Source of the DNA: Marispirochaeta sp.
Lineage (GTDB): Bacteria; Spirochaetota; Spirochaetia; JC444; Marispirochaetaceae
Direction of reading: 5' to 3'
Assembly (NCBI GenBank): GCA_963676835.2
Contig: CAXXFF010000002.1
Location: forward strand, 1,088,001-1,152,000
DNA length: 64,000 nucleotides
In this document: positions 1 to 64,000 of the stretch, in pieces
How positions within the stretch are numbered: position 1 is the first letter of the stretch
Layout of the letters: every line of letters starts with the position of its first letter
Made by a program: the position numbers and the translations under genes
Notes under the pieces: model-generated
Seen by the model: the letters and a program-made list of their open reading frames with translations, nothing else
Told to the model about the DNA's origin: nothing
The model's database searches: none

Positions 1-896
1 AGCTCTCTCTTATAAAGCAGAATAACGAGGCTGTCTCAAACATCAGTCACGTGGCGGACGAGTTGAACAGCGTTATAGATACCCAGGCATCTTCTGTTGC
101 CGAATCATCTGCTGCCGTGGAAGAGATGGTCTCCAATGTTGCGTCCGTCGCCTCCATTCTCAAAAAGAACTCCAATGAAATTGAAGCCCTTACTGTCGAA
201 GCGGAGAAGGGCCGGGGAGACATGCAGGCCATCAGCGAAGTGGTCTCGGAAATTGAGAGAGACTCCGAGAGCCTTATCGCAGCGGTTGAAATCATTCAAA
301 GCATATCCAGCCAGACAAACCTTCTCTCCATGAATGCCGCTATAGAGGCTGCCCATGCGGGAAAAGCAGGCTACGGCTTTGCCGTTGTTGCCGCGGAAAT
401 CCGCAATCTTGCCGAGACCTCTGCGGAACAGGGAAAAAAGATCAGTAAAGTGCTGAAAAACCTTAAAAAGCAGATTGCCGATGTCTCGGTCAAAGAGGCC
501 GGATCCCGGGCACAGTTCGCCAGGATCATGACCATCATGGAGACAGTAAAAAATCAGGAGACTATTATAACCCAGGCCATGGATGAGCAGATGGTGGGAA
601 ACAATCAGGTCCTTGAAGCCATGCGGGAAATCAACGAGATCACCTCAATGGTAAAGGAGGGCTCAGGAAACATGCTGGACGAAAGCTCCTCCGTACTTGC
701 CGGTATGGATAACCTCTCCTACCTCTCCCAGGAGATCGGTACCGCCGTAGACCAGATAGCCGCAGCCTCCGGCCAGGTGGACACCTCCATCAGTCAGGTA
801 AACAGCATTACCCGGGATAACGAAGAGAACGTCCGGCATCTGGCGGGGGAAGTTTCCCGCTTTGCCACAATTGCCGAGGAACCGCTGAATACCTGA
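1..896 (+). CDS. Methyl-accepting chemotaxis protein, C-terminal signalling domain (5'-truncated by window)
   Basis: Frame is open from the window start; hairpin-tip motif [35 protein letters not shown]. Confidence 0.93.
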   Translation, partial: LSLIKQNNEAVSNISHVADELNSVIDTQASSVAESSAAVEEMVSNVASVASILKKNSNEIEALTVEAEKGRGDMQAISEVVSEIERDSESLIAAVEIIQSISSQTNLLSMNAAIEAAHAGKAGYGFAVVAAEIRNLAETSAEQGKKISKVLKNLKKQIADVSVKEAGSRAQFARIMTIMETVKNQETIITQAMDEQMVGNNQVLEAMREINEITSMVKEGSGNMLDESSSVLAGMDNLSYLSQEIGTAVDQIAAASGQVDTSISQVNSITRDNEENVRHLAGEVSRFATIAEEPLNT

Positions 897-923
897 TCCT
901 TTCAGCCTTGTCCGCAGGAGGGA

Positions 924-3584
924 ATGGGGGTATCCTTTCTCAGCATGAATACTATCCGTATCCACTTCAGGCTGCCGGCCCTCCTGCTTGTTCTTTTTGC
1001 GTTTGCCGAAGCTTTGCTGATCTTTTACGGACCCATCCGGCTCACCCGCACCCCCTCTCTTATGGTTGCTCCCTTCCCCTATACCCCCTCAAACCTGAGT
1101 GAGGACCAGAGCCGGGAGCTTACCGCAGCTATCGAAGGAGCCTTTGCCTCCACCGGCAACAGCAGCGTAAAGCCCCAGTATCTTGTTCAGGAGTATCTTG
1201 CCCCGTCAGAACGAAGCCTCACTGAAATTACCAATCAGGAAGATGCCCTAAGCCTTGCAAAGGAGCTCGGGGTCCTGCGGCTGGCCTATCCCTATCTCTC
1301 ACGCTACAGTGGAACATGGACCCTGCACCTGACTCTTCTTGAGACAACCGACGGAGAGCAAATTGCCGCAAAGAGCTTTCAGGCGGACTCTCCGGAGTCC
1401 CTCATGGATGAACTTGCAGGCCTCGCTTTTACGGAAACCTTCAATCTTGAAGTTCCGGGATTCACCACCTTCGACTACACCTTTTTTCTGTTTCTCGCCC
1501 TGGAGCTGCTGCTTGCCCTGCTTATCATGTTCCGCCCCTCTCGGTTGTTTAATCAGACTGTTATCATAACCGGTGGTACCCTTTTTCTCTTTGCCTGGTT
1601 CTTTGCCCGCAACGCCAACATGGATTATGTCCAGCGCTTCGTGGCCCAGGGGGGAGCTCTCAAGATTGCCTCCAGTACCGCCCGGCAGCAGGCCGAGGTG
1701 GCCCTGCGCTTTCTCCCTCTCTTACTGGTAAACTTCTTTCTCTATTTTTCCGGCGGCCCCGCCGCAGAATTACTGCGTAATTCAGCGGCCCGCCGGGCTA
1801 TCCGTTCCAATTCCTCGGGCCTGCGCCCCTCCGGGATTTCCACTTCTATCCCTGCCGCGGCAGTCGGTCTGCTGCTTAACCCTCCGGTGCTGGCAGCAGG
1901 AATTGTCTCAGGAGTGCTCTACGCCCTCTCCTTTCCCTCCCTGCTCAGACTGAGAGGCATTCCCCTTCTGGGTTTTTTCGCCCTGGTGCCGCTGTTCCTC
2001 GCTCTCCGCAGGCAGGGGCTTGAAAAAAGAGGGGAGGCTGCGGCGGGAATCATGGCCTTTGCGGCGGTTCAGGTGGTGCTTATCAATTTCTGGCACTCCA
2101 CTTACTCATACGTCTCGCTTCCCTTTACGGTGCTTCTCTCCCTTGCCCAGTGGCTGATCTTTCTTCCCCTGTTCGTATTTCTTTTGCGCAGAAAAAGCCC
2201 TGCCTGGATAATCCTTGCCCCTTCGGTAATGGTTGCCTTTGACTGGTTTCGGGGAATGGGCTTTCTGGCCTATCCCTGGGGAATGCTGGGGACAGTGGTC
2301 TACTCCTGGCCGGTATTTATACAGATCGCCTCTGTTACCGGTATCTGGGGGCTCACCTGGCTTATGACCGGAGTAAATGCTTCCCTGGCCCACCTCCTTT
2401 CTGGATCTTCTCACCGCAGGCAGGCGGTCAATCTGCTGGCAGTCTCCTTGCTGCTGCCCCTTGCCTTCGGCGCATTTCGTCTGCTCGTATCGGAATCTCC
2501 GGTTCCGGATAAACGCATCCTGCTGGTGCAGCACAATATGGATCCACGGAAGTACGACTATGCCGAAAGCCTTGATGTTCTCACTGAGATTACAGAAATG
2601 GGTCTTTCCGTTTCGGCAGAGGCGGGGAAGCAGGTAGATCTTGTTGCCTGGCCGGAAACAGCCTTTGTTCCGGATATCCGATACTGGATGCGTGAAGGCA
2701 ACGCCGGACGCCCCCGGAGAAAGCTTGCAGAAAAGCTCTTTGCTTCAGTGGACCGCTGGCAGGTTCCCCTTTTAACCGGAAGTTCTGATCATACCCGGCT
2801 CCCCGGAGAAAAGGACCGGGATTACCCATCCATAAGCTACAACTCCACCTATCTAATCCGGCCTTCTGTTCCGGCAGGATCAGCTATCGGCGATGATGCC
2901 GGGAACAAGGAAGAAGCTCCAGAGAGCAGGATTGTCAGTATCTACCATAAAATGAAGCTGGTACCCTTTACCGAGTACTTTCCCTTTAAGAAAGAACTTC
3001 CCGAAGTGTACGCCCAGCTGGACAAGTTTGATGTCTCCGACTGGACCCCGGGAACCGAATATACTCTCCACAACCTGGACGGAACACAGTTTGCAACGCC
3101 CATCTGTTTTGAGGACATAATGCCTGACCATGTACGGCGCTTTGCCTCCGCAGGAGCGGAGCTTATTGTAAATGTATCCAACGACTACTGGTCCCTTTCT
3201 CCGGTGGAGGGGATGCAGCACGGCGTAAACGGCATGTTCCGGGCAGTGGAAAACGGCATTCCCGCAGTCCGGGCAACCGCCTCGGGGCTTACCATGTCAA
3301 TCGATCCCTACGGCCGTATTCTCAAACAGGCTCCATTTTTCCGCCCCTTTGGTGTGCTGGCAGATCTGCCTCCGGCACTTCCGGGAAAAACCCTCTACAC
3401 CCGCTTCGGTGACTGGCTGCCGAAGCTCTCCTTTCTGCTTCTCCCCGGTATTCCGGTGTTTGAGATTGTGAGGAGGAGAATGCGGCGAACTGACAGGGAT
3501 GGGGAAGATAGGAAGGATAGGAAGGATAGAGAAGAAGGAAAAGAGAGCAAGGAAAGAGGAGAAAGCTCCGGGAGTGAAAAGTGA
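924..3584 (+). CDS. lnt: Apolipoprotein N-acyltransferase with a ~300-aa N-terminal extension
   Basis: RBS AGGAGG at 916-921; multiple TM helices, YPWG motif, nitrilase triad motifs WPE, K.KLVPFTE, ICFE; RAVENG..VRA and TLYTRFGDW. Confidence 0.9.
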   Translation: MGVSFLSMNTIRIHFRLPALLLVLFAFAEALLIFYGPIRLTRTPSLMVAPFPYTPSNLSEDQSRELTAAIEGAFASTGNSSVKPQYLVQEYLAPSERSLTEITNQEDALSLAKELGVLRLAYPYLSRYSGTWTLHLTLLETTDGEQIAAKSFQADSPESLMDELAGLAFTETFNLEVPGFTTFDYTFFLFLALELLLALLIMFRPSRLFNQTVIITGGTLFLFAWFFARNANMDYVQRFVAQGGALKIASSTARQQAEVALRFLPLLLVNFFLYFSGGPAAELLRNSAARRAIRSNSSGLRPSGISTSIPAAAVGLLLNPPVLAAGIVSGVLYALSFPSLLRLRGIPLLGFFALVPLFLALRRQGLEKRGEAAAGIMAFAAVQVVLINFWHSTYSYVSLPFTVLLSLAQWLIFLPLFVFLLRRKSPAWIILAPSVMVAFDWFRGMGFLAYPWGMLGTVVYSWPVFIQIASVTGIWGLTWLMTGVNASLAHLLSGSSHRRQAVNLLAVSLLLPLAFGAFRLLVSESPVPDKRILLVQHNMDPRKYDYAESLDVLTEITEMGLSVSAEAGKQVDLVAWPETAFVPDIRYWMREGNAGRPRRKLAEKLFASVDRWQVPLLTGSSDHTRLPGEKDRDYPSISYNSTYLIRPSVPAGSAIGDDAGNKEEAPESRIVSIYHKMKLVPFTEYFPFKKELPEVYAQLDKFDVSDWTPGTEYTLHNLDGTQFATPICFEDIMPDHVRRFASAGAELIVNVSNDYWSLSPVEGMQHGVNGMFRAVENGIPAVRATASGLTMSIDPYGRILKQAPFFRPFGVLADLPPALPGKTLYTRFGDWLPKLSFLLLPGIPVFEIVRRRMRRTDRDGEDRKDRKDREEGKESKERGESSGSEK
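1764..1860. repeat. Possible palindromic repeat-like element read in frame inside lnt
   Basis: GAATTAC-tgc-GTAATTC palindrome followed by a GC-rich self-complementary tract; encodes an atypical linker between hydrophobic domains. Confidence 0.35.
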
Positions 3585-4300
3585 ACTGGAAGCTGATACC
3601 CAGGCTGCTGCTTCCGGTGGCGGCGGTCGTTCTTGTTCTGCTTGTTCTTCACCGGGGGTATACTCTTGAAGAACTCACCGGTGCCATCGAAAGGCTGAAG
3701 GAGAGTAATCCTCCGGCAGCCGGGCTGCTTACCATCGGGGGATTCTGGCTCGGAATGATGTTTTTTATAACCATCCCCCTGCTCATAGTCAGCGCCGCTG
3801 CCCTTCATGGACCCCTGTTTGGAATATTCTACTCTGTGGCGGGGCTGCTTTCCGGGGCAGCCGTTTTTTACGGCATCGGCCGTTCCCTTCACGGTGCAGG
3901 GAGCCTTGAGCGGTTTAAAATGGTAGCGAAGGTAAAAAAGCAGTTTGCCCGAATCCAGCCCTACGGCGTTTGGGCAGTTGCCTTAACCCGCATGGTTCCC
4001 TCCGGTCCTTTCCTGGTGGTCAACCTGGTGACAGGCATTCTGGGTTTTACTCCCTTTCAGTTTGTATCCGGATCTCTTATTGGTCTTCTGCCCTCAATTA
4101 TTGCTTTTTCTTTTTTCGGCAATGCCCTCATCCGGGGAATAGCCGAAAGGAATCTCAAAACGTTGCTATTCGCAGTCCCCGTGTTTATTCTTTATGTCAG
4201 TGTCATTCTATGCATTGTCTGGTTTGTGCGCAGCCGTAAGATGGGACGGCAGGCGCCCTCCTTGCCTGAGCAGGGAGAAGCCGGTCCGGGAGAGACTTGA
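3581..4300 (+). CDS. TVP38/TMEM64 (DedA/VTT) family membrane protein
   Basis: GTGA overlap with the lnt stop; motifs YGIGR, RMVPSGPFLVVN..G, F..GSLIGLLP. Confidence 0.85.
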   Translation: MNWKLIPRLLLPVAAVVLVLLVLHRGYTLEELTGAIERLKESNPPAAGLLTIGGFWLGMMFFITIPLLIVSAAALHGPLFGIFYSVAGLLSGAAVFYGIGRSLHGAGSLERFKMVAKVKKQFARIQPYGVWAVALTRMVPSGPFLVVNLVTGILGFTPFQFVSGSLIGLLPSIIAFSFFGNALIRGIAERNLKTLLFAVPVFILYVSVILCIVWFVRSRKMGRQAPSLPEQGEAGPGET

Positions 4301-4346
4301 AGCTCAATGCAGGTAAACTGAAAGACGCAGAAGGAATTAGAAGAGA

Positions 4347-5588
4347 ATGCAGAACAGGAACTATTTCGGGTTTCTCTGGCATGCCGTTTTTCTGTCAATA
4401 ACCATTACATTCACCGAAGTAAACACAGTTATCCCCGCTATGATACTGCAGATCGGCGGAAGCGAGCTGCAGATCGGCCTTGCCGGTGCGATTATGATAG
4501 GAGTTCCTCTCATAGCCCAGTTGAACTTTTCCGGCTTTCTCCATGGCAGAAAAAGAAAAAAGCCCTGGCTTCTTTTGGGTATCTACCTCCGGGTGCTCTC
4601 TCTTGTTCTTATTGCGGTAACTGTACTGTCTGTAGGAAGTCTCGGAATAATTCAGGCACTGGTAATAATCTATGCCGAGCTGCTTCTGTTTACTGTAAGT
4701 GGTGCCTTTGCCGGGGTATCCTATCTGGATCTTATCGGGAAAAGTTTTGATACCCCCATGAGACGGCTCTTTTTTACCCGCAAGCAGATTATCTCAAGTG
4801 CAGGTATTCTTGTTTCCGCACTTATAACCCGGCAGATTCTTGCCCGCACCGGCTACCCCGTAAACTATGCGGTACTCTTTTTCGCCGCCGGCGGAGTACT
4901 TCTGGCAGGCAGTTTCGGATTCTGGCTCATCGGGGAGAAACATGGTGAGAATAATGGAGGGCAAAAGAGTGAAGCCCAGGGCTATCTGAAAACCCTTGCA
5001 TCCCTTCCGGGGCTGCTGAAAGCAGACCCGAATCTACGAAACTACCTCTATTACCTGAACCTGGCGGGTATTCACATTTCCCTTATTCCTTTTTATATCT
5101 CTCTGGCCCGGCTTCGCTACACCCTGACTCCGGCCCTTACGGGAAACCTTATGCTCTTTCAGATTGCCGGAATGGTGGTTTCGAGCTTTATCTGGCCCAG
5201 GCTGGTTAAAACCGGAGGTTTCAGGATCCTGCTGATTATCTGGTCCGGGCTTTCGGTTGTTCTGCCTGTTCTGGCTCTTGTTACCGCCTGGTACCTTCCC
5301 CTGCCGTTTTATCTGGCCCTCTTTTTTCTAATAGGCGGTCTGGTGAGTGTGCGGAGTATCAGCCGGGATGCGGTTACTGTAGAACTCTCCACCGAGGAGA
5401 ACAGAGTTCTCTATACCGGAATAATCGGTACCCTGAATTTATCCACGGTTGTTTTTCCCATCCTGCTCGGCAGCTTTATTTCCCTCTTTGGATATCCCCT
5501 GGTCTATTCTGCAACCGCAGCGGTATCTCTGGTCTCTTTTCTTTTTCTATACCGTCTGGTCTGCCCGGTTGATCAGGAAGAGGTTTAG
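4347..5588 (+). CDS. MFS transporter
   Basis: 413 aa, about 12 hydrophobic segments in two halves. Confidence 0.8.
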   Translation: MQNRNYFGFLWHAVFLSITITFTEVNTVIPAMILQIGGSELQIGLAGAIMIGVPLIAQLNFSGFLHGRKRKKPWLLLGIYLRVLSLVLIAVTVLSVGSLGIIQALVIIYAELLLFTVSGAFAGVSYLDLIGKSFDTPMRRLFFTRKQIISSAGILVSALITRQILARTGYPVNYAVLFFAAGGVLLAGSFGFWLIGEKHGENNGGQKSEAQGYLKTLASLPGLLKADPNLRNYLYYLNLAGIHISLIPFYISLARLRYTLTPALTGNLMLFQIAGMVVSSFIWPRLVKTGGFRILLIIWSGLSVVLPVLALVTAWYLPLPFYLALFFLIGGLVSVRSISRDAVTVELSTEENRVLYTGIIGTLNLSTVVFPILLGSFISLFGYPLVYSATAAVSLVSFLFLYRLVCPVDQEEV

Positions 5589-5598
5589 TCTCCGGGTT

Positions 5599-6168
5599 TT
5601 AGTTCTCCCGGCTTTTGTTTTCCCGTTTGGGGAAAATAAACTCTTTGGGATCGTCATTAAAACTGCGTTTCTGCCAGCCCTCATTCTCCAGAGAGTGGGG
5701 ATCTCCCCCGGTTTCCCGGGCAATACGCTCCAGGGGCAGTTTCATGTAAGTACCGCTGCAGCTTGCGCCGATGGACCCGTCGGGGAGATAGAGCTCTCCG
5801 GTTCCGGAAAAACGGCGGCCCCTGTTTTCAGCCAGCCGGCCCCGGGCGGTAAGCACTGTCTCCGTGGGAATCGGCTTATGGTAGCGAACAGTCAGTTCCA
5901 CCGTAACACCCCAGATTTCAGGTTCCAGGGAGCTGATGGCCCTTCCCACCAGTTCGTCCAGTACCGCTCCGGTTACGCCGCCGTGTACCCTGCCGGGGTA
6001 GCCGTTATGGGTTTCCGGAATGGTAAACACTGCTGCGCTTTCCCCGTTTTCGAGCTCGTAGAACCGTGCACTTACACCGGCTGAGTTATTTACTCCGCAG
6101 ATAAAACAGTTGTAACTGGTTTCCTGGGGAGCCTTTACTTTAATTGTTTCCATCTCTGTCTGTTTCAT
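5599..6168 (-). CDS. PaaI family (hotdog) thioesterase
   Basis: CFICG..N..G, HNGYPGRVHGGVTGAVLDE, VTVELTVRYHKPIP; start may be 6153 or 6168. Confidence 0.88.
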   Translation of the reverse strand: MKQTEMETIKVKAPQETSYNCFICGVNNSAGVSARFYELENGESAAVFTIPETHNGYPGRVHGGVTGAVLDELVGRAISSLEPEIWGVTVELTVRYHKPIPTETVLTARGRLAENRGRRFSGTGELYLPDGSIGASCSGTYMKLPLERIARETGGDPHSLENEGWQKRSFNDDPKEFIFPKRENKSREN

Positions 6169-6185
6169 ATATCTACTTAAATCAT

Positions 6186-6217
6186 AAAAAAAGGGCGGGT
6201 ACAAGTTACCCGCCCTT
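6186..6217 (-). terminator. Rho-independent terminator of marR-wrbA
   Basis: 11-bp stem AAGGGCGGGTA/TACCCGCCCTT, 5-nt loop, with a T-run on the minus strand. Confidence 0.85.
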
Positions 6218-6233
6218 CATGCAGTGCGCTTTA

Positions 6234-6842
6234 TCAGCCTAACTTCGCAGCGATTTCTGCCAGACGTTTACCCTGGAAGCGGGCACCGGCAAGCTCATTC
6301 TCGCTGGGGAGCCGTTCTCCCTGGCCGCCGGTAATGGTGCTGGCGCCGTAGGGACTTCCGCCGGTCAGTTCATCCACGCCCATCTGCCCCTGGAAGGAGT
6401 AGGGGAGGCCCACAACCAGCATGCCGTGATGCATAAGACTTGCAGCGGTGGAAAGAATAGTGGATTCCTGTCCTCCGTGCTGTGTTGCCGATGAGGACAT
6501 CAGGGCCACCGGTTTGTCGATCAGGGACCCCTGAAGCCAGAGCTGTCCGGACTGGTCCAGGAAATTGGCCCACTGAGCGCTCATGCGGCCGTAGCGGGTG
6601 GGAATGCCGAAAATAAGACCGTCAGCTGAAGCAAGATCATCCATGGTTGCAAGGGGAATATCTGCAAACTGTTTCTGAGCTTCCAGGGCACCCATTGCTT
6701 CAAGAACACCGTCGGGAAGGGTTTCAGGAACCCGCAGTATATTCACTTCGGCTCCGCTTACTTCGCCGGCACCTGCTGCAGCAGCCTGTGCCATCTGATA
6801 CATATGACCGTACATTGAATAGAAAAGGACATTGATTTTCAT
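6234..6842 (-). CDS. wrbA: NAD(P)H:quinone oxidoreductase WrbA
   Basis: YSMYGH, PTRYG, QHGGQEST, GGSPYGAST; RBS GGAGGT. Confidence 0.95.
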   Translation of the reverse strand: MKINVLFYSMYGHMYQMAQAAAAGAGEVSGAEVNILRVPETLPDGVLEAMGALEAQKQFADIPLATMDDLASADGLIFGIPTRYGRMSAQWANFLDQSGQLWLQGSLIDKPVALMSSSATQHGGQESTILSTAASLMHHGMLVVGLPYSFQGQMGVDELTGGSPYGASTITGGQGERLPSENELAGARFQGKRLAEIAAKLG

Positions 6843-6879
6843 ATACACCTCCAGGTGTATCGGCCTGATTTCCGACTGC

Positions 6880-7344
6880 TTATTTTTCTGCAGAGGAGAG
6901 GCTTAATCCAAGTTTTCGGCAGAGTCCTGCAAGGGTTGAAAGCTCCTCAGAACTAAGTCTGCCCATCACCTTGTGGATGGCCTCAACCTGTTTCGGAAAC
7001 AGGTCTTTTATAGTATTTTCTCCCTCGGGAGTAAGTGCCACGCCGACGGCGCGCCTGTCCCCGGCTACGGGTTCCCGCTTTACAAGACCGTCCCGCTCCA
7101 GGTTATCGATTACCAGTGTCAAATTCCCTCTGCTCTTCAGTATCTTGCCTGCTATCTGGCAGTGAGTGAGGGTTCCTCTATGCAGCAGAGCCTCCAGAAC
7201 GCCGAACTGGGTAATGGTCATCCCCTTGGGGAGCACTGCCTCATTGTTCAGTGCTTTTGTCAGGGAACTGTGGGCCCGTTCAAACTTTGTGTAGGCATCC
7301 AGATAAGGATCCCTGTTCTGTTTCTCCTCTGTTTTCTGCTGCAT
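6880..7344 (-). CDS. MarR family transcriptional regulator
   Basis: wHTH pattern TQFGVLEAL..GNLTLVIDNLERDGLV.R...DRR...LT. Confidence 0.92.
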   Translation of the reverse strand: MQQKTEEKQNRDPYLDAYTKFERAHSSLTKALNNEAVLPKGMTITQFGVLEALLHRGTLTHCQIAGKILKSRGNLTLVIDNLERDGLVKREPVAGDRRAVGVALTPEGENTIKDLFPKQVEAIHKVMGRLSSEELSTLAGLCRKLGLSLSSAEK

Positions 7345-7355
7345 TATTCTCTCCA

Positions 7356-7381
7356 GATATAGTTTGATATTAAACTATATC
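7356..7381. promoter_or_regulatory. Palindromic operator, probably for MarR autoregulation
   Basis: GATATAGTTT-gatatt-AAACTATATC, 12 bp upstream of the marR start codon. Confidence 0.7.
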
Positions 7382-7457
7382 ATATAAAACAAATATATAA
7401 ATATTATAAAAATAGTCAACATAAAAAGCCTTAAAAATTAAGAAAAGAGATAATATC

Positions 7458-7503
7458 TTGACTTATTGATAAGAGTTATTTATATTAATGATAACGATAA
7501 TCA
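7458..7503 (+). promoter_or_regulatory. Sigma-70 promoter with a downstream Fur/PerR-like box
   Basis: TTGACT-17-TATATT (7458-7486); TGATAACGATAATCA (7489-7503) is 2 mismatches from TGATAATnATTATCA. Confidence 0.55.
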
Positions 7504-7517
7504 ATAGGAGGCATGAT

Positions 7518-7814
7518 ATGCCGGGATTTGATGGAACAGGCCCTATGGGCTATGGATCTATGACAGGTTGGGGCCAAGGCCCCTGTGGCCGCGGCAGACG
7601 GGGTTTTGCCGGACGCAGAGGAGGTGCCGGGTACGGTGCAGGTTCAGGCAGAGGACGCCGGGGCGGCGGATTCGGCTGGCAGGCAGCACCAATGGGTACT
7701 GTTAATGAGCAGGACAATGCTGATTACCTGCGCCGCAGAGCGGAAGTCCTGGAAGAGGAGCTGGCAGAAACCCGCCGGGTACTGTCGGAAATGGAAGCAG
7801 ACTCTCAGGAATAG
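7518..7814 (+). CDS. DUF5320-like Gly/Arg-rich small protein
   Basis: MPGFDGTGPMG.GSMTGWGQGPCG start and C-terminal coiled coil; RBS AGGAGG. Confidence 0.85.
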   Translation: MPGFDGTGPMGYGSMTGWGQGPCGRGRRGFAGRRGGAGYGAGSGRGRRGGGFGWQAAPMGTVNEQDNADYLRRRAEVLEEELAETRRVLSEMEADSQE

Positions 7815-7867
7815 AAACTTGTGTCTTGACTGTTTAGCTATTACAATTTCAAAAAGAAAAAGAAGAT

Positions 7868-7927
7868 GGGCATCTCTTGAAACCTGGTTTTTTCGCCATT
7901 GTTAAAGTGCAGTAAGCTGAGATGCCC
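7868..7927. repeat. Degenerate MITE-like remnant
   Basis: 9-bp inverted repeats GGGCATCTC/GAGATGCCC; left end GGGCATCTCTTGAAAC resembles the TIR at 29233. Confidence 0.4.
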
Positions 7928-7951
7928 TGATTGCAGTATTCAGGAGTGCTC

Positions 7952-8641
7952 ATGACCATTCATCTTCTGTATGATAACCAGTCTGTCCGGTCCGGAATAG
8001 AATCCGGATGGGGATTCAGTTGTCTTGTAGACGGGCGAATCCTTCTGGATACCGGTGAAGCAGGTCCGGCACTTCTGAATAATTTGAAAAAAATGGAGAT
8101 TGCCCCGGAAGAGATTGAGGCCCTGGTAATCTCCCACCCCCATTGGGATCATACCGGCGGACTGGAGGATCTCCGGGAGATGCTGCCTCATGTTCCAATT
8201 TATCTTCCTGCAGGCGCAGTTGAGAGCTTTCCCGGAAAATCTTCTCTCAAAAATGCTGAGCTTGTAATCTGTAAGGATCCTGTTCACATCGGTTCGGTCA
8301 AAACAAGCGGTACATTTCTCTGTTCTTATAAGGGAATGCCCATGCCGGAACACGGGCTGGTAGTCAGTTCCCCCAAGGGTGTCAGTCTTATAACCGGATG
8401 TGCTCATCCCGGTATAGAAGCAATGGCAGAAGCCGTTGCTGAATCCCACCCTGAAGAGACTCTCCATGCGGTATTCGGCGGTTTTCATCTTATGGATCAG
8501 GAAGCGGATCATATAAAAGCCGTCTACTCCCGTTTACGGCAGTTAGGCTTTACCCGCATAATCGGAACCCACTGTTCCGGTGAAACCGCCCGGGAGCTGA
8601 GTGACTATAAAACCGGCGGCGGTGACATCTTTTCCCTCTGA
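7952..8641 (+). CDS. MBL-fold metallo-hydrolase
   Basis: LDTG, ISHPHWDHTGG, GCAHPG, GGFHL, HCSG. Confidence 0.9.
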   Translation: MTIHLLYDNQSVRSGIESGWGFSCLVDGRILLDTGEAGPALLNNLKKMEIAPEEIEALVISHPHWDHTGGLEDLREMLPHVPIYLPAGAVESFPGKSSLKNAELVICKDPVHIGSVKTSGTFLCSYKGMPMPEHGLVVSSPKGVSLITGCAHPGIEAMAEAVAESHPEETLHAVFGGFHLMDQEADHIKAVYSRLRQLGFTRIIGTHCSGETARELSDYKTGGGDIFSL

Positions 8642-8683
8642 ACAGGTAGACCATCTCCGATAAATCACGCTATTTTCGACAGC

Positions 8684-9577
8684 ATGAAGCAGCAGAACGA
8701 TACTCTATTTCTTTTTTTAATGGTCCTTGCCATGTTTCTCTGGGGGGCAAGCTGGGTTTCGGGTAAGCTGGTTACCGGAGAGCCTGTTGCATTTGACCTT
8801 ATTGTATTCTGGCGCATGCTTATCTGCTTCATCGGCTTTGCTGCATTCTATCCGGTCCGCCGTTTCAGGCTGCGTCTGACACCCGGACAACTTGTTCCGG
8901 TTATTGTCAACGGCTTCCTGATGGTGCTCTACAACTATCTCTTTTTTACCGGAATCAGCCGGGGACTTGCCGGTAAGGCCGGGGTCATCGTTACCTCGCT
9001 GGCACCGGTAATTACATTCACCATCGGGTTTTTCTTTTTCCGGTTCTCAATCCGGAAGATTCAGGTAACAGGTGTTTTTCTCGGGCTTCTTGGCGGGGTA
9101 CTGCTGCTCGAGCCCTGGGCCATCAGTATGAGTGAACTCTACTCCAGCAGTTTTATCCTGCTTCTGGCGGCGTTAACCTGGGCTCTGATTACCCTCATAA
9201 GCGGTAAAGCCATGGAAAAGGGCGTCGGCTCTTTCAGCTACAATTTTTATTTCTATCTCACCGCCTTCATCGGTAGTACCGCACTCTCCCTGGATAATCA
9301 TCCCTTTGATTTCAGTCAGTATTCAACCGGTTTCTGGGGGAACATACTTTTTCTGGCTGTTTTCGCCACCATCGGTGCCACCAGCATCTACTTTTTCGCC
9401 ACCAGCCGTATCGGGTCTGCCAGAACCTCCGGTTTCCTGCTGCTGGTTCCTGCATTCGCCCTTGTTCTCAGCTGGATTGTTCTTGGAGAGGTTCCTCAGG
9501 TAACTACCCTCCTTGGCGGAGGTGTTGCGGTCTCCGCGGTCTATCTGATCAACTCAGTAAAGAGCGGCCGGGGATGA
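8684..9577 (+). CDS. DMT/EamA family transporter
   Basis: About 10 TM helices; LWGASW start and LGE near the C-terminus. Confidence 0.88.
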   Translation: MKQQNDTLFLFLMVLAMFLWGASWVSGKLVTGEPVAFDLIVFWRMLICFIGFAAFYPVRRFRLRLTPGQLVPVIVNGFLMVLYNYLFFTGISRGLAGKAGVIVTSLAPVITFTIGFFFFRFSIRKIQVTGVFLGLLGGVLLLEPWAISMSELYSSSFILLLAALTWALITLISGKAMEKGVGSFSYNFYFYLTAFIGSTALSLDNHPFDFSQYSTGFWGNILFLAVFATIGATSIYFFATSRIGSARTSGFLLLVPAFALVLSWIVLGEVPQVTTLLGGGVAVSAVYLINSVKSGRG

Positions 9578-9719
9578 TTTTCGGGCCCTGCCTGCGGGGG
9601 CCGGTGTAGCAATACTTTCTGTATTTCTGTAGAATACGTTCCTGCCGGAGGATTATCCCTTTTATTCTTTTACCTTTTTATTCTTTTATCCTTTCGGCCA
9701 ACTTTTAGTACTAATCAGG

Positions 9720-10400
9720 ATGCATATGATCTTCGGTAAATGGTATCAGCAGCAGGCCTTTAACCATTTTGTGCGCGGCAACTTCGATAAAGCCGAACGC
9801 TGGTTTCAGAAGCTTCTTTCCTCAAAACCCGGAACCGTCGGAGTCCGGCACAATCTTGCCCTGGTTAAGCTCGCCATGAAGCGCCATGATGAAGCGGTGC
9901 AGCTTCTCAATGATGAGCTCGACCGTTTCGGCGGCACCTACGAGCGCTACCGCGGTCTTGCAGATGCCTACTATCTCTGGAGTCATGCAGAGGAAGCAGC
10001 CGAAGCGTACCGCAAGGCTCTGGAAATGGGGGTGGAAGGCAAAGACAGGGTTTTTCTGACAACCCGCATTGAAATTTGCTCCGATGAAACCATGTTTGCC
10101 TCCGCCATGGAGGGGCTTAAGCTTTTCAACGATGCCAACGATATGCAGAGAAGCGGTCACTACGAAGAAGCCCTTACCCTGTTCCGCAAATCTGTTGATC
10201 TGGATCCCAGTAATTTCATTGCCCACAATAATCTGGGAAGTCTTCACATGAATTACGAAGAAGACTACCCGGCGGCCATAGCGGAGTTTGAAGCCGCTCT
10301 GGCCTTAACCGAACTGCCTTTGATACAAAAAAATCTGCAGATGTGCAGAGATAAAAGAGATAAACAAGCGAAGGAAAGGAAACACCATGCAAATGATTGA
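9720..10400 (+). CDS. Tetratricopeptide repeat protein
   Basis: TPR patterns (HNLALV, AHNNLGSL, A..EFEAAL). Confidence 0.8.
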   Translation: MHMIFGKWYQQQAFNHFVRGNFDKAERWFQKLLSSKPGTVGVRHNLALVKLAMKRHDEAVQLLNDELDRFGGTYERYRGLADAYYLWSHAEEAAEAYRKALEMGVEGKDRVFLTTRIEICSDETMFASAMEGLKLFNDANDMQRSGHYEEALTLFRKSVDLDPSNFIAHNNLGSLHMNYEEDYPAAIAEFEAALALTELPLIQKNLQMCRDKRDKQAKERKHHAND

Positions 10401-11742
10401 AGATGTTAAATCCATTTTTTCCGCAGCCGTCAAACGGGTCGATCCGGCCCTGATGGTTGAAGAACTGGTTACTGTAGCAGGAAACACCCTGACTATCCGT
10501 ACCGAATCGGAGTCAGCGGAGTACGACCTGTCAAAATATAACCGTATCGTCGTTATCGGTGCCGGAAAAGCCAGTGCAAAGATGGCTCTGGGACTGGAAG
10601 CCTCCCTGGGAGACCGGATTACCTCCGGCCTTGTGGCGGTAAAGACAGGACACACGGAAACCCTCAAATACATTGACCTCATTGAGGCGTCCCACCCCAT
10701 GCCCGATGAGAGCTGTGTAGAAGCTGCAACAAAGATCGCGGAAATCTGTTCCGCTGCAGACGAAAAGACCCTGATTCTCAACCTGATATCAGGCGGCGGT
10801 TCCGCACTGCTCACCGCTCCCTATCAGAACGATGCCTACAACATTACCCTGGACGATATTCAGGCTGTTACCGGCCTGCTGCTTGCCTGCGGTGCGGTAA
10901 TTCAGGAGATCAATGTTATCCGCAAGCACCTGTCTGCTGTACAGGGAGGCCGTCTGGCAGGATTCGCCGCACCGGGAACCATGGTCAGCCTGATTCTTTC
11001 CGATGTTATCGGTGATCCTCTCAATGCCATTGCCTCCGGTCCTACCGTTCCGGATCCCACCACCTATAAAGATGCCATGGGCATAATAAAGAAATATGAC
11101 CTCGGGGCGAAACTTCCCGCATCGGTGGCGAAGATTATGGAAGACGGAGTTGCCGGTAAAGCGGAAGAGACCCCTGGCGAAGATTCTGAAATCTTTAAGA
11201 ATGTTCAGAATATTCTTATCGGAACCAACATCTCCGCTCTCTACGCAGCATCAGAAGAGGCTGAGCGTCTTGGATATGCTCCGGTTATTCTTACTTCCCA
11301 GCTTTCCGGAGAAGCCAGGGAGATTGCCAAAGTTTTCTCCGGCATGTGCAAGGATATGACCCGTAACCGGCTTGCCTTCAAGCGCCCCGCATGTATCATT
11401 GCCGGCGGCGAAACAACCGTTACCCTCCGGGGCAAGGGTAAGGGCGGCCGTAACCAGGAGATGGCCCTGGCCTACATGATTGAGTACCTGGATAATCCTG
11501 AAGGCATGGAAAATACGGTATTTCTCTCCGGAGGAACCGACGGAAACGACGGCCCCACCGATGCTGCCGGCGGTATCGCTCATCTGAGTGTTATGAAGAG
11601 CATGGTGGAGAAGGGACTTGATCCCCTGGAGTACATCGGCAACAGTGATTCCTATCACTTTCTGAAAGAGTCCGGCGGACTGCTTATGACCGGCCCCACC
11701 AACACCAACGTCTGCGATGTGCAGATTCTGCTGGTAAAATAG
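10387..11742 (+). CDS. Glycerate kinase type 2 (MOFRL/TtuD-like)
   Basis: GAGKA, ISGGGSAL, SDVIGD, IASGPT, GGETTV, GGRNQE, GTDGNDG, TNTNVCD. Confidence 0.93.
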   Translation: MQMIEDVKSIFSAAVKRVDPALMVEELVTVAGNTLTIRTESESAEYDLSKYNRIVVIGAGKASAKMALGLEASLGDRITSGLVAVKTGHTETLKYIDLIEASHPMPDESCVEAATKIAEICSAADEKTLILNLISGGGSALLTAPYQNDAYNITLDDIQAVTGLLLACGAVIQEINVIRKHLSAVQGGRLAGFAAPGTMVSLILSDVIGDPLNAIASGPTVPDPTTYKDAMGIIKKYDLGAKLPASVAKIMEDGVAGKAEETPGEDSEIFKNVQNILIGTNISALYAASEEAERLGYAPVILTSQLSGEAREIAKVFSGMCKDMTRNRLAFKRPACIIAGGETTVTLRGKGKGGRNQEMALAYMIEYLDNPEGMENTVFLSGGTDGNDGPTDAAGGIAHLSVMKSMVEKGLDPLEYIGNSDSYHFLKESGGLLMTGPTNTNVCDVQILLVK

Positions 11743-11754
11743 ACGGAGTAATTC

Positions 11755-11997
11755 GTGTTCAATAAAAAACGGGACGATATTATCGAGCTTGCCAACAGGT
11801 TCGAAGCAGAACGGTTTGCAGCTATTATGGAGCAGGAGGAGATCCCCTGCTCCATAGTTTCCCGTCATTCAACGGTCTACGACGGAATCTTCCAGCTTCA
11901 GGAAGGCTGGGGCTTCGCGGAGATTCCGCCGGAGTATCGTGAAAAGGCTGCAGCTTTACTGGAAGAGTACCGGAACAGCGCTGAAAAGGGGGAGTAG
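11755..11997 (+). CDS. DUF2007-like small protein
   Basis: 80 aa; EA.....L/M..E.IP pattern and C-terminal A..LL helix; RBS GGAG. Confidence 0.65.
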   Translation: MFNKKRDDIIELANRFEAERFAAIMEQEEIPCSIVSRHSTVYDGIFQLQEGWGFAEIPPEYREKAAALLEEYRNSAEKGE

Positions 11998-12070
11998 CTC
12001 CCTTTACGGCTCCATCCAAACCGTTTATAGTTAAACAAGATCGACCGATAGTTAAAAACAGGATATTTAT

Positions 12071-13312
12071 ATGTGGTTAAAAGTGCACCTTTTGTCGATC
12101 AGCGTCGGTTTCGGTGCTGCAGCGACCCTCACTTTTCTACTCTTTACAACGGCAATACTTTTTTTCGTCTCTCATAAACACAGCTATATCTACTATCTTC
12201 TTCTGCAGGCGGCATTTCTTCCCTACCTTACAGGCTTGGCGGTCTATGTTTCCGGCGGTGAAGATGCCTGGGTTCTGTTCTGGTTCAGGGTTTGTGTTGC
12301 CGGATTAATCCTGCCTCCCCTGGCACTGGAGTTTTTCCTCGGATCCCTGGTAAACCGTCAGAGTCCTGTCCGTCAGCTGTTTATCGGTCTTTCGGGACTT
12401 ATGCTGCTTCTTGTTCTTCTGATACGGCCGGATTTGATCGCTTCCGGAGAGATCAGTATTCATCCTCTTGGTTTCTACTCGGTGGACAAAGGTCCCCTCT
12501 TTCCTTTTGTCGCCGCCTACTCGGCACTCTGTCCTCTCTTCTCCATGGGTCTGTTTATCCGTACAGTCCTTGCGGTCAAAGGCTTGTGGAAAAGATATTC
12601 AATGATTCTCTCCGGACTGGCGGTGTGGATTGCCGCAATGCTGGTGGAGGCACTTATTTCGTTCAGAATCGTCTCTTTCTATTCTGTGTCATGGACCGGC
12701 CCGGTCGTTATGGTTCTCGCTATCGGACTGCATATGGGCCTTGAGGTTGACCGCAGTTTCCGTACCAGCAAAGCAAAAATGCGGGAGAACAAAATTCTCA
12801 GACAGAAGCTGAAGTTTGATCCCCTTACGGGTCTCTATACCAGGGATTTTTTCAATACAATTCTGGAAGTGGAAGCGGATGCCTGGGCCCGCAAGCCCCA
12901 GGAGAACAGTATTCTCTTTATTGATGCGGATAATTTCAAGGGAATCAACGACCGTTACAGCCATGCCGGCGGGGACCGGGTACTGACTCTTATTGGTGAG
13001 ATTGTCGGGGAAAATGTACGCCGCTCAGATCTTCCCGCCCGCTATGGTGGAGACGAGTTTATAATCCTGCTGCGGAACTGTACCCGGGACAGTGCCAGAA
13101 TTCTTGGAGAGAAGATTATCGGAGACTACCGCCGCAGGCTGCATGAGGAGTATCCGGATATGCCCGAAGGATTTACCGGTTTGAGTATCGGGATCTCATC
13201 CTCCTCCTTCTGGGAGAGCGGACGCAGAGATCTTGTGGCTCTGGCGGACGAGGCTATGTACTGCTCCAAGAGACATGGAAAAAATCAGGTGGTGGTGGCC
13301 GAAGCGGGCTGA
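12071..13312 (+). CDS. Membrane-bound diguanylate cyclase (7TM + GGDEF)
   Basis: DPLTGL, DADNFKGINDRYSHAGGD, RRSD I-site, RYGGDEF. Confidence 0.92.
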   Translation: MWLKVHLLSISVGFGAAATLTFLLFTTAILFFVSHKHSYIYYLLLQAAFLPYLTGLAVYVSGGEDAWVLFWFRVCVAGLILPPLALEFFLGSLVNRQSPVRQLFIGLSGLMLLLVLLIRPDLIASGEISIHPLGFYSVDKGPLFPFVAAYSALCPLFSMGLFIRTVLAVKGLWKRYSMILSGLAVWIAAMLVEALISFRIVSFYSVSWTGPVVMVLAIGLHMGLEVDRSFRTSKAKMRENKILRQKLKFDPLTGLYTRDFFNTILEVEADAWARKPQENSILFIDADNFKGINDRYSHAGGDRVLTLIGEIVGENVRRSDLPARYGGDEFIILLRNCTRDSARILGEKIIGDYRRRLHEEYPDMPEGFTGLSIGISSSSFWESGRRDLVALADEAMYCSKRHGKNQVVVAEAG

Positions 13313-13317
13313 CCTGG

Positions 13318-15663
13318 TTAAAAAAGTTCCAGCTGCTTTCCCAAAACAATCTCATCAAAGTTTGTATTCAGCCAGGGAAGCACCCCGTCTGCAATCGGTT
13401 TTATCTGCTTCTCAATATAATGTGCGTAGTCTATGGGGCCGGTACAGAGTTTTACCGGAACCGGACCTTCCGGGGTAATGAAGTACTCTACGCGGCGAAT
13501 GTTGCGTGTGCCTTCAGGATCCAGCATCCGTGCAGCCTTAACATGGGGCGGTACGTTCTTTACATAGCCTTCTGCTCTTTTGGTAAGTCTGCGGCGGTAA
13601 ATAAGTTTATCATCCCGGCTGCCGCTGTTAACGGCTTCCACCTCGCTGAGAATCCAGCGGGGGATCTCCTCTCCGCTGAAAAAACGGCGAAAGAGTTCAA
13701 ACTGAAACTCCCGGGCAAGCTCGGTCCAGTCGGAGCGGACATATTCCATACCCCGGAACTCAATTTCACCTGTATCCGCGAGCCTTCCGGCATACCGTTT
13801 TCGGGCCCCTTCGCTGCTTCCCCGCATGGGGGGAAGAAAAAAAACATCGTAGTGCTTCTCATATTCCAGTTCCAGATATGATTCAACCCCGTACTCTTCC
13901 CCAAGCAGCTTAGTCAGATATTCATTTACGGCGGACACAATTTGTACTGCAGCTTCATCCGCCCGGGGGATCTCTTCCTGCCTCAGCTGCACAAAAACGG
14001 AGTCGGTGTCACCATAGAGAACCTGGTAGCCCGATTCTCTCAGGCGGGCGGTGCTTGTTTTCAGCACCCATTGTCCGGTGCCGGTAATGGCCGTGGGCAG
14101 CCTGGGGTCGTAGAAGCGGCAGCCAGGGGTGCCCATAACCCCGTAGAAACTGTTCATCAGGATTTTTACCGCCTGACTCAGGGCGGCATCCCCGGCCCGC
14201 TTTGCTTCCGCCCTGCGCTCAAGGAGTTCCGCGATAACCCCGGGGAGAATGCTCCGTTCCCGGTTGAAACTGATTCCCGCCGGAGTATTCCCGGGGTTTT
14301 CGGAAGCAGTAAGCAGGGAGAGAGGATCTACGCAGAAGGTTCTTATAATGGAAGGATAGAGGCTGCGGAAATCGAGAACCACCACATGGTCGTAACGTCC
14401 GGGTTCGGTGGTGAAAACATAACCCCCTGCAGCCTGTTCCGCCGCATGGATGTCCTCTGTATCCGGGGCCGCATAACCCTGACGGTGCATTTTCGGCAGA
14501 TACTGAAACTCAAAGGCCGCCACGGACATGCTCACCCTGTCCAGCCGCAGACCGGTAAGCAGGCTTCGGGTCATGTACTGTTCTGTCAGGACCGTTGCCT
14601 CGAGAATACGGCTTACCAGGCGGCAGTCTTCAAAATTGTAAACCACCAGAGACTGCAGATCCTCCGCGAAGAGCCGCATAATCTCGGCGACCTTATCCTC
14701 ATCGGCTGAAATGGTTTTTCCGGTACCCAGCACTGTATTTGCCACGGTCTCCAGGGAGAAATCCGGAAAAGTGTGGAAGCCTCCCCGCATTGCCTGGGGG
14801 CCGTCCATCACAATCCGTCCCCGTACTTCGGCGGAGCGCATGCCGGACTGCTTCTGAAAACACCTTGCGGGCGATCCGTCCCGAGCAATTCCGAAGCGGA
14901 TTCCCAGCCGTTCGCAGGCTCGGTTGAGCATCTCCAGATCGAAGCCGATTACATTCCATCCGGTGAGAAGATCCGGGTCAAAGCGCTGCACTGCAGCTGC
15001 TGCTCCTTCAAGCATGCTCTTCTCGCTGCTGTATGATACGGGAATAAAGCCTTCTCCCGGCTGTACCCTGTTGTGTTCATCAAGAACATGAACCTCTCCT
15101 GCCTCACTTCCGTCAGAAGCGGTGTAGTGGAGGCCGACGCAGAGGATCTGCATATCCGGACTGGTTTCAATATCCAGTGAAAGGATGGAGAGAACCGGCC
15201 GGTACTCTCCGCTGCGGATCGCCGGATCGGTAATTATGCGCCGGGGGCCTGCGGCCGCCGCGCCGCCCCGGTATTCCAGGCTTCTGCGGATAAAACGCTC
15301 CATAAGAAACCGCTCTTCCGGCCGGATATCCGATTCCAGGGGGCGTATTCCGGAACTGCGAAGGCTGCTTTTCAGGCTGTTCAGCTGGCGCATGCCGCTG
15401 CAGTAGACAGCATACAGAGGGTTGCCGTGAAAATCTGTAAGTTCAACCCTTTTGGTGCGCACCTCATGGCGCTCTAAAAGGTCTTCGCCCCGGGGCAAGT
15501 CATCTTCCCTCAGAAAAAAAAGGGGTTCCTGCCGGGTAAAGCGGAGGGTCAGGGGGCCGGTATCATCAATGCAGTGAAGCTGAATTTCACAGCCGTTTTG
15601 TCTTTCAAGGCACTCTTCGGTGAGAATGTAGCAGTACCTGGGGCTTTCCGCTGGCATATCCAT
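13318..15663 (-). CDS. polB: DNA polymerase II (family B)
   Basis: DIET exonuclease motif, DFRSLYPSII, KILMNSFYG, YGDTDS. Confidence 0.95.
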   Translation of the reverse strand: MDMPAESPRYCYILTEECLERQNGCEIQLHCIDDTGPLTLRFTRQEPLFFLREDDLPRGEDLLERHEVRTKRVELTDFHGNPLYAVYCSGMRQLNSLKSSLRSSGIRPLESDIRPEERFLMERFIRRSLEYRGGAAAAGPRRIITDPAIRSGEYRPVLSILSLDIETSPDMQILCVGLHYTASDGSEAGEVHVLDEHNRVQPGEGFIPVSYSSEKSMLEGAAAAVQRFDPDLLTGWNVIGFDLEMLNRACERLGIRFGIARDGSPARCFQKQSGMRSAEVRGRIVMDGPQAMRGGFHTFPDFSLETVANTVLGTGKTISADEDKVAEIMRLFAEDLQSLVVYNFEDCRLVSRILEATVLTEQYMTRSLLTGLRLDRVSMSVAAFEFQYLPKMHRQGYAAPDTEDIHAAEQAAGGYVFTTEPGRYDHVVVLDFRSLYPSIIRTFCVDPLSLLTASENPGNTPAGISFNRERSILPGVIAELLERRAEAKRAGDAALSQAVKILMNSFYGVMGTPGCRFYDPRLPTAITGTGQWVLKTSTARLRESGYQVLYGDTDSVFVQLRQEEIPRADEAAVQIVSAVNEYLTKLLGEEYGVESYLELEYEKHYDVFFLPPMRGSSEGARKRYAGRLADTGEIEFRGMEYVRSDWTELAREFQFELFRRFFSGEEIPRWILSEVEAVNSGSRDDKLIYRRRLTKRAEGYVKNVPPHVKAARMLDPEGTRNIRRVEYFITPEGPVPVKLCTGPIDYAHYIEKQIKPIADGVLPWLNTNFDEIVLGKQLELF

Positions 15664-15706
15664 AAGATACCCTATCCTTCAGCAGATATGATACACTTCC
15701 TGTGCC

Positions 15707-16582
15707 ATGAATATTCTGAAAAACGGTTCCATAGATCTTGAGCTTCTGCACAGTCTGGAAGAGAAACCCGAACTCTTTACTCCCGGTGATATCACTATCT
15801 GGACCGATCCCTATATTTCGGAACATATTCTCGATGCCCATCTGGATCCGGATTCCGATGATGCTTCCCGCAGGGAGGAGACCATAGATGAGGTGGTTGA
15901 GTTCATAGCCGGCCGCTTTCCCTTTACAGAGTTTCCCCGTCTGCTGGACCTGGGCTGCGGTCCGGGGCTCTACGCGAGTCGTCTTCATGATGCCGGTTAC
16001 CGGGTTACCGGCATTGATTTCTCCGCGGTCAGTATTAACTGGGCCAGGGACGAGGCTGAAGAGTACGGCTGGGATATTCAGTATCTGCAGCAGGACTACC
16101 GATCCTGGCAGCCCGAAGCAGAGAGTTTCGATATGGTCCTGCTTATTTTCGGTGATTTCTGTGTTCTCAGTCCGGAAGACCGGACAGTGCTGCTGGAAAA
16201 GGTCCGTTACGCCCTGGTTCCCGGCGGCGTATTTCTGTTCGATGTGTTTACCGAAATGTATCTGCCCCATCCGGATGAGCGGGGCTGGTTCACCATGCTG
16301 GAGGACGGCTTCTGGCGCCCGGACCATAACCTGGTTTTTGAAATCAAACACCGCTATCCCGAGGACTCGGTACATCTGAACCGCTATCTCATTATCACTG
16401 AAGATGGTGAGGTCCGTACCTGCAACATCTGGCACCGCTGGTTTGGCCGGGCGGAGATCCGCAAGCTTTTGAATGACTCAGGTTTCGAAGTAGCGGAGAT
16501 GTGGGCGGACCTGAAAGGAACGCCCCTGAAACCATCTCCGGAATGGATAGGAATTGAGGCCCGGTCAACCCGGGCCCGCTGA
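15707..16582 (+). CDS. Class I SAM-dependent methyltransferase
   Basis: LLDLGCGPG, GIDFS, LVPGG. Confidence 0.9.
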   Translation: MNILKNGSIDLELLHSLEEKPELFTPGDITIWTDPYISEHILDAHLDPDSDDASRREETIDEVVEFIAGRFPFTEFPRLLDLGCGPGLYASRLHDAGYRVTGIDFSAVSINWARDEAEEYGWDIQYLQQDYRSWQPEAESFDMVLLIFGDFCVLSPEDRTVLLEKVRYALVPGGVFLFDVFTEMYLPHPDERGWFTMLEDGFWRPDHNLVFEIKHRYPEDSVHLNRYLIITEDGEVRTCNIWHRWFGRAEIRKLLNDSGFEVAEMWADLKGTPLKPSPEWIGIEARSTRAR

Positions 16583-16583
16583 A

Positions 16584-17417
16584 TCAGCCCTTTTCGACCT
16601 TCTCTACAATTGTTTCAACAATCTTCTGCATTGCTTCCGCTGCAGGACCTTCGGTATTGTGGATAAATGCTTCGCCGGAGTCACCTCCCAGCATAATCCG
16701 GGGATCAAGGGGCAGGTCTCCCAGGAAGTACTCTTCAAAACGTTCTGCTGTGGCCTTTCCGCCGCCCTTGCCGAAGATGGGGGTCATAGTGCCGCACTCG
16801 GGGCAGACAAACCCGCTCATATTCTCCACGATTCCCAGGATCGGAACCTTGAGCTCCCGGGCAAAGGTAATGCTCTTCATTGAGTCAAGGTTGGCTACCT
16901 CCTGGGGGGTAGTGACAATTATGGTTCCTGTCAGGTCCGGCAGCAGCTGACAGATTGTCAGGGGTTCGTCTCCGGTTCCCGGAGGGGTATCGATAATCAG
17001 GTAGTCCAGTTCTCCCCAGACGGTATCCTTGAGGAACTGCTTGATCAGGTTGAGTTTTATGGGGCCCCGCCAGATGATTGCCCGTTCCGGTTCAAAGCCT
17101 GCAAGTGCAAGGCTGACTGCCTTCAGGTTGGGGCCTGCAGGGATGGGCTCGATTCTGCGCTCCTCTTCCGAGGAGTAGAGCTTCTCGTGATCAATGCCGA
17201 GCATTTTCGGTACATTGGGTCCGTGAATGTCGATATCCATAATACCGGTACTTTTGCCCATCTTCGCCAGACCGAGGGCAAGGTTTACGGAAACCGTGGA
17301 TTTTCCGACTCCTCCCTTGCCGCTCATAACCATAATTATATGTTTAACCTTGCTGAGATTTTCCCGCAGGGCCCGGGTTTCTTCTGCCTGTTTCATCAGG
17401 GGATTTTCTTTTTCCAT
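16584..17417 (-). CDS. mrp: Mrp/NBP35 (ApbC) Fe-S carrier ATPase
   Basis: SGKGGVGKST, DIHGP, WRGP, DTPPGTGD, ENMS..CPECG. Confidence 0.93.
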   Translation of the reverse strand: MEKENPLMKQAEETRALRENLSKVKHIIMVMSGKGGVGKSTVSVNLALGLAKMGKSTGIMDIDIHGPNVPKMLGIDHEKLYSSEEERRIEPIPAGPNLKAVSLALAGFEPERAIIWRGPIKLNLIKQFLKDTVWGELDYLIIDTPPGTGDEPLTICQLLPDLTGTIIVTTPQEVANLDSMKSITFARELKVPILGIVENMSGFVCPECGTMTPIFGKGGGKATAERFEEYFLGDLPLDPRIMLGGDSGEAFIHNTEGPAAEAMQKIVETIVEKVEKG

Positions 17418-17546
17418 GGATGCTTCCGCCTTTAGTTGAAAATAGATATCAATAATACGGTGATGCCATAATCTGGTCAATAAGCAGGATCTGAGAGTTT
17501 GTCTTTCTTTACCGGTACCAGTAACTTTGTATATAAGGAGGCGCCT

Positions 17547-18080
17547 ATGAAAACAGTCCTGCTCCTCCATGCTGCACTTATAGCTCTAACTGCCTGTATC
17601 TCCGATCCGGTTCTTCAGGAGTTGAGCGACTATACACCAGAGCCGGAATTGAGCCCCACCCAGGTGGTCTATATTCAGGTAGAAGCTCTGCGCCATAATG
17701 ATGATCGCGATAACGGTATAAAGATTGCCGCCCGGTTCAATTCTCCTGAAAACAGGATGATTCTTCAGGAGAACGGTTCCTTTGCCGAAATCCTGCGGGG
17801 GGAAAGCTTCATGCCCCTGCTTTTTCCGGTCCGGATTGTCTACTATCGTGCGGGAACAAAAGACGGATACTACTTTCAGCCGGTAGAGATCTCCTCAAAC
17901 GAGGGGAGGGTTATGGTCTATCTCTTTTATCTCTCCCTCCAGACTGAACCGCCCTATGAGGACTGCTGGATGGTAGACGGTGTCCAGTCTTATGAGCTGC
18001 AGCCGGGTGCTGAAGATTCTCAGGAAGGAGTCCCGCCGATAAAAGAACTGGGAAGCTCAGACGGAATCCTTCAGAGTTAG
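17547..18080 (+). CDS. Lipoprotein, DUF4864-like
   Basis: RBS AGGAGG, lipobox LTAC; P.QVV..Q..AL..ND and W.VDGV motifs. Confidence 0.6.
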   Translation: MKTVLLLHAALIALTACISDPVLQELSDYTPEPELSPTQVVYIQVEALRHNDDRDNGIKIAARFNSPENRMILQENGSFAEILRGESFMPLLFPVRIVYYRAGTKDGYYFQPVEISSNEGRVMVYLFYLSLQTEPPYEDCWMVDGVQSYELQPGAEDSQEGVPPIKELGSSDGILQS

Positions 18081-18101
18081 AGAATCTTAGTTAAAAATAT
18101 C

Positions 18102-20078
18102 CTAGTCGAGACCTTCCAGTTCTTCGATCCAGAGCCTGGCATCCGCATCTGACGGCATGCGCCAGTCTCCACGGGGAGAGAGGGATATGGTTCCCACTTT
18201 GGGGCCGTCGGGAAGACAGGAACGCTTGAACTGCTGGGAGAAGAAACGGCGGTAGAAGCTTCTCAGCCATTTGAGTATTACTTCTCTGGAGTGTACCTCT
18301 GCAAATACGCTGTAGGCCAGGAGAAATACTTTCCGGGGGGCGGTTCCGCAGCGGACGGCATGGTAAAGGAAGAAGTCATGCAGTTCATAGGGGCCGATGG
18401 TATCCTCGGTCTTCTGGGCTATCTCTCCGTTTGCATCCGGGGGCAGCAGCTCCGGCGAAATGGGTGTGTCCACAATATCATGCAGGACAACTGCTGCTTC
18501 TGGAGTCGCCCAGGTTTCCGCCGCATAGCTGACCAGAAACTTCACCAGGGTTTTCGGTACTCCCGTATTAACAGCATACATGGACATATGGTCTCCATTG
18601 TAGGTACACCAGCCCAGAGCGAGTTCCGACAGGTCTCCCGTACCAATGACAATTCCGCCTACCATATTGGATTTGTTCATAAGGTGCATGGTCCGCTGAC
18701 GGGCCTGGACGTTTTCGTAAGCCGTATCTTCCGGGCGTCCGGAGTGGTTCAGATCCTGCAATTGGGTGGTGCAGATATCCCCGATGTTGATGGTTTCAAG
18801 GGGTACTCCCAGGGCCTTACTGAGTTTCTCGACATTCCCCAGGGTTCGGCCGCTGGTTCCGAATCCCGGCATGGTGTAGGCCTTGATACCGGAGATATCA
18901 AGCCCCGCCTCCCGGAAGGCTTCCACGGTAACCAGCAGGGCCAGGGTTGAGTCCAGGCCGCCGGAGAGGCCGATAACTACATTTTTACAGCCGATATGCA
19001 GGAGCCTGCTGGCAAGGCCGGCACTCTGTATTGCAAAAATCTCTCTGCAGCGGGCTTCCAGATCCGCCGAAACCGCCGGAACGAAGGGGTTGCGTGCCAG
19101 TCTTCGGTTCAGTTCCCCCGCAGATACCTGCGGAAGCTTTACAGCCACCTCTATGCGCCGGTAACGTGCTTCTGCAAGGTCCGCTCCCTGGCTGAAGGTG
19201 GTGGAATTAATTCTCTCGTGATTTATAAAATCGATGTCTATATCTGCTGTAAGCAGGGTACCTTCTCTGGAGAAACGTTCGCTCTCGGCTAAAACACCGC
19301 CGTTTTCCGCAATAATGCAATGTCCGCCGAAAACTGTGTCGGTGGTGGATTCACCTACCCCTGCAGAAGCATATACGTAGGCGGCAAGACAGCGGGCGGA
19401 CTGCTGGCGAATCAGTTCTCCCCGGTAGGCGGCCTTGCCGACCAGCTCGTTGCTGGCGGATGGGTTGAAAATTATCTGCGCCCCTGCAGTACTCTGGCTG
19501 CCGCTGGGAGGAGCGGGGGACCAGAGATCTTCACAGATCTCGATACCGAAGGTAATATCCAGGCCTGAATCCGGGGATAAACAGCTGAACAGCAGATCCG
19601 ATCCAAGGGGGATGGAGGTTCCGCCATAACGGATCTCCTCATTTTTAATCCTGCCTCCACCGGCAAACCAGCGGGACTCGTAGAATTCACGGTAGTTGGG
19701 GATAATTATTTTGGGCACAGCCCCATGGATTTTGCCGCCGCCGATAACCAGGGCACAGTTGAGGAGTCTGCCGTTAAATCGCAGCGGAAGTCCTATAATA
19801 AATATGCCCTGTATCTTTTTGGTGGCCTCTGCCAGGTATACCGCAGCGGTTTCCGCCGAGCGTAACAGGGAGTCCTGCTGAAAGAGATCGCTGCAGGTAT
19901 AGCCGGTTATTCCCAGTTCGGGAAACACGGTTATTCCAACCCCTGCTGCTGCACTTTCCTTCATCAGCTCCAGGGTGTTTTCACAGTTGAAAACTACCGC
20001 GCCGGGTTTTACCGGGGGAACCGCGGAGGCTGTACGAATATATCCAAAATCTGCTAATGATTCTTTGATGGCTGCCAT
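18102..20078 (-). CDS. nadE: Glutamine-dependent NAD(+) synthetase
   Basis: Nitrilase domain FPEL, K, EICEDLW; synthetase SGGLDS, ENVQAR, GTGDLSE. Confidence 0.96.
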   Translation of the reverse strand: MAAIKESLADFGYIRTASAVPPVKPGAVVFNCENTLELMKESAAAGVGITVFPELGITGYTCSDLFQQDSLLRSAETAAVYLAEATKKIQGIFIIGLPLRFNGRLLNCALVIGGGKIHGAVPKIIIPNYREFYESRWFAGGGRIKNEEIRYGGTSIPLGSDLLFSCLSPDSGLDITFGIEICEDLWSPAPPSGSQSTAGAQIIFNPSASNELVGKAAYRGELIRQQSARCLAAYVYASAGVGESTTDTVFGGHCIIAENGGVLAESERFSREGTLLTADIDIDFINHERINSTTFSQGADLAEARYRRIEVAVKLPQVSAGELNRRLARNPFVPAVSADLEARCREIFAIQSAGLASRLLHIGCKNVVIGLSGGLDSTLALLVTVEAFREAGLDISGIKAYTMPGFGTSGRTLGNVEKLSKALGVPLETINIGDICTTQLQDLNHSGRPEDTAYENVQARQRTMHLMNKSNMVGGIVIGTGDLSELALGWCTYNGDHMSMYAVNTGVPKTLVKFLVSYAAETWATPEAAVVLHDIVDTPISPELLPPDANGEIAQKTEDTIGPYELHDFFLYHAVRCGTAPRKVFLLAYSVFAEVHSREVILKWLRSFYRRFFSQQFKRSCLPDGPKVGTISLSPRGDWRMPSDADARLWIEELEGLD

Positions 20079-20236
20079 GAATGCATGATAGGATGGTGGG
20101 TGCCGGGAGGTCAAGTTTCCGGAAAGAGACAGATTTATGTGGTACCCTGTGGAGTGTTTCCTTTTTTTCAGACATCTGATAGTCTGTTTGCCAACCTTGA
20201 GTCGGCCTATGGCCGAGTAGCAAAGGAGTCGTATTG

Positions 20237-23200
20237 ATGCAGAACAGGATTTCTCCTGAGAACCTACAATATTTTTTATCTTTATATACCAGCATGTTTA
20301 CAGCCCGGGAAATAGACCGGATTGAAGAGAGTTACACCCAGCGGGGAGAAGCCTTTTTTCATGTTTCCGGCGCGGGACATGAGGCCATAGCTGCACTTGC
20401 GCAGCATCTTACTCCCGAAGACTGGCTTCACTGTCACTATCGGGATAAATCCCTGATGCTTGCCCGGGGCATGGATGCATCCATGTTCTTTCATGCACTC
20501 TTCAATAAAGATGCTTCCCACTCCCGTGGGCGCCAGATGAATGCTCATATGAGTGACCCGGCACTCAACATCCTCAGCCTGGTAGGCCCTGTGGGCAATT
20601 CGGGACTGCAGGCAGCCGGTGTAGCCCAGGCTGTGAAGGATAATGCAGGCAGTCCGGTTGTTCTCTGCTCTCTGGGGGATGGAATGAGCCAGCAGGGGGA
20701 TGTGCTGGAAGCTATTGCCCATTCTGTCCGGGCTGAGCTTCCGGTTCTCTATGTAATTCAGGATAACGGTTTTGCCATATCCACCCGTACCGGCGGCAAT
20801 ACCTTCTACCGTACTCCCGACGGACTGGCAGACAGCTTTTACGGTATCCCCATTACCCATTTCGACGGCCGTAACGCGGTGGAAGCCGACCGGGTTTTTA
20901 AAGAGACGGTTGAAAAGATGCGCAGCGATCGCCGCCCTGCTATTCTTATAATGCAGGTGGAGCGGCTTTCCAGCCATACCAATGCCGATGATCAGCGTGT
21001 TTACAGAAGCGAGGACGAGATTGAAGCAGCCCGCAGTACCGGTGATCCCGTGGCTATTTTGCGGGGACTTCTGCTTGAGGCAGGTGCTTCTGAGGATGAG
21101 TTTGAAGAGAAAGAGGCAGAAATACGCAAGGAGCTCGAACAGGCTGCCAGAGAGAGTCAGCTTGGACCTGAGCCTGCGGCGGTTCACGACGCAGTTAAGC
21201 CCTATCCGGAGAGCCTGAAGGCGGTTGGTGAGATAAGTGCCGTCGACGGTGAGGGTGATCCTCATACAATGATTGAAACCCTGAGGGAAACCCTTTCTAT
21301 GCGGATGGCCGATGATGAGCGGGTTATCCTTTTCGGTGAAGATATTGAAGACCCCAAAGGCGACGTTTTCGGCGTTACCCGGGGTCTTTCGCAAAAATAT
21401 CCCGGCAGGGTGATCAACTCCCCTCTGGCCGAAGCTTCCATTGCGGGAATATCCGGCGGACAGGCTCTGGCGGGAAAACGCCCGGTGGCTTTCCTGCAGT
21501 TTGCCGACTTCCTGCCCATCGCCTTCAACCAGATTATTTCCGAGCTGGGAAGTATGTACTGGAGAACCGACGGCGGCTGGGAGACGCCGGTAATTGTAAT
21601 GATCTCCTGCGGCGGCTATAAGCCCGGCCTGGGACCCTTTCATGCCCAGTCCATGGACGGCGTTGCGGTACATACCCCGGGTGTTGATGTTTTTATGCCC
21701 TCCCGGGCGGATGATGCGGCGGCCCTTCTGAATGCAGCCTTTGCATCGGAGCGGCCAACCCTCTTTTTCTATCCGAAAAATCTGCTGAACAGCCGTGATT
21801 TTGCCACAAAAAAAGATCCTGCCCAGCTGCTGCTCTCTCCCGGTAAAGCCCGGACTGTACGGGAAGGTTCTGATATTACCCTCATCGGCTGGGGAAACAC
21901 GGTGGTGCACTGTACCAGAGCTGCTGAATCCCTTGCCGCGGCCGGTGCTTCTGCGGAGGTTATTGACCTGAGAACCCTTGCTCCCTGGGACAAGGAGGCG
22001 GTTATTGCTTCTGCGTCCAAAACCGGCAAGGTAATCGTTGTTCATGAAGACAACCACAGCGCCGGCATGGGAGCTGAAGTTATCAGTACCATAGCGGAAG
22101 GCTGCAGTACTCCGGTGGAATGCCGCAGAGTAACCCGGGGCGATACCTTTGTTCCCTGTAACTTTGCCAACCAGCTTGAAGTTCTGCCAAGTTACAGCAG
22201 GGTACTTGAGGCTGCAGTGGATATGCTGGGCGGTTCTATTGTCTGGAAGAAAGAGGAAGATGAATCCGGCGAGCTCTATGGTCTTGAAGCTGTGGGCTCC
22301 AGTCCTTCCGATGAGGTTGCCACCATTATTGAATGGTTGGTGAAAGAGGGTGACTCCATTGAGGAAGGTCAGGAAGTTGCCGAACTCGAGGCGGATAAAG
22401 CCATGATCACCCTGTCCAGTCCGGTAGCCGGTGTTATCAGTTCCATCGATGTCCCCGATGGTGAGTCGGTGAATGTCGGTACGGTGATTGCAAAAGTCCG
22501 GCTTCCTCAAGGGTCGGTACGGATCAAACCTATTACCCGGGAAGAGCCGGGCACACCCGAAATCAGCGGCCTGAAAACCGGCCCCGCTGCTGCAGGTCCG
22601 GTGATGCAGACCGGAGCAGTGGCAGCCATTGCCGGTGTCCGCAGTTCTCTTGGCGGCAGATTGGTCTCCAATAAAGAGATTTCTGAACTCTGCCCCACCT
22701 GGAGTGAGGCAGACATAGTAAAGAGAACAGGTATACAGGAGCGTCACTGGGTTGGAGAAGGGGAGAATGCTGTAACCCTTACCACCGATGCCGCTTCGAA
22801 GTTGCTGGATGATATGAACATAGGTGTGGAAGAGATCGATCTGATAATCTGTTCCACCACAACTCCCTTTATGAATACTCCTGCTCTGGCAACCATGGTA
22901 CAGTATGAGCTGAATAAGAAATATGGAGCCGACTGCAGCTGTGCTGCCTACGATATAAATGCCGCCTGTTCAGGCTATGTCTACGGCTTGCAGATTGCCT
23001 ATGACTATCTGGCCCAGCGGCCGGCTGAGAAAGTGCTGGTGCTTACGGCGGATGTACTTTCCGACCGTATAGATACCGCAGATCCTTCCACTGCCCCGGT
23101 ATTCGGCGACGGTGCCAGTGCAAGCCTTGTGGTTGGATCAGGACTGATCGGATCAATAGGTAAACTTGAAGTTAAGCGGCCGGTGCTCTCTGCAAAGGGT

Positions 23201-23584
23201 GAAGACGGATCACTGCTGCGCATTCCGAAAGATCCCTCGGAACCGGTATTTATGGAAGGGCCAGAGGTTTTCCGCAAGGCGGTTTCCGCCATGGCAGAGA
23301 TTCTCAAGGATGCCTGCAAGGTTGCAGGAGTCAGTCCGGACGAGCTCGATCTGGTTGTTCCCCATCAGGCAAACCAGCGGATTATCGATGCGGTACGGCA
23401 GAAGCTCAGGGCGGATAAGAGCAAAGTTTACAGTCTTATTTCCGGCATCGGGAATATCTCCTCTTCAACCATTCCGTTCTGTCTGGAACGGCTGCTTGAA
23501 GAGAAACCGGAAACTGAGCTTCTCGGCCTTACAGCCTTCGGCGGCGGGTTTACCTTTGCCGGCGGAGTGTTGAAGAAAATCTGA
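20237..23584 (+). CDS. Fusion protein: 2-oxoacid dehydrogenase E1alpha + E1beta + lipoyl domain + FabH (KAS III)
   Basis: TPP motif GDG..DN, RLSSHT..DD; E1beta FGEDI, SPLAE, QFADF, GPFH; lipoyl EADKA; KAS III AACSG, PHQAN, GNISS, FGGG. Confidence 0.93.
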   Translation: MQNRISPENLQYFLSLYTSMFTAREIDRIEESYTQRGEAFFHVSGAGHEAIAALAQHLTPEDWLHCHYRDKSLMLARGMDASMFFHALFNKDASHSRGRQMNAHMSDPALNILSLVGPVGNSGLQAAGVAQAVKDNAGSPVVLCSLGDGMSQQGDVLEAIAHSVRAELPVLYVIQDNGFAISTRTGGNTFYRTPDGLADSFYGIPITHFDGRNAVEADRVFKETVEKMRSDRRPAILIMQVERLSSHTNADDQRVYRSEDEIEAARSTGDPVAILRGLLLEAGASEDEFEEKEAEIRKELEQAARESQLGPEPAAVHDAVKPYPESLKAVGEISAVDGEGDPHTMIETLRETLSMRMADDERVILFGEDIEDPKGDVFGVTRGLSQKYPGRVINSPLAEASIAGISGGQALAGKRPVAFLQFADFLPIAFNQIISELGSMYWRTDGGWETPVIVMISCGGYKPGLGPFHAQSMDGVAVHTPGVDVFMPSRADDAAALLNAAFASERPTLFFYPKNLLNSRDFATKKDPAQLLLSPGKARTVREGSDITLIGWGNTVVHCTRAAESLAAAGASAEVIDLRTLAPWDKEAVIASASKTGKVIVVHEDNHSAGMGAEVISTIAEGCSTPVECRRVTRGDTFVPCNFANQLEVLPSYSRVLEAAVDMLGGSIVWKKEEDESGELYGLEAVGSSPSDEVATIIEWLVKEGDSIEEGQEVAELEADKAMITLSSPVAGVISSIDVPDGESVNVGTVIAKVRLPQGSVRIKPITREEPGTPEISGLKTGPAAAGPVMQTGAVAAIAGVRSSLGGRLVSNKEISELCPTWSEADIVKRTGIQERHWVGEGENAVTLTTDAASKLLDDMNIGVEEIDLIICSTTTPFMNTPALATMVQYELNKKYGADCSCAAYDINAACSGYVYGLQIAYDYLAQRPAEKVLVLTADVLSDRIDTADPSTAPVFGDGASASLVVGSGLIGSIGKLEVKRPVLSAKGEDGSLLRIPKDPSEPVFMEGPEVFRKAVSAMAEILKDACKVAGVSPDELDLVVPHQANQRIIDAVRQKLRADKSKVYSLISGIGNISSSTIPFCLERLLEEKPETELLGLTAFGGGFTFAGGVLKKI

Positions 23585-25426
23585 TTATTCTGAAGCTGCG
23601 GGCTGGAGATTCCGTATTATGCGGATCTCCTGCCTGGTGGCTCTGTGGCGTATTTTGAAGAAAAGTGTTTTGCTGCGTACATCGTAGACCCATCCGTCGC
23701 TGTAGCGCTGAAACTCCGGATCACTCTTCCATGGAATTCCATGCATCTGAATCTGGTCGAAGGGTTCAACATTAAACACCGCAAAATGGTGAATTCCGCC
23801 CTGGGGAAACTGAAATGAAAGCACCGAGGTATTTCCCGGCTGAAACCGTACATTTGCCGCGGTGGTCCACATCCACTCCCGGCCGGCACCGAGGTCGATA
23901 ACCCTGGGTGTATAGGATGACTCCCGGTACATTCTCAACAGATTCTCAAAGGTTTCCGGCTCCAGTACCGAAGCAGATTCCCTGGTGGCAAACTCTGTCA
24001 TTTCGTAGCCCGCAGGCATTCTGCCGTACTCACCGGAGGAGCGGACTGCAGAAAGGAGCAGCCCGTATCCGATGGAGCGGGTAAGGGAGTCTTCGCTTTC
24101 ATGCATCAGTTTCCCTGCCTTGACATTAACCCGGGTATCGCTTCCGTCTGCCAGGTGGATGCCGTAGCTGTCATCACCGGTGGGGCAGATTCTGGGCAGA
24201 AGAATTTCCCGTATAAGAAATCTGATTGCAGGGTTGTCAGTACTTCCCCGGTTCAGCAGGAACTCTCCTGCATTCAAGGCAAGAATCAATGCCCTATCGT
24301 CAGCGGGCTCTTCCAGGATGACTTTCTCGGCGGTCTCTTCCAGAGACTTCAGTGCTGCAGTTGCTTCGGGTGTTCCGGAGGCGATGAAAATTTCCAGCAG
24401 TTCCGGATCGGCAAAGACATCGGGGCTGCCGTCCACCGCAGCAGAAATGGTTTGTATGGTAAAGCTCCGGACTGAATCGCCGAAGGATTTCAGCGGATCA
24501 ACCACGGAACCGAGATAGAGGGCGCTGGTTCGGTCTATAAGCCGTGGACTGCCTTCGGCAAGGCGGTTTCTGGTCTGCAGGTAGGTTCCCCGGTACAGGG
24601 ATTCCAGCAGCATGGCAGACGCGGTGGTCCCTTCTCCGGGGGCATCTGCGGCGTATTCCCAGGAGCCCGCTGCTGCAAGCCAGCGCTCTTTGTTCCATCC
24701 CTGCCAGGCTGTTTCTGCCAGCCGGGCGAGGGCAGACTCGAGGGTATCTTTATTTCCGGGGAAGGGATGTATATCGAACCAGACCCGGATAAGGGATTCA
24801 TCATCTTTGGGATTGAGAAAGCGTACTTCCTGAGGCTCTGCTCTTCTGGGGATTGAAACCCTAGAGTCAGTTACCCGGGTGTAAGGACTGAAGGACGCCA
24901 CACCTCCGGAACTTCCGGTACGGGATGCCCTGAGTATCGGAAGGCCGGTATGGACGGAGGCTTCCGCTCCTGTCCAGGGCAGGCGAATACCGCTGATGGT
25001 CTCATCCTTCACTGCGCTGAAGTCGACACTCATGGTGTAGCCGGCACTGTCTGTATCAGATTCGTTTATGGTAAAGCTTATCCCCGACAGAAAAATAATT
25101 TTTATGGTACTGCTTGTCCGGTCAATTTTTGTTATCGAGGCCTGAGACTCACTTCCGTCGGCATGCACCAGCACTCCTGCGCCGTTTTCGGGAAAATCCA
25201 GAGAAAAGCTGCGGTACTTGAGGGTAAACGAACGGTAGGCTGCACCTTTTCCGGGCAGCAGACCTCCTGCGACCCCTGCTGTCTGCCGGGCGGAAATGCT
25301 CATCTCTCCCAGGGTATATCGTACCGGACGGGTTTCGCCGAATTCCCGGTAGAGAAGACCGCCGATAATGAGAGCATAGACAACAAGCACAAGATAGTAG
25401 GCCGGTTTTACCCTGGTTTCACGCAT
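23585..25426 (-). CDS. Hypothetical membrane-anchored protein
   Basis: 613-aa ORF with one N-terminal TM; promoter TTGCCT-17-TACAAT lies 6 nt before the ATG. Confidence 0.75.
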   Translation of the reverse strand: MRETRVKPAYYLVLVVYALIIGGLLYREFGETRPVRYTLGEMSISARQTAGVAGGLLPGKGAAYRSFTLKYRSFSLDFPENGAGVLVHADGSESQASITKIDRTSSTIKIIFLSGISFTINESDTDSAGYTMSVDFSAVKDETISGIRLPWTGAEASVHTGLPILRASRTGSSGGVASFSPYTRVTDSRVSIPRRAEPQEVRFLNPKDDESLIRVWFDIHPFPGNKDTLESALARLAETAWQGWNKERWLAAAGSWEYAADAPGEGTTASAMLLESLYRGTYLQTRNRLAEGSPRLIDRTSALYLGSVVDPLKSFGDSVRSFTIQTISAAVDGSPDVFADPELLEIFIASGTPEATAALKSLEETAEKVILEEPADDRALILALNAGEFLLNRGSTDNPAIRFLIREILLPRICPTGDDSYGIHLADGSDTRVNVKAGKLMHESEDSLTRSIGYGLLLSAVRSSGEYGRMPAGYEMTEFATRESASVLEPETFENLLRMYRESSYTPRVIDLGAGREWMWTTAANVRFQPGNTSVLSFQFPQGGIHHFAVFNVEPFDQIQMHGIPWKSDPEFQRYSDGWVYDVRSKTLFFKIRHRATRQEIRIIRNLQPAASE

Positions 25427-25470
25427 GGGCCGATTGTATCAGGGCCGTGATTGTGAGGCAAGGTGGATTT

Positions 25471-27642
25471 TTATTTATCCCGTGAGCCGTTGAGCAGCTG
25501 GTAGGTGAAGAAGAGCCGGGCAAGGGATGTGGATACCGTCTGTAAATCAGCAGGTTCCCTGCTGAGAGAGACGGCCTCCGGAAGGTCACTCAGGCCGAAT
25601 TCCTTGAGAACCCTGCTGCACCAGCTTACCAGTTTTCCGTGTTCTGCCCGGAGACAGAGTTCCTTAAGCTGCTCCGCCTGATCGAAGAAGGGCTGGAAGG
25701 AGCGGGCTTCTTCCATTATCAGTCTGAGACCGGCACCGGATTCACCGTTTTCCCTGCTGTAGATCCAGTCCAGTCTGGGGTTGTATTCATCCAGTGCTGC
25801 TGCCAGGGAGAGGATATTCTGCTGATGATATACACCACGTTCTGCAGGCACAATCTGAAACAGCCTGCTCAGGTACCGTGTCCGTTCTCCGGCTACCGAA
25901 AGAGCAACCATAATATCGAGAATAGCCCGGGTCGGGTGACCGGGAATGCTGAGTACTTTTTCGAGCTCCTCCGGGTTTGATGGATTTCCTGTCCGGGCCA
26001 GAGACTTGGCAGCAGCTGCAGATATCCTGGGATCCTTGCTGGAAAAGAGCCGGTTCAAAGCATCAACTCCGGCACTGTCCGGATAGGCTCCCAGGGCAAA
26101 AATCGCACTTTGCTGCTGGGGTGACTCTCGGTTTTCCGCTTCCCTGATAATAAGGGGAAGCAGTCCCGGGCGGGGATTGGTAAAAAGGGATATAAGAATC
26201 TGCTCTTTTTCCGGGGCAATGGGGTTGTCCAGTATCTGCCGCAACTGGGGTTCCGCGTGGGGGGTGGGCGCGTAGTTCAGTGCGGTGAGGATTGTCTGCC
26301 GCTTTACCGGGTTATCGGTAAGGTGGAAGTTGTATATATCCATAAAGGTTTTAAAGTTTCTCGGAGAGAAGATAATGTTCGCGGTTTCTCTCATCCCCAG
26401 GCTGCCGTAATCCCGCACCGAAAGAACCAGAATCAGTGAAAGCCCGCAGTAGGCGGCCCCGGCAAAAAAGGTGAGGGTATACGAGGAGCCTACAGGCAGG
26501 GATATCTTCTCATTCAGGTCGATCAGGATACCGCCAATGAGGCCGGTGAGAAAGGCAAAGAGGGCAGTGAGAAAGTTGAGGAGCGACATGAAGCTGATCT
26601 TGTCGTGGGAGGGAATCACATTAAGCACCAGCCGGGCAACCAGCTGGTAGGTGGCGGCCTGCAGAAAAGTTGTTGCAAAACCGAGGAGAAGAAAAACTCC
26701 CAGGGGAGAATTGTTCAGAATACCCCAGAGCAGGAAGGTAATGCCCTGGCCGATAAATGCTGCCAAAAGCAGGGGCTTTGAGCCTATGCTGTCCATAATG
26801 GGGCGCAGAAAAAGGCCGCTTACCATCATGCCGAAGGTTCCCACCACGGAGAAGAGAAAAACCATGTTCTGGGGGTAATCGGCAACCACCCGCAGAAAAG
26901 GAACAGCAAAACCGATAAGAACCGCCGCAGAGAGGCTGAAGCAGCGGATAAGAATAACCAGAATCTGTTCCCTGTTTTTTACCGCCCGGGCAAAAACCTT
27001 GATAAGGCTGTTTCCCTTCTGGTAGCGGCTCTTTTCTCTGAAAGGTATCTTCATTAAAAAGAGGGCTGCAATGGTATTGGCGAATATACCCAGGCCGATA
27101 AGAATCAGCAGACCGTTGAGGTTGTTGAAATAGGCGAAGGAGGTAAGACCGTAGCTGAGCAGCTGGCTGACCAGACGGGCGGACTGGTTGCTGATAAAAA
27201 GCTGGGCGACAAAGCGTCCCCTTGTTTCGGTGGTTACCAGCATCTGCTGTACCGGTTCCGCCATGGAGGCGCCTATTATACGGAAAATACAGAATACCGC
27301 GTAGACTGCCAGGATGATTGCAACAGCCGTCTGCCCCCGGGTGAAGAGAACCAGAAAATAGAAAAGACTGGCGGCTCCCCGGAACATCCAGGATGCGTAA
27401 AACATCTTGTTCAGGTTGATTTCATTGCTTATACGGGGAAGGATCAGCACCACCAGCCCTGCAATATGAACGGCGGAAGAAATAAAGCCCAGCTCGGTGT
27501 TGGTGGGATTGAACTGCAGCGCCAGCAGATAAATGATGGTTTCCGCAAGGAATCCGTATCCGAGGCCGTTGAATAGTGCATGTCCCAGCATAAGCCGGGA
27601 GCCCCGCTCCCGCTCTTCCCGGGTAAGGAAATCAGTTATCAT
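25471..27642 (-). CDS. MFS transporter fused to a C-terminal HEAT-repeat domain
   Basis: About 410 aa with 12 TMs, then helical repeats (SAIFALGA, AAAAKSLAR). Confidence 0.8.
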   Translation of the reverse strand: MITDFLTREERERGSRLMLGHALFNGLGYGFLAETIIYLLALQFNPTNTELGFISSAVHIAGLVVLILPRISNEINLNKMFYASWMFRGAASLFYFLVLFTRGQTAVAIILAVYAVFCIFRIIGASMAEPVQQMLVTTETRGRFVAQLFISNQSARLVSQLLSYGLTSFAYFNNLNGLLILIGLGIFANTIAALFLMKIPFREKSRYQKGNSLIKVFARAVKNREQILVILIRCFSLSAAVLIGFAVPFLRVVADYPQNMVFLFSVVGTFGMMVSGLFLRPIMDSIGSKPLLLAAFIGQGITFLLWGILNNSPLGVFLLLGFATTFLQAATYQLVARLVLNVIPSHDKISFMSLLNFLTALFAFLTGLIGGILIDLNEKISLPVGSSYTLTFFAGAAYCGLSLILVLSVRDYGSLGMRETANIIFSPRNFKTFMDIYNFHLTDNPVKRQTILTALNYAPTPHAEPQLRQILDNPIAPEKEQILISLFTNPRPGLLPLIIREAENRESPQQQSAIFALGAYPDSAGVDALNRLFSSKDPRISAAAAKSLARTGNPSNPEELEKVLSIPGHPTRAILDIMVALSVAGERTRYLSRLFQIVPAERGVYHQQNILSLAAALDEYNPRLDWIYSRENGESGAGLRLIMEEARSFQPFFDQAEQLKELCLRAEHGKLVSWCSRVLKEFGLSDLPEAVSLSREPADLQTVSTSLARLFFTYQLLNGSRDK

Positions 27643-27657
27643 TCTAAGAGTATAATC

Positions 27658-27696
27658 TATCCGTGGAGCCGTTGCATTGCAACGGCTCCACGGATA
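27658..27696. repeat. Perfect 19-bp-arm palindrome (REP-like element or terminator)
   Basis: TATCCGTGGAGCCGTTGCA-T-TGCAACGGCTCCACGGATA. Confidence 0.85.
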
Positions 27697-27708
27697 AGAA
27701 TCAACTAA

Positions 27709-29109
27709 TTAATGCAGGGTTACCTGCAGACCAGCGACGAGGTCGGTGGCAGGGTACTCTTCAGGATTGGACCAGTCGATGGTATCCGGTGTGGATGGAG
27801 TGACGGCATGCTGGGTAATGTAGCCCAGTTCGCTTTGCAGGTTTCCGATATTAACATTCATCCCGGGAATTTTATTTTCGCCGAGGTCATAGCTGTTAGT
27901 ATACTCATCGGGAGTCCAGCCGATGCAGTTTGATGGAAATGTACTTCCACTACTGCTGGTTAGGTCAATATCTGCTATCTTGTACAGCAGTGCTGGTTGA
28001 TTACGGGAATCACTGGTGAACCAGTCATTTTCATCAAAGGAGTGGTCAATTTCAAAATAGACATCAAAAACTTCCGGAGAACCATCAAGGTATATATCGA
28101 TGGCAAAGTCTCCGGTTTTTTGGGTTGCTCCACTTACGGCATCAATCTCGTCAATATCCTGTACAGTACTGCCCCGTCTGTTTGTTTCCCAGAATGGCAG
28201 GAGCGTTCCGGTCAGATCCTGGGTATTGACGTGATTACAGATATATATGTTGCTGAAAAAGTCTGAACCGTCCTCCATCCAAACCGTATAAATTTTGTCG
28301 CCGTGTATGGATCCTGTTTCGCCGTCTGTAGCACCACGTTCGCCCCACTCGGTGCCATCGGTAAAGTTTATGGTTATTTTTGGCGCAGTTGAAAGGTCAA
28401 GCTCTACTATATTTGAGTAGCTTGAATATCCTGCTGAATTATTGGCACGCACACGATAGTAGTAGTGGCTGTCTCCACTGATTGTGTTGTCTGTATCTGT
28501 ATAGCTTGTTTCACCTGCAGCGGTGGTAAAGGTTGTTACAGTTGTGCTGAAATCGGCAAACTCAGAACGTTGAATAAAAAATCCTTCTTCATTGTTTGAA
28601 TTATCGGTCCATGAGAAATGAATGAATGGGTTCAATAGTGCTGTGGTTGTTCCTGAAGTTTCAGCTGAACCCCATGCAATTACCGAGGTTAGGACAGGAT
28701 CTGAAGGGGCGGCAGGCAGTACTGATGGATCGGCAGAAAGGTCGATCTCTGCGCTTGCCGAATAATCAGATGCACCGGTGCTGTTAGATGCATATACCCT
28801 TACATAATAGGTTGCATTCGAATTGAGCCCTGTAAGATCAAGACTTACTTCATTTTCTGCAGTACTAGTGGTTGAAGAGGGACTGAATGTGCTGCTGAGA
28901 CTGTATTCAATTATAAATTCATCTTCGCAGTAGGAATTATCTGTCCATACAACCCTACAGCTGGTATCTGAAAGACGGGTAGCAGTAACTCCGGAAGGAG
29001 CCTCCGGGGCTGTCGTGGGAGTGGTTGCCGCATCAGGAGATTCACAGGCGCTTATAATGAGCAGAATTAGAGATACGGTACAGAGAGCTTTTGTCAGATT
29101 CTTCAACAT
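27709..29109 (-). CDS. Lipoprotein with two fibronectin type III domains and a C-terminal DUF2271-like domain
   Basis: Lipobox ISAC; two WTDNS..E..F..YYxRV.A.N..G.S.YS FN3 units; VWMED..LPFW..DAVSGAT. Confidence 0.8.
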   Translation of the reverse strand: MLKNLTKALCTVSLILLIISACESPDAATTPTTAPEAPSGVTATRLSDTSCRVVWTDNSYCEDEFIIEYSLSSTFSPSSTTSTAENEVSLDLTGLNSNATYYVRVYASNSTGASDYSASAEIDLSADPSVLPAAPSDPVLTSVIAWGSAETSGTTTALLNPFIHFSWTDNSNNEEGFFIQRSEFADFSTTVTTFTTAAGETSYTDTDNTISGDSHYYYRVRANNSAGYSSYSNIVELDLSTAPKITINFTDGTEWGERGATDGETGSIHGDKIYTVWMEDGSDFFSNIYICNHVNTQDLTGTLLPFWETNRRGSTVQDIDEIDAVSGATQKTGDFAIDIYLDGSPEVFDVYFEIDHSFDENDWFTSDSRNQPALLYKIADIDLTSSSGSTFPSNCIGWTPDEYTNSYDLGENKIPGMNVNIGNLQSELGYITQHAVTPSTPDTIDWSNPEEYPATDLVAGLQVTLH

Positions 29110-29232
29110 TGCTTTAATCCTGTTTTAATAACTGTTGATCCGGTGATCCTGCCGGGCAATCGAAGGTCATTCTATGATAAGCAGAGTAAAAATTCCATTA
29201 GGGAACTTCGATTCCGTACGGAAACATGATAT

Positions 29233-29381
29233 GGGCAGCTCTAAAAACTACTCTTTTCTCCATATCCTGCGTCGTCAAGATTTCCCGCGGTCCTCAACTC
29301 TTGTTGCAATAAGAGTTTGCGGGCGCTACAAAATCTATCCTCCTTGCCTATGGCAAAAATACCACGTTTTTAGAGCTGCCC
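29233..29381. mobile_element. 149-bp MITE-like element
   Basis: Perfect 16-bp TIRs GGGCAGCTCTAAAAAC / GTTTTTAGAGCTGCCC, internal hairpin 29296-29317, no transposase. Confidence 0.75.
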
Positions 29382-29382
29382 T

Positions 29383-29688
29383 TTACTTTATGACCCTGCC
29401 AATAGAGAATCTCGTACCGATATTTTTCTGCAGAAAGCTGAGCAGATTCTGGTTGATGCCGTTCTCCCAACCGAATCCGGCTCCCCTGGGAGAGAGAAAC
29501 AGCACTGATCCTTTAACTGCCCAGTACATGCCCCATTCGGTAGTGGTGGGGTGAGAACTGTGGAGCCCCCCGAACCAGTAGTATCCTCCTCTCAGCCATG
29601 CAACCCGGCCGTAACTGTCAAAGTCTCCGGCAGATTTGAAGTCTGAAACATCCGGCAGACGTGTTGAAATATCAAGAGTGTTAATCAT
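29383..29688 (-). CDS. Small hypothetical protein (Trp/Gly-rich)
   Basis: 101 aa with strong RBS AAGGAGG. Confidence 0.55.
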   Translation of the reverse strand: MINTLDISTRLPDVSDFKSAGDFDSYGRVAWLRGGYYWFGGLHSSHPTTTEWGMYWAVKGSVLFLSPRGAGFGWENGINQNLLSFLQKNIGTRFSIGRVIK

Positions 29689-29776
29689 GCAGTTATCCTC
29701 CTTGACTATGGTAGAAACACCAGTTTTAAGAGGTGCTCTTTATCTATTAACGCAGCCTGACGGAAAAATCAGGCAC

Positions 29777-29818
29777 AAAAAACCGGGGGAAAAGAGCTCT
29801 TTACGCTCTTTTGACCGG
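29777..29818 (-). terminator. Terminator-like hairpin upstream of the small ORF
   Basis: CCGG..AAAAGAGC/GCTCTTTT..CCGG followed by T6 on the minus strand. Confidence 0.45.
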
Positions 29819-29906
29819 AGGACCGGCAAACACCGGAGAACAGGTCGCTAAGAAATTTTTTTGATTTTTTATTTTTTTTTACTACACTGGAATTCAGGGT
29901 GAAGAT

Positions 29907-31769
29907 ATGAAAATTTCGTTTCTCTGGAAGATATTCTTTATAGTCGCATTCTCTTATATCGTACTGTTCGGAATAACCGTTTTTACCATGCATTTTACTA
30001 CCAATATGGTGAGCGATCTGATACAAACCAGAAACTATGAGTCCATGATGAAAGAGCGGAAGGCCTCAATTAAAAGCCAGGCTGAAATCATGCAGTCAAT
30101 TCTGAACGGGTTCCTTGCTGAAGGCACTGCCGGGATGGATCGGGAAGCTAAAATGTTTATGGTCCGCAAACTGATACGTGACGGCAGTTTTGGGGATAAC
30201 GGTTATTTTTTCGCATACAGTTATGACGGGCTTCGCCTTTCCTACCGTCCGGCTCCGGAAACCGAACTGGAAACCAATTTGTATGATGTTCAGGATGAGC
30301 AGGGAAGTTACCTGGTCCGGGATATGATCGAGGCCGCAAAAAGGGGCGGTGACTTTACCACTTACTACTGGAATAATCCGCTGAGCAATCAGGTGGAACC
30401 GAAGGTGGGCTACTATTTTCCCATTAGCTTTGACGGGTATCAGCTGTTTGTCGGTGTTGGAGAATATGTATATGCAATCCAGGCGCAGAACGAGCAGTTT
30501 GTAAAAACTTTGACAGGCAAAATGGCCAGTCTGTGGATAGGGCAGATTCTTATGTTCGGCCTGTTTTTTATACTGGCACTGTTGGTTCTCTATTTTGTTT
30601 TGCGCAGGTTTGTCCGCCCGCTGCGCAATATGGCGGATATTTTCACCAGAATAGCAACCGGGGAAGCTGATCTGGCCGCAAAGATTAACCTGCGCTCTCG
30701 GGATGAAATCGGCACAGTTGCTGCCAGATTTAACGATTTTATCGGGAATATGCGCAAGATAGTGCTGGAAACCCGGCAGATTGTGGAGAGTACTATGCAG
30801 ATAGAGGACTCTCTGAGTAGCACCACCGGGAACACCAGCAGGTCCGTGGAAAGTATTGTCCAGAATATTGAAAGAGTCCGGGTTCAGCTTAACAGCTTGA
30901 ATGAGATCGTCGCTGGTTCGGCTACAGCTGTGGAGCAGATTCATGCAAATGTTACAACCTTTGATAATCAGATCGAAAACCAGGCCGCCATGGTTGAGGA
31001 ATCAACTGCTGCCATCAACGAAATGATCGCATCCCTTGCCAGTGTGGACAGCATTACCCGCACCAAACGGGAATCCATTTCTCATCTGTCAAAGACCATG
31101 ACCGACGGCCGCAACCAGCTGGAGAATACAAAGAGTGATTTCGCCAAGGTTGTGGCAACCATGGACGAGATCAACGAAATGGCCACAATAATAGGATCCA
31201 TTGCGGATCAGACCAATATGCTCTCAATGAACGCTGCCATTGAAGCAGCTCATGCCGGAGAGTCTGGAAAGGGATTTGCAGTTGTGGCAGAAGAGATCCG
31301 CAAGCTGGCAGAGAATGCCGGAGACTCCTCTACAAGAATTGCCAATCTGGTAAAGCAGGTTGCGGAAGGTGTTTCTGCCACGGGGCAGAATGTGCAGGAT
31401 GTTGATCAGATTTTTTCTCGTATAAACGACGAGATTGACTCCACGGTAAATGCCTTTCAGGAGATTGAGTATTCCATTTCCGAGCTGAATACCGGGGGCA
31501 GTCAGGTTCTTGAGGCTTCGCAGGAGATCAATAACGCGACAATTCAGATTCGTGACGGCTCCGGCGAAATACGTTCCGGCGTGCAGACCATGATGGAGTC
31601 CGCCGAGGGGGTTCGAACAGTCTCCGGTGAAGTTGCGGATGATATGGGTAAGATTAACAGCGAGTCCGAGGATATCAGGCATGCGGTGCAGGGGATTGTG
31701 GACATTACTACTGAGCTTGCCAAAATTGTTGATGTGCTGAATGCGGAGTTCGGGAAGTTTAAGGTTTAG
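29907..31769 (+). CDS. Methyl-accepting chemotaxis protein (Cache sensor, HAMP, MCP signal)
   Basis: TM-Cache (GYFFAY, G.Y..YYW.NP..K)-TM-HAMP (DEIG)[17 protein letters not shown]. Confidence 0.95.
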
Positions 31770-31778
31770 AGGTTTCCA

Positions 31779-32444
31779 TCAGGTTCCACTCTGTATTATC
31801 CCGATGCTCTGGGCGTAACGTACCAGTTCCGCGTTATTGTCCAGGGCAAGTTTTTTTAAAATGGATGACTTGTAATTTTCTACAGTGCGGTGGCTGATAA
31901 ACAGCGATGAGGCGATGGTTCGGTTTGAGTGTCCTTCTGCCAGCAGGCGGAAAACTTCCTGCTCCCGGTGGCTTAAGGAATCGTAGTCGTCGTGCCGGGT
32001 TTCGATAATATTAGCCGGTCTGCAGATGTATTCCGGCATCAGCAGTTCTGTAATATGGCGGTCAAAAAAATATTCTCCCCTGTTGATCAGCTCCAATCCC
32101 GCAATCAGTACTTCCGGTGAGGATTGTTTGGTGAAGTATCCGCTTGCACCCTGTTGCAGGGCCTGCTGGAAATAGTCGAGCCGGGCAAACATGGAGTGAA
32201 CAGCAACCTTGCTGCGGGGGGATATTGTTTTCAGCTGGGGCAGCAGATCCAGTCCTGATTCTTCGCCCAGGGATATATCCAGAAGGCAGATGTCGGGCTG
32301 ATGGTGCTCCATGAGGCCTGATGCTTTTTCTGTACTCCCCGTTTCTGCAACCACAATAAACCGGTTGCTGGCTCTGAGAATGGATTTGATTCCCTCCCGT
32401 ACCGCACTGTGGTCTTCAATTATAAGGACGCTGACTCTTTCCAT
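31779..32444 (-). CDS. NarL/LuxR family response regulator
   Basis: IEDH, LLDISL, LSHREQEV..LAEG.SN..IA..L.IS.RTV. Confidence 0.93.
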   Translation of the reverse strand: MERVSVLIIEDHSAVREGIKSILRASNRFIVVAETGSTEKASGLMEHHQPDICLLDISLGEESGLDLLPQLKTISPRSKVAVHSMFARLDYFQQALQQGASGYFTKQSSPEVLIAGLELINRGEYFFDRHITELLMPEYICRPANIIETRHDDYDSLSHREQEVFRLLAEGHSNRTIASSLFISHRTVENYKSSILKKLALDNNAELVRYAQSIGIIQSGT

Positions 32445-32448
32445 TTTA

Positions 32449-33615
32449 TTATTCCTTTATGTAATCCTGAATACTCAGTAAGAATTCTACTGTTGTTCCC
32501 CTGCCCTGTTTGCTGCTGATGGAAATATGGCCTCCGAGAATGGCTGCCCTTTCCTGCATTCCCCTGAGTCCCATGCCGCGTCCAGTACTCTCTTTCTCCT
32601 TTTCTGTATCAAAACCGGTGCCATTGTCACGTATGCTGATTTTCAGGTGAGGAAAGGAGAGCAGGATGCGAAGTTCCACAGCCGATGCCCGTGCGTGTTT
32701 ACGGATATTCTGCAGAGCTTCCTGAACAATTCTGTATAGATGAATCCTCAGGTCATAGGGAAGTTCCATGTTGCGGATGCCTGTCTCGGAGTAGTCAGCT
32801 TTCCAGCCTGCCTCTCCTGCAAGATCCGAGAGGAGACTTTGAATCCCCTTGCCAAGGGGCAGTGATGCTGCTTTTCCCGGACGGATATCATAGCTGAGCC
32901 TTCGTATTTTTTCGATGGCGGAATCCAGATGAGTTTCCCTGTTCTGGCGGTTCTCCTCCATGCGCAGGAGATAAAGCTTCTGGGCAATATCATCATGAAG
33001 ATCCAGGGCAATTGAGTGCATCCGTTTCTCATAGTCACTGATCAGATATCGGGAAAGCTGGTGCGCCCGTTTTTCTGCAACCAGAAGCTGCCTGTTGCGG
33101 CGGGAGTAGGTAAAAACAAAAAATACGCTGGTAAAAAGAAGGGCTGATATAAACAGATTGAGGTTCTGAAAATAGCGGGACTGCTGAATAATAAAAGAGT
33201 TGAACTCCGCCGCAAGTTGATTAAGGTTTTCGGTAAGTGTCCGGGCACTATCTCGTGGATAGGGTATTTCATCCAACTTGAGAGAATACCAGGTTTCAAT
33301 CTGCTGCCTGGATTCCTGAATACTGTGTAGAGTATCTGCTGTATTATTGTTCCAGAGACTCAAAAGGGTGACGATCCGTATATTTCCCAGTTCTTTAATT
33401 GCTTCGTTTGTCTTCATTATCTGCCTGCGGAAATCGGAAGAGTCCTCTCCGGCAAAGATATAGAGCGCTTGCTCTTCACTCCAGGCAATCTGGCTGTTGA
33501 GCACTGCATTCTGGGATCGGTTAATGGAAAGTCGGGATTCGTTCAGGTTCCATGCGATGAAAAGCAGTGCTCCTATTGAGAAAGTAATGCCCAGTGACTT
33601 TAAGATAGTCTGCAC
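32449..33615 (-). CDS. HisKA_3 (NarX/DegS-type) sensor histidine kinase
   Basis: Two TMs; IALDLHDDIAQ, QEALQNIRKHA, DNGTGF, GMGL.GM.ER. Confidence 0.92.
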   Translation of the reverse strand: MQTILKSLGITFSIGALLFIAWNLNESRLSINRSQNAVLNSQIAWSEEQALYIFAGEDSSDFRRQIMKTNEAIKELGNIRIVTLLSLWNNNTADTLHSIQESRQQIETWYSLKLDEIPYPRDSARTLTENLNQLAAEFNSFIIQQSRYFQNLNLFISALLFTSVFFVFTYSRRNRQLLVAEKRAHQLSRYLISDYEKRMHSIALDLHDDIAQKLYLLRMEENRQNRETHLDSAIEKIRRLSYDIRPGKAASLPLGKGIQSLLSDLAGEAGWKADYSETGIRNMELPYDLRIHLYRIVQEALQNIRKHARASAVELRILLSFPHLKISIRDNGTGFDTEKEKESTGRGMGLRGMQERAAILGGHISISSKQGRGTTVEFLLSIQDYIKE

Positions 33616-33672
33616 AATTTTCGATCCATATACTATAGTGGTACCGTTACTTTAATAGCTCAGGGGTGGAGT

Positions 33673-34290
33673 GTGCAAGACAAAATAATCCGGAATACCT
33701 GGCTGAACCGGCTGCGGAATTATATTCTTTCCAGCAGATACCTTCCTTTCCTGGTAATCATACCGGCCGCTTTTTTCAATGTCATGCTGCAGCGCCTCAA
33801 CGTGGGACTTTCCCTGCCCTTTTTCCTGGACTCTATTTTTACTGCCATAACTGCTGCCCTGTTCGGTATTTTCCCCGGTGTGGCTACCGGGATTATTACC
33901 AATCTATTTATGGAGATTGACCTCGATTTCGGGGGCCTTTACTGGCAGTGGGGGCTCTGTAATGCCGCTACCGGATTCATCGTAGGTGTTGCCGCGAAAA
34001 AAGGGTATTTTTCCAGCTTCACCTATTTTCTGATTACCGCCGCCGCCGTAACCCTGGCAAACTCCCTTCTCGGGGCTGTTATTGCTGTTTATGTTTTCGG
34101 CGGAGTAACCGGTTCCCCTGTGGATTTTATAGTCATGGGCCTTGCTGCCGCCGGAAGGGATATCTTCTCCAGCGCATTCCTTGCCCGGCTGATTACCAAC
34201 CTTGTGGATAAATCCATTGCCGTGGGTATTGCTTTCGGGGTGTACCGCTGGGTTCGGGGTGGTTTTTACCAGGCTCAACCACTATTTTAA
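33673..34290 (+). CDS. ECF transporter S-component-like membrane protein
   Basis: LPFFLDSIFT, G..PG..TG..TN, NLVDK; about 6 TMs. Confidence 0.7.
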   Translation: MQDKIIRNTWLNRLRNYILSSRYLPFLVIIPAAFFNVMLQRLNVGLSLPFFLDSIFTAITAALFGIFPGVATGIITNLFMEIDLDFGGLYWQWGLCNAATGFIVGVAAKKGYFSSFTYFLITAAAVTLANSLLGAVIAVYVFGGVTGSPVDFIVMGLAAAGRDIFSSAFLARLITNLVDKSIAVGIAFGVYRWVRGGFYQAQPLF

Positions 34291-34335
34291 AAAGGTGGAT
34301 TTTTAAGTTGCACTGATTTTTCTTCGCAATAATGA

Positions 34336-34740
34336 TTAAATTTCCCAGTTTTCAACACGGAGTCCGGGGATACCGGAAAAGTCCTTATGATTCAGGGTAG
34401 CCAGAATGCATCCCTGGCTCAGTGCGGTAGCGGCGATGCAGAGGTCGATTACCGGACGGGTTCTGCCTGACCGGATGGAATCCGCCTGTATTTCAGCAAA
34501 AATCTGTGCTTCGGGAAGAGAGAAGTCCAGAATAGGGATGCGGTCTTTCAGTATAAGTTCATACTTTGACTTAAGACGCTTACTGTCTACTATCTGTATT
34601 CCCTGCAGCACTTCCATCTCGCAGAAAACTGAAATACAACAGGCGGTATCACCTGTGTTTTTCCATTTTTCAATAACACTGTCCAGGGGCCTGCGTTTGA
34701 GTGGCTGGCTGTAGACCGATGTATCAAGCAGATATTTCAT
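34336..34740 (-). CDS. vapC: VapC/PIN toxin
   Basis: YLLDTSV, E, IDLCIAATA, TLNHKDF..IPGLRVENW. Confidence 0.92.
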   Translation of the reverse strand: MKYLLDTSVYSQPLKRRPLDSVIEKWKNTGDTACCISVFCEMEVLQGIQIVDSKRLKSKYELILKDRIPILDFSLPEAQIFAEIQADSIRSGRTRPVIDLCIAATALSQGCILATLNHKDFSGIPGLRVENWEI

Positions 34741-35003
34741 GTGTCTGATTCATCAAACGGATTAAGGTAAGGGTTTTGTGTTCTTTCGGGGAGCTGTATT
34801 TCTTCGCAATCTTCTTGTGAGGCGGTGTATGTTTCCCAGGCCTCCCAGACTTCTGATGCGGGTATGTTTTCCTGTTGAACAGGCACAATTCGAACCAGCG
34901 GTTTGCCTTTCCTGGTAACCATTACGGTTTCGCCATTGCGGGCAACATCATCACAGATTTTTGAGAGACGGGTTTTTGCTTCGAAAATACCTATTTGTCT
35001 CAT
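34737..35003 (-). CDS. Phd/YefM antitoxin
   Basis: IFEAKTRLS..GETVMVTRKGKP.VRIVP; ATGA overlap with the toxin. Confidence 0.92.
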   Translation of the reverse strand: MRQIGIFEAKTRLSKICDDVARNGETVMVTRKGKPLVRIVPVQQENIPASEVWEAWETYTASQEDCEEIQLPERTQNPYLNPFDESDT

Positions 35004-35120
35004 ATGTTAAAGTTACTGGTTGGCTGGTCTGTTGTCAATGGTTTCGTCAGGGGAATATGGAGCAGGAGAAGGACGTTTTTGGGTCTATTCGCTGTTTTAA
35101 TTATTGAAAAAAAGCCCTGC

Positions 35121-35516
35121 TTACGGGCCGGTAATGCTGCGGGTTATGTCGGGAAAAGCCTTCAGCAATTTGCGGTCTGCAGTATAGAGCGGTACTCCAA
35201 GTCCTGCGGCGGTATCCACAAACTCGCAGTCATAGGCAGAACAGCCGCTTTCCGCTGATAGTCTCAAAACATTGCCTGGTACCGGCTGAAACTCTCTTCC
35301 CTTCACTAATTGAGCAGCTTTATTAAAGATGTCGATTGTCTCGTCCGTTGTGAGAATACCTTTTCGTACATACAGGGTAAGCACATTTCTGAACTCACTC
35401 TGCCAGAGCATAGGGGCCGCCCATTCACTATCCTGCAAATAAAGAGTTTCAACTGCTGTGCTGAATGGAGATGACAAAAACAGATAGGAGATAACATTTG
35501 TATCGACAACAATCAT
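35121..35516 (-). CDS. vapC: VapC/PIN toxin
   Basis: IVVDTNV, SEFRN, SAYDCEF, TADRKL. Confidence 0.92.
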   Translation of the reverse strand: MIVVDTNVISYLFLSSPFSTAVETLYLQDSEWAAPMLWQSEFRNVLTLYVRKGILTTDETIDIFNKAAQLVKGREFQPVPGNVLRLSAESGCSAYDCEFVDTAAGLGVPLYTADRKLLKAFPDITRSITGP

Positions 35517-35755
35517 TTGCGGCCGCTGTTTTTAGCTTCGTTCAGCAGTTCTTCTGTAAGGGGTAATTCGGCTGTTCGTGCCCGGTAGGATCGGGCAGTC
35601 TCCAGTACTGTTTCCCGGTTTGTCTGACTATGTCCGATTCCTTTTTCTATATAATAGATAATCTGACTGTTCAGGCTGCGGTGGTCTTTTTCTGCGGACT
35701 GTTTCAGAGCTGTGTAGATGGGATCGGGGATGTTTTTCAGGGTGATGTTTGCCAT
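35513..35755 (-). CDS. FitA/Arc-like ribbon-helix-helix antitoxin
   Basis: MANITLKNIPD..Y..LK..A...HRSLNSQI; ATGA overlap with the toxin. Confidence 0.88.
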   Translation of the reverse strand: MANITLKNIPDPIYTALKQSAEKDHRSLNSQIIYYIEKGIGHSQTNRETVLETARSYRARTAELPLTEELLNEAKNSGRK

Positions 35756-35861
35756 ATTTGGCTCCTATAATTTTGACATTGGAACCTATATGGTGTAATT
35801 ATGGTTCCCCTTGTGTTTGCTGTCAAGTAATTCGGTAAATCCGGCGTGTTAGCCATGGCGC

Positions 35862-35900
35862 TTGTGAGAATCTCACAGTCAAATTGTGAGGTTCTCCTAT
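35862..35900 (+). repeat. 39-bp direct repeat, copy 1 (palindromic upstream block)
   Basis: TTGTGAGAATCTCACAGTCAAATTGTGAGGTTCTCCTAT. Confidence 0.9.
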
Positions 35901-35956
35901 GTTTTTTAAACATGAAATAACCAAAAATAAAATGAAATGCTTTATTTGGAGGTTGT

Positions 35957-37042
35957 ATGAAGAGAATACTACTGTTTTTTGCAGTTGCAGTACTGGTTTT
36001 GTCCGGGTTTTCCTGTGCCGGCGGCGGTGCCGGGGGAGGAGATACCAGTACAGATCTCTGGAGTGATGCGGGAACCACAGATTCCAGTATTAGTCTGAGT
36101 AACGAAGATTTGAATCTTTCGGCGTCTGTATCATCGATTCTGTCCGGTTTTGCTCAGGATATCGGCAGTTCCGATGACCGGGTTTACTTCAGAAGTTCTG
36201 ATGTAGAGTTCTGGTCTATCTCCGGGATTGACGATTTGGACACGATCTGTTCTCAGAAATATAAAGTCGGGAATTCTGCTCCGGGAGAAGGGTCTTTGGA
36301 ATATGACCTTGGTGATCTTCAGGAGTCTGTTGTTTTTCGGCCTTATTCACGGGTTGCTACTCAACTTGGAGCCGGGTTGAATGAAGACTGGGATACGAAT
36401 GTTGCCAGCTATAAAAGTGACGGAAACACTAATATCAATCTTGCGAGACTTGATATTGGGGATGGAACTATATCGTTTATTATTAATGGTGAGCGTACCG
36501 GGGTCTCTCACAGCGATGGTTCCGGCTCTTCCTGGATATATACTCCTGAAGAAATTGAGGCACTGTGGAATGACGGTGACAATGGTGGCCAATACACCTA
36601 TGAAGAATATCAATACTACCTGGAGCTGGCTGAAAATTACAGTGGTATAGATGCTAACAGTATTTTCTTTGTGGATGAGCAGTTTCTTTCGGAGCCATTT
36701 CTTGCGGAACGTGAAATTCAATACGACATTGTTGACGGGACTTTAACAGCATCCGATTTCTCAATAGCCACAGATGAGTTCAATTTTATTAAACGTCTTT
36801 TTTCAAACAGCAATGAGGCACAGGACGAAGTAACAGAGTCAACGATTGATGTAGATGGTGCTCTGCTGGTTCCCACGACTCCGGTTGATATCAGTGGTTT
36901 TGATCCTTCATCGGAGGCTTTGAAAATTGTAATTTCATGGAAAATGGCCAGTGCTGTTCGTGGAAGCAGTGATGGTTACCGCATGGATGACCGGATTGGC
37001 GGGACTTGTCTGGATTTTGATGTTGAACTTGTGATTGAGTAA
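35957..37042 (+). CDS. Acidic hypothetical lipoprotein
   Basis: RBS GGAGG; signal peptide ending GFSC followed by a Gly-rich tether. Confidence 0.8.
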   Translation: MKRILLFFAVAVLVLSGFSCAGGGAGGGDTSTDLWSDAGTTDSSISLSNEDLNLSASVSSILSGFAQDIGSSDDRVYFRSSDVEFWSISGIDDLDTICSQKYKVGNSAPGEGSLEYDLGDLQESVVFRPYSRVATQLGAGLNEDWDTNVASYKSDGNTNINLARLDIGDGTISFIINGERTGVSHSDGSGSSWIYTPEEIEALWNDGDNGGQYTYEEYQYYLELAENYSGIDANSIFFVDEQFLSEPFLAEREIQYDIVDGTLTASDFSIATDEFNFIKRLFSNSNEAQDEVTESTIDVDGALLVPTTPVDISGFDPSSEALKIVISWKMASAVRGSSDGYRMDDRIGGTCLDFDVELVIE

Positions 37043-37132
37043 CTGTCTTTTCTGTCTGGCATCTTTGCTTCAGACAGCATTTTTTAAGCAGTTGGCGGAG
37101 TCGTGTAGCTACAAAGCAAATTCCCTTATGTC

Positions 37133-37248
37133 TGCGGTGGTTGAGCGTAGTCGAAACCACCTGTTTCGCTGCGGGGATGCGGTTTCGACTTCGCTCAACC
37201 ACCTGTTTCGCTGCGGGGATGCGGTTTTGGCTCCGCTCAACCACCGCA
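37133..37248. repeat. REP/BIME-like composite palindromic element
   Basis: 15-bp terminal IRs TGCGGTGGTTGAGCG/CGCTCAACCACCGCA; internal 42-bp tandem duplication; unit GGTTGAGCG.AGTCGAAACC in both orientations. Confidence 0.85.
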
Positions 37249-37308
37249 TTTATCAGGTGAGTGTTGTCAGTCGTCCTCACTCCACTAAGGTTCTGTCTGT
37301 CTTTGTTT

Positions 37309-37347
37309 TTGTGAGAATCTCACAGTCAAATTGTGAGATTCTCCTAT
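37309..37347 (+). repeat. 39-bp direct repeat, copy 2
   Basis: TTGTGAGAATCTCACAGTCAAATTGTGAGATTCTCCTAT, 38/39 identical to copy 1. Confidence 0.9.
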
Positions 37348-37409
37348 ATCTCTACCCCTGTCTTTTCGCGAAAATAGAAGCAAATGGTTCGATTATCCGG
37401 AGTTCGTCT

Positions 37410-38141
37410 ATGAAAGTACATTCCGATCCATGTCTGCAGAATCTCTTTCGCGGCTGGCAGGGCGCGGCGCCTTCCGGGGCGGGGGTTATCTTCCTCGGCC
37501 TCGATGCCAACTGGCCGGATCCCCTGATTAACCTTGGTAACAGGATTATTGATATCTATGAATACCTCGAAGACGGTGCTGCCTGGTGGCACCGGACGGG
37601 GCTGCACCATCCTCTGGCGGATATGAAGGATGTTCCCGGATATTCTTACCACAGAAACTTCCGCAAGCTGGAAATACCGAAGGAGATGGCGGAGGAAATA
37701 AGCTTTGTGGAACTCTACGGGTATGCAACTACCGGGAATCACAATGAAGGGCCGGTAAAAATTGAAACTGTGGCAGACTGCTCCGATGAGCCGCAGGAAA
37801 TACCCGGGGCAAATGTTTTAAACAACTGCTGTCATCATAGAAACCTGGAACGCTGGCTCTGCCGGGACGATGTCCTGGTGTGTCTGCCTTATGGTCAGGT
37901 GGCGAATCTTGCGAAACTGGTTCCCTGTATGGCGGAAAAACTGCCTGCTCCCGGTGAGGTTTTGCGGAATGAACTGTGGCGCCGTAAAAACATCTGTGTT
38001 CATACCCATTTATCCGCAAGTTCGGGGATTTCTGATAAACATATAAACGAGATTTCCGCCCTGATTCATTCGTGGATAACCTGGCGGATAAATAAAAAGA
38101 TAGAATCAACGCTGCAGGAGTTTTCAGCTTCCGGGCGGTAA
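37410..38141 (+). CDS. Hypothetical protein
   Basis: ATG at 37410 after GGAG; the 5' part of the tracked ORF runs through repeats and is probably non-coding. Confidence 0.65.
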   Translation: MKVHSDPCLQNLFRGWQGAAPSGAGVIFLGLDANWPDPLINLGNRIIDIYEYLEDGAAWWHRTGLHHPLADMKDVPGYSYHRNFRKLEIPKEMAEEISFVELYGYATTGNHNEGPVKIETVADCSDEPQEIPGANVLNNCCHHRNLERWLCRDDVLVCLPYGQVANLAKLVPCMAEKLPAPGEVLRNELWRRKNICVHTHLSASSGISDKHINEISALIHSWITWRINKKIESTLQEFSASGR

Positions 38142-38361
38142 AAATTGTATGAGGTGCAAGTTCTTTCTGTTTAGCCACCGCGATAGTAAAGCAATAGAGA
38201 TATGCGTAGCGCTGAATTCGCATCACCGTGACTGGAACAAAGTGATCAGTTTGCCGCAATAATCATTTAAAAAGTTTGCAGCAGTCCGGATAATCCGCCA
38301 ATAATAAAGTAGTACCATCAAAAGTATCTATCCGGAAAATCAACACTGGTGAGAGGATTGA

Positions 38362-41097
38362 ATGCAACGTTTTGTAATACTGTTTCTGCTGACTGTTTTT
38401 ATTTTCTGTCCGATATTTGGAGATGACACCCAATCTCGAACCGCCCTGATAATCGGCAACTCAAACTATGCATCTTCCCCCCTGAAAAACCCGGTGAATG
38501 ATGCCTCCGCAATGGCGGAACGGCTCTCCACCCTCGGATTTGATGTTACCCTGAAAACGGATGTAAGCCTTTCCGAAATGGAGTCTTCTGTACGGCGCTT
38601 TGCGGCGGATCTGGAAAAAAATAAAGGCGTGGGGCTTTTTTTCTACGCCGGCCATGCGGTTCAGGTGGACGGCTACAACTATCTTATTCCCCTGGGCCCC
38701 GGGATAGAATCGGAAGAGGAAATCAAGTTTCATGCCTATAACGCAGGTCAGATACTGGAGAGTATGGAGGGAGCCGGGAACGGCGCCAATCTGATATTTC
38801 TGGATGCATGCAGGGATAATCCCTTTGCCGCATCTTTCCGCAGTTCCAGCCGGGGACTCCGAATGGTGGAAGCTCCTTCGGGGTCTCTGATTGCCTATGC
38901 CACGGCGCCGGGTAAAACAGCTGCAGATGGGGAAGGTTCCAACGGAGTGTTTACTGAAGCTCTGCTGAAACACATTGAAGAACCGGAAATCGATGTGGAG
39001 GTTCTGCTGCGGGATGTCCGGGCTGAAGTGATTGAAAAGACAGACGGGAAACAGACTCCCTGGACTTCGTCATCCCTGATTACTCCCTTCTATTTTGCAG
39101 ATTCCGCCCTGATCCTCTCCCGCATAGCTGCCCGTAAAGAGGCGGTTTCCGCAGAGCTTGTTACGATCAACGGTGAGATTGAACGACTTACCAGGGCACG
39201 CAATTCTGCTGTCTCGGATTCTGAACGCAGAAAGCTTGAGCTCGAGCAGAATGCCCAGGCTGCAAAACTGGAAGCCGCCCGTCTTGAGGCTGAACAGCTG
39301 CAGCAGGAAGAAGCACGGCAGAAGCTTGAGGCGGAGCAGCGGGCTAAAGAAGAGGCTGCCAGAACCCGGGCCCTGGAAGAGGAAAGGTCTCAGCAGGCGA
39401 ATCTTCTCGCGGAAGCTGAGCAGAAGCGGAAGGAGATGGAATCCCTGAAGCAGGCGGGAGAAGATCCTGATCTGCTTCTGGATAACATCCATTCCCTGGA
39501 GGAGGCGATTAAGGATATTGAACGCTCCTTCAATTCGGCCTGGTCTGCAATATCCCGTGAAATATCTTCTACTTATCAGCTGAAAAAAGAAGCTGTTGAT
39601 ACCATTGAAATGGACCCCTGGGAGAGTGATGCGGAGTTTAATGAACGCATCGGGAAGCTGAAAAACAACCTCACTACCCAGGAGCGTAGTGAGCTATCCA
39701 GTCGCCGTGTTTCCCATGATAAAAGCCTGGAGGAACAGCTTGCAGACCTGAAGCGCCGTCTGTCAGAGGCTGTCCGTTCTCTGGAGACAAAACGCTGGAC
39801 CCTTTCCGGCAGCGAAGTAAATCTGACACCCTATGATTTTAACCGGGATACCAAAGAGTGGGCATTCTGTGTTGAATCGCTCGAGCGCTCGGTGCCCTTT
39901 AAAACTGTTCTTTCAGTCTCGTTGGCCGAAGCGGAAGACCTGCGTACTGCGTATCAGATTATTGATACTGCAATTAAAAGCTCTGCCCTGTCGGGCAGGA
40001 TAGAATATGCCTACGATCACCGGACTGAGTATTCCGGTTCTGTTTCCATGTATGATCTGCAGGTAAAATCTGTACGAATAATTGATCTGCTGGATAACAA
40101 CAGCATTGTTGTTCAGGATAACGCCTCTACAATTATCAGCACCTTTGGAGGTATTGATCAGCGGAAAGAGCCGCTAAACCGGTTTTCCAATATACGATTC
40201 TGGTGCAGTGATACTCAGCTTGATGTCTATTATAAAGGTGCCTTACTTGGTACGACCCCCTTCAGTACCAATCTGTTTCTGGAGGGACAGTATCCACTGC
40301 TGTTAAAGACAAAAAACGGAAAGACTCCCGGAGGCACCCGGGTTGTACAGGTTCCCGGAGGATCAAATAGAAGTGTCCAATTGGAAACTCCCTTTGTGTA
40401 TGTGCAGGGAGGGTTCTTCAAGATGGGGGACCCCCGGGGATCTGCGGATGAAAAACCGGAGCATAGTGTATATGTTTCTTCTTTTATAATGGCCAAATAC
40501 GAACTTACAAAAGGCCTACAGCATGAAGTATTGGGAAGGTATGGCTCGGTGAGCGAAGCAGACCGTGAAAAGCCTGCCACCTATATTTCCTGGATTGATG
40601 CTCTTGAATTCTGCAATAAACTGAGTAATCAGGAAGGGCTGGAACCTGTGTATACCGTCAATGGCAGTTATGTGCATTGGGATAAAGATAAAAACGGTTA
40701 CCGGCTGCCAACAGAAGCTGAATGGGAATATGCTGCCAGGGGCGGTGCGTTGAAGGATGATGTAAATTACTCCGGCAGCAGTGATTTAGGCATTGTCGGT
40801 TGGTATAAAAATAATAGTCACGAACAGCTTCAACCCGTGGGGCGGAAGAGGCCCAACGGCTTGGGGCTCTATGATATGAGCGGTAATGTCTGGGAGTGGT
40901 GCTGGGATCGATATGGAGAATATACTTCTTCCACCGCTTCGGATCCTCAGGGGCCCTATTCCGGTGACAGCCGGGTACTTCGAGGCGGGGATTATAATCA
41001 GAGTGCCTCCTATTGTGATGTATATAACAGGTACGATAAAGAACCGGGAGAGCGGTCCACCACAATAGGCCTGCGGCTGGTGCGGAATGCGGAGTAG
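38362..41097 (+). CDS. Secreted caspase-like (peptidase C14) protein with coiled coil, PEGA-like and FGE-sulfatase (SUMF1) domains
   Basis: Signal peptide; ALIIGN.NY, YAGHA, LDACR; RLPTEAEWEYAARGG, GLYDMSGNVWEW, RGG..G.RLV. Confidence 0.9.
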   Translation: MQRFVILFLLTVFIFCPIFGDDTQSRTALIIGNSNYASSPLKNPVNDASAMAERLSTLGFDVTLKTDVSLSEMESSVRRFAADLEKNKGVGLFFYAGHAVQVDGYNYLIPLGPGIESEEEIKFHAYNAGQILESMEGAGNGANLIFLDACRDNPFAASFRSSSRGLRMVEAPSGSLIAYATAPGKTAADGEGSNGVFTEALLKHIEEPEIDVEVLLRDVRAEVIEKTDGKQTPWTSSSLITPFYFADSALILSRIAARKEAVSAELVTINGEIERLTRARNSAVSDSERRKLELEQNAQAAKLEAARLEAEQLQQEEARQKLEAEQRAKEEAARTRALEEERSQQANLLAEAEQKRKEMESLKQAGEDPDLLLDNIHSLEEAIKDIERSFNSAWSAISREISSTYQLKKEAVDTIEMDPWESDAEFNERIGKLKNNLTTQERSELSSRRVSHDKSLEEQLADLKRRLSEAVRSLETKRWTLSGSEVNLTPYDFNRDTKEWAFCVESLERSVPFKTVLSVSLAEAEDLRTAYQIIDTAIKSSALSGRIEYAYDHRTEYSGSVSMYDLQVKSVRIIDLLDNNSIVVQDNASTIISTFGGIDQRKEPLNRFSNIRFWCSDTQLDVYYKGALLGTTPFSTNLFLEGQYPLLLKTKNGKTPGGTRVVQVPGGSNRSVQLETPFVYVQGGFFKMGDPRGSADEKPEHSVYVSSFIMAKYELTKGLQHEVLGRYGSVSEADREKPATYISWIDALEFCNKLSNQEGLEPVYTVNGSYVHWDKDKNGYRLPTEAEWEYAARGGALKDDVNYSGSSDLGIVGWYKNNSHEQLQPVGRKRPNGLGLYDMSGNVWEWCWDRYGEYTSSTASDPQGPYSGDSRVLRGGDYNQSASYCDVYNRYDKEPGERSTTIGLRLVRNAE

Positions 41098-41180
41098 CTT
41101 AACCTGACACGTTCAGAACATGACTGGAGCTGTCGGTAATTCGTCGAGCTGCAAATGGCAGTTCTGCGTGTAAATAGAGA

Positions 41181-41210
41181 ATAAATTTTTTTAATCAATC
41201 TTTTTCCCAC
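41181..41210 (+). promoter_or_regulatory. Shared upstream motif, copy A
   Basis: ATAAATTTTT-TTAATCAATC-TTTTTCCCAC. Confidence 0.6.
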
Positions 41211-41282
41211 TGACTGAAATATATGCCGGAGTACGGAACCAAAGCTGCCGTGGGGAGACGCAATATATCAGGAGAAGATTAT

Positions 41283-43454
41283 ATGAATATAACAGATGTG
41301 AAGGAAAGTATTAAAGCATTAAAGAATCCGGATCTTGATATTGGCGTTCTTGAGAAAAAGATGAGCGAAATTGCTCAGTTTTTTCATACAAACGGGGCGC
41401 CGGATAATAATGAAATCTTTTCCTGGTTCGGCGACCTTGTTCCACAGTATGCAGTGAGTGACACTGACAGCTGCACCAGGCTGAAGGATATTTTCGGCGA
41501 AATATTTTCCCGACGGGGATCACGGCGGGAGCGCAGGCTAAGGCTTCGTGAGCTTGAGGCTCTTCTCGATTTTTATCGCCGCTACAGTTCCGCCTCTACG
41601 GCTCTATTTGAATGGCTTAACGAAAACGGTGAGGGCGGGTTGGATATCAGCAGCCTGAATCACGAACTCTTCAGTATAGAAGAGGGAACAGAATCAGACC
41701 TGCAGGCTGGTTTCCTTTCTCTCCTGGCAGAACTATCACCCCGCTTTTCTGTAGAATGGATAGAGCAGATGCAGGCTCTGCCTGTACAGGGGAAACTCAC
41801 CCTCCTTGAGCTGCCACCGCTTGAGGAGCTGACCGGCATACTGTTTGAGCTTCAGAATAGAGCTCGAAGGGAGGGCTTACTTGCTTTGGAGGATGTTCTG
41901 GAGCAACTGCCGCCGCTGTTAACCGCTTTTTTCCGGCTGGTAGTGGACGGGACACCCCCGGACCTTCTCGATTCAGGTATGGACCGATATTTTTCCAGCC
42001 TGGAACGGCGACTGAATGAGTATCAGGAGATTGTTGCCGATGGGGCGCAGATGGTTGCGAAAGGGATAAACCGGATGGTAATCGAAGAGCTCTGCCGGAA
42101 GCCTTCAATGCTCAACCTGTTTTCCAGTCCCGATGAGGCTGCTTCGATGGAGGGCGGCGCCAGGAACGGTTCTGGTTTGAATAGTGAACAGGATTCTATC
42201 ATCAATATTCTGATTTCAATGGCAGATGTCACACGGAGGGAAGGTTTGCTGGCTCTGCAGTGGTTCCCCACAGAGGGGCTGCCCGATGCATTAATAAACC
42301 TGCCCGAAATAATCCTCGAGTGTGCTGATGATTCAGATTTGTTAGGCTATATGCTCGCCAGGATCTTCTCTCAACTTAAAGATACTCTCTTTCATGCCAA
42401 AATGATTACCACCAGTATGATCCGGATTATCTATCAGGGGGAAAGCCCGTCTGCTTCGGAGGATCTTTTTAAGATTATCTCCGGCAGGACTGAAGGGACA
42501 GCCGGATTTTCCGGTATAGCGGATATGGTGGTGGATTGTGTGCGGAACAGTGAGCAGCCTTTTCAGCTCCTGCTCCATCTGCAGGATTACTGTACTGCTG
42601 CAGCCGACTATGCGGGAGCACTGCGGCGTTTAAGCCATATGGCAGAGGATAAAGAACTAACGGCACTTTTAACAGCGCAAATTGAAGAGCATGGAGCCTC
42701 TTTTCCCTCTCTGGTAAGAGATAGGAAAGCCCAGCTAATTTGTATTAACGGTGAAGAAGAGGCTTCCCTCAGGCGTATAGAAATGCAGATTAATACGTAT
42801 AAGATTGAACAGGATAAACGTGATGCGGAAAAAACACCCGCATTGGAGAATCTTCATCTGATTGCAGATGCGGAAAAACTGGAGCAGTTTTCCCTTTTTC
42901 TACTGGAGAGTTATGCCCGCCGGCAGCAGGAGCAGGAGAGAGTTTTTTCTGAGTTAAGGAATGCGGAAAGAGCCCGGATACAGACCGCCGCCGGAGAGAT
43001 CTTCGGCCGGGAATTACCGGTTTTTGAATTTACCGGTGAGGATACAGAAATTACCTATGCAGAAAAACTCTTTCCCCGCAGCCGTGTGGGGATGGCGGCA
43101 CTTATTCGTGATCGATTTTCCGATGAGGACGTGCAGAATCTTCTGGCAAAGATGACTGTGTTTAATGATGTTCTGCTGCTGAATGATCGCGATATGCAGA
43201 AGCTGCTGCGGGAGCTAGCCATTGAAGATCTCGCTCTTGCTTTAAAAGGGGCCGACGAAGAGGTTGTTGAAAAGTTCTACAGGAATATCTCGCAGAGAGC
43301 AGCCGCCGTCCTTCAGGAAGAAATGGTGTATATGGGTCCTGTTGCGGTTACGAAGGTTCGGGAGGCTCAGGATCGCATACTTCAGATTTTGCAGAAGCTT
43401 GAAGAGCAGGGTGAAATTACACTCCCCTGCCCGGAAGGTGAAGGATGGGTGTAG
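41283..43454 (+). CDS. Soluble protein with two MotA-like cytoplasmic segments and a FliG C-terminal domain
   Basis: ARREGLLALE..LVVDG and TRREGLLALQ; C-terminal FND...L.DRDMQK.LRE...LALALKGA..NISQRAA..LQEEM..MGPV...V.EAQ..I...LEEQGEI; RBS AGGAG (alternative start 41223). Confidence 0.82.
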   Translation: MNITDVKESIKALKNPDLDIGVLEKKMSEIAQFFHTNGAPDNNEIFSWFGDLVPQYAVSDTDSCTRLKDIFGEIFSRRGSRRERRLRLRELEALLDFYRRYSSASTALFEWLNENGEGGLDISSLNHELFSIEEGTESDLQAGFLSLLAELSPRFSVEWIEQMQALPVQGKLTLLELPPLEELTGILFELQNRARREGLLALEDVLEQLPPLLTAFFRLVVDGTPPDLLDSGMDRYFSSLERRLNEYQEIVADGAQMVAKGINRMVIEELCRKPSMLNLFSSPDEAASMEGGARNGSGLNSEQDSIINILISMADVTRREGLLALQWFPTEGLPDALINLPEIILECADDSDLLGYMLARIFSQLKDTLFHAKMITTSMIRIIYQGESPSASEDLFKIISGRTEGTAGFSGIADMVVDCVRNSEQPFQLLLHLQDYCTAAADYAGALRRLSHMAEDKELTALLTAQIEEHGASFPSLVRDRKAQLICINGEEEASLRRIEMQINTYKIEQDKRDAEKTPALENLHLIADAEKLEQFSLFLLESYARRQQEQERVFSELRNAERARIQTAAGEIFGRELPVFEFTGEDTEITYAEKLFPRSRVGMAALIRDRFSDEDVQNLLAKMTVFNDVLLLNDRDMQKLLRELAIEDLALALKGADEEVVEKFYRNISQRAAAVLQEEMVYMGPVAVTKVREAQDRILQILQKLEEQGEITLPCPEGEGWV

Positions 43455-43516
43455 TGCCCTGACAACGGCGGAGTCAGGGGATGCCATTTCGACTCCCTGA
43501 AAGGTTTTGAAAACTT

Positions 43517-46198
43517 CTATACATTCACATCAAACCAGAACGCCGCCGCTTCCTGCTCAATCCCGGCTGTCATCCCACGCCATATCGCGCCGTACTGCAT
43601 CTTCTCCGCGGCAAACTCCATGTTCAGTTCATTTGTCAGCCGGAAGACGCGGTATTCTCCGGGATCATGTTCACCGGTCAGGTTATTGCGTATTATCCTG
43701 GGTACATACAGCGGGGCGTCGCCGTCAATAAGGTGATATTCGCCGTACCCGGGAATCCCTGGTCCTGCAGCGCTGTCATTTGCCCTGAAGACTGTATCCA
43801 GAATGGGTTGCAAGGTTTCATCCGGCAGTTCCTGCTCCATCAGCCACTCATAGGCCATTCTGTTGGCTGCAGCTTCTTCAAGCCGGCAGAAGTATCCGGC
43901 CTTGTCCGCATGCATGTGGCTGCAGGCATCGTTGCCAAGCACTGTTTCCATAAAAGTGTGGAATAGTTCATGCACTGCAATTGAGCGTATAAGGGGCTCT
44001 ATACTCTCTCTATCCAGGCCTTGTCTGTGAATCAGTTCTATTATTCTGACTGCATTGAAGTATATTCCCGAGCGGTGCTTACGTTCATTGTCCAGGGAGC
44101 AACGCAGCAGATAGCAGGCGAAATAATCGGCGGTTTCTTCCGGGCCGGTTTTATCAAAAACTATCGGTTCCCTGCCTGCAGGTTCGCTCTTCAGCCGGTT
44201 GAGTATGGTTCCTATCTGGCCGGTAGATTCTGCAGCCCGTAATTTTCTGGGGTCCGGGCCTTCAAAAATTTCCCGTATCATCTGGTGCTTCCGGCTGGGG
44301 TCTTTTCCCGGTTCCGGGCTGCTCATTTGTTCAGCTTTCTCTGCAGATAGAGCCCGGGCTTTCTCCAGGGACTCTTCCAATGCGGAACTTCCGGCGGTGC
44401 TCTGTTTAAAAAGAGATACCACCTCCGACAGACTTAAGGGCCCCGGCTGGCGTGGTGATACCGGGGGCTGTTCCGGCTTTTCCGGTTCTGCCGGAATAAG
44501 CGGTTCTGCTGCTGCCGGGTCTTTTTGCCCGGGTAAATCAAGGGTGCTTTTCATGGTAAAGGTGGTCAGCCCTTTTATGTCTGGAGGCGCTTCGGGAGCT
44601 TTAAGGTCTGCCAGAACGCTGTTTTCTTCTTTGAATCCAGCAAGAAAACCAAGGAGTTCATGGTCTTCCTTTTTTTCAGCCTCCTCTCTCAATGCTTTTG
44701 CCAGTCTGTAGGCGACGTTTGGAGGTTGACAGGCTTCTAAGAGGCCTGTCAGTCCGTCGAGGTTGAAAAATCCGCCGTCCTTTCCATCTTCACCTTTTTC
44801 TTCCTGAATAAAGGATTTGAGAGATCCGAAGTTGATTCGGAACTTCCTGTCCTCCTCGGAAATGTCTTTTCCACTGGCAAAGGGGTTGCTTGTGGCTGGA
44901 TTGTCCTGCAGGGTGGCTCTCATTTTGTTCTGGCAGGATTCAAGTGAGTAGCCCGTCCGTTCCGCGGTGAGCAGAATATCAGTGCCTAATAGCTTTACAT
45001 AGGTGCTCTGATGATCAAGAAGCTTTGTGACAACCTGGAGCTGGTTCTGATTAATTTTTTTCTCACTGACTATTCTAAGCATCAGCGGGGTAAAGGCTTC
45101 GGTAACTGTGTGGTAGGCAGACGGTTTGTGCAGACTTCCGGGAAAGGGTCTGCTTAAAAATTCTATACCCGATATAAACGGATCGGGAACTGCAGTACTG
45201 CCGGATAGAATGAACTCCGCAAGCCCGAGCTGAAGCAGGGCAGCCTCTTCGTAGGTATTGTTTTTTAAGGGCGATTGATTTTGAAGAATCCTAACCAACG
45301 GCGGGTTTCTCCGGATGGTATCACTGTTGAGATACAGGCCCGCAAGCCGAATAAGATGATTTCGCAGCAATGGCGAATCGCCTGTAAGCAAGTTTGAGAA
45401 CTCAGTCAGGGGGATTGGAAAATCTGCACCGGTATTTCCGGCAACGGTAAAAACCCAGTCCAGTTCGGTATCGCCGATCCTGCCGGACACAAGCAGATCA
45501 ATCCAGCCCCGAACCCGGCGCTTAACAGTTTCAGTTGTTTTTATTCCGGCGGTATAGGCTTTGCGGGCAGCGTTGAGAAAGGATGTGTAGTTTTCGCAGC
45601 GCAGCTTAAGCACATCTTTCCAGGACTCTATTTCCGGGTAGATCCTTAAAGGGTCGTTCCAGCCGGATATGGCGGCGAAAATACGGTCCCACACCCAGGA
45701 GCTCTGTTCTGTTGCTTTTGCTGTGCGGATAAGCTCTTCAATTTTGTCATCCATGTCGGAAGCGGAAAGCATAAGGTTTATGGCGGCCCAGTATTTCCTT
45801 CCCCGCAGCCGTTCTTCCTCTTCGGTTTCCGGATGAGCACAGAAGCGTACCAGAAACAGCACATCATCATCGGTTTCCGCTTCTCCGAAGAGGCCGAAAA
45901 TCTCTTTGCTGATCTCTATGGATTGGGCCGCAGTATAGTAAAGGTTCAGCAGCGCCTTTTCGCTGAGAAGGTCGTTTCCGGCAAAAAGACAGGCTCCCAG
46001 AAATTCTGTAATATTTTTTTCGGGTACGGATTCGCTTTTCCCGGTGTTGTAGATTTCCTTTTGGATTTCCAGCAGTTTTTCTTCGTCCTTCTCAGTGGAA
46101 AACCCGAGGCTTGCAAGAAGCTCAATTGCCGGTTCTCTGTTATTCTCAGGCTTGTCCGGGGAAAACTTTATTAATGACATTGAAGCCTCCTGCGCCAT
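43517..46198 (-). CDS. Large hypothetical protein: helical N-terminal region, Pro-rich linker, C-terminal HExxH metallopeptidase-like domain
   Basis: 893 aa; IAVHELFH (HELFH at 43958-43972) followed by LEEAAAN. Confidence 0.7.
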   Translation of the reverse strand: MAQEASMSLIKFSPDKPENNREPAIELLASLGFSTEKDEEKLLEIQKEIYNTGKSESVPEKNITEFLGACLFAGNDLLSEKALLNLYYTAAQSIEISKEIFGLFGEAETDDDVLFLVRFCAHPETEEEERLRGRKYWAAINLMLSASDMDDKIEELIRTAKATEQSSWVWDRIFAAISGWNDPLRIYPEIESWKDVLKLRCENYTSFLNAARKAYTAGIKTTETVKRRVRGWIDLLVSGRIGDTELDWVFTVAGNTGADFPIPLTEFSNLLTGDSPLLRNHLIRLAGLYLNSDTIRRNPPLVRILQNQSPLKNNTYEEAALLQLGLAEFILSGSTAVPDPFISGIEFLSRPFPGSLHKPSAYHTVTEAFTPLMLRIVSEKKINQNQLQVVTKLLDHQSTYVKLLGTDILLTAERTGYSLESCQNKMRATLQDNPATSNPFASGKDISEEDRKFRINFGSLKSFIQEEKGEDGKDGGFFNLDGLTGLLEACQPPNVAYRLAKALREEAEKKEDHELLGFLAGFKEENSVLADLKAPEAPPDIKGLTTFTMKSTLDLPGQKDPAAAEPLIPAEPEKPEQPPVSPRQPGPLSLSEVVSLFKQSTAGSSALEESLEKARALSAEKAEQMSSPEPGKDPSRKHQMIREIFEGPDPRKLRAAESTGQIGTILNRLKSEPAGREPIVFDKTGPEETADYFACYLLRCSLDNERKHRSGIYFNAVRIIELIHRQGLDRESIEPLIRSIAVHELFHTFMETVLGNDACSHMHADKAGYFCRLEEAAANRMAYEWLMEQELPDETLQPILDTVFRANDSAAGPGIPGYGEYHLIDGDAPLYVPRIIRNNLTGEHDPGEYRVFRLTNELNMEFAAEKMQYGAIWRGMTAGIEQEAAAFWFDVNV

Positions 46199-46334
46199 GA
46201 ATTATAGTCATATAGTTCCATTGGTAAAATAGTCGGGGAGCATTCATATTTACGGCAGAATTTTAGATACAGCAAAGAGTGAACTCCTTACCGCCGATGC
46301 CGACTTTGATGCACTGCTTAAAAGGCGCGCTCCT

Positions 46335-47066
46335 GTGTCTGATCTTGCCGACTGTATCCGTACACGTTTTTTTCCCGTTGCATTTCTGTATGCCCATACA
46401 ATTCTCCGCCGCAGATTCTCCGGAGAAGAACTCTATGACCGCTCGGCGGAGCTGGCGCAGAAGGGGATAAATGATCAGCTGCACAGGCTTGCAGCTGGAG
46501 AGTTCAACTTTGCCGGAAGAAGTAAATACTCTTCTTACCTCTACGGCATTCTTGTAAAAATGGTAAACGCCCGGGTCAAAACTCCTGTCCCGATTATGCG
46601 AAAAGGATTCCCCGCCCATGAGGTGTATCAGATGGCCTTTGGCGGATGGTCCGACCGGGAAATTCTGTCCGAGATGGTCTTTAACCGTGGAGCGCAGGAA
46701 GCTGCAGTAAAGAAAGCCATTGCCGACACACGGAAATACCTGGCGGAAAAGAGTCCCAAAGAATATGATGCGGATATTACCCTTGAATCCTACGATGCAA
46801 TACTCGAGGAGCCTGCCTTGGGCAGGGAACCGGGAACCCGGAGTTCTGCCCTGGATGATGTTATTCATGCGGAAACCTATGAAGCTCTGCATGATGCCAT
46901 AGATTCCCTGAACGATACCGAAAGGCAGCTTATCGAAGACCATTTCTTTATGGAGCAGCCCCTTAAGGAAATCGGGGCAAGGCTTTGTATTACAAATCCT
47001 GTGTACGAAAAGAACAAAGCTCTTCAGAAAATGGGCAGCAGTCTGAGAGACCGTCTTCCGGAATAA
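46335..47066 (+). CDS. Atypical sigma-70/ECF-like factor
   Basis: Region-4 HTH LHDAIDSLNDTERQLI...FF.EQPLKEIGARL....KALQKM; region-2-like SKYSSYLYGI; start uncertain (frame open from 46233). Confidence 0.7.
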   Translation: MSDLADCIRTRFFPVAFLYAHTILRRRFSGEELYDRSAELAQKGINDQLHRLAAGEFNFAGRSKYSSYLYGILVKMVNARVKTPVPIMRKGFPAHEVYQMAFGGWSDREILSEMVFNRGAQEAAVKKAIADTRKYLAEKSPKEYDADITLESYDAILEEPALGREPGTRSSALDDVIHAETYEALHDAIDSLNDTERQLIEDHFFMEQPLKEIGARLCITNPVYEKNKALQKMGSSLRDRLPE

Positions 47067-47083
47067 ACTCCGAGAATCCCGCA

Positions 47084-49258
47084 TCATGCAGCTCCGGAGA
47101 AACCAACAGGCCGGGAGATTCCGCCCTGTTTTTCTTTCACTTCCTCTTCGAGTTCATGTATGGCCTCTTCGATAGCGGGCTTGTCGATGCCGGAGAATAA
47201 GAGACGCTCTGAGGCTGCCTTGAAGTCTCCGGGAGTGAGCTGAAGAAGGGAATCAAGCCTTTTTACGGTTTCCCTGTCTTCAGTGTCTAAAGAGCATTCG
47301 GGAAAATACTTCCTGAACAGGGTCATTCGTCCTTCCCGGTCCAGAGGATGAAATTCAACCTTGAAGGTGAAGCGCCGCATTACCGCGGCATCCAGGATTT
47401 CTTTGAGGTTGGTGGTGCAGAAGAAGAGACCGTTGAACTCCTCCATGCAGGTTAACAGTTCATTTACCTGGGTTCGCTCCCAGGAGTTGCGGGCGTCGTT
47501 CCGGTCCGCAAGAAAAGTGTCCACTTCATCGATGAGGAGAATGCTGTTTGACTCCTCCGCTTCCTGAAAGGCATCCCGAATATTTATCTCTGTTTCGCCC
47601 ACGTACTTGCTTAAAAGGTCGGAAGAGCGCCTGGTTATAAGGGGCAGTCCGCTCGTTTCTGCAACATGTTTTACGAAGGCGCTTTTTCCGGTGCCGCTGA
47701 GACCGTACAGGAGGGTGCTGATTCCCCGGTTTATACGGCCGTCCCGAAAACCTTCGGCGGCAGTTATCAGGCGTTCCACTGGGGTGCTGGTGTTGAGGGC
47801 GGAAAGTTCATAGCGGGATTCTCCGCTTTTTACCGGGCTTATTTTTCCGCCGGTAAGACTCATGTGCCGTTTGAGGAGAGTATCCAGGGTTTCCCGAACC
47901 ACGGCTTCGCTCATCTTCTTTCTTCCTGCAATACTCTTCAGGCTCTTCAGTGCTATGGCAATCAGTCCCGGGGGAGCTTCGTACCGCCCTGCGAAATCAG
48001 CAGCCATTTCATCGGAAATCAGGTGTCCCGCCGGGCTGGATTTAATTACGGAATGCCACTCCTTCAGGCGGTGAGAGGCGCTTTTTGTTTTGAACTCCAT
48101 GGAAAAATTGAACCGCCTGAGAACCGCTTTGTGAACAGCGGAGATGGAATTGCTTATCCATACAACATGGGCCTTGTAAGCCTCCATGACTGTGATAATC
48201 CACGCTTTATCTATGCCGTCTATTTTGAACAGGGACTCTGTATTCAGCAGAAAGTCCATCTCGTCAGCAATTAAAACTGCCTGCTCCCGTTCGGCCTGGA
48301 TTATTCCCATGAGCAGGGCTGCCCGTTTTGTTTCTGTATTATCATCTACCGGCATGTTCAAAATAAAAACCTTTCTTCCCGATTCTCCCGCAAGGGAACG
48401 GGCAAGTTCAGTCTTTCCTGTTCCCGGTTTTCCATGAAAAAGAATGTGAGCAGGAACAGCCGAAGAAAGCAGTCTGGAGAGTATTTTTATATCCTGTCCG
48501 GGGATGGAGAAACTTTCGAGAGAAAATCTTTCACCCGTATCACGGCTGCTGAAAAGTCCTAATTTCAGATCCATGTTTTTGGTGAAAAAAATCTGCTGAA
48601 CCTGGTCAATAAGGCCTTTTTCAGTAAATTGCTGAGCGTTACTGTTCTCTAACAGCCCGCTGGACCCGATGCTTCCCTGTGGTTTTGTCCGTTTCATTAA
48701 TTCATGGAGGGGCAATCCTGCAGCCCGGGCTGCCAGGTCATTACTCAGGGAGGTGCGGCCGTTGTTGAAGATGTTATCCAGAATACTTGAATGTTTGTAG
48801 AAATAGAGAAGGGCCAGGATCGAGAGGTCTTTATCATCAAAGCGAAAAACTGACTTGAGCTGTTCAAACTGCCGGGGATAGGCGGATACCTGTTCACTGT
48901 ACCGGGGAGTGCCATCCCAGATATCTATGAGAATTTTCATTGTGGCAACTGCTGAGAGTTTACACTGTTTATCTCTCCACATATCATCAATGGTGTCTGC
49001 TATGGAGTTCGGTGAAGAGAGGTTGCAGTTCATTAATTCTGCATAATCAATCTCCTCTTTGCCCTTGTAGGATGATACGGTTTTAACCAGTCTGCGCCTG
49101 TCAGAGAGGGGCATCAGCTTGAGGTAGTCTTCCAGAATACTCATGTCCATTTTAAATGCACCCAACAGGTTTGACATGAAGTAGCGTATTACCGGTGCAA
49201 AGCGCTGCATGGCGTTGGTGATCCTTCGACGTGTTCTCTGGTTTCCGGTTGCAGTCAT
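47084..49258 (-). CDS. AAA+ ATPase with two AAA modules
   Basis: GKPGTGKT/LIADEMD/RRF and GLSGTGKS/LLIDEVD/TTN..D.A.MRRF; RBS AGGAGG. Confidence 0.92.
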   Translation of the reverse strand: MTATGNQRTRRRITNAMQRFAPVIRYFMSNLLGAFKMDMSILEDYLKLMPLSDRRRLVKTVSSYKGKEEIDYAELMNCNLSSPNSIADTIDDMWRDKQCKLSAVATMKILIDIWDGTPRYSEQVSAYPRQFEQLKSVFRFDDKDLSILALLYFYKHSSILDNIFNNGRTSLSNDLAARAAGLPLHELMKRTKPQGSIGSSGLLENSNAQQFTEKGLIDQVQQIFFTKNMDLKLGLFSSRDTGERFSLESFSIPGQDIKILSRLLSSAVPAHILFHGKPGTGKTELARSLAGESGRKVFILNMPVDDNTETKRAALLMGIIQAEREQAVLIADEMDFLLNTESLFKIDGIDKAWIITVMEAYKAHVVWISNSISAVHKAVLRRFNFSMEFKTKSASHRLKEWHSVIKSSPAGHLISDEMAADFAGRYEAPPGLIAIALKSLKSIAGRKKMSEAVVRETLDTLLKRHMSLTGGKISPVKSGESRYELSALNTSTPVERLITAAEGFRDGRINRGISTLLYGLSGTGKSAFVKHVAETSGLPLITRRSSDLLSKYVGETEINIRDAFQEAEESNSILLIDEVDTFLADRNDARNSWERTQVNELLTCMEEFNGLFFCTTNLKEILDAAVMRRFTFKVEFHPLDREGRMTLFRKYFPECSLDTEDRETVKRLDSLLQLTPGDFKAASERLLFSGIDKPAIEEAIHELEEEVKEKQGGISRPVGFSGAA

Positions 49259-49289
49259 TATTCCTCCTGAATATCTTCTGTTCTCTTTA

Positions 49290-49319
49290 GTGGGAAAAAG
49301 CGGCTGAGAAAAAAACTTT
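49290..49319 (-). promoter_or_regulatory. Shared upstream motif, copy B
   Basis: Minus strand AAAGTTTTTT-TCTCAGCCGC-TTTTTCCCAC. Confidence 0.6.
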
Positions 49320-49331
49320 TTCCGGGTTTTT

Positions 49332-49547
49332 TCAGAAACCCAGCATGTTCCGTTCCCAAAAGGGGCTGAAAACTCTCTTTGTCCATGAATCTGAATGATG
49401 CTGAAGTCTGCGTCCGCAGACGGGGCAGTTTCCGTTTTTGCCGTAACAGCTTGAACAGCGGATAATTTCAGGGTGAAAGCTGCAGCTGTAGTGCTCGTCG
49501 TTGGCGGTGTCGATCTGTGTTTTGCAGTCGATACAGGATTCGCTCAT
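49332..49547 (-). CDS. Small Cys-rich putative zinc-finger protein
   Basis: CIDC, CSFH, CSSC, CPVC; RBS GGAGG. Confidence 0.7.
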   Translation of the reverse strand: MSESCIDCKTQIDTANDEHYSCSFHPEIIRCSSCYGKNGNCPVCGRRLQHHSDSWTKRVFSPFWERNMLGF

Positions 49548-49578
49548 GTGTTCCTCCATTCTTGTTCATCTTCTGTTG

Positions 49579-49608
49579 GTGGGAAAATCTGATGGGGGAA
49601 AAATATTT
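49579..49608 (-). promoter_or_regulatory. Shared upstream motif, copy C
   Basis: Minus strand AAATATTTTT-CCCCCATCAG-ATTTTCCCAC. Confidence 0.6.
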
Positions 49609-49662
49609 TTTCAGGCGGTGATTAGGTGGAGAAACGTGACTGAAAACAGAGAGCTTGATTAT

Positions 49663-49730
49663 TGCGGTAGTTGAGCGGACATGTACTGAGTAGAGCTTGC
49701 ACTGAGCGCGGTCGAAGTGGTCGAAATCAC
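49663..49730 (+). repeat. Nested, degenerate copy of the 37133 REP family
   Basis: TGCGGTAGTTGAGCG (14/15 match) ... CACTGAGCGCGGTCGAAGTG ... GTCGAAATCAC. Confidence 0.65.
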
Positions 49731-49731
49731 A

Positions 49732-50163
49732 TCACGCCGGATCAATGACCTCAAAGAATCCGAATTCCTCAAAATCTTTTACATTCCTTGTATGGAATTC
49801 CTTTACGCCATTCTCTTTCAGGACAACCGCCAGCTTTGCATCAAAGCACCTCCGTGGAGGAAACTGCGGGTTTTTCCACAGGGTATCCAGACTTTTCATC
49901 ATATCCGGCTCCCAGGCGCAACGGAGCCAGCCGCTTTTGTTGCGGTACCAGTCCACAGCACCGGCAGCTTGTTCCGCATTAAGGGGTTTTTCCAGCACCG
50001 TGCTGTTACGCAGCAGCCGGTACAGTTCAAACCAGACCTGGTCAGCTATTATCCACTCCCGGGGCCGGCTCAGAGCCTTTTCTATCAGTGTGCGGCAACT
50101 ATCGTATTCTCTGCAGTCGCTGTTCAGGGCATAAAACAGAACATTGGTGTCGAGGCTTTTCAC
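49732..50163 (-). CDS. vapC: VapC/PIN toxin
   Basis: SLDTNVLFYA, E, FDAKLA, TRNVKDF. Confidence 0.92.
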   Translation of the reverse strand: MKSLDTNVLFYALNSDCREYDSCRTLIEKALSRPREWIIADQVWFELYRLLRNSTVLEKPLNAEQAAGAVDWYRNKSGWLRCAWEPDMMKSLDTLWKNPQFPPRRCFDAKLAVVLKENGVKEFHTRNVKDFEEFGFFEVIDPA

Positions 50164-50411
50164 TATTTCCGGGTTCCATCAGTTCTATCTGTGTAGGCAA
50201 TATCCCGAAGAGTGGAAGCATCAGCCGTGACATGCCCGCAGGAATACACCGGCGGAGCTTCATTGACGGTACTATCTTCTGCACCATAGCGGGAAAGCCA
50301 GAGATCGACAGCGCTGCGTATGAGTTCGCTCACCGGCCGGTCCTGGCTTTTTGCCATCCGCCGTAACCGCTCAAGCTGAGGTTCAGGAAAAAGTATCTGC
50401 ATTCTTTCCAT
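50163..50411 (-). CDS. CopG/RHH antitoxin
   Basis: MERMQILFPEPQLERLRRMAKSQDRPVSELIRSAVD; upstream palindrome ATACAG-N7-CTGTAT. Confidence 0.85.
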   Translation of the reverse strand: MERMQILFPEPQLERLRRMAKSQDRPVSELIRSAVDLWLSRYGAEDSTVNEAPPVYSCGHVTADASTLRDIAYTDRTDGTRK

Positions 50412-50481
50412 GTATACAGTATATTGCTGTATGTCACAGTCGGTCAAGTTTTGCAGACAGGCTCTTTCCGCTAAACCATCC

Positions 50482-51840
50482 TCACTTCTGTTTCAACTTT
50501 CGGTACAGCGTCGCTTCGGATATTCCCAGGAGTGCAGCAGCCTTTTTCCGGTTGCCGCCGGTTTGCTCGAGAGCTTCTTCTATTGCTTTCTGCTCGTAAC
50601 TGCGGATGGAATGGGCAGATTCTGCACTCTCTTCCGGTTTGTCGAATGCCTGCTCCGTGCTGGTGATATTCTCCGGAAGATTGCACAATTCTATGCGGGC
50701 GGTGGCGGAAAAAACTATTGCCCGGCGGATTACATTCTCCATTTCCCGTACATTACCGGGCCAGTCGTAATTTATCAGATATTTTAAGGCTTCTGCTTCG
50801 ATATCCGTTACCGGATGATGCTGATTTTCTTCTCCATAGAGATCGATAAAATGACGGACAAGCAGGGGAATATCGTCGGCTCTGTCTTTGAGGGCGGCAA
50901 TATTTACCGTAATGGTACTCAGGCGGAAGTAAAGGTCCTCTCTGAAGGTCCCCTCTTGTGATGCGGCAAGAATGTCCCTGTTACTGGCAGCCAAAAACCG
51001 TACATTAACGGAGGTTGACTTGCTGGCCCCCACGGGCCGAATTTCCTGTTCCTGAAGGACTCTAAGCAGTTTTGTCTGAAGAAGCAGAGGCAGCTCTCCT
51101 ATCTCATCGAGGAACAGGGTTCCTCCGTCAGCCTCTTTAACCAGACCGTCATGGGCCTCTGTGGCCCCGGTAAAGGCACCTTTGCGGTAGCCGAACAGTT
51201 CACTCTCTATGGTACTTTCGTTAATGGCGCCGCAGTCCACAACTACAAATGGAGCATCCCGGCGGCTGCTGTGGGCATGCAGGGCCCGGGCGACAAGCTC
51301 CTTACCGGTGCCGGTATGTCCCTGAATAAGCACAGATAAATCGCTTGGACCGACGGAAAGTATGGTTTGCTTCAGGCGCATCATTGATTCCGAGTTTCCC
51401 ACCAGCTTTCCGTATTCAAACTGGCTGAAGAGGATTTTCCGCAGTTCCGCAGTCTCCTTCTCCAGTTCCCAGATTTTTCTAAACTGCTGAACCCGGGAAA
51501 CCAGCATTGCATTGGATACCGGCTTTTCCAGCACATCGTCTGCGCCGTTCTTTATCAAAGAGACTGTATCCTGAACGGTGGCATTCCCGGAAATCACGAT
51601 AACATTAATGTTCTGATCAATCTCTTTGATTTGTTTCAGAACCTCGTGGCCGGTAAGCTCCGGCATCTGTAGATCCAGAATTACCAGATCCGGGGGCTGT
51701 TCCGATGTCTGCCGTAGAGCTTCCTTGGGCTTTTCAAAGCAGTGAATGGAATCAATTTCCTTATGCAGGGTGCGCTTGTAGGCATTTAGGATATTAACTT
51801 CATCATCGACGCAGAATACCGTAAAACCGCTGTTTTCCAT
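50482..51840 (-). CDS. Sigma-54-dependent response regulator (NtrC/AtoC type)
   Basis: [38 protein letters not shown], Fis HTH. Confidence 0.95.
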
Positions 51841-51892
51841 AAAATCTACCTTCTATATACAATCATATAGGGAGATAGATTTTTTGCAAGTT

Positions 51893-52333
51893 TTATCCTT
51901 TTCGCAGAGCCAGCAGAAACTGGTCCACCGATTCTTTCAGCTCAATAAGTTTTTTTATCGGATAGTCCATGTTTTCTATCAGTGTTAAGGGTACGTGAAC
52001 TGCCCGCTCCCGCAGATTTTTTCCGCTTTCTGTCAGGCCGATGGCTACCTTGCGCTCGTCTGTTTGTTCTCTTTTGCGGGTAATCAGGCCCTGTTTCTCC
52101 AGGCGTTTAAGCAGCGGAGTAAGGGTGTTTGTATTAAGGAGCAGTGCTTCGCTTATCTCTTTTACTGTAGCGGTTTCCCTTTCCCAGAGAACCAGCAGTA
52201 CAAGATACTGCGGATAGGTAAGCTCAAGCTTCTCCAGCAATGGCTGATAGTGCCTGGTTATGAGCCTGCTCACGGCATAAAAGGGAAAACAGAGCTGATT
52301 TTCCAGTTTCAGCAGGTCTTTCTGTTCTTCCAT
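51893..52333 (-). CDS. OhrR-like MarR regulator
   Basis: LENQLCFPFY, LTYPQYLVLLVLWE, TLTPLLKRLE, DER. Confidence 0.9.
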   Translation of the reverse strand: MEEQKDLLKLENQLCFPFYAVSRLITRHYQPLLEKLELTYPQYLVLLVLWERETATVKEISEALLLNTNTLTPLLKRLEKQGLITRKREQTDERKVAIGLTESGKNLRERAVHVPLTLIENMDYPIKKLIELKESVDQFLLALRKG

Positions 52334-52821
52334 TGGCTATCCTTGAGCAGTTTGCGAATTGCCGGTTCAATCTTCTCCGGTGCTGTTACGGGTGCAAAGC
52401 GGTGAACCGGATTCCCGTCCCGGTCTATAAGGAATTTGGTGAAATTCCATTTTATATTTCCGCCGAACCAGCCGGGAAGAGCATTCGTCAGGTATGAAAA
52501 CAGGGGATGGGCATCCGGCCCGTTTACCTTGATTTTTTTAAAGACCGGAAAGCTCACTCCATAGTTAATCAGGCAGTTTTCTTTGATCTCTTTCCCGTCC
52601 CCGGGTTCCTGATTACCGAACTGGTTGCAGGGGAAGCCGAGAATTTCCAGCCCCTGGTCCCGGTATTTTTTATAAAGGCTTTCAAGCCCTGCGTACTGAG
52701 GGGTAAAGCCGCATTTGCTTGCGGTGTTAACAATCAGCAGAATCTTTCCTTCATAGCTGCTCATGTCGATCTCTTTGTTCTGCAGGCTGTCTGCTTTATA
52801 AGTGTAGATTGGTGATTTCAT
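52309..52821 (-). CDS. gpx: Glutathione peroxidase family (Cys-type)
   Basis: NTASKCGFTPQY, FPCNQF, WNFTKF. Confidence 0.95.
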   Translation of the reverse strand: MKSPIYTYKADSLQNKEIDMSSYEGKILLIVNTASKCGFTPQYAGLESLYKKYRDQGLEILGFPCNQFGNQEPGDGKEIKENCLINYGVSFPVFKKIKVNGPDAHPLFSYLTNALPGWFGGNIKWNFTKFLIDRDGNPVHRFAPVTAPEKIEPAIRKLLKDSQWKNRKTC

Positions 52822-52865
52822 GGAGGTAATATAGTAAGGTGGAGTAATGTAAGTCAAGCAAGATA

Positions 52866-52881
52866 ATATCGCAAGCGATAT
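52866..52881. promoter_or_regulatory. Palindromic operator upstream of gpx-ohrR
   Basis: ATATCGC-AA-GCGATAT adjacent to the -35 TTGACT (52852-52857, minus strand). Confidence 0.55.
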
Positions 52882-52962
52882 AAAGTTGCGCTTTATTTAT
52901 GATTAAGGTAATATCCACTTTCTCAAGTTGTATTTTGAGAAGTTTATTATTTGAGGTTTAAT

Positions 52963-54327
52963 GTGAAGAGACATCTCATTTCTGCTGCTTTTCTATGTTT
53001 AGCTGTGTCTACATTCTTTTCCTGTGAAGATGCCGGTACAAGCGGAGACGGTGGTGGTTCCACGGGAACGCCCACTACCGATCCTATTGTTGATATAACC
53101 TTTTCCCAGATCGGTTCTGAGCTGGATGTTCCGGGGCGAAGTGCCGTGGATTACATTGGTTCGGATCTCGCTATTGACGGTGACTATGCGATTATCGGTG
53201 CCGGCGGTATGGATTCCAACCGGGGTGGTGCCTATATCTTTGAGTATGACGGCAGCAGCTGGTCTCAGATGGATTTTTTGCTTTCCGATGATATTGGTGC
53301 AGGAGACATCTTCGGTGGCAGAGTGGATATCAGCGGAGATTATGCAATTGCCGGTGCATCCTGGGAAGACGGAGGATCTTCTGCGATTGATAAAGCCGGC
53401 AGTGCCTATATCTTTGAGCGCAGCGGTTCAACCTGGAACCAGGTTATACAGCTCTTTGCAGAAACAAAAGGGGAAGATGACTACTTCGGTCATGATGTGG
53501 CAATCTCCGGGGATCTGGCTGCGGTAAGTGCATACTATGATGATGGGGATGACGGCGGCAGTCAGGATAATTGCGGCGCTGTGTATATCTATACCAGAGA
53601 ATCCGGCAGCTGGGTACTGGATGCAACCCTCCGGGAGCCGGTTGTGGAAGCGGGCTGTACTTTCGGTTATTCCCTTGATCTTGACGGCAACTACCTGGTG
53701 GTAGGAGCTAAATATAAGGATCAGGGTACCGATACCAACGCCGGTGGAGTCTATTTTTATGAGCGTGTCAGCGGCGTCTGGGAGCTTAAAAGCTCTCTTG
53801 GAGGGGCCCTTGGGCTTGCCGCCGATGATCATCTTGGAGTCCGTGCTGCTATAGATGGCGATACCGCAGTTGTAGGAGCAACAGGGGTTGATTATGATTC
53901 CTCCACGACTAATTCGGGTGCTGTTTATATTTTCAATAGAGCATCGAATGGGACCTGGACGTTTACACAGGAACTTTATACCACCTATGTTGATACTAAC
54001 GATAAGTTTGGCGACTCTGTTGCGGTGAGCGGGAATCTGATTCTTGTGGGTGCACCCTGTTACTATTACTCTACATACCGGCCAGATCAGGGACTTGTTT
54101 ACCTCTACAAGAAAAATTCCGATACCGGCACTTGGGCTTATGAAGCCAGGTTTCAGCCTCCCTATGAGGATAGAGATGATGATATTCTGCAATTAAGATT
54201 CGGCCAGGGAGTAGCCCTTGATGGTGAGCACGGCATGATAAGTCTTCCCGGTAAGGACTTTGACGATGATGACGGAGAGGATCCGGCTATTGTCGATGCA
54301 GGAACTGTATACGTCCTCGCAGAATAA
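52963..54327 (+). CDS. Lipoprotein with FG-GAP repeats (beta-propeller)
   Basis: Lipobox FFSC; about 7 repeats of FG..V.I.G...VGA...G.VY.F; GTG start after GAGGT. Confidence 0.88.
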   Translation: MKRHLISAAFLCLAVSTFFSCEDAGTSGDGGGSTGTPTTDPIVDITFSQIGSELDVPGRSAVDYIGSDLAIDGDYAIIGAGGMDSNRGGAYIFEYDGSSWSQMDFLLSDDIGAGDIFGGRVDISGDYAIAGASWEDGGSSAIDKAGSAYIFERSGSTWNQVIQLFAETKGEDDYFGHDVAISGDLAAVSAYYDDGDDGGSQDNCGAVYIYTRESGSWVLDATLREPVVEAGCTFGYSLDLDGNYLVVGAKYKDQGTDTNAGGVYFYERVSGVWELKSSLGGALGLAADDHLGVRAAIDGDTAVVGATGVDYDSSTTNSGAVYIFNRASNGTWTFTQELYTTYVDTNDKFGDSVAVSGNLILVGAPCYYYSTYRPDQGLVYLYKKNSDTGTWAYEARFQPPYEDRDDDILQLRFGQGVALDGEHGMISLPGKDFDDDDGEDPAIVDAGTVYVLAE

Positions 54328-54407
54328 CCCGTTAACAGGGCCGGCAGCCGCCGGCCTCCTTTATCCTTGCGGACATCCTGTTCAATAGTGTACAGTTTCA
54401 CTCGATC

Positions 54408-55850
54408 ATGTTAATCCGTAGAGGTAGTATTGTGTTGCAACCCGTGCGTCGGCTGACTGTATGCCTGTTTGTTACTCTGCTCAGTTTTCTGATCCTTTTT
54501 TCCTGTACCACTGCAGGAAAGGCTTCTACAGGCACCGGAATGGCGTCTACTCAGGAGCCTGAGGTGAGTCTTGAGGAAGAGACCTTTCAGGGGGTCAGCT
54601 ATTATGCCGCCACCGGGGATCCCGGTGCTGCCATTGCTGCCTTCGAAAAGGCTAAAGAGGCGGATCCGAATGATCCTGCAACCCGGGTTCTCTATTCCAG
54701 TCTGCTCCTTGCTGTCGGTCAGTTTGCCGAGGCAAAGGCGGAGCTTGAAGCAGTTCTCGCCATTGATCCGGAAAATACTGATGCCCTGTATAATCTTTCC
54801 CTTGCAAACGGCGGTCTCGGCAACGAGGATGAACGCCGGGCAAATCTCGAGAAAATCATCGAAATCGACCCTGCGGAACCGCGAGCAAATGCCTCGCTTG
54901 GTGAGCTCTACCTGAAAGACGAAAAATATAAAGAGGCCCAGGACTACTTCAAACGCAGTATTGAGTCGGACCCGAACAATTTTGTTGCCCGCAACGGCTA
55001 CGGCAATGCCCTGCGCCGGACTGAGCAGTATGCCGAGTCCATTGAGCAGTACGATGCCGCCGCCGAGCTCGATCCGGACTACTCCTTTGTCTATGCCGAC
55101 CGGGCCAGGTCGAAGCTGAGACTGGGTGATTCCAACGGTGCGGAAAAGGATCTGGGCAAGGCCATTGAAACCCTGCCGGACCACTACTGGCACTATATCG
55201 ACCGCGGTAAAGTCCGGCTGATTGATCTTTCCCGCACAATAGATGCACTGGACGATTTTTCCAAAGCCATTGAAATCAACCCGGATCTCTTTTTTGCCTA
55301 TGTTTACCGGGGAGGAATCTATATTGATCTAGGCCGCTACGATGAAGCCCTTTCCGATCTTGAGTTTGTACATTCCAACCGGCCCGATTATTATCCGGTC
55401 TATCCCGATCTGGGGATGCTCTATTTTCTCGACGGCCGCTACGCTGATGCCAGGGACTTTTATATTAAGAGTGTAAAAGAAGATCCTGAGAATCAGGGCA
55501 TGCTGCTTATGACCGGTGCTGCCTGGTTTATGGAAGGGAAAACAGCCGAGGGTGTGGATTATTTCAAGAATATTGTGAATACCTTTCCCCGGGAGAGTGC
55601 CGCCTACCATGTAGCGCGGACCTTTACAGAGCCCGGGTATGAGTCAACTGCTTTGCGGAAAGTTCAGGAAGAAAAAGAGCCCTATCTGAAAAACCAGATG
55701 CTCTTCTTTCTGGCAGTATTCTACCGGACCCATAATCTGGGCGGCCTGGCGGATACCCTTTTTCTTGAAGTGGCCGACGCAAATATACTCTCCCTGAGAG
55801 AGACAAGAATTGCACGAGAGTTTATCGCCTCCATGGGAGTGACCAAGTGA
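54408..55850 (+). CDS. TPR-repeat lipoprotein
   Basis: Lipobox LFSC; many TPRs (A..DP.N..A, YYxRG). Confidence 0.88.
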   Translation: MLIRRGSIVLQPVRRLTVCLFVTLLSFLILFSCTTAGKASTGTGMASTQEPEVSLEEETFQGVSYYAATGDPGAAIAAFEKAKEADPNDPATRVLYSSLLLAVGQFAEAKAELEAVLAIDPENTDALYNLSLANGGLGNEDERRANLEKIIEIDPAEPRANASLGELYLKDEKYKEAQDYFKRSIESDPNNFVARNGYGNALRRTEQYAESIEQYDAAAELDPDYSFVYADRARSKLRLGDSNGAEKDLGKAIETLPDHYWHYIDRGKVRLIDLSRTIDALDDFSKAIEINPDLFFAYVYRGGIYIDLGRYDEALSDLEFVHSNRPDYYPVYPDLGMLYFLDGRYADARDFYIKSVKEDPENQGMLLMTGAAWFMEGKTAEGVDYFKNIVNTFPRESAAYHVARTFTEPGYESTALRKVQEEKEPYLKNQMLFFLAVFYRTHNLGGLADTLFLEVADANILSLRETRIAREFIASMGVTK

Positions 55851-57040
55851 GTGATGTTTTTGTAAGTGATACCATAACCCGGGTACGCCTTAAAGATAAG
55901 GAAGTTGTACTTATTGGAACTGCCCATGTTTCATCGGAAAGTGCAGATGAGGTGGAGAAGGTTATTCGTGAAGAAAAACCCGACCATGTCTGTGTCGAGA
56001 TTGATGAAGGCCGCTTTGCGGCGATGAAAAAAACCAATACCTGGGAGAGTATGAACATTGGACAGGTGCTCAAGCAGGGAAAAGCCTTTCTGCTGCTTGC
56101 CAATCTGGTGCTCACCTCTTTTCAGCGCCGTATGGGTATGGACCTGGGTATTTCTCCCGGCGAGGAGATGAAGCGGGCCATAAGCGTCTGTGAAGAAGAA
56201 GGAATTAAGTTCTCCTTTGCCGACCGGGAGGTTCAGACTACCCTGCGAAGGGCCTGGGCAAAATCCGGCTTCTGGGGAAGGAACAAGCTGGTAGCAGCTC
56301 TTTTAAGTTCCGCTTTCAGCAGTGAAAAACTGAGTGAAGAGGAGATCGAGCAGCTCAAGGAAAAGAGTGCCCTTGAGGGTATGATGGATGAATTAGCTGA
56401 TTACCTTCCCTCGGTAAAGGCTGTTCTCATAGACGAGCGGGACCGCTATCTTGCCACAAAGATTTTTACCTCTCCTGGCAAACTGAATGTTTCGGTTATC
56501 GGTGCAGGCCATGGCCCAGGAATTATCCGGATACTGCATGAACTTGATAAGGGCGAAATAAGTACCGGCCTGGATGATATAAGCACGGTTCCTCCCAAGG
56601 GGAAGATCAGCAAGCTTTTGCCCTGGCTTATACCGATACTGATTTTTACCATTGTGGGATTCGGCTTCGTCAACGCCGGCTGGGAAAATGCCCTTTCCAT
56701 GATCTGGCGCTGGATTCTGGTTAACGGAACTCTCTCCGCGCTGGGAGCACTTATCGCCCTTGCTCATCCGCTGACTATTCTACTCTCTTTTGTTGCTGCT
56801 CCCATTACCTCGTTGAATCCGACTATCGGGGTGGGGATCTTTGCGGGACTTGTTGAAGGATTCCTGCGTAAACCCAGGGTAAGTGATTTTGAGTCACTCC
56901 ACGAAGATATTCTCTCAGTAAGAGGATTTTACCGAAACCGCTTCACCCATGCATTGCTGGTGTTTCTTCTCAGTTCTGTAGGGAGCGCCGTAGGAACCGG
57001 GATCGGACTTCCTTTTATTACATCTCTGATCAACGGATAA
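55847..57040 (+). CDS. TraB/PrgY (GumN-like) family protein
   Basis: IGTAHVS, VCVE, PGEEM, ADR, IDERD, GAGH; C-terminal TMs. Confidence 0.9.
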   Translation: MSDVFVSDTITRVRLKDKEVVLIGTAHVSSESADEVEKVIREEKPDHVCVEIDEGRFAAMKKTNTWESMNIGQVLKQGKAFLLLANLVLTSFQRRMGMDLGISPGEEMKRAISVCEEEGIKFSFADREVQTTLRRAWAKSGFWGRNKLVAALLSSAFSSEKLSEEEIEQLKEKSALEGMMDELADYLPSVKAVLIDERDRYLATKIFTSPGKLNVSVIGAGHGPGIIRILHELDKGEISTGLDDISTVPPKGKISKLLPWLIPILIFTIVGFGFVNAGWENALSMIWRWILVNGTLSALGALIALAHPLTILLSFVAAPITSLNPTIGVGIFAGLVEGFLRKPRVSDFESLHEDILSVRGFYRNRFTHALLVFLLSSVGSAVGTGIGLPFITSLING

Positions 57041-57054
57041 GACGGAAAAATATA

Positions 57055-58182
57055 GTGGCAGGAGATTCGGCCCTCACACCCCGACTGGGGAAAGAGGAAA
57101 TCCTCAGACAGCAGGAGAGTCTGCGTACCAGCTTTCCCCTGGAAGAGGTGTTCTCCCGGCTCGATCTTATTGTCCTCCTCTTAAACCGGCAGCGCCAGAT
57201 TGTCGAACGCTATCCCGCTGATGCATTCGGCAGAAGCGAAGGGCTGGAAGAGACCCTGGGTATGCGCCCCGGAGAAGCCCTGGGCTGTGTTCACAGTGTT
57301 TCAGGTCCCGACGGCTGCGGTACCGGCAAGGCCTGCCGCCTTTGCGGTGTTGTTCAGGCGGTGGAAGAGTGCTTTGAGGAGCAGATCCCGGTTAAACGCC
57401 GCTGCATGCTCAGAACCGGCAAAACTGATACCAGGCTGGAAGGTTCGGAGTATCAGGTTACAGCCGTTCCTTTTCCCTGGGCGGATAATCAGTTTGTGCT
57501 GCTCTATTTTGAAGACCGTTCCCAGGAAAACCGCCGGCTGATGATGGAGCGTCTCTTTTTTCATGATGTGCTCAATACGGCTTCCGGGCTCAAGCTCTCC
57601 CTGGAGCTTCTGGAAAAGAAGAATATGCCCGCTGATATCCGGGAGGATGTAAGGAAGCTTATAGGTGTTTCACAGTCGCTGCTCAATGAGATCGGTGATC
57701 AGAAGACCCTGGCCGGCGCGGAAAACGGCACCCTTCAATTGCGCCGTGATTTTATTCATTCCACGGAAATGCTCGATATGCTGTGCAATGAGTTTGCCGG
57801 TATGGCGGAAAAAAGCGGTGTTATTCTCGAGGTAGCGCCGTTTTCAGAAGTATTTTCTCTTATAAGCGATGCGGGGCTGCTGGAGCGGGTTCTTGGCAAT
57901 ATGGTTAAGAATGCCATAGAAGCCTCCGGTGCGGGTGAAGTTGTCACTCTTGCCTGCAGTGATGCTGCGGAGGGCTCCCGCTTTATGGTAAGGAATCCAG
58001 CGGTCATCGATGAAGAGGTGGCTCTGCATATTTTTACCCGTTCATACTCCACCAAAGGAGAGAACCGGGGCCTGGGAACCTACAGCATGAAGCTTTTGGG
58101 CGAAAGCTACCTGGGTGGTTCTGTTGCTTTTACCAGCCGGCCTGCCGAGGGTACAGAGTTTTCCATTACCTTTTCCAAATAG
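57055..58182 (+). CDS. Cytoplasmic sensor histidine kinase with a Cys-rich PAS-like input domain
   Basis: RPGEALGC..GCGT..C..CG; FFHDVLN, NMVKNAIEA, STKG..RGLG. Confidence 0.88.
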   Translation: MAGDSALTPRLGKEEILRQQESLRTSFPLEEVFSRLDLIVLLLNRQRQIVERYPADAFGRSEGLEETLGMRPGEALGCVHSVSGPDGCGTGKACRLCGVVQAVEECFEEQIPVKRRCMLRTGKTDTRLEGSEYQVTAVPFPWADNQFVLLYFEDRSQENRRLMMERLFFHDVLNTASGLKLSLELLEKKNMPADIREDVRKLIGVSQSLLNEIGDQKTLAGAENGTLQLRRDFIHSTEMLDMLCNEFAGMAEKSGVILEVAPFSEVFSLISDAGLLERVLGNMVKNAIEASGAGEVVTLACSDAAEGSRFMVRNPAVIDEEVALHIFTRSYSTKGENRGLGTYSMKLLGESYLGGSVAFTSRPAEGTEFSITFSK

Positions 58183-58190
58183 TACAAATG

Positions 58191-59042
58191 CTACTCGATA
58201 AGTATTTTTTCACACTGTCGGATTAGATCCTGTTTTTGGCGAAGTGTATAATAGGCTGCAGTTTTTGATGCACCGTATATATTGGCAGCGTAGAATCCCC
58301 CGGTAAGACAAGCTGAAACCCCTGATCCAAAATGCGGGATATCTGTTTCCTGTTCAAAAAGAAAAAGGCCTACAGTAGCAAGCCCCATTGAAAGATTCAT
58401 GAGAAAAGCCTGGATCCCATCTACGGGATGTTTGCTGTAGATTTGCCCTGTTCCCGGAATAAGGGCAGACAATGAACCGCTGATTAGAGGGCTCTTTGTT
58501 TTTAACGGCAGCTCTGTTTGCAGAATTGTTATTGCTTTGTCGGTTATTGTCTCTGGTAGAATCCCTTTGGTATTCTGCAGGCGCTTGAGGGCAGCCTCAT
58601 ACTCTGAAGAAATTAACAGCAGCATAACTTCTAATCCTTCTATTGTCGCAGAGGTTGTATCTGCATCCCTTGTGGTTCTCGCAATGTATTGATCAGCCAT
58701 CACGAAATTATGCAGGCGGTAGTAGGAGAGGGCGATAATCTCGTAGGCTTGTTGTTGCTCTTCATAATTTTGTGTATTTATTTGCAGAAAAGAAGCTGCC
58801 TGCTGAATTGCATCATTGTAGAGCCCGGCTTTATAGTAGCATCTGCTTATCATAAGACGTGCATGTGCTTTTTCGGTTTGATTATCGCTGTAGTACTCGA
58901 TTTTCTTCCATTCGCTTATAGATCTGTAGTAGTCCTGCTGAGTAAACAGGTGCTGAGCGTATTCAATATCCTGGGCAAATATGTTTATTGGCCCTGTTGT
59001 GTAGAATACAGAAAGAACAATAGATAAAATTAATTTCTTCAT
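58191..59042 (-). CDS. TPR-containing exported/membrane protein
   Basis: Signal peptide, helical repeats, KSP..SG.LSALIPG.GQ.Y membrane motif. Confidence 0.7.
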   Translation of the reverse strand: MKKLILSIVLSVFYTTGPINIFAQDIEYAQHLFTQQDYYRSISEWKKIEYYSDNQTEKAHARLMISRCYYKAGLYNDAIQQAASFLQINTQNYEEQQQAYEIIALSYYRLHNFVMADQYIARTTRDADTTSATIEGLEVMLLLISSEYEAALKRLQNTKGILPETITDKAITILQTELPLKTKSPLISGSLSALIPGTGQIYSKHPVDGIQAFLMNLSMGLATVGLFLFEQETDIPHFGSGVSACLTGGFYAANIYGASKTAAYYTLRQKQDLIRQCEKILIE

Positions 59043-59497
59043 TTTGCTTTATTCCCGGGAAGATAATAATCATCATTCAGTTTCAGTATATTTCCTTCTC
59101 CTGCGTAATAACTGTAATTTGACCATGCGGAAGGATTTTCCCGATAAAAATACCGATCAAGAAACGCTATTGATCCCCGGAAAATATCTGTACGTTCCAC
59201 TGCGGAGATTAAAAAGGACGAGCATGATGTTTTAAATGGGCAACGGGCAATAGTTGAATTTGATATTTGGTGATGGTATATCTCCTGAAGCGACCAAAGA
59301 ATCGATGAAGATTTTTTTGTGTCATTATCTGCTTTAGAAATATCTAAATTTGCAGTGCCAAATGGATCCGTGCTAAACCGTGAGGGGCCGGGAACCGGGG
59401 ATCCGAATAGTGGTAGTGAGATGGAGAATACAATCAGAAAAGCTATAAAAAAAGGACGCTGAGTCTGGGAGACCAGCGTCCATCCTGTTATTTTCAC
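59039..59497 (-). CDS. YidD-like protein
   Basis: Y...IS.....CPFKTSCSSF...A...G; GTG start. Confidence 0.6.
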   Translation of the reverse strand: MKITGWTLVSQTQRPFFIAFLIVFSISLPLFGSPVPGPSRFSTDPFGTANLDISKADNDTKKSSSILWSLQEIYHHQISNSTIARCPFKTSCSSFLISAVERTDIFRGSIAFLDRYFYRENPSAWSNYSYYAGEGNILKLNDDYYLPGNKAK

Positions 59498-59506
59498 AGT
59501 GGTGTT

Positions 59507-59992
59507 TTATCCTGCTTTTGGGAGGAAGGGTACAGCGTGGGACCGTAGTTGTCCGGATGCATCAAGAGCGTGAAACACAAGGTATACAGTTTCTTCCGTG
59601 TCGGCTTCTACGGTGACCAGTGATACATTAATTTCGTTAGGCTCCAGTTTCCACATGGCACCATCGACAGCATCTACGACAAGGCCAATGATTCCACCGC
59701 AGAGTATGTTTCCTATCGTCCACATTTCAAACTCTTTTGTAATCTGTACAATCTGATCCTGATATCCATCGATGGTAACTTTGACGGTATACTCGTTCTT
59801 CTTTGGAAGAGAAGTCGTCACCGGTGAGTATCCATCAAAAAAGACTTCACCGCTTTTTGCTGTGATGACCACATGTGCAGATGGATTGGATGTTACTGAT
59901 ACATCTTCTTTGGTTCCCTTTACAATGGAGGCACAACCGAACAACGTTATTACTGTTAGAATAATTGACAATGCTAAAAGTGTTTTTTTCAT
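59507..59992 (-). CDS. Lipoprotein, PEGA-like
   Basis: LFGCASIVKG, S.PS, GNI..GGIIG..VD..DGA. Confidence 0.75.
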   Translation of the reverse strand: MKKTLLALSIILTVITLFGCASIVKGTKEDVSVTSNPSAHVVITAKSGEVFFDGYSPVTTSLPKKNEYTVKVTIDGYQDQIVQITKEFEMWTIGNILCGGIIGLVVDAVDGAMWKLEPNEINVSLVTVEADTEETVYLVFHALDASGQLRSHAVPFLPKAG

Positions 59993-60212
59993 ATTTACTC
60001 CAATTAAAATATGTGTACATCATAAATAGCCGGTGTGTTTAATGCAAGATCTTTTTTTGCTATAAGCCAAAAGATTTATTTTACATATACACTGCTTCGA
60101 TATCCCCTTTGACAGCTTTTCTTTCTCAGTGTAATAAATAAGGAAGATCTCTATATATTGAAGATAAAGAGCAGTGTTTCAGGTATGCCTTGAGACAGGC
60201 AGGGAGGTATCC

Positions 60213-61415
60213 ATGGCCAGGGTTATGATTATAGGTGCAGGCGGTGTAGGTACTGTTGTTGCACATAAGGTTGCACAGCATCCGGAAGTATTCAGCGAAG
60301 TGATGCTCGCCAGCCGCACAAAATCCAAATGCGACGATATTGTCGCCGGGGTTAAGGAAAAGACCGGACGGGTTATAGCAACTGCCGCCGTCGATGCTGA
60401 AGATGTTCCTGCGCTTACGGCACTTCTCAAGGATTTTAATCCCGAAATAGTAATAAACGTAGCCCTGCCTTATCAGGATCTCACTATAATGGATGCCTGT
60501 CTGGCCGCCGGGGTCAACTATCTGGATACTGCCAACTATGAGCCCAAAGAAGAAGCCAAATTCGAGTACAGCTGGCAGTGGGCATACCAGGAGAAGTTTC
60601 GTAATGCCGGTCTTACCGCCATTCTCGGCTGCGGCTTTGATCCCGGTGTAACCGGTGTTTTTACCGCCTATGCCGCAAAGCACTATTTTGATGAAATGCA
60701 CTACCTGGACATTATCGACTGTAATGCCGGGGATCACGGCAAAGCCTTTGCCACCAATTTCAATCCGGAAATCAATATTCGTGAAGTTACCCAGAAGGGA
60801 AAATACTGGCAGGATGGCAAATGGGTTCTCACTGAACCTCACGAAATACACCAGCCTATCAACTACCCGGGAATCGGCCCGAAGGAGTCATATCTTATTT
60901 ATCATGAAGAGCTGGAATCTCTTACAAAGAATTTCCCTTCTTTAAAGAGAGCCCGGTTCTGGATGACCTTCGGCCAGGAGTATCTGACTCACCTGCGGGT
61001 AATTCAGAATATCGGTATGGCCCGGATTGATCCGATTATCTACAACGGTGTCGAGATTGTTCCCATCCAGTTTCTTAAAGCCGTACTTCCCGATCCCGGC
61101 GAGCTTGGCGAAAACTATACCGGCCAAACTTCCATCGGATGCCGTATCAAGGGAGTAAAAGACGGTAAGGAAACCGGCTATTACATCTGGAACAACTGCA
61201 GCCACGAAGCTGCCTATAAAGAAACCGGAGCCCAGGGGGTGAGCTACACAACCGGGGTGCCCGCCATGGTGGGAGCCATGATGTTTCTGAAAGGTCTCTG
61301 GAAACAGCCCGGGGTGTATAATGTGGAAGAGTTTGATCCCGATCCCTTTCTTGCCCAGCTGGCGGAGGATGGTCTGCCCTGGAACGAGGAACATAACGGC
61401 GACTTGGAGCTGTAA
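60213..61415 (+). CDS. Saccharopine dehydrogenase family, probably carboxy(nor)spermidine dehydrogenase
   Basis: IIGAGGVG, YLDTANYE, GCGFDPG, FATNFNPEIN.RE, HEE, SYTTGVP; RBS GGAGG. Confidence 0.9.
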   Translation: MARVMIIGAGGVGTVVAHKVAQHPEVFSEVMLASRTKSKCDDIVAGVKEKTGRVIATAAVDAEDVPALTALLKDFNPEIVINVALPYQDLTIMDACLAAGVNYLDTANYEPKEEAKFEYSWQWAYQEKFRNAGLTAILGCGFDPGVTGVFTAYAAKHYFDEMHYLDIIDCNAGDHGKAFATNFNPEINIREVTQKGKYWQDGKWVLTEPHEIHQPINYPGIGPKESYLIYHEELESLTKNFPSLKRARFWMTFGQEYLTHLRVIQNIGMARIDPIIYNGVEIVPIQFLKAVLPDPGELGENYTGQTSIGCRIKGVKDGKETGYYIWNNCSHEAAYKETGAQGVSYTTGVPAMVGAMMFLKGLWKQPGVYNVEEFDPDPFLAQLAEDGLPWNEEHNGDLEL

Positions 61416-61428
61416 GCTCTCAGTCTTC

Positions 61429-61467
61429 TTAAGAGGTTAAGAGGTTAAGAGGTTAAGAGGTTAAGAG
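61429..61467 (+). repeat. Octanucleotide tandem repeat (TTAAGAGG)x4.9
   Basis: Perfect tandem array between convergent stop codons. Confidence 0.95.
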
Positions 61468-61474
61468 TCCTGCT

Positions 61475-62236
61475 TTAAAAACGCAGCAGGACTCCTGTTC
61501 CCAGTACAAATACCCTGTCGGTAACCGTGTAATCAGGATCACCGGCATCCTTCACGTCTTCCGAGGTGCTCCAGGTCTTCATGGTATAGGCACCGAAAAG
61601 TTCCACCTTCATTACCGGTGATACATGGTAGATGAAATTCAGGTAGGGGTTCTGTTCGTAGAGCAGGACCTCTGAAAAATTCAGGGGAAAATAGAGGCCG
61701 TACTGAAGGCCGCCGGTCCAGACAGGTTCTCTGTTCTGCATATAGGTATAGTTCAGTCCCGGGCGTACCAGCAGGGTCTGGTGATTGTTATAACTGTTCC
61801 AGGTCCAGCGGTTTTTCAGCATAAATACCCAGTTTTCCCCCGGCAGCGCCGGTACCAGAAAGCGCGGGCTCAGGTCGATACTTAAAAGATGTTCCAGTCT
61901 GTCTGTTGTGCTGTCCCACCACCAGTGTGTGGGAGTTCCTATCCAGTCGTCGTCGTGCAGGGCCCCGGCCTGCAGGGTATAGAAGAGTCCGGCTTTAACA
62001 TTCGGGTGAAGACGGTAATAACCTCCCAGCATTAATGCCCTGTACTGCAGGTCTCCCTCTTCAATCTTTGCCGTCAGGTTAAGCATGGGTTCAAGATTCC
62101 CAAGATCGGTTGAGGCATTAAAACGGAACTGATAGTCCAGCTCATTGCTGCGTTCCGCCGGTGCTGCTCCCAGGGGCATTGCTGTTATTGTGACTGCCAG
62201 GACGAGAAGGATGAAGAATCTGCTTTTCTCAGTCAT
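61475..62236 (-). CDS. Putative outer-membrane beta-barrel protein
   Basis: Signal peptide, aromatic-rich alternating strands, C-terminal Phe. Confidence 0.6.
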   Translation of the reverse strand: MTEKSRFFILLVLAVTITAMPLGAAPAERSNELDYQFRFNASTDLGNLEPMLNLTAKIEEGDLQYRALMLGGYYRLHPNVKAGLFYTLQAGALHDDDWIGTPTHWWWDSTTDRLEHLLSIDLSPRFLVPALPGENWVFMLKNRWTWNSYNNHQTLLVRPGLNYTYMQNREPVWTGGLQYGLYFPLNFSEVLLYEQNPYLNFIYHVSPVMKVELFGAYTMKTWSTSEDVKDAGDPDYTVTDRVFVLGTGVLLRF

Positions 62237-62885
62237 AATCAATATCCAGCAGATCCGAGTAGGCCCCGGAAAGATCTGTGTTATCAATAACGGCCCCGGC
62301 TTCTGGGTCGGTATTCCAGTTTAAATCTTTCGTCCATGCATAAAATTGGGGCGGGGTAATGCGGTTTCCGTTTAGAATATTCACCCCTTCACCTGCCTCT
62401 ACCAGAACCTCTGCGGCAGCTGCCGCCACCGCCACGGTTCCTTCATTTACGCAGAGCCAGATATCCGGGTCAGTCTCAACCGCCCTGCCGTAGGCAATAA
62501 AGAACTCGGTTCCCCGTACTCCCGCTGCGATTGACGGGGTAGTCACGGAATAGGAATCGTTGTTGAAAAGCTTTGCTATGCGGGAGAATATTCCTCCTTT
62601 CTGCAGATGAACCTCAGTTTTTGAGCTGAGGGAATCCAGTCTGAGAACTGAGTTTTCCTTCAGTTTTATACGGTCATTTCTTGTGGAAGAGATGATCAGC
62701 ACCGCATCAGCTCCAGTGGACACTATATCTCCCTGTTCCAGGGGTGTACCGAAATCAGCGGGAATCATACGTGTGCCTCTGCGGATTTCTGACTCTCCTT
62801 CAAGGTATTCAATTTGCCAGGCCTGGGGGAGTAAAGAGGAGAGGCAGAAAAATGTGAAAAATGTTATAATGGAAAAGGTTTTCAC
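62229..62885 (-). CDS. FecR-domain protein
   Basis: GD.V.TG, L.ENS, TP...AGVRGTEF, V.EG.V. Confidence 0.85.
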   Translation of the reverse strand: MKTFSIITFFTFFCLSSLLPQAWQIEYLEGESEIRRGTRMIPADFGTPLEQGDIVSTGADAVLIISSTRNDRIKLKENSVLRLDSLSSKTEVHLQKGGIFSRIAKLFNNDSYSVTTPSIAAGVRGTEFFIAYGRAVETDPDIWLCVNEGTVAVAAAAAEVLVEAGEGVNILNGNRITPPQFYAWTKDLNWNTDPEAGAVIDNTDLSGAYSDLLDIDYD

Positions 62886-62972
62886 GGTTTTTCTCCTGGA
62901 ACAAATATAATAAAAACAGTCATAAATAAGGGAAAAATCTTGTGCTTATCTGTGACCTGTGTTTGTTGACCG

Positions 62973-63000
62973 TTGACAAAAGACAATAAAGGACTATAGT
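62973..63000 (+). promoter_or_regulatory. Sigma-70 promoter
   Basis: TTGACA-16-TATAGT. Confidence 0.45.
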
Positions 63001-63042
63001 GAACAATAGAGCCCATTTGCGGCGAAATATAGGAGTTGTGCC

Positions 63043-63498
63043 ATGTCGTTGCCGGATTTGATTACCCCGGACAGTGTTGTTCTGCTGAAATCAGAAACAA
63101 AGCGTTCTGCCCTTGAAGAACTTGTTGCGGAGGTGCCGGAAGGGGCATGTGCATTATCCCCTGCAGATATTCTTGAAAAGCTGCTGGCCCGGGAAGAGCT
63201 TATGAGTACCGGTATCGGCCTTGGTCTGGGTATTCCCCATATACGCACGGCGGAGATCCATAAGCCTGTTCTCAGAATAGGCATCCAGCCTGCAGGCATT
63301 TCTGATTACGCTGCCATCGATGAGGTTCCGGTTCAGATTCTTTTTATGATTCTTATGAACGAAAAGCAGCAGAGAGAGCATCTTGCCCTGCTTTCCGAGA
63401 TTGTACGACTTATGAAAAAAGAGGGACTCCACGATTCTCTTGTAAAAGCGGAAACAGCCGCCGATGCTGCAGCTGTTCTCCTGTCAATGCTTAGTTAA
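63043..63498 (+). CDS. PTS IIA (Ntr/fructose-type) protein
   Basis: RE..MSTGIG.G.GIPH, D..PV, HL..LSEI. Confidence 0.92.
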   Translation: MSLPDLITPDSVVLLKSETKRSALEELVAEVPEGACALSPADILEKLLAREELMSTGIGLGLGIPHIRTAEIHKPVLRIGIQPAGISDYAAIDEVPVQILFMILMNEKQQREHLALLSEIVRLMKKEGLHDSLVKAETAADAAAVLLSMLS

Positions 63499-63517
63499 TA
63501 TTCACAGAGGTTGGAAA

Positions 63518-64000
63518 ATGCACGTACTCGAACTTATTCATGGCAGGCTGCATGTTGAAGAACTGAATGCCCTTCTTTTTGTGGGAATAGCTCTCTTCGG
63601 GGGTACCATCGGGGGGCGGCTCTTTCAGCAGCTGAAGATTCCCCAGGTAATCGGGTACATAGTTATAGGTCTGATTCTTGGTGAGTCGGGACTTCATTTT
63701 ATGACAGCCTCTGTTATGTCCCGGTTTCAGCCCATCAACTACATTGCCCTGGGGCTTATCAGCTTCAGCCTCGGAGGTGAGCTGAAGATGGATATGCTGA
63801 GAAAAAACGGCAGGCAGTTTACCTATCTGCTCTTTTTCGAAGCCTTCGGAGCCTTTATTCTGGTTTCCCTGGCAGCATATCTGCCTTTGTCGATGCTCTT
63901 TCCTTCCGCCTCAGCAGTGGCAATAAGTCTGCTTTTAGGCAGTATCTCCGCAGCCACCGCTGCTGCAGGAACCACCGATGTACTCTGGGAATACCGGGCA
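63518..64000 (+). CDS. Cation:proton antiporter (CPA2), 3'-truncated by window
   Basis: Manual translation MHVLEL..GGRLFQQLKIPQVIGYIVIGLILGESG..SLGGEL; absent from the ORF track because there is no stop in the window. Confidence 0.85.
   Translation, partial: MHVLELIHGRLHVEELNALLFVGIALFGGTIGGRLFQQLKIPQVIGYIVIGLILGESGLHFMTASVMSRFQPINYIALGLISFSLGGELKMDMLRKNGRQFTYLLFFEAFGAFILVSLAAYLPLSMLFPSASAVAISLLLGSISAATAAAGTTDVLWEYRA

Follow-up and report, generated by a model that had tools for sequence, protein, structure and literature searches.

A gene on the forward strand of a Marispirochaeta sp. contig (20237..23584 of the window, the whole 64,000-nucleotide stretch analysed) raised the question of whether a KAS III domain can replace an E2 core and take its acyl group directly from acyl-dihydrolipoamide, as an earlier note had proposed. 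The reading frame was confirmed to be uninterrupted over 1115 aa, with a single stop at its end, and a Shine-Dalgarno-like AGGAG (20224..20228, +) was located 8 nt 5' of the ATG at 20237. The gene points away from nadE and towards an oppositely oriented gene on its other side, and is thus probably monocistronic. Features described below lie on the same (+) strand. Pfam gave the order E1alpha-E1beta-lipoyl-KAS III (E1_dh 18-313, E 6e-42; Transket_pyr 344-518; Transketolase_C 536-647; Biotin_lipoyl 695-753, 1e-18; ACP_syn_III 905-967; ACP_syn_III_C 1028-1113) with all catalytic residues intact, and an E2 core (PF00198) and an E3-binding domain were absent from the 9 Pfam families reported for the protein. 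An AlphaFold model (pLDDT 82.9, pTM 0.64) confirmed the domain folds only.

Full-length homologues were found in Spirochaetota, Planctomycetota, Verrucomicrobiota, Proteobacteria and other groups, and all four domains were present in 440 of the 459 proteins >1000 aa that were retrieved. Database entries were labelled as one half or the other, which would hide the pathway, and a literature search returned no description of an E1alpha-E1beta-lipoyl-KAS III family; the family is widespread and apparently unstudied. Across 67 loci, no neighbour was conserved: no neighbour family occurred in more than 9, and those that recurred reflected lineage synteny, so a gene-cluster role was rejected. The sister lineage in the E1 tree is the single-chain E1-lipoyl-E2 proteins, which places the KAS domain in the E2 slot; among E1-lipoyl relatives the same C-terminal slot is also filled by a thioesterase, E2 or PKS module. 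The lipoyl domain (~aa 680-756, 22274..22504; Pfam PF00364 695-753; all-beta fold in the model) carries Lys721 (22397) in EADKA, kept in 97/98 homologues. It is joined to KAS III by an Ala/Pro/Gly-rich linker without an E3-binding domain (22505..22621; pLDDT <50 at 783-792), which measured 28-97 aa (median 43) in the 98 homologues. LipA was encoded by 39/40 spirochaete carriers of the fusion vs 47/80 non-carriers.

The TPP-binding E1alpha module (aa 18-313, 20288..21175) found its best solved matches in Thermus and human BCKDH alpha, with best scores of 1e-36 (1um9_A) and 1e-29 (1dtw_A) for BCKDH and 4e-25 or weaker for PDH; the best solved match of the E1beta domains (aa 344-647, 21266..22177) was Thermus BCKDH beta (E 2.7e-61). 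A GRQM-x-x-H motif common to BCKDH alpha was present at aa 98-104 (20528..20548), where the organism's own PDH has GKGGSMH. F41, Y68, M101 and H104 match Thermus BCKDH F66, Y95, M128 and H131, which we take to be substrate-pocket residues; position 104 is His in only 58/98 fusions and Phe in 29/98. Catalytic positions were kept in 97-98 of the 98 homologues: the TPP/Mg motif G147-D-G...N177 (20675..20767; G147 97/98, N177 98/98), the active-loop His247 (20975..20977; 98/98, aligned to BCKDH and presumably acting in reductive acylation), and Glu399 (21431) and His469 (21641) of E1beta (each 98/98). The three other alpha/beta-type E1s of the genome lack the BCKDH-type motif; the motif script for E1 type classified 7 of 14 E1 loci. 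At the level of sequence, assignment of the fusion E1 to the BCKDH type, with a BCKDH-like rather than PDH-like pocket, is supported.

Branched fatty acids were then sought among carriers. When Rhizobium genomes were compared by fabH DNA, the 24 nearest were exactly the 24 carriers of a close copy; those with species names belong to the tropici-rhizogenes clade, whose description includes iso-C15:0 3-OH. Canonical BCKDH (18/25 carriers, 48/55 non-carriers) does not mark this clade and the fusion does, a link drawn from a single clade contrast. Both Pontiella type strains, P. desulfatans and P. sulfatireligans, carry the fusion and have i-C12:0, i-C14:0 and i-C18:0 as major acids. Iso acids in these two lineages, together with the E1 motifs, lend weight to the suggestion that the 2-oxoacid is branched-chain. 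Cysteiniphilum probably contains anteiso-C15:0. Fusion carriers also occur in Devosia, Rosistilla and Marinobacter; no iso acid figures among the major fatty acids described for Devosiaceae, and the Rosistilla and Marinobacter carriers are probably mainly straight-chain. Fatty-acid data for Salinispira and S. africana were set aside, the comparison being kept to groups established as carriers.

Carrier groups such as Devosiaceae, for which no major branched acids are described, favour a different cargo on the same direct lipoyl-to-KAS channel, with pyruvate or 2-oxobutyrate supplying acetyl or propionyl primers, or with a minor specialised lipid or ketide as product instead of bulk branched acids. 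The rhizobial marker is a 3-OH acid only, some relatives (P0132, P0184) are fused to PKS/NRPS parts, and 83/98 fusions have Thr/Ser at the Phe87 equivalent, where 27/30 housekeeping FabH have Phe/Tyr, a hint that the acyl pocket differs. (Phe87-to-Thr was rejected as a branched-chain determinant, Phe being retained in S. aureus FabH.) The BCKDH-type E1 pocket and the 67 loci without conserved biosynthetic neighbours argue against such a cargo, and acetyl priming is already served by the genome's PDH and normal FabH; we regard it as unlikely on balance.

The route of the acyl group was addressed through the FabH-like KAS III domain (aa 796-1113, 22622..23575; Pfam; Foldseek TM ~0.9 to FabH structures). 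Its Cys-His-Asn triad is intact, and the residue positions given in the earlier note were exact (22397, K721 of EADK; 22967, Cys911; 23363, His1043; 23453, Asn1073). The Arg249 equivalent is Arg1048 (23378); Arg or Lys occupies this position in 96/98 fusions, and the Asn247 equivalent is Asn in 92/98. FabH Arg249 is an ACP-docking residue, and Asn247 binds pantetheine. The CoA adenine site of FabH comprises Thr28, Trp32 and Arg151, and Trp32 and Arg151 stack the adenine (PMC4606726). Alignment placed Asp826 (22712..22714) at the Trp32 position and Pro950 (23084..23086) at the Arg151 position, with loss of stacking at both. The Trp32-Arg151 pair occurred in 0/98 fusions (singly, each in 2/98) and in 30/30 housekeeping FabH, controls that were the top scorers to the FabH model, a choice that favours canonical residues. 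It occurred in 7/20 divergent stand-alone KAS IIIs, the other 13/20 also lacking the full adenine clamp. Position 32 was acidic in 73/98 fusions, and Thr28 was likewise not conserved. In the tree, fusion KAS domains formed one clade separate from FabH, so the clamp loss counts as one event.

If fusion served for tethering only, the acyl-lipoyl arm would be unloaded by a host E2 core in trans, and the resulting acyl-CoA would prime the fused KAS III like any FabH. E2 cores were present in 66/66 carrier handles searched (one genome appears twice, as G022 and G153), which leaves passage through acyl-CoA conceivable, and E2 absence failed as a test for CoA independence. The E1-lipoyl unit can moreover feed an E2, given that in close relatives inside the clade (P0154, P0173) an E2 core stands where the fusion has KAS. 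E2 and E3 are indeed missing from the window, as the earlier note had stated, but the absence of E2 there carries no evidential value: the genome encodes three E2 cores and three E3s in other operons. Those E2s belong to the organism's own PDH, OGDH and acetoin-type operons, and both clamp residues together are missing in 98/98 fusions; nor does tethering give a reason for keeping KAS fused across phyla. We consider it distinctly unlikely. Direct acyl transfer from the lipoyl arm to a KAS domain in the E2 slot is the reading that clamp loss, the E1-lipoyl-E2 sister relation and the conserved lipoyl Lys support. Since E2, E3 and a normal FabH exist elsewhere in the genome, the fusion would be an accessory second initiator in Marispirochaeta sp. 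A role as the genome's only FabH was rejected, a stand-alone FabH scoring over cut-off in 55/61 carriers and the fusion being the sole match in only 5.

The domain might also act as a transacylase only, passing acyl from lipoyl through Cys to holo-ACP for elongation of a branched acyl-ACP by FabF, CoA-free and without condensation. FabH has an acyl:ACP transacylase side activity, and E1-lipoyl-E2-ACP relatives (P0204, P0184) offer an analogy. So does QncL, which has an acyltransferase domain that acts together with an ACP (PMC6335953). His1043 and Asn1073 are nevertheless kept in 97/98 and 98/98 fusions, which makes this reading highly improbable; in KAS III, His and Asn are needed for malonyl decarboxylation. 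Joining of two genes by an assembly or frame artefact, for which no supporting point was found, is refuted by full-length homologues in complete chromosomes and several phyla and by a same-genus copy 93% identical over all 1115 aa, and its probability is practically nil.

From sequence comparison, we thus regard it as moderately probable that the fusion is a self-sufficient starter enzyme for branched-chain fatty-acid synthesis, one that probably begins branched fatty acids directly on amino-acid precursors and bypasses the customary coenzyme A intermediate. In the scheme that we infer, the fused E1 would use TPP to decarboxylate a branched 2-oxoacid derived from Val, Leu or Ile, and would then acylate its own lipoyl-Lys721. 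The acyl group would pass from the lipoyl arm directly to Cys911 of a KAS III that no longer binds CoA adenine, and condensation with FabD-derived malonyl-ACP would give a branched 3-oxoacyl-ACP for FAS II. The arm would be re-oxidised by an E3 borrowed from another complex, and the housekeeping FabH would continue straight chains from acetyl-CoA. LipA, E3, FAS II, IlvC and an IlvE-like enzyme were found in the Marispirochaeta sp. genome. Because E1 and KAS III are both two-fold symmetric, the fusion would form a homodimer.

A broader proposal is marginally probable: that S-acyl-dihydrolipoyl-lysine rather than acyl-CoA is the KAS III primer donor; that a single gene, spread between phyla, suffices for branched lipids in a Gram-negative bacterium and explains the tropici-rhizogenes iso-C15:0 3-OH and the Pontiella iso acids; and that E1-lipoyl is a portable acyl-loading module with swappable acceptors (E2, KAS III, thioesterase, PKS). 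If true, KAS III would gain a new thioester donor, and the branched-lipid route would be insulated from the CoA pool and amino-acid catabolism. A long-used rhizobial chemotaxonomic marker would have a one-gene explanation where canonical BCKDH fails to separate clades, and branched fatty acids could be made in E. coli by simple means, with a single gene that turns 2-oxoacids into branched primers.

The fusion was compared with four known systems. In the Bacillus/Staphylococcus-type route, a branched-chain 2-oxoacid dehydrogenase complex feeds a branched-acyl-CoA-accepting FabH (PMC9328018; bioRxiv 2025.09.03.673897). A BCKDH-type E1, a lipoyl arm, the KAS III Cys-His-Asn triad and the presumed net product, branched 3-oxoacyl-ACP, are common to both. 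The fusion differs from that route in being a single chain without E2 core, E3-binding domain or CoA adenine clamp, and since the clamp is lacking, the acyl-CoA step appears to be skipped; an E2 core and E3-binding domain of its own were found neither in the protein nor as conserved neighbours. FabH/KAS III (TIGR00747, NF006829) shares the fold, the triad and the Asn247 and Arg249 equivalents. The fusion KAS differs in its separate clade and unconserved Thr28, Trp32 and Arg151, scores 231 bits to TIGR00747 (below the cut-off of 292) and 259.5 to NF006829 (above 249), and is only 30% identical to the organism's own FabH. QncN/QncL/QncM and SclQ1-4 combine a TPP enzyme, lipoyl domain, acyltransferase and ACP to deliver a glycolyl unit to an NRPS (PMC6335953). 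They resemble the fusion in a PDH-like TPP/lipoyl front end feeding a carrier-protein pathway. Their substrates are ketose phosphates and their acyltransferase is of the E2 type, within Streptomyces gene clusters, whereas the fusion is a stand-alone gene whose acceptor is a condensing enzyme; no such acyltransferase, dedicated ACP or NRPS cluster was found in the fusion protein or among conserved neighbours. The fourth comparison is with the uncharacterised single-chain E1alpha-E1beta-lipoyl-E2 proteins (P0179, P0182, P0192 and others), which share the three N-terminal modules at 34-40% identity and end in an E2 core with a DHR motif, where the fusion ends in KAS III.

The fusion is encoded by an open reading frame at 20237-23584 (+) of 1115 aa with no internal stops, and the lipoyl lysine and Cys-His-Asn triad placed by the earlier note coincided exactly with K721, C911, H1043 and N1073. 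Pfam matches were obtained for E1alpha (aa 18-313), E1beta (aa 344-647), a lipoyl domain (aa 695-753) and KAS III, a FabH-like condensing enzyme (aa 905-1113); no E2 core was matched by Pfam in the protein. The AlphaFold model (pLDDT 82.9, pTM 0.64) showed the expected domains with flexible joints, and by Foldseek the KAS and E1beta parts resembled solved FabH and solved branched-chain dehydrogenase (BCKDH) beta, respectively (TM about 0.9). The gene is flanked by divergent nadE and by a convergent gene without known family (window 23585-25426, -), whose stop abuts that of the fusion (gap 0) and whose 613-aa product is hydrophobic at its N-terminus and matched no Pfam family. At window 25471-27642 (-), Pfam matched an MFS-type membrane protein and HEAT repeats in one 723-aa chain. 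An 821-codon frame antisense under the fusion (window 20282-22747, -) is probably a shadow ORF.

In the reading that we favor as probable, E1 would decarboxylate a branched 2-oxoacid and load the acyl group onto the fusion's own lipoyl arm, from which it would pass to Cys911 and be condensed with malonyl-ACP, the arm being re-oxidized by a borrowed E3. Best scores of E1alpha were to Thermus (1e-36) and human (1e-29) BCKDH, with pyruvate dehydrogenase (PDH) at 4e-25 or weaker. A GRQM-x-x-H motif is common to the fusion E1alpha and BCKDH alpha; at this position the genome's three other alpha/beta-type E1s read G-x-GGSMH. Fusion F41, Y68, M101 and H104 align with Thermus BCKDH F66, Y95, M128 and H131, which we take to line the branched-substrate pocket. 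By these alignments the E1 is assigned to the BCKDH type. Of 98 diverse homologues, 97-98 retain each TPP residue, each catalytic residue and the lipoyl Lys. Position 104 is Phe in the Pontiella copies (retrieved relatives P0470 and P0505) and His in rhizobial and spirochaete copies; iso acids are even-numbered in Pontiella and iso-C15 in rhizobia. Speculatively, this position may be a valine/leucine selectivity switch.

The fusion is a real and wide family: 1520 matches at E<=1e-50 were found among 8000 candidates scored, 118 of the 119 non-self matches listed were full length (identity 53-74%), and all four domains were present in 440/459 retrieved proteins >1000 aa. Among the matches listed, loci fell (GTDB) in Spirochaetota, Planctomycetota, Verrucomicrobiota, Sumerlaeota, Actinomycetota, Rhizobium, Devosia, Methylococcaceae, Cysteiniphilum and Neisseriaceae; carriers also include Rosistilla and Marinobacter. 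The closest named relative is annotated Marispirochaeta aestuarii (74% cluster). In the Spirochaetia sample 44/151 genomes had the fusion, one copy being broken. In the spirochaete G056 (C1:813825-817278 and 1146697-1148889) the gene lies in pieces with stops, with a second partial copy. No neighboring family was common to more than 9/67 loci, so the gene travels alone. No published description was found, most subscription journals lying outside coverage, and FabH goes unmentioned in the genome papers of Pontiella and R. tropici; the family is apparently uncharacterized.

Within Rhizobium, 25/91 genomes carry the gene; a search of 120 further genomes of the Rhizobiaceae family did not find it. 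When 80 Rhizobium genomes (all 25 carriers and 55/66 non-carriers) were ranked by fabH DNA identity, the 24 close-copy carriers filled the first 24 ranks; the one remaining carrier has a distant copy (56%). Named carriers (R. rhizogenes, lusitanum, miluonense, leucaenae, paranaense, jaguaris and dioscoreae) all belong to the tropici-rhizogenes clade, for which the 2026 genus description lists iso-C15:0 3-OH; in the available part of that source, no iso acid is named for the three other genera with fatty-acid lists (PMC13077888). Canonical proteobacterial BCKDH was detected in 18/25 carriers vs 48/55 non-carriers (0 positives among 14 controls) and thus does not separate them. Both Pontiella type strains are carriers, with i-C12:0, i-C14:0 and i-C18:0 as major acids in the excerpted description (PMC7356697). 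In Cysteiniphilum litorale, the only E1_dh matches were a SucA-sized frame and the fusion. A Rhizobium outside the tropici clade (G297:C44:165301-166233; P0288) has a Devosia-like copy (56-59%), which suggests separate acquisition and makes it a natural test case for fatty acids. These iso-acid links concern two lineages and are not a statistical test. A different substrate or product is the strongest rival, though an unlikely one: the accessible Devosiaceae description gives only straight and cyclo major acids (PMC7179689), which counts against a branched-acid link, only some Devosia being known carriers, and the BCKDH-like pocket points toward branched substrates.

The Marispirochaeta genome (97% complete) encodes PDH, 2-oxoglutarate dehydrogenase (OGDH) and acetoin-type complexes, each with its own E2 and E3; the earlier note had proposed seeking an E3 elsewhere in the genome. 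LipA, three LipB/LplA-family genes, ACP, a normal fab operon (from ORF order and family matches), IlvC and an IlvE-like enzyme are also present; lipoylation, re-oxidation, malonyl-ACP and branched 2-oxoacids are therefore all available. Among spirochaetes, LipA was found in 39/40 carriers vs 47/80 non-carriers (the first 80 of 107; kin are not independent). An 1833-aa ORF divergently oriented to the fab operon (G000:C3:51041-56542, -), with a biotin/lipoyl-like match, is probably a single-chain acyl-CoA carboxylase, and a PKS/carrier-protein cluster (G000:C4:554578-562844) has KS, AT and four PP-binding matches. An E2 core was present in 66/66 carrier handles and stand-alone FabH over the cut-off in 55/61 carriers; the fusion would thus be an extra initiator, and the lack of E2 in the window, stated in the earlier note, proves nothing by itself.

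FastTree grouped the KAS fusions of a 95-row E1 tree into one clade (support 1.0), with single-chain proteins of the E1-lipoyl-E2 type as its nearest relatives (0.88; 0.998 for the wider group), which places KAS, by phylogeny, in the E2 slot. Within this clade the last domain is swapped for E2 (P0154, P0173), a thioesterase (P0151), a domain without Pfam match that is GNAT-like by eye (P0144), or an E2-ACP-PKS-NRPS line after lipoyl (P0184); in P0132, KAS is followed by KR-ACP. The swaps suggest that the acyl-lipoyl arm hands its acyl group to whichever domain comes last. They also indicate that fusion-type E1 can work with E2, as would be needed if a host E2 routed the acyl group via acyl-CoA, a route we consider somewhat more doubtful than a different substrate. 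The E1-lipoyl unit resembles a portable acyl-loading module. E1alpha, E1beta, lipoyl and E2 are joined, in that order, in single chains of about 1000-1230 aa in P0179, P0182, P0192, P0193, P0194, P0202, P0207, P0210, P0228 and P0204, one with a C-terminal ACP.

The CoA site bears on the same route. In FabH, according to the available text, CoA adenine is hydrogen-bonded to Thr28 and stacked between Trp32 and Arg151 (PMC4606726); the fusion has W822, D826 and P950. In a set of 98 KAS domains of fusions (59 from GTDB loci, 38 from cluster representatives, and the query; a few are duplicates), Trp32 was kept in 2, Arg151 in 2 and both in 0, with Asp/Glu at position 32 in 73, vs all three residues in 30/30 best-scoring housekeeping FabHs of carrier genomes. 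Sequence divergence alone often erodes this clamp (both residues kept in 7 of 20 hand-picked divergent stand-alone KAS IIIs). The fusion KAS domains form one clade (support 0.98), so clamp loss had a single origin. Cys (98), His (97), Asn (98), Asn247 (92) and Arg/Lys249 (96) were kept, a pattern that fits a condensing enzyme still binding malonyl-ACP and taking its primer from a non-CoA donor; transacylation to ACP only, which would use the same Cys, is very unlikely, the least probable of the readings weighed. Three of the four readings, including the favored lipoyl-to-Cys911 transfer, are CoA-free at the transfer step, and a new coupling for acyl transfer has good support from sequence.

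In its working the fusion resembles the pair BCKDH + FabH, but it is a member of neither: it differs from BCKDH in having no E2 core and from FabH in that its KAS lacks the residues of the CoA site. Among known acyl-supplying TPP/lipoyl modules, the closest precedent is QncN/L/M, which, in the accessible part of its description, supplies acyl units to a carrier-protein pathway (PMC6335953) and, unlike the fusion, uses an E2-type acyltransferase to do so.

Follow-up and report, generated by a model that had tools for sequence, protein, structure and literature searches.

Does a divergent sigma factor encoded in a gene island of a spirochaete genome read a promoter-like motif that is repeated three times in that same island, and what would it then switch on? 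The window (the whole 64,000-nucleotide stretch of DNA that we analysed) contains, in this order, genes for a caspase–FGE protein, a MotA/FliG chimera, an HExxH protein, a sigma factor, a double-AAA ATPase and a Cys-rich protein, followed by a PIN/RHH pair. The caspase–FGE gene (38362–41097, forward strand) flanks the island, as an FGE gene also flanks the related locus in genome G524; with several paralogues in the genome, its membership is uncertain.

A rare island and its relatives

This is a rare accessory gene island, and genomes with the HExxH–sigma pair are few, numbering two. The sigma factor occurs in 4 of 401 genomes of the class, in full length in 1 of 401 genomes of the phylum (this one, G000) and in none of six kin genomes. 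In the class, searches detected the HExxH domain in two of 401 genomes (G000 and G524), next to the sigma gene both times, and the ATPase family in 32 of 401. In the congener G004, the stretch 39191–49417 is deleted; as the junction breaks both flanking genes (caspase–FGE and Cys-rich), the loss is a deletion from an island-bearing ancestor. A second congener, G003, has a different gene at the syntenic place. The assembly itself is continuous here: one contig from run X1, which may be the source sample, spans 37198–51000 with zero differences. Run X2 belongs to another study and contains a related strain over 25 of 30 bins.

Parts of the island recur elsewhere. At locus L056, the sigma gene converges with that of a 40%-identical ATPase, the arrangement seen in the window. 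In G524, an FGE gene, an HExxH homologue (E = 2e-17), a MotA-head/FliG_C chimera with a weak MotA match (E = 1e-4 over 28 residues) and a sigma gene lie within 7 kb. The sigma genes of G590 and G455, which fall outside the subclade of the island sigma, adjoin caspase or CHAT genes. The sigma, HExxH, ATPase, Cys-rich and chimera genes thus co-occur non-randomly in other lineages, which answers the concern of the original prediction that they might never do so. Its self-contained regulon is not supported as a fixed module: the targets in G524 differ, and among the 35 ATPase loci that we looked at outside the window, motor fragments are present at 3 and the motif lies upstream at 1. A phage or plasmid origin was considered and rejected, as the ATPase and the sigma factor gave no matches in viral scans. 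Viral and plasmid scans with the chimera matched its FliG end only, in one phage record and on plasmids (among the 20 records listed out of 209); a first metagenome scan gave no match.

A motif private to the island

The motif, AwAnwTTTTT-N10-wTTTTCCCAC, is 30 nt long and comprises an A-rich box, a T-tract, 10 nt, a second T-tract and CCCAC. It is real, promoter-like and private to the island. The three sites had been predicted to lie, identically spaced and in sense orientation, upstream of the chimera, the ATPase and the Cys-rich protein, and their coordinates and a search of both strands of the whole 4.43-Mb genome confirm this: the 30-nt pattern has three matches, all in the island and each sense-oriented upstream of a gene, whereas its 9-nt core TTTTCCCAC by itself has 71. 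Site 1 (41181–41210, forward strand) is the predicted promoter of the chimera and ends 12 nt before the ATG at 41223 and 72 nt before the ATG at 41283, which has a ribosome-binding site. Site 2 (49290–49319, reverse strand) lies 31 nt 5′ of the ATPase ATG at 49258, and site 3 (49579–49608, reverse strand) lies 31 nt 5′ of the Cys-protein ATG at 49547; both ATGs have a ribosome-binding site. Site 3 is retained in G004 with one core change. As had also been predicted, sites 2 and 3 have AACAGAAGAT and GGAGGAA in common. They are separated by 289 nt and may represent one duplicated leader, so independent weight rests on site 1. The sigma-like and HExxH genes are indeed present between the sites; it is these two that form the divergent pair, and both are without the motif.

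Because the pattern was derived from the three sites themselves, we chose tests that are not circular. When each site in turn was left out of the matrix, it still ranked in the top 428, 8 or 28 among 8.86 million positions. Given sites 2 and 3, site 1 has 17 of 31 columns in common with them and ranks first of 2,247 upstream regions (crude gene calls). Seventeen columns are attained by 5 of 60,000 random triples of upstream regions and by 79 of 26,418 triples of neighbouring regions, the best 40 of which are repeat arrays. The original prediction would have been weakened had the motif been frequent at random intergenic sites, and by these counts it is not. In the congeners, which are sigma-less, there is no excess of the pattern (9 matches versus 16 for a control pattern in G004; 0 versus 2 in G003). 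An integron or repeat cassette was rejected, the motif being directional, non-palindromic and unlike the true repeat arrays of the genome, as was a terminator, given that none of 15 terminator-like sites coincides with a motif site.

Outside the window we used a two-box matrix that was trained solely on the three window sites. In G629, it found a site of 23.0 bits located 38 nt before the first gene of an ATPase–Cys operon, a score above those of all 3,864 non-training upstream regions of the present genome (highest, 19.6). This ATPase is the sister of the window ATPase (SH-aLRT 93, quick tree), so that site 2 has a counterpart there; the G629 site is the best of the 35 ATPase loci, and the other 34 are without the motif. 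The string TTTCCCAC is unchanged between G000 and G629, despite an ATPase identity of 31–36%. The G629 site begins where upstream housekeeping-type DNA stops, and no family sigma was detected in that assembly, which is 78% complete in 760 contigs.

In the 14-kb sigma locus of G524, the matrix gave exactly 3 matches of at least 12 bits, all sense-oriented upstream of genes, whereas 33.5 kb of DNA from elsewhere in G524 gave none; local shuffles (n = 200) contained no match of at least 14 bits in 194 cases and one in 6. These sites were spotted by eye before the matrix was applied. A G524 pattern search gave 3 matches, all on the sigma contig, and none in four other genomes, a circular result that is a sign of exclusivity only. 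The sites precede the HExxH gene, a gene for a 383-amino-acid protein and an exonuclease-like start; upstream of the G524 chimera operon and of both ATPase genes, no motif was found. Locus L055 has a site of 23.4 bits located 33 nt before an HExxH homologue (0 of 300 shuffles). Look-alikes elsewhere were not counted: a leader noticed by eye in G590 scores below 9 bits, and matches of 14–17 bits in G455 fall in A/T-rich DNA. Locus L054, a C-terminal sigma fragment only, was left out of the motif count, and L056 is without upstream DNA. All three subclade loci with upstream DNA (G000, G524 and L055) therefore carry the motif, and the two outside it (G590 and G455) do not clearly do so. The proposed co-occurrence of motif and sigma homologues is accordingly seen in the subclade; G629 has the motif, and the family sigma was not found in its assembly.

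From the start of one T-tract to that of the other is 16 nt in the window, G524 and L055; in G629 it is 17 nt. The C-rich end is variable (CCCAC in the window, shifted by 3–4 nt in G524, and GCTAC in L055, which has 31% G+C), so the common signal is mostly the T-tracts. Between the end of the motif and the start codon are 21–38 nt (72 nt for site 1), which include a ribosome-binding site, and the hosts span 31–56% G+C with non-homologous downstream genes. Direction, distance to a start with a ribosome-binding site, and T-tract spacing together fit a promoter.

The sigma factor and the proteins around it

The sigma gene occupies 46233–47066 on the forward strand, with a GTG start at 46335 and a frame that is open from 46233. 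The frame from 46233 matches the first helix of the family and has in-frame ATT codons at 46242, 46248 and 46260; as a start at the GTG leaves out that helix, the sigma factor may be truncated here. The family is small (16 representatives at E values up to 1e-10 among 1.84 billion). Its profile aligns with WhiG over positions 28–254 (E = 5.9e-7) and with the FliA of this genome over 228 columns (probability 94%), compared with 43–77 columns for the ECF-sized sigmas of the genome. The invariant proline of the family (21 of 21 members) falls on the proline of the WIPR motif in the WhiG alignment, and the aromatic motif FSxYL of region 2.3 in sigma2 is nearly invariant. A predicted model has three domains (pLDDT 86). 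The middle domain of that model is sigma3-sized, with about 60 residues in three helices, and by itself gives no significant sigma3 match (E = 0.08–0.11). The sigma4 domain matches solved sigma4 domains with Z scores of 9.3–10.2 and r.m.s.d. values of 1.6–2.6 Å over 67–77 residues, and the protein is above the Pfam Sigma70_r4 cut-off; region 4.2 is shortened. It does not reach the curated NCBIfam FliA cut-off (20 bits versus 201; PRK06986). The sigma factors of G000, G524 and L055 form one subclade (SH-aLRT 90), with those of G590 and G455 outside it, in a quick tree in which the root is unsupported and the G524 sigma is a long branch.

Given its end-to-end alignment with WhiG and FliA, set against 43–77 columns for the ECF-sized factors, we read the protein as a likely divergent group-3 factor derived from sigma28 (FliA/WhiG), a reading drawn from sequence and a structural model. 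An ECF (group 4) assignment was rejected in view of the folded middle domain and the full-length WhiG/FliA alignment, as ECF sigmas consist of sigma2 and sigma4 only, without sigma3, according to the accessible part of PMC7826278. The predicted atypical sigma-70-like gene is therefore present, and its description is refined to a likely FliA/WhiG-derived factor with a sigma3-sized middle domain that is not an ECF. For ECF sigmas, the target motif commonly precedes their own gene. Upstream of the sigma gene here, no motif site of at least 8 bits was found, so there is no autoregulation; a TGn-TAAAAT-like element was noticed there by eye.

The neighbouring HExxH protein (893 amino acids; 43517–46198, reverse strand) has a C-terminal HExxH..EE zincin-like domain and is a predicted metallopeptidase and predicted sigma regulator. 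The HExxH and EEA residues are invariant in all five aligned sequences; fold matches to zincins are weak (Z up to 6.3) and come from a model with a pLDDT of 60, and the leads from the ESM Atlas were all under 0.9. A sigma70-like promoter match (10 of 12 positions) precedes the gene at 46201–46228 on the reverse strand, and in L055 the motif occupies the corresponding position; there, the sigma gene is divergent from a homologue of the N terminus of the HExxH protein (E = 1e-13). An HExxH or M48-type peptidase gene adjoins or lies near the sigma gene in all five loci with a flank on that side (G000, L055, G524, G590 and G455), the G590 call being made from the motif in the translation only.

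The chimera (41223–43454, forward strand; likely start, 41283) is a soluble protein of 723 amino acids with two membrane-less MotA heads and a C-terminal FliG_C domain (Pfam FliG_C, E = 3.7e-30; MotA profile, E = 1.5e-19). It has no transmembrane segment (highest hydropathy 1.16, compared with 2.12 in a real MotA), and there is no motB among its neighbours. The heads contain the motifs RREGLLALE (head 1) and RREGLLALQ (head 2, with the final E changed to Q), corresponding to the charged cytoplasmic motif with which MotA faces FliG; they also align weakly with the C-terminal helix of MotA, and the torque helix of FliG is kept. A MotA-head search of 300 genomes of the phylum gave 156 matches; among the 150 listed, all but the one in the window were MotA-sized frames of 256–298 amino acids. 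The soluble MotA/FliG_C family is widespread: with the G524 homologue as query, it was found in clusters labelled hypothetical in Bacillota and Pseudomonadota.

The ATPase (724 amino acids; 47084–49258, reverse strand) has intact Walker A and B motifs in both AAA+ modules and a C-terminal VGF motif; its best match in a defence library is IetA (E = 1.8e-38). Two of the three ATPase loci with motor fragments are in G524, where membrane-less MotA heads and a FliM–FliG fusion occur together with WYL, Macro, Nudix and ADP-ribosylglycohydrolase genes, a context associated with conflict islands; in the third, in G452, a minimal fusion comes immediately after the ATPase. The Cys/His-rich protein of 71 amino acids (49332–49547, reverse strand) is a predicted zinc finger that ends in LGF. 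Its homologue directly after the G629 ATPase is 35% identical, with six Cys and one His in common.

A probable private promoter, its rivals and known systems

We consider it probable, if by no means certain, that the island sigma reads the motif as a private promoter and so co-induces the chimera, the double-AAA ATPase and the zinc-finger protein. The A-rich/T-tract box would be a −35 element read by sigma4, and the second T-tract with the C-rich run would form the −10 region, contacted by sigma2/sigma3. Basal expression of the sigma factor and the HExxH protein would come from ordinary sigma70-like promoters, and the peptidase may gate sigma activity by proteolysis under stress, by analogy with protease-gated defence sigmas; we propose this gate because a peptidase gene lies near the sigma gene in all five flanked loci and because of the likeness to CASP-sigma. 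For the chimera, in which the charged MotA motif and the FliG torque helix are both retained, a natural if speculative role is that of a brake or decoy: once induced, it might occupy the stator–rotor contact surfaces, and the ATPase might remodel or recycle such complexes. Because spirochaete flagella are periplasmic, the chimera is unlikely to serve to block phages that bind flagella. Regulon membership differs between genomes.

A competing account, which we regard as unlikely, accepts the motif as a real promoter or operator and has it read by a host factor (the core sigma with an activator, or the host FliA), with the island sigma a passenger or directed to other targets. It gains from G629, where the motif is present and no family sigma was detected, and from the FliA-like gene of this genome, which, like its MotA, is on contig C1. 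The upstream box also matches 5–7 of the 8 bases of the sigma28 −35 octamer TAAAGTTT, in slightly differing registers; however, the downstream box is unlike GCCGATAA, which none of the sites has. A host factor would also be expected to have sites at core genes, but none lies outside the island, and the sigma-less congeners G004 and G003 show no motif excess over the control. We hold it to be improbable, too, that the motif needs no dedicated sigma and is carried along with these genes as a leader of structural or historical kind, such as bent A/T-tract DNA, a duplicated 5′ leader or a gene-capture junction. The 289-nt separation and common downstream bases of sites 2 and 3, the G629 site that begins where housekeeping-type DNA stops, and the large part of the score that comes from T-runs are all compatible with such a history. 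Against it stand the non-homologous genes and 31–56% G+C hosts in which the motif is always in sense with T-tracts at a fixed 16–17 nt, its place ahead of a ribosome-binding site, 21–38 nt (72 nt at site 1) from the start codon, and the exact TTTCCCAC before ATPases that are 31–36% identical.

The sigma-like protein could instead be a decoy that competes with the host FliA for polymerase or FlgM and, with the motor mimic, shuts down motility while something else reads the motif. The FliA-like architecture, shortened region 4.2, uncertain start and nearby motor-derived genes agree with this; yet region 2 retains FSxYL, sigma4 retains its fold and the distribution of the motif follows the sigma subclade, and we judge the decoy quite improbable. 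Chance likeness of A/T-rich intergenic DNA is largely refuted and deserves scarcely any credence: the pattern was drawn after the fact, and 79 of 26,418 local triples are as good, but site 1 ranks first of 2,247 regions, 5 of 60,000 random triples equal it, and a matrix blind to three other lineages finds matches in them.

If the island sigma does read the motif as a private promoter, the family is an undescribed sigma28-derived subfamily with its own promoter, whose −10 region departs from the sigma28 consensus, and the two form a directly testable sigma–promoter pair and a possible orthogonal switch. A soluble MotA–FliG fusion of a widespread kind would then be under an inducible local promoter together with an ATPase, a zinc finger and a peptidase, which hints at when it is made. 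More speculatively, and with considerable doubt, we suggest a 'shadow flagellar regulon', in which parts taken from the flagellar system (a sigma28 paralogue of rewired promoter specificity, and soluble stator–rotor and FliM–FliG fusions) have been put to new use with a double-AAA ATPase and a zincin protease. Together they would make up a mobile switch for stress or conflict, one that jams the flagellar motor, acts as its decoy or senses attack on it; if true, this would open a first regulatory route to the soluble MotA–FliG family, which is widespread and unstudied.

The literature searched, which was mostly openly accessible, contained nothing on this sigma family, motif or chimera (the ECF tables of PMC7826278 may list members), nor a sigma28-derived locus sigma that has a candidate promoter of its own and targets derived from the motor. 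Locus-encoded sigmas with few local targets are already known, and the soluble chimera design is widespread. The closest relatives of the sigma factor, FliA and WhiG (PDB 6pfv, 6pmi and 1rp3), have the same colinear sigma2–middle–sigma4 order, including the WIPR proline, and the upstream box of the motif is partly that of the sigma28 consensus promoter, TAAAGTTT-n11-GCCGATAA (PMC2859248, in the text available; see also PMC12784957). The island sigma differs from them in its score (20 bits versus 201), short region 4.2, position outside a flagellar cluster and patchy distribution (4 of 401 genomes); its candidate −10 region is a T-tract with CCCAC instead of GCCGATAA, and no FlgM-like gene was seen in the island.

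In type III-E CRISPR loci (CASP-sigma/Csx30/Csx29), the available text of PMC10028731 describes a sigma factor encoded next to a protease and three sites within its own locus that it is predicted to bind, and CalpS/CalpT/CalpL, as far as the source seen describes it, likewise combines a locus-encoded alternative sigma with a protease. Those systems pair an ECF sigma with a CHAT or Lon protease, whereas the island pairs a FliA-like sigma with a zincin-like HExxH protein, and Pfam and PADLOC scans of the locus proteins gave no Cas genes or Csx30-like anti-sigma. Caspase/EACC2 systems coupled to ECF sigmas occupy variable, protease-rich accessory neighbourhoods (PMC8195603, in the parts available), as does the island sigma; the available main text of that study does not mention FliG, MotA or spirochaetes, and the island proteins have no DUF1822/EACC2 match. 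The ATPase is unlike that of IetAS in scoring 119 bits against a cut-off of 510, in having two AAA modules and in having no S8 protease partner. The chimera retains both sides of the MotA–FliG torque interface (PDB 8ucs), the MotA head RREGLLALE and the FliG_C torque helix; unlike MotA stators and soluble fusions, it combines two heads and FliG_C in 723 amino acids without transmembrane helices or MotB, in a non-flagellar cluster and behind a private candidate promoter.

Second motif and borders of the variable region

Another motif lies to the left of the island. It consists of the near-palindrome TGTGAGAATCTCACAG and a conserved tail, and has only two occurrences genome-wide: one at 35863-35878 of the window, upstream of a lipoprotein gene, and one at 37310-37325, inside or upstream of the next ORF. 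At the syntenic site of the congener G003 (L023:7880-7917), the motif precedes an unrelated gene. We predict that it is likely to be an operator. The variable region is bordered by toxin–antitoxin-like modules at 34.5-35.8 kb (left) and 49732-50447 (right); the right-end PIN/RHH module was matched by Pfam and the left-end modules were read by eye. Elsewhere in the window, a single ORF of 1,116 amino acids (20234-23584) unites the alpha and beta subunits of dehydrogenase E1 with a lipoyl domain and a FabH-like synthase.

Sigma gene starts and protein tails

A TATAAT/TACAAT hexamer is located 6–7 nt ahead of the sigma gene starts in G455 (L062:9555-9570) and G524 (L061:10365-10380), a distance that looks as if these genes were leaderless; the window sigma gene has GGG at roughly this place. 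Small acidic ORFs, candidate anti-sigma factors, immediately follow the 3′ ends of the out-of-subclade sigma genes of G590 (L060:10487-10760) and G455 (L062:10354-10660), and the window has no such ORF. The C terminus of the Cys protein, LGF (49332-49340), resembles the I/V-G-F tail that is conserved across the ATPase family (47084-47105 at the end of the window ATPase), and could mimic it.

Motor-derived fusions and repeat arrays elsewhere

The Marispirochaeta genome (G000) encodes a second MotA head (E = 9e-7), likewise membrane-less, which is joined to a long repeat-like region (C2:1243726-1246035) and adjoins a caspase–FGE paralogue cluster; the 30-nt promoter-like motif has no site at this locus. 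In G524, contig C82 (L097:2409-5935) carries a fusion of FliM with the middle domain of FliG. This gene overlaps the beginning of one for a double-AAA ATPase, and Macro, Nudix, WYL and RecT/Gam-like genes and a gene for a MotA-head protein lie nearby. A single cluster on contig C210 (L098:1424-9918) comprises two MotA-head proteins, a phosphoesterase, a further sigma4-bearing protein, an ADP-ribosylglycohydrolase and a double-AAA ATPase.

Repeat arrays are present at C2:335850-337836 and C2:559997-569975 of G000. Further repeats, which end in GTTATA, are arrayed upstream of many genes (C3:10207-25653 and C1:3723-9062), an arrangement that we take to be integron-cassette-like.

Follow-up and report, generated by a model that had tools for sequence, protein, structure and literature searches.

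A gene of Marispirochaeta sp. encodes a soluble protein in which, as judged from sequence profiles and a predicted structure, two MotA cytoplasmic units without their membrane helices are joined to a FliG C-terminal (FliG_C) domain in a single chain. On this evidence the chimera is real, with a putative functional role, and it belongs to a large modular family, which a first-pass annotation of this DNA had overlooked. Both building blocks are known; the family and its architecture are apparently undescribed, and a full-text literature search, extending to few subscription journals and to main texts rather than supplements, found no description of a natural soluble MotA-FliG_C protein. This locus contributes a distinct long subfamily, the division of the MotA Arg and Glu over two units in tandem, and a congener that lacks the gene.

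Domain composition of the protein

The gene occupies 41283..43454 on the + strand of the window (the whole 64,000-nucleotide stretch of DNA analyzed) as a single open frame of 723 codons encoding 723 residues, with AGGAG 8 nt 5' of the ATG at 41283; another possible start, the ATG at 41223, would give 743 residues. One public contig set spans 38000-46500 unbroken and with zero differences, but is possibly the same DNA and hence not independent. A scan for promoters and terminators turned up no signal particular to this gene. The product is predicted to be all-helical and soluble, and the earlier claim that it has no transmembrane helices is borne out: a Kyte-Doolittle scan of the 723 residues finds no hydrophobic or transmembrane helix, and the 19-residue mean peaks at 1.16, whereas the MotA of this genome reaches 2.53 (a comparison of hydropathy only). 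The four transmembrane helices of MotA/PomA are therefore lacking, as judged from hydropathy and from the unit profile described below, which skips MotA residues 144-209.

FliG_C is the sole domain returned by a Pfam search of the protein, with its core at residues 615-714 (43125-43424, + strand; PF01706, E 3.6e-30). In the AlphaFold2 model the structural match takes in a FliG C-terminal region of residues 586-716 (43038..43430, + strand; Z 17.6, 2.3 Å over 129 residues to 4fhr_B) and so starts about 30 residues ahead of the Pfam core; 88 residues of FliG_C overlay 1qc7_B with a deviation of 0.9 Å. Compared with the genome's own FliG, 51 of 107 residues are identical. Four of the five charged-ridge residues of FliG (K264, R281, D288, D289, and R297) are kept, as K655, R672, E679, and E680, and A688 occupies the R297 position, that of the GPVR Arg; this is the pattern of a retained Lys, Arg, and Glu pair and a lost GPVR Arg that had been read at first pass. 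The domain thus has the features of a FliG C-terminal torque domain, but the protein is not a whole FliG: the whole-protein model TIGR00207 scores 102.9 against a cut-off of 226.7, and no N or M domain (FliF and FliM binding) is found by Pfam.

A 95-position profile, built from relatives without the 723-residue protein itself, detects a membrane-less MotA cytoplasmic unit 1 at residues 182-273 (41826..42101, + strand; 57.5 bits; pLDDT ~80) and a degenerate unit 2 at residues 305-397 (42195..42473, + strand; 15.3 bits); the top score among 1000 shuffles of residues 1-610 is 8.7 bits. The motifs ARREGLLALE and TRREGLLALQ begin at residues 194 (nt 41862) and 317 (nt 42231), where they had been placed before. 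The two MotA-like segments of the first-pass annotation are therefore present, but each is a whole domain that also includes the C-terminal part following TM4. On the host MotA the same profile splits, aligning to 77-143 and 210-244 and leaving out the TM3-TM4 hairpin, and a second profile likewise matches solved MotAs in two pieces (8ucs_C, 79-147 and 219-248, E 5e-27), whereas each unit here is matched as one uninterrupted piece. We infer from these profiles that each unit is a MotA cytoplasmic domain from which the TM3-TM4 membrane helices have been excised.

The Arg/Glu pair of MotA is complete in unit 1, which retains R195 and E203 (equivalent to Arg90 and Glu98) as well as D222 of VVDG, but not in unit 2, where R318 is kept and Q326 replaces the Glu98 equivalent. 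The GDNPR Arg is missing from both units (M265 and S390), and the Asp of this motif is replaced in unit 1 (I262). Five NCBIfam MotA/MotP/PomA models match residues 171-254, all far below their cut-offs, the best being PRK08124 (E 1e-8, in two stretches). No Pfam family covers the unit, for which the best match is MotA_ExbB (E 0.005, in 3 of 16 members), and the Atlas clusters nearest to both units are unnamed proteins of 140-192 residues (score 0.90-0.91).

The AlphaFold2 model, from a 12-row alignment, has a mean pLDDT of 64.7 and a pTM of 0.41, at which the packing of domains within the chain is not predicted; units 1 and 2 show the same helix pattern, in a block of pLDDT 65-87. When the 723-residue model is searched, seven MotA/PomA entries give Z of 9.1-12.7 and the next unrelated entry 7.4, although Z under ~13 is ambiguous for helical bundles with this tool, and Foldseek matches to MotA/PomA have probabilities of 0.80-0.95 but non-significant E of 0.5-0.9. 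The MotA cytoplasmic fold proposed for the segments is thus supported by profiles and model together, with the profiles carrying most of the weight. Residues 387-474 match helical repeats at Z 5-7 and look generic. A single-sequence fold of the protein was uninformative (pLDDT 40), and a complex prediction of units 1-2 (18 rows) with FliG_C (41 rows) scored 0.02 in both runs against a mark of 0.32, with the controls unfolded, and carries no weight either way.

Three further regions complete the chain. The N-terminal helical region (residues 1-170; 41283..41792, + strand) has no family match and low model confidence, and shows a weak resemblance to the closest relative, P0004. A low-confidence linker of ~31 residues (42102..42194, + strand; pLDDT <50 at residues 274-299) separates the two units. 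Between unit 2 and FliG_C lies a helical region (42474..43037, + strand) with long helices at 457-517 and 530-574 and a P-x-L-x-N-L-H motif, which is common to the subfamily only and may serve as an arm that brings FliG_C back.

A modular family and the accessory locus

A 50%-cluster search gave 4967 matches, of which the best 150 were examined. MotA units occur in 46 of 154 collected proteins, every one with FliG_C, although this set was ranked mainly on FliG_C and so cannot demonstrate co-occurrence. Twelve layouts are represented, including 19 MG (one unit, the commonest), 6 GMM, and 5 MMG, and five is the highest unit number, matching MotA5 and found in 4 of the 46 (P0019, P0022, P0034, and P0072, with exactly five tandem units and one or two FliG_C). 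We therefore consider a metagenome scan for two MotA motifs alone, at membrane-less spacing and with FliG_C not required. It yielded 62 loci, in 51 of which FliG_C is fused (12) or encoded by a neighboring same-strand gene (39, of which 33 lie upstream of the MotA-unit gene); many loci are related, so these are not 62 independent events. The remaining 11, several of which are short contigs, showed no FliG_C. The 723-residue protein fits this family, whose mark is a membrane-less MotA unit with FliG_C either fused to it or encoded next to it. In eight loci (L155, L156, L157, L159, L161, L188, L191, and L198) a two-gene cassette of FliG_C and then the MotA unit, both stand-alone, adjoins carA/carB, an EAL gene, and mostly also a hemerythrin gene; these loci are related.

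The FliG_C domains of the family mostly keep their charges. R281 is present in 36 of 41 stand-alone FliG_C genes, which were not pattern-selected, and in 44 of 52 fused domains, with an acid at 288 in 40/41 and 46/52, respectively. The GPVR Arg is lost from 30 of the 52 fused domains (22 keep it), against none of 71 canonical FliGs, a biased set comprising the loci, of 80, that passed the filter and were found via a neighboring motif. Other fusion partners of MotA units are LRR, Sel1, and DUF4116 repeats; L239:3-9189, for example, has three clustered MotA-unit genes, one encoding FliG_C-LRR-unit-unit and the other two degenerate units with long repeat regions (DUF4116 in the one scanned). By eye, P0050 and P0094 look like FliM-FliG fusions, and stand-alone FliM-like genes lie near family genes in L153, L246, and L249, which suggests a broader reuse of C-ring parts.

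Seven to nine proteins with 23-33% identity have the layout and helical linker of the 723-residue protein. This subfamily comprises P0004, P0005, P0007, P0008, P0015, and P0024, the near-copies P0154 and P0156, and a unit-less form, P0021; the closest relative, P0004, is 33% identical over residues 52-714 and likewise lacks some FliG charges. Ten relatives, seven of them in the subfamily, come from contigs of 2.5-21 kb and fall into clusters of one or two members; just one of the ten has a name. The subfamily linker is absent from all ORFs of the 62 metagenome and 13 genome loci, leaving no second neighborhood for the exact layout. Other searches added little: word-indexed protein searches gave 1, 2, and 1 relatives besides the query; a named-genome scan with P0005 found no MotA unit in the 80 loci kept of 197, the seven inspected being canonical fliG operons; a metagenome scan with P0004 gave no match; and a full-length profile run on 300 other genomes of the phylum, with three candidates scored per genome, found only FliG-sized proteins among the 150 of 298 matches listed.

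Full-span units at E <=1e-22, a threshold that misses divergent units, are found in 12 of 400 other genomes of the phylum and, at E 1e-22 with the same limit, in none of 401 genomes of the phylum to which G448 belongs. All 12 carriers and this genome encode flagellin, in a phylum that is nearly all flagellated (FliG-type matches in 289 of 301 genomes). The host genome itself has a canonical MotA, two FliGs, and flagellins; its FliG is similar to Treponema FliGs and, like the second FliG, points to a spirochete. The gene was not found in five congeners, in which the only MotA is canonical. It lies within a 10.2-kb accessory block (39191..49417) that is missing from a congener, G002, where on one contig with flanks 75-86% identical window position 39190 abuts 49418 base to base, and where the upstream caspase-FGE gene is shortened to 285 codons. 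The absence is most simply a deletion, which implies that the block is dispensable and the gene accessory. The G002 region compared contains nothing that matches window 31901-38268 either.

The locus is nonflagellar, as first described: no flagellar gene was found among 17 ORFs scanned in the window and L010 or among the further Pfam-scanned neighbors. The direct neighbors are the caspase-FGE gene and an 893-codon ORF on the other strand without a Pfam or NCBIfam match, and nearby are an MCP gene and three PIN-domain genes (34336-34740, 35121-35516, and 49732-50163) flanking the region. The span 43517-49258 of the block holds the 893-residue ORF, a sigma-70 region 4 ORF (46335-47066), and an AAA ATPase gene, whose best NCBIfam match is anti-phage IteA (E 3e-34, far below cut-off), and is possibly a defense-like unit. 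A repeat cluster at 37124-37257 comprises a 42-nt tandem pair and a 23-nt inverted repeat at 96%, with a related 24-nt arm at 49656-49679.

A second membrane-less MotA unit is encoded in this genome at L010:5727-8036 (G000:C2:1243726-1246035; E 1.6e-6, full span), at the N terminus of a 769-residue Sel1-repeat protein without FliG_C. Both unit genes sit immediately 3' of a same-strand caspase-domain (Peptidase_C14) gene (window 38362-41097 and L010:2289-5690), one of eight such genes in the genome. Caspase adjacency is not a general trait, since no Peptidase_C14 match occurs among the neighbors scanned elsewhere (122 cluster representatives of 190 ORFs plus 8 more, and 56 of 115 ORFs around the genome matches). 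Among neighboring ORFs scanned there is likewise no MotB/OmpA or MotA_ExbB family member, and the gene at 41283-43454 lacks the adjacent B-subunit gene of MotA/PomA. FliM-like genes accompany family genes in 4 of 62 metagenome and 2 of 13 genome loci, FlhA-type and FliD-like genes do so once each, and a carA/carB-EAL-hemerythrin block lies beside 7-10 related loci; the remaining neighbors are miscellaneous.

A possible self-closing clasp

In the MotAB-FliG_C structure, FliG_C is described as binding only between two closely spaced MotA domains (PMC11302681). Arg90 and Glu98 are reported on opposite faces of MotA (10.1101/2020.05.12.089201), with Asp289 and Arg281 given as their partners on FliG (PMC7564593; PMC12505986). 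Given pairwise docking and opposite faces, two units and one FliG_C would make exactly one docking site, to which each unit lends one residue. Within the subfamily (seven aligned members), unit 1 keeps the acid in 7/7 and the Arg in 3/7, and unit 2 the Arg in 6/7 and the acid in 2/7, with P0005 having an acid one position later; the Fisher p values for unit 1 versus unit 2 are 0.021 (acid) and 0.27 (Arg), post hoc and on seven related sequences, and in four members unit 2 is seen by alignment only, not by profile. In two-unit proteins (13 related proteins overlapping the subfamily, with one gapped unit dropped per position), the first unit has an acid in 12/12 and Arg/Lys in 7/12, and the last has Arg/Lys in 11/12 and an acid in 10/12. 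This complementary retention of Glu and Arg in the aligned sequences is suggestive of a single intramolecular cleft.

Our best reading, held tentatively, is that the protein closes on itself like a clasp and, once open, may serve as a motor decoy or clutch. Units 1 and 2 would pack like adjacent MotA subunits to form a pincer cleft, to which unit 1 would supply the Glu and unit 2 the Arg, and the chain's own FliG_C, on its long helical arm, would dock there and close the protein. We think it fairly probable that cognate binding of this kind, between the units and their own FliG_C, occurs within the chain. On opening of the clasp, perhaps through residues 1-170 and 398-585, the free FliG_C could occupy clefts of the cell's MotA pentamer or, alternatively, the free unit pair could cap the FliG of the C-ring; fewer stators would be engaged, and the protein would be an accessory, dispensable decoy or clutch. 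The autoinhibited switch suggested at first pass has thereby gained a structural rationale in the need for a MotA pair and the complementary residue loss. A link to nonflagellar MotAB-like complexes, also suggested there, finds no support, since no MotB/OmpA family occurs among the neighbors scanned and PMC12505986 treats the MotA-FliG interface as specific to flagellar stators.

This reading is supported by the joint travel of FliG_C and MotA unit, seen in 51 of the 62 loci for which the MotA unit was the sole criterion, by the torque-helix charges mostly kept in fused FliG_C domains, by a unit number that tops at five, as in MotA5, and by a host with canonical MotA, two FliGs, and flagellins, together with FliM-like neighbors in the family. 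The relaxed GPVR Arg suggests, from these alignments, a clasp that would be static, unlike the moving contact that makes torque. Several observations count against the reading. The GDNPR Arg, listed among rotor-contacting residues (10.64898/2026.10.14.759253), is missing in both units and the GPVR Arg in FliG_C; the commonest layout (19 MG of 46) has one unit and would form no cleft alone; the locus is nonflagellar, the gene was not found in 5 congeners, and full-span units were seen in just 12/400 other phylum genomes; some units occur in fusions with LRR, Sel1, and DUF4116 repeats; and with a pTM of 0.41 the model does not predict domain packing.

A close rival, which we rate only a little lower, is that the unit and FliG_C bind each other as a private lock-and-key with no effect on the motor, having been exapted in fast-changing accessory loci, where the pair would shut or put together cytoplasmic complexes with LRR, Sel1, and DUF4116 partners. 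Such a module would account for the free shuffling of domain order and number over 12 layouts, the fusions to repeat domains, a sporadic spread, neighbors that are mostly unrelated, and the frequent loss of the GPVR Arg from fused FliG_C domains compared with canonical FliGs; it would also fit the placement of both membrane-less-unit genes here directly after a caspase-domain gene, and the position of the units outside the spirochete-type canonical MotAs in a weak 95-column tree with low supports (the badly aligned P0004 unit 2 row was ignored). It is harder to reconcile with FliM-like neighbors in six loci and with motor-contact charges so largely retained that cross-reaction with the motor would be expected; the flagellin of all 12 other carriers and of this genome also speaks against it, although in a phylum nearly all flagellated. 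An open protein acting in trans, as a bivalent brake with FliG_C on the stator and the unit pair on the C-ring, or as head-to-tail chains, seems improbable to us. The long helices at 457-574 could, in the model, keep the ends apart, and for the one-unit forms, as for those divided over two genes (39 of 62 loci), action in trans is the sole option. The armadillo-like part of FliG stacks FliG subunits, and the FliG match extends into this part, ~30 residues upstream of the Pfam core. The N and M domains required for joining the C-ring are, however, missing, and a tethered ligand would normally outcompete one in trans, by the tethering logic described in PMC11302681.

That the gene is a decaying relic of shuffled flagellar fragments, functionless today, is more improbable still. 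In its favor are the degeneracy of unit 2, a closest relative that shares just 33% identity and lacks FliG charges too, the absence of the block from G002, and a 90% cluster with a single member. Yet the 723-codon frame is intact, seven to nine proteins with 23-33% identity preserve the layout and linker, the same exact excision of TM3-TM4 is repeated through the family, and the GC3 of 0.50 resembles that of the host motA (0.49). A recent duplication of the host motA is unlikely as the origin of the units, since in the tree the host unit falls apart from them, among the canonical MotAs (20 of 20 in one clade, support 0.87).

The torque-making MotA-FliG contact is described as transient and was visualized via an artificial fusion (PMC11302681); a natural soluble MotA pair with FliG_C would give access to affinity, kinetics, and high-resolution structure without detergent or MotB, and could reveal a new class of motility regulator or motor parts exapted as a general binding pair. 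More broadly, and we regard this as rather unlikely, bacteria may have freed the stator-rotor contact from the membrane as a modular lock-and-key, a switchable mimic disengaging stators from the rotor. The 723-residue protein would then be, with the same degree of doubt, a natural single chain of two MotA units and one FliG_C with the stator faces split between the units, and larger members might, as doubtfully, mimic up to a whole MotA pentamer. On that view it would be a regulator assembled out of the torque surfaces of the motor itself, and would offer a soluble counterpart of a contact hitherto trapped only by artificial fusion.

Comparison with known systems

By membership the protein is neither FliG nor MotA. 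It is like FliG (PF01706; 1qc7, 4fhr, 8ucs_H) in its FliG_C fold and equivalents of K264, R281, D288, and D289, and unlike FliG in having no N or M domain and no GPVR Arg and in lying outside a fliF-fliG-fliH operon. With MotA/PomA of the ARREGLLALE (TGI4-like) type (PRK08124; 6ysf, 8ucs, 6ykm, 8brd) it shares the cytoplasmic helices before TM3 and after TM4, but the four transmembrane helices are gone, one half runs straight into the other, the unit is present twice in tandem, and no motB is adjacent.

Masking of the MotA-FliG contact has its precedent in the cytoplasmic motor clutches and brakes YcgR, EpsE, and MotI. FapA of Borrelia is described as a motor clutch that masks this contact and is composed of ferredoxin-like domains and a beta-solenoid (10.64898/2026.10.14.759253); it has no domain in common with the 723-residue protein, in which Pfam also finds no PilZ-type domain. 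Unlike this protein, none of FapA, YcgR, EpsE, and MotI is known to be built from the motor's own interface domains, and a resemblance to this class in action holds only if the motor step holds. The engineered MotA-FliG_C fusion of Johnson et al. (PMC11302681, 8ucs) is alike in tethering FliG_C to MotA domains; as described there, it is artificial, membrane-bound, and pentameric with MotB, whereas the Marispirochaeta protein is natural and soluble.
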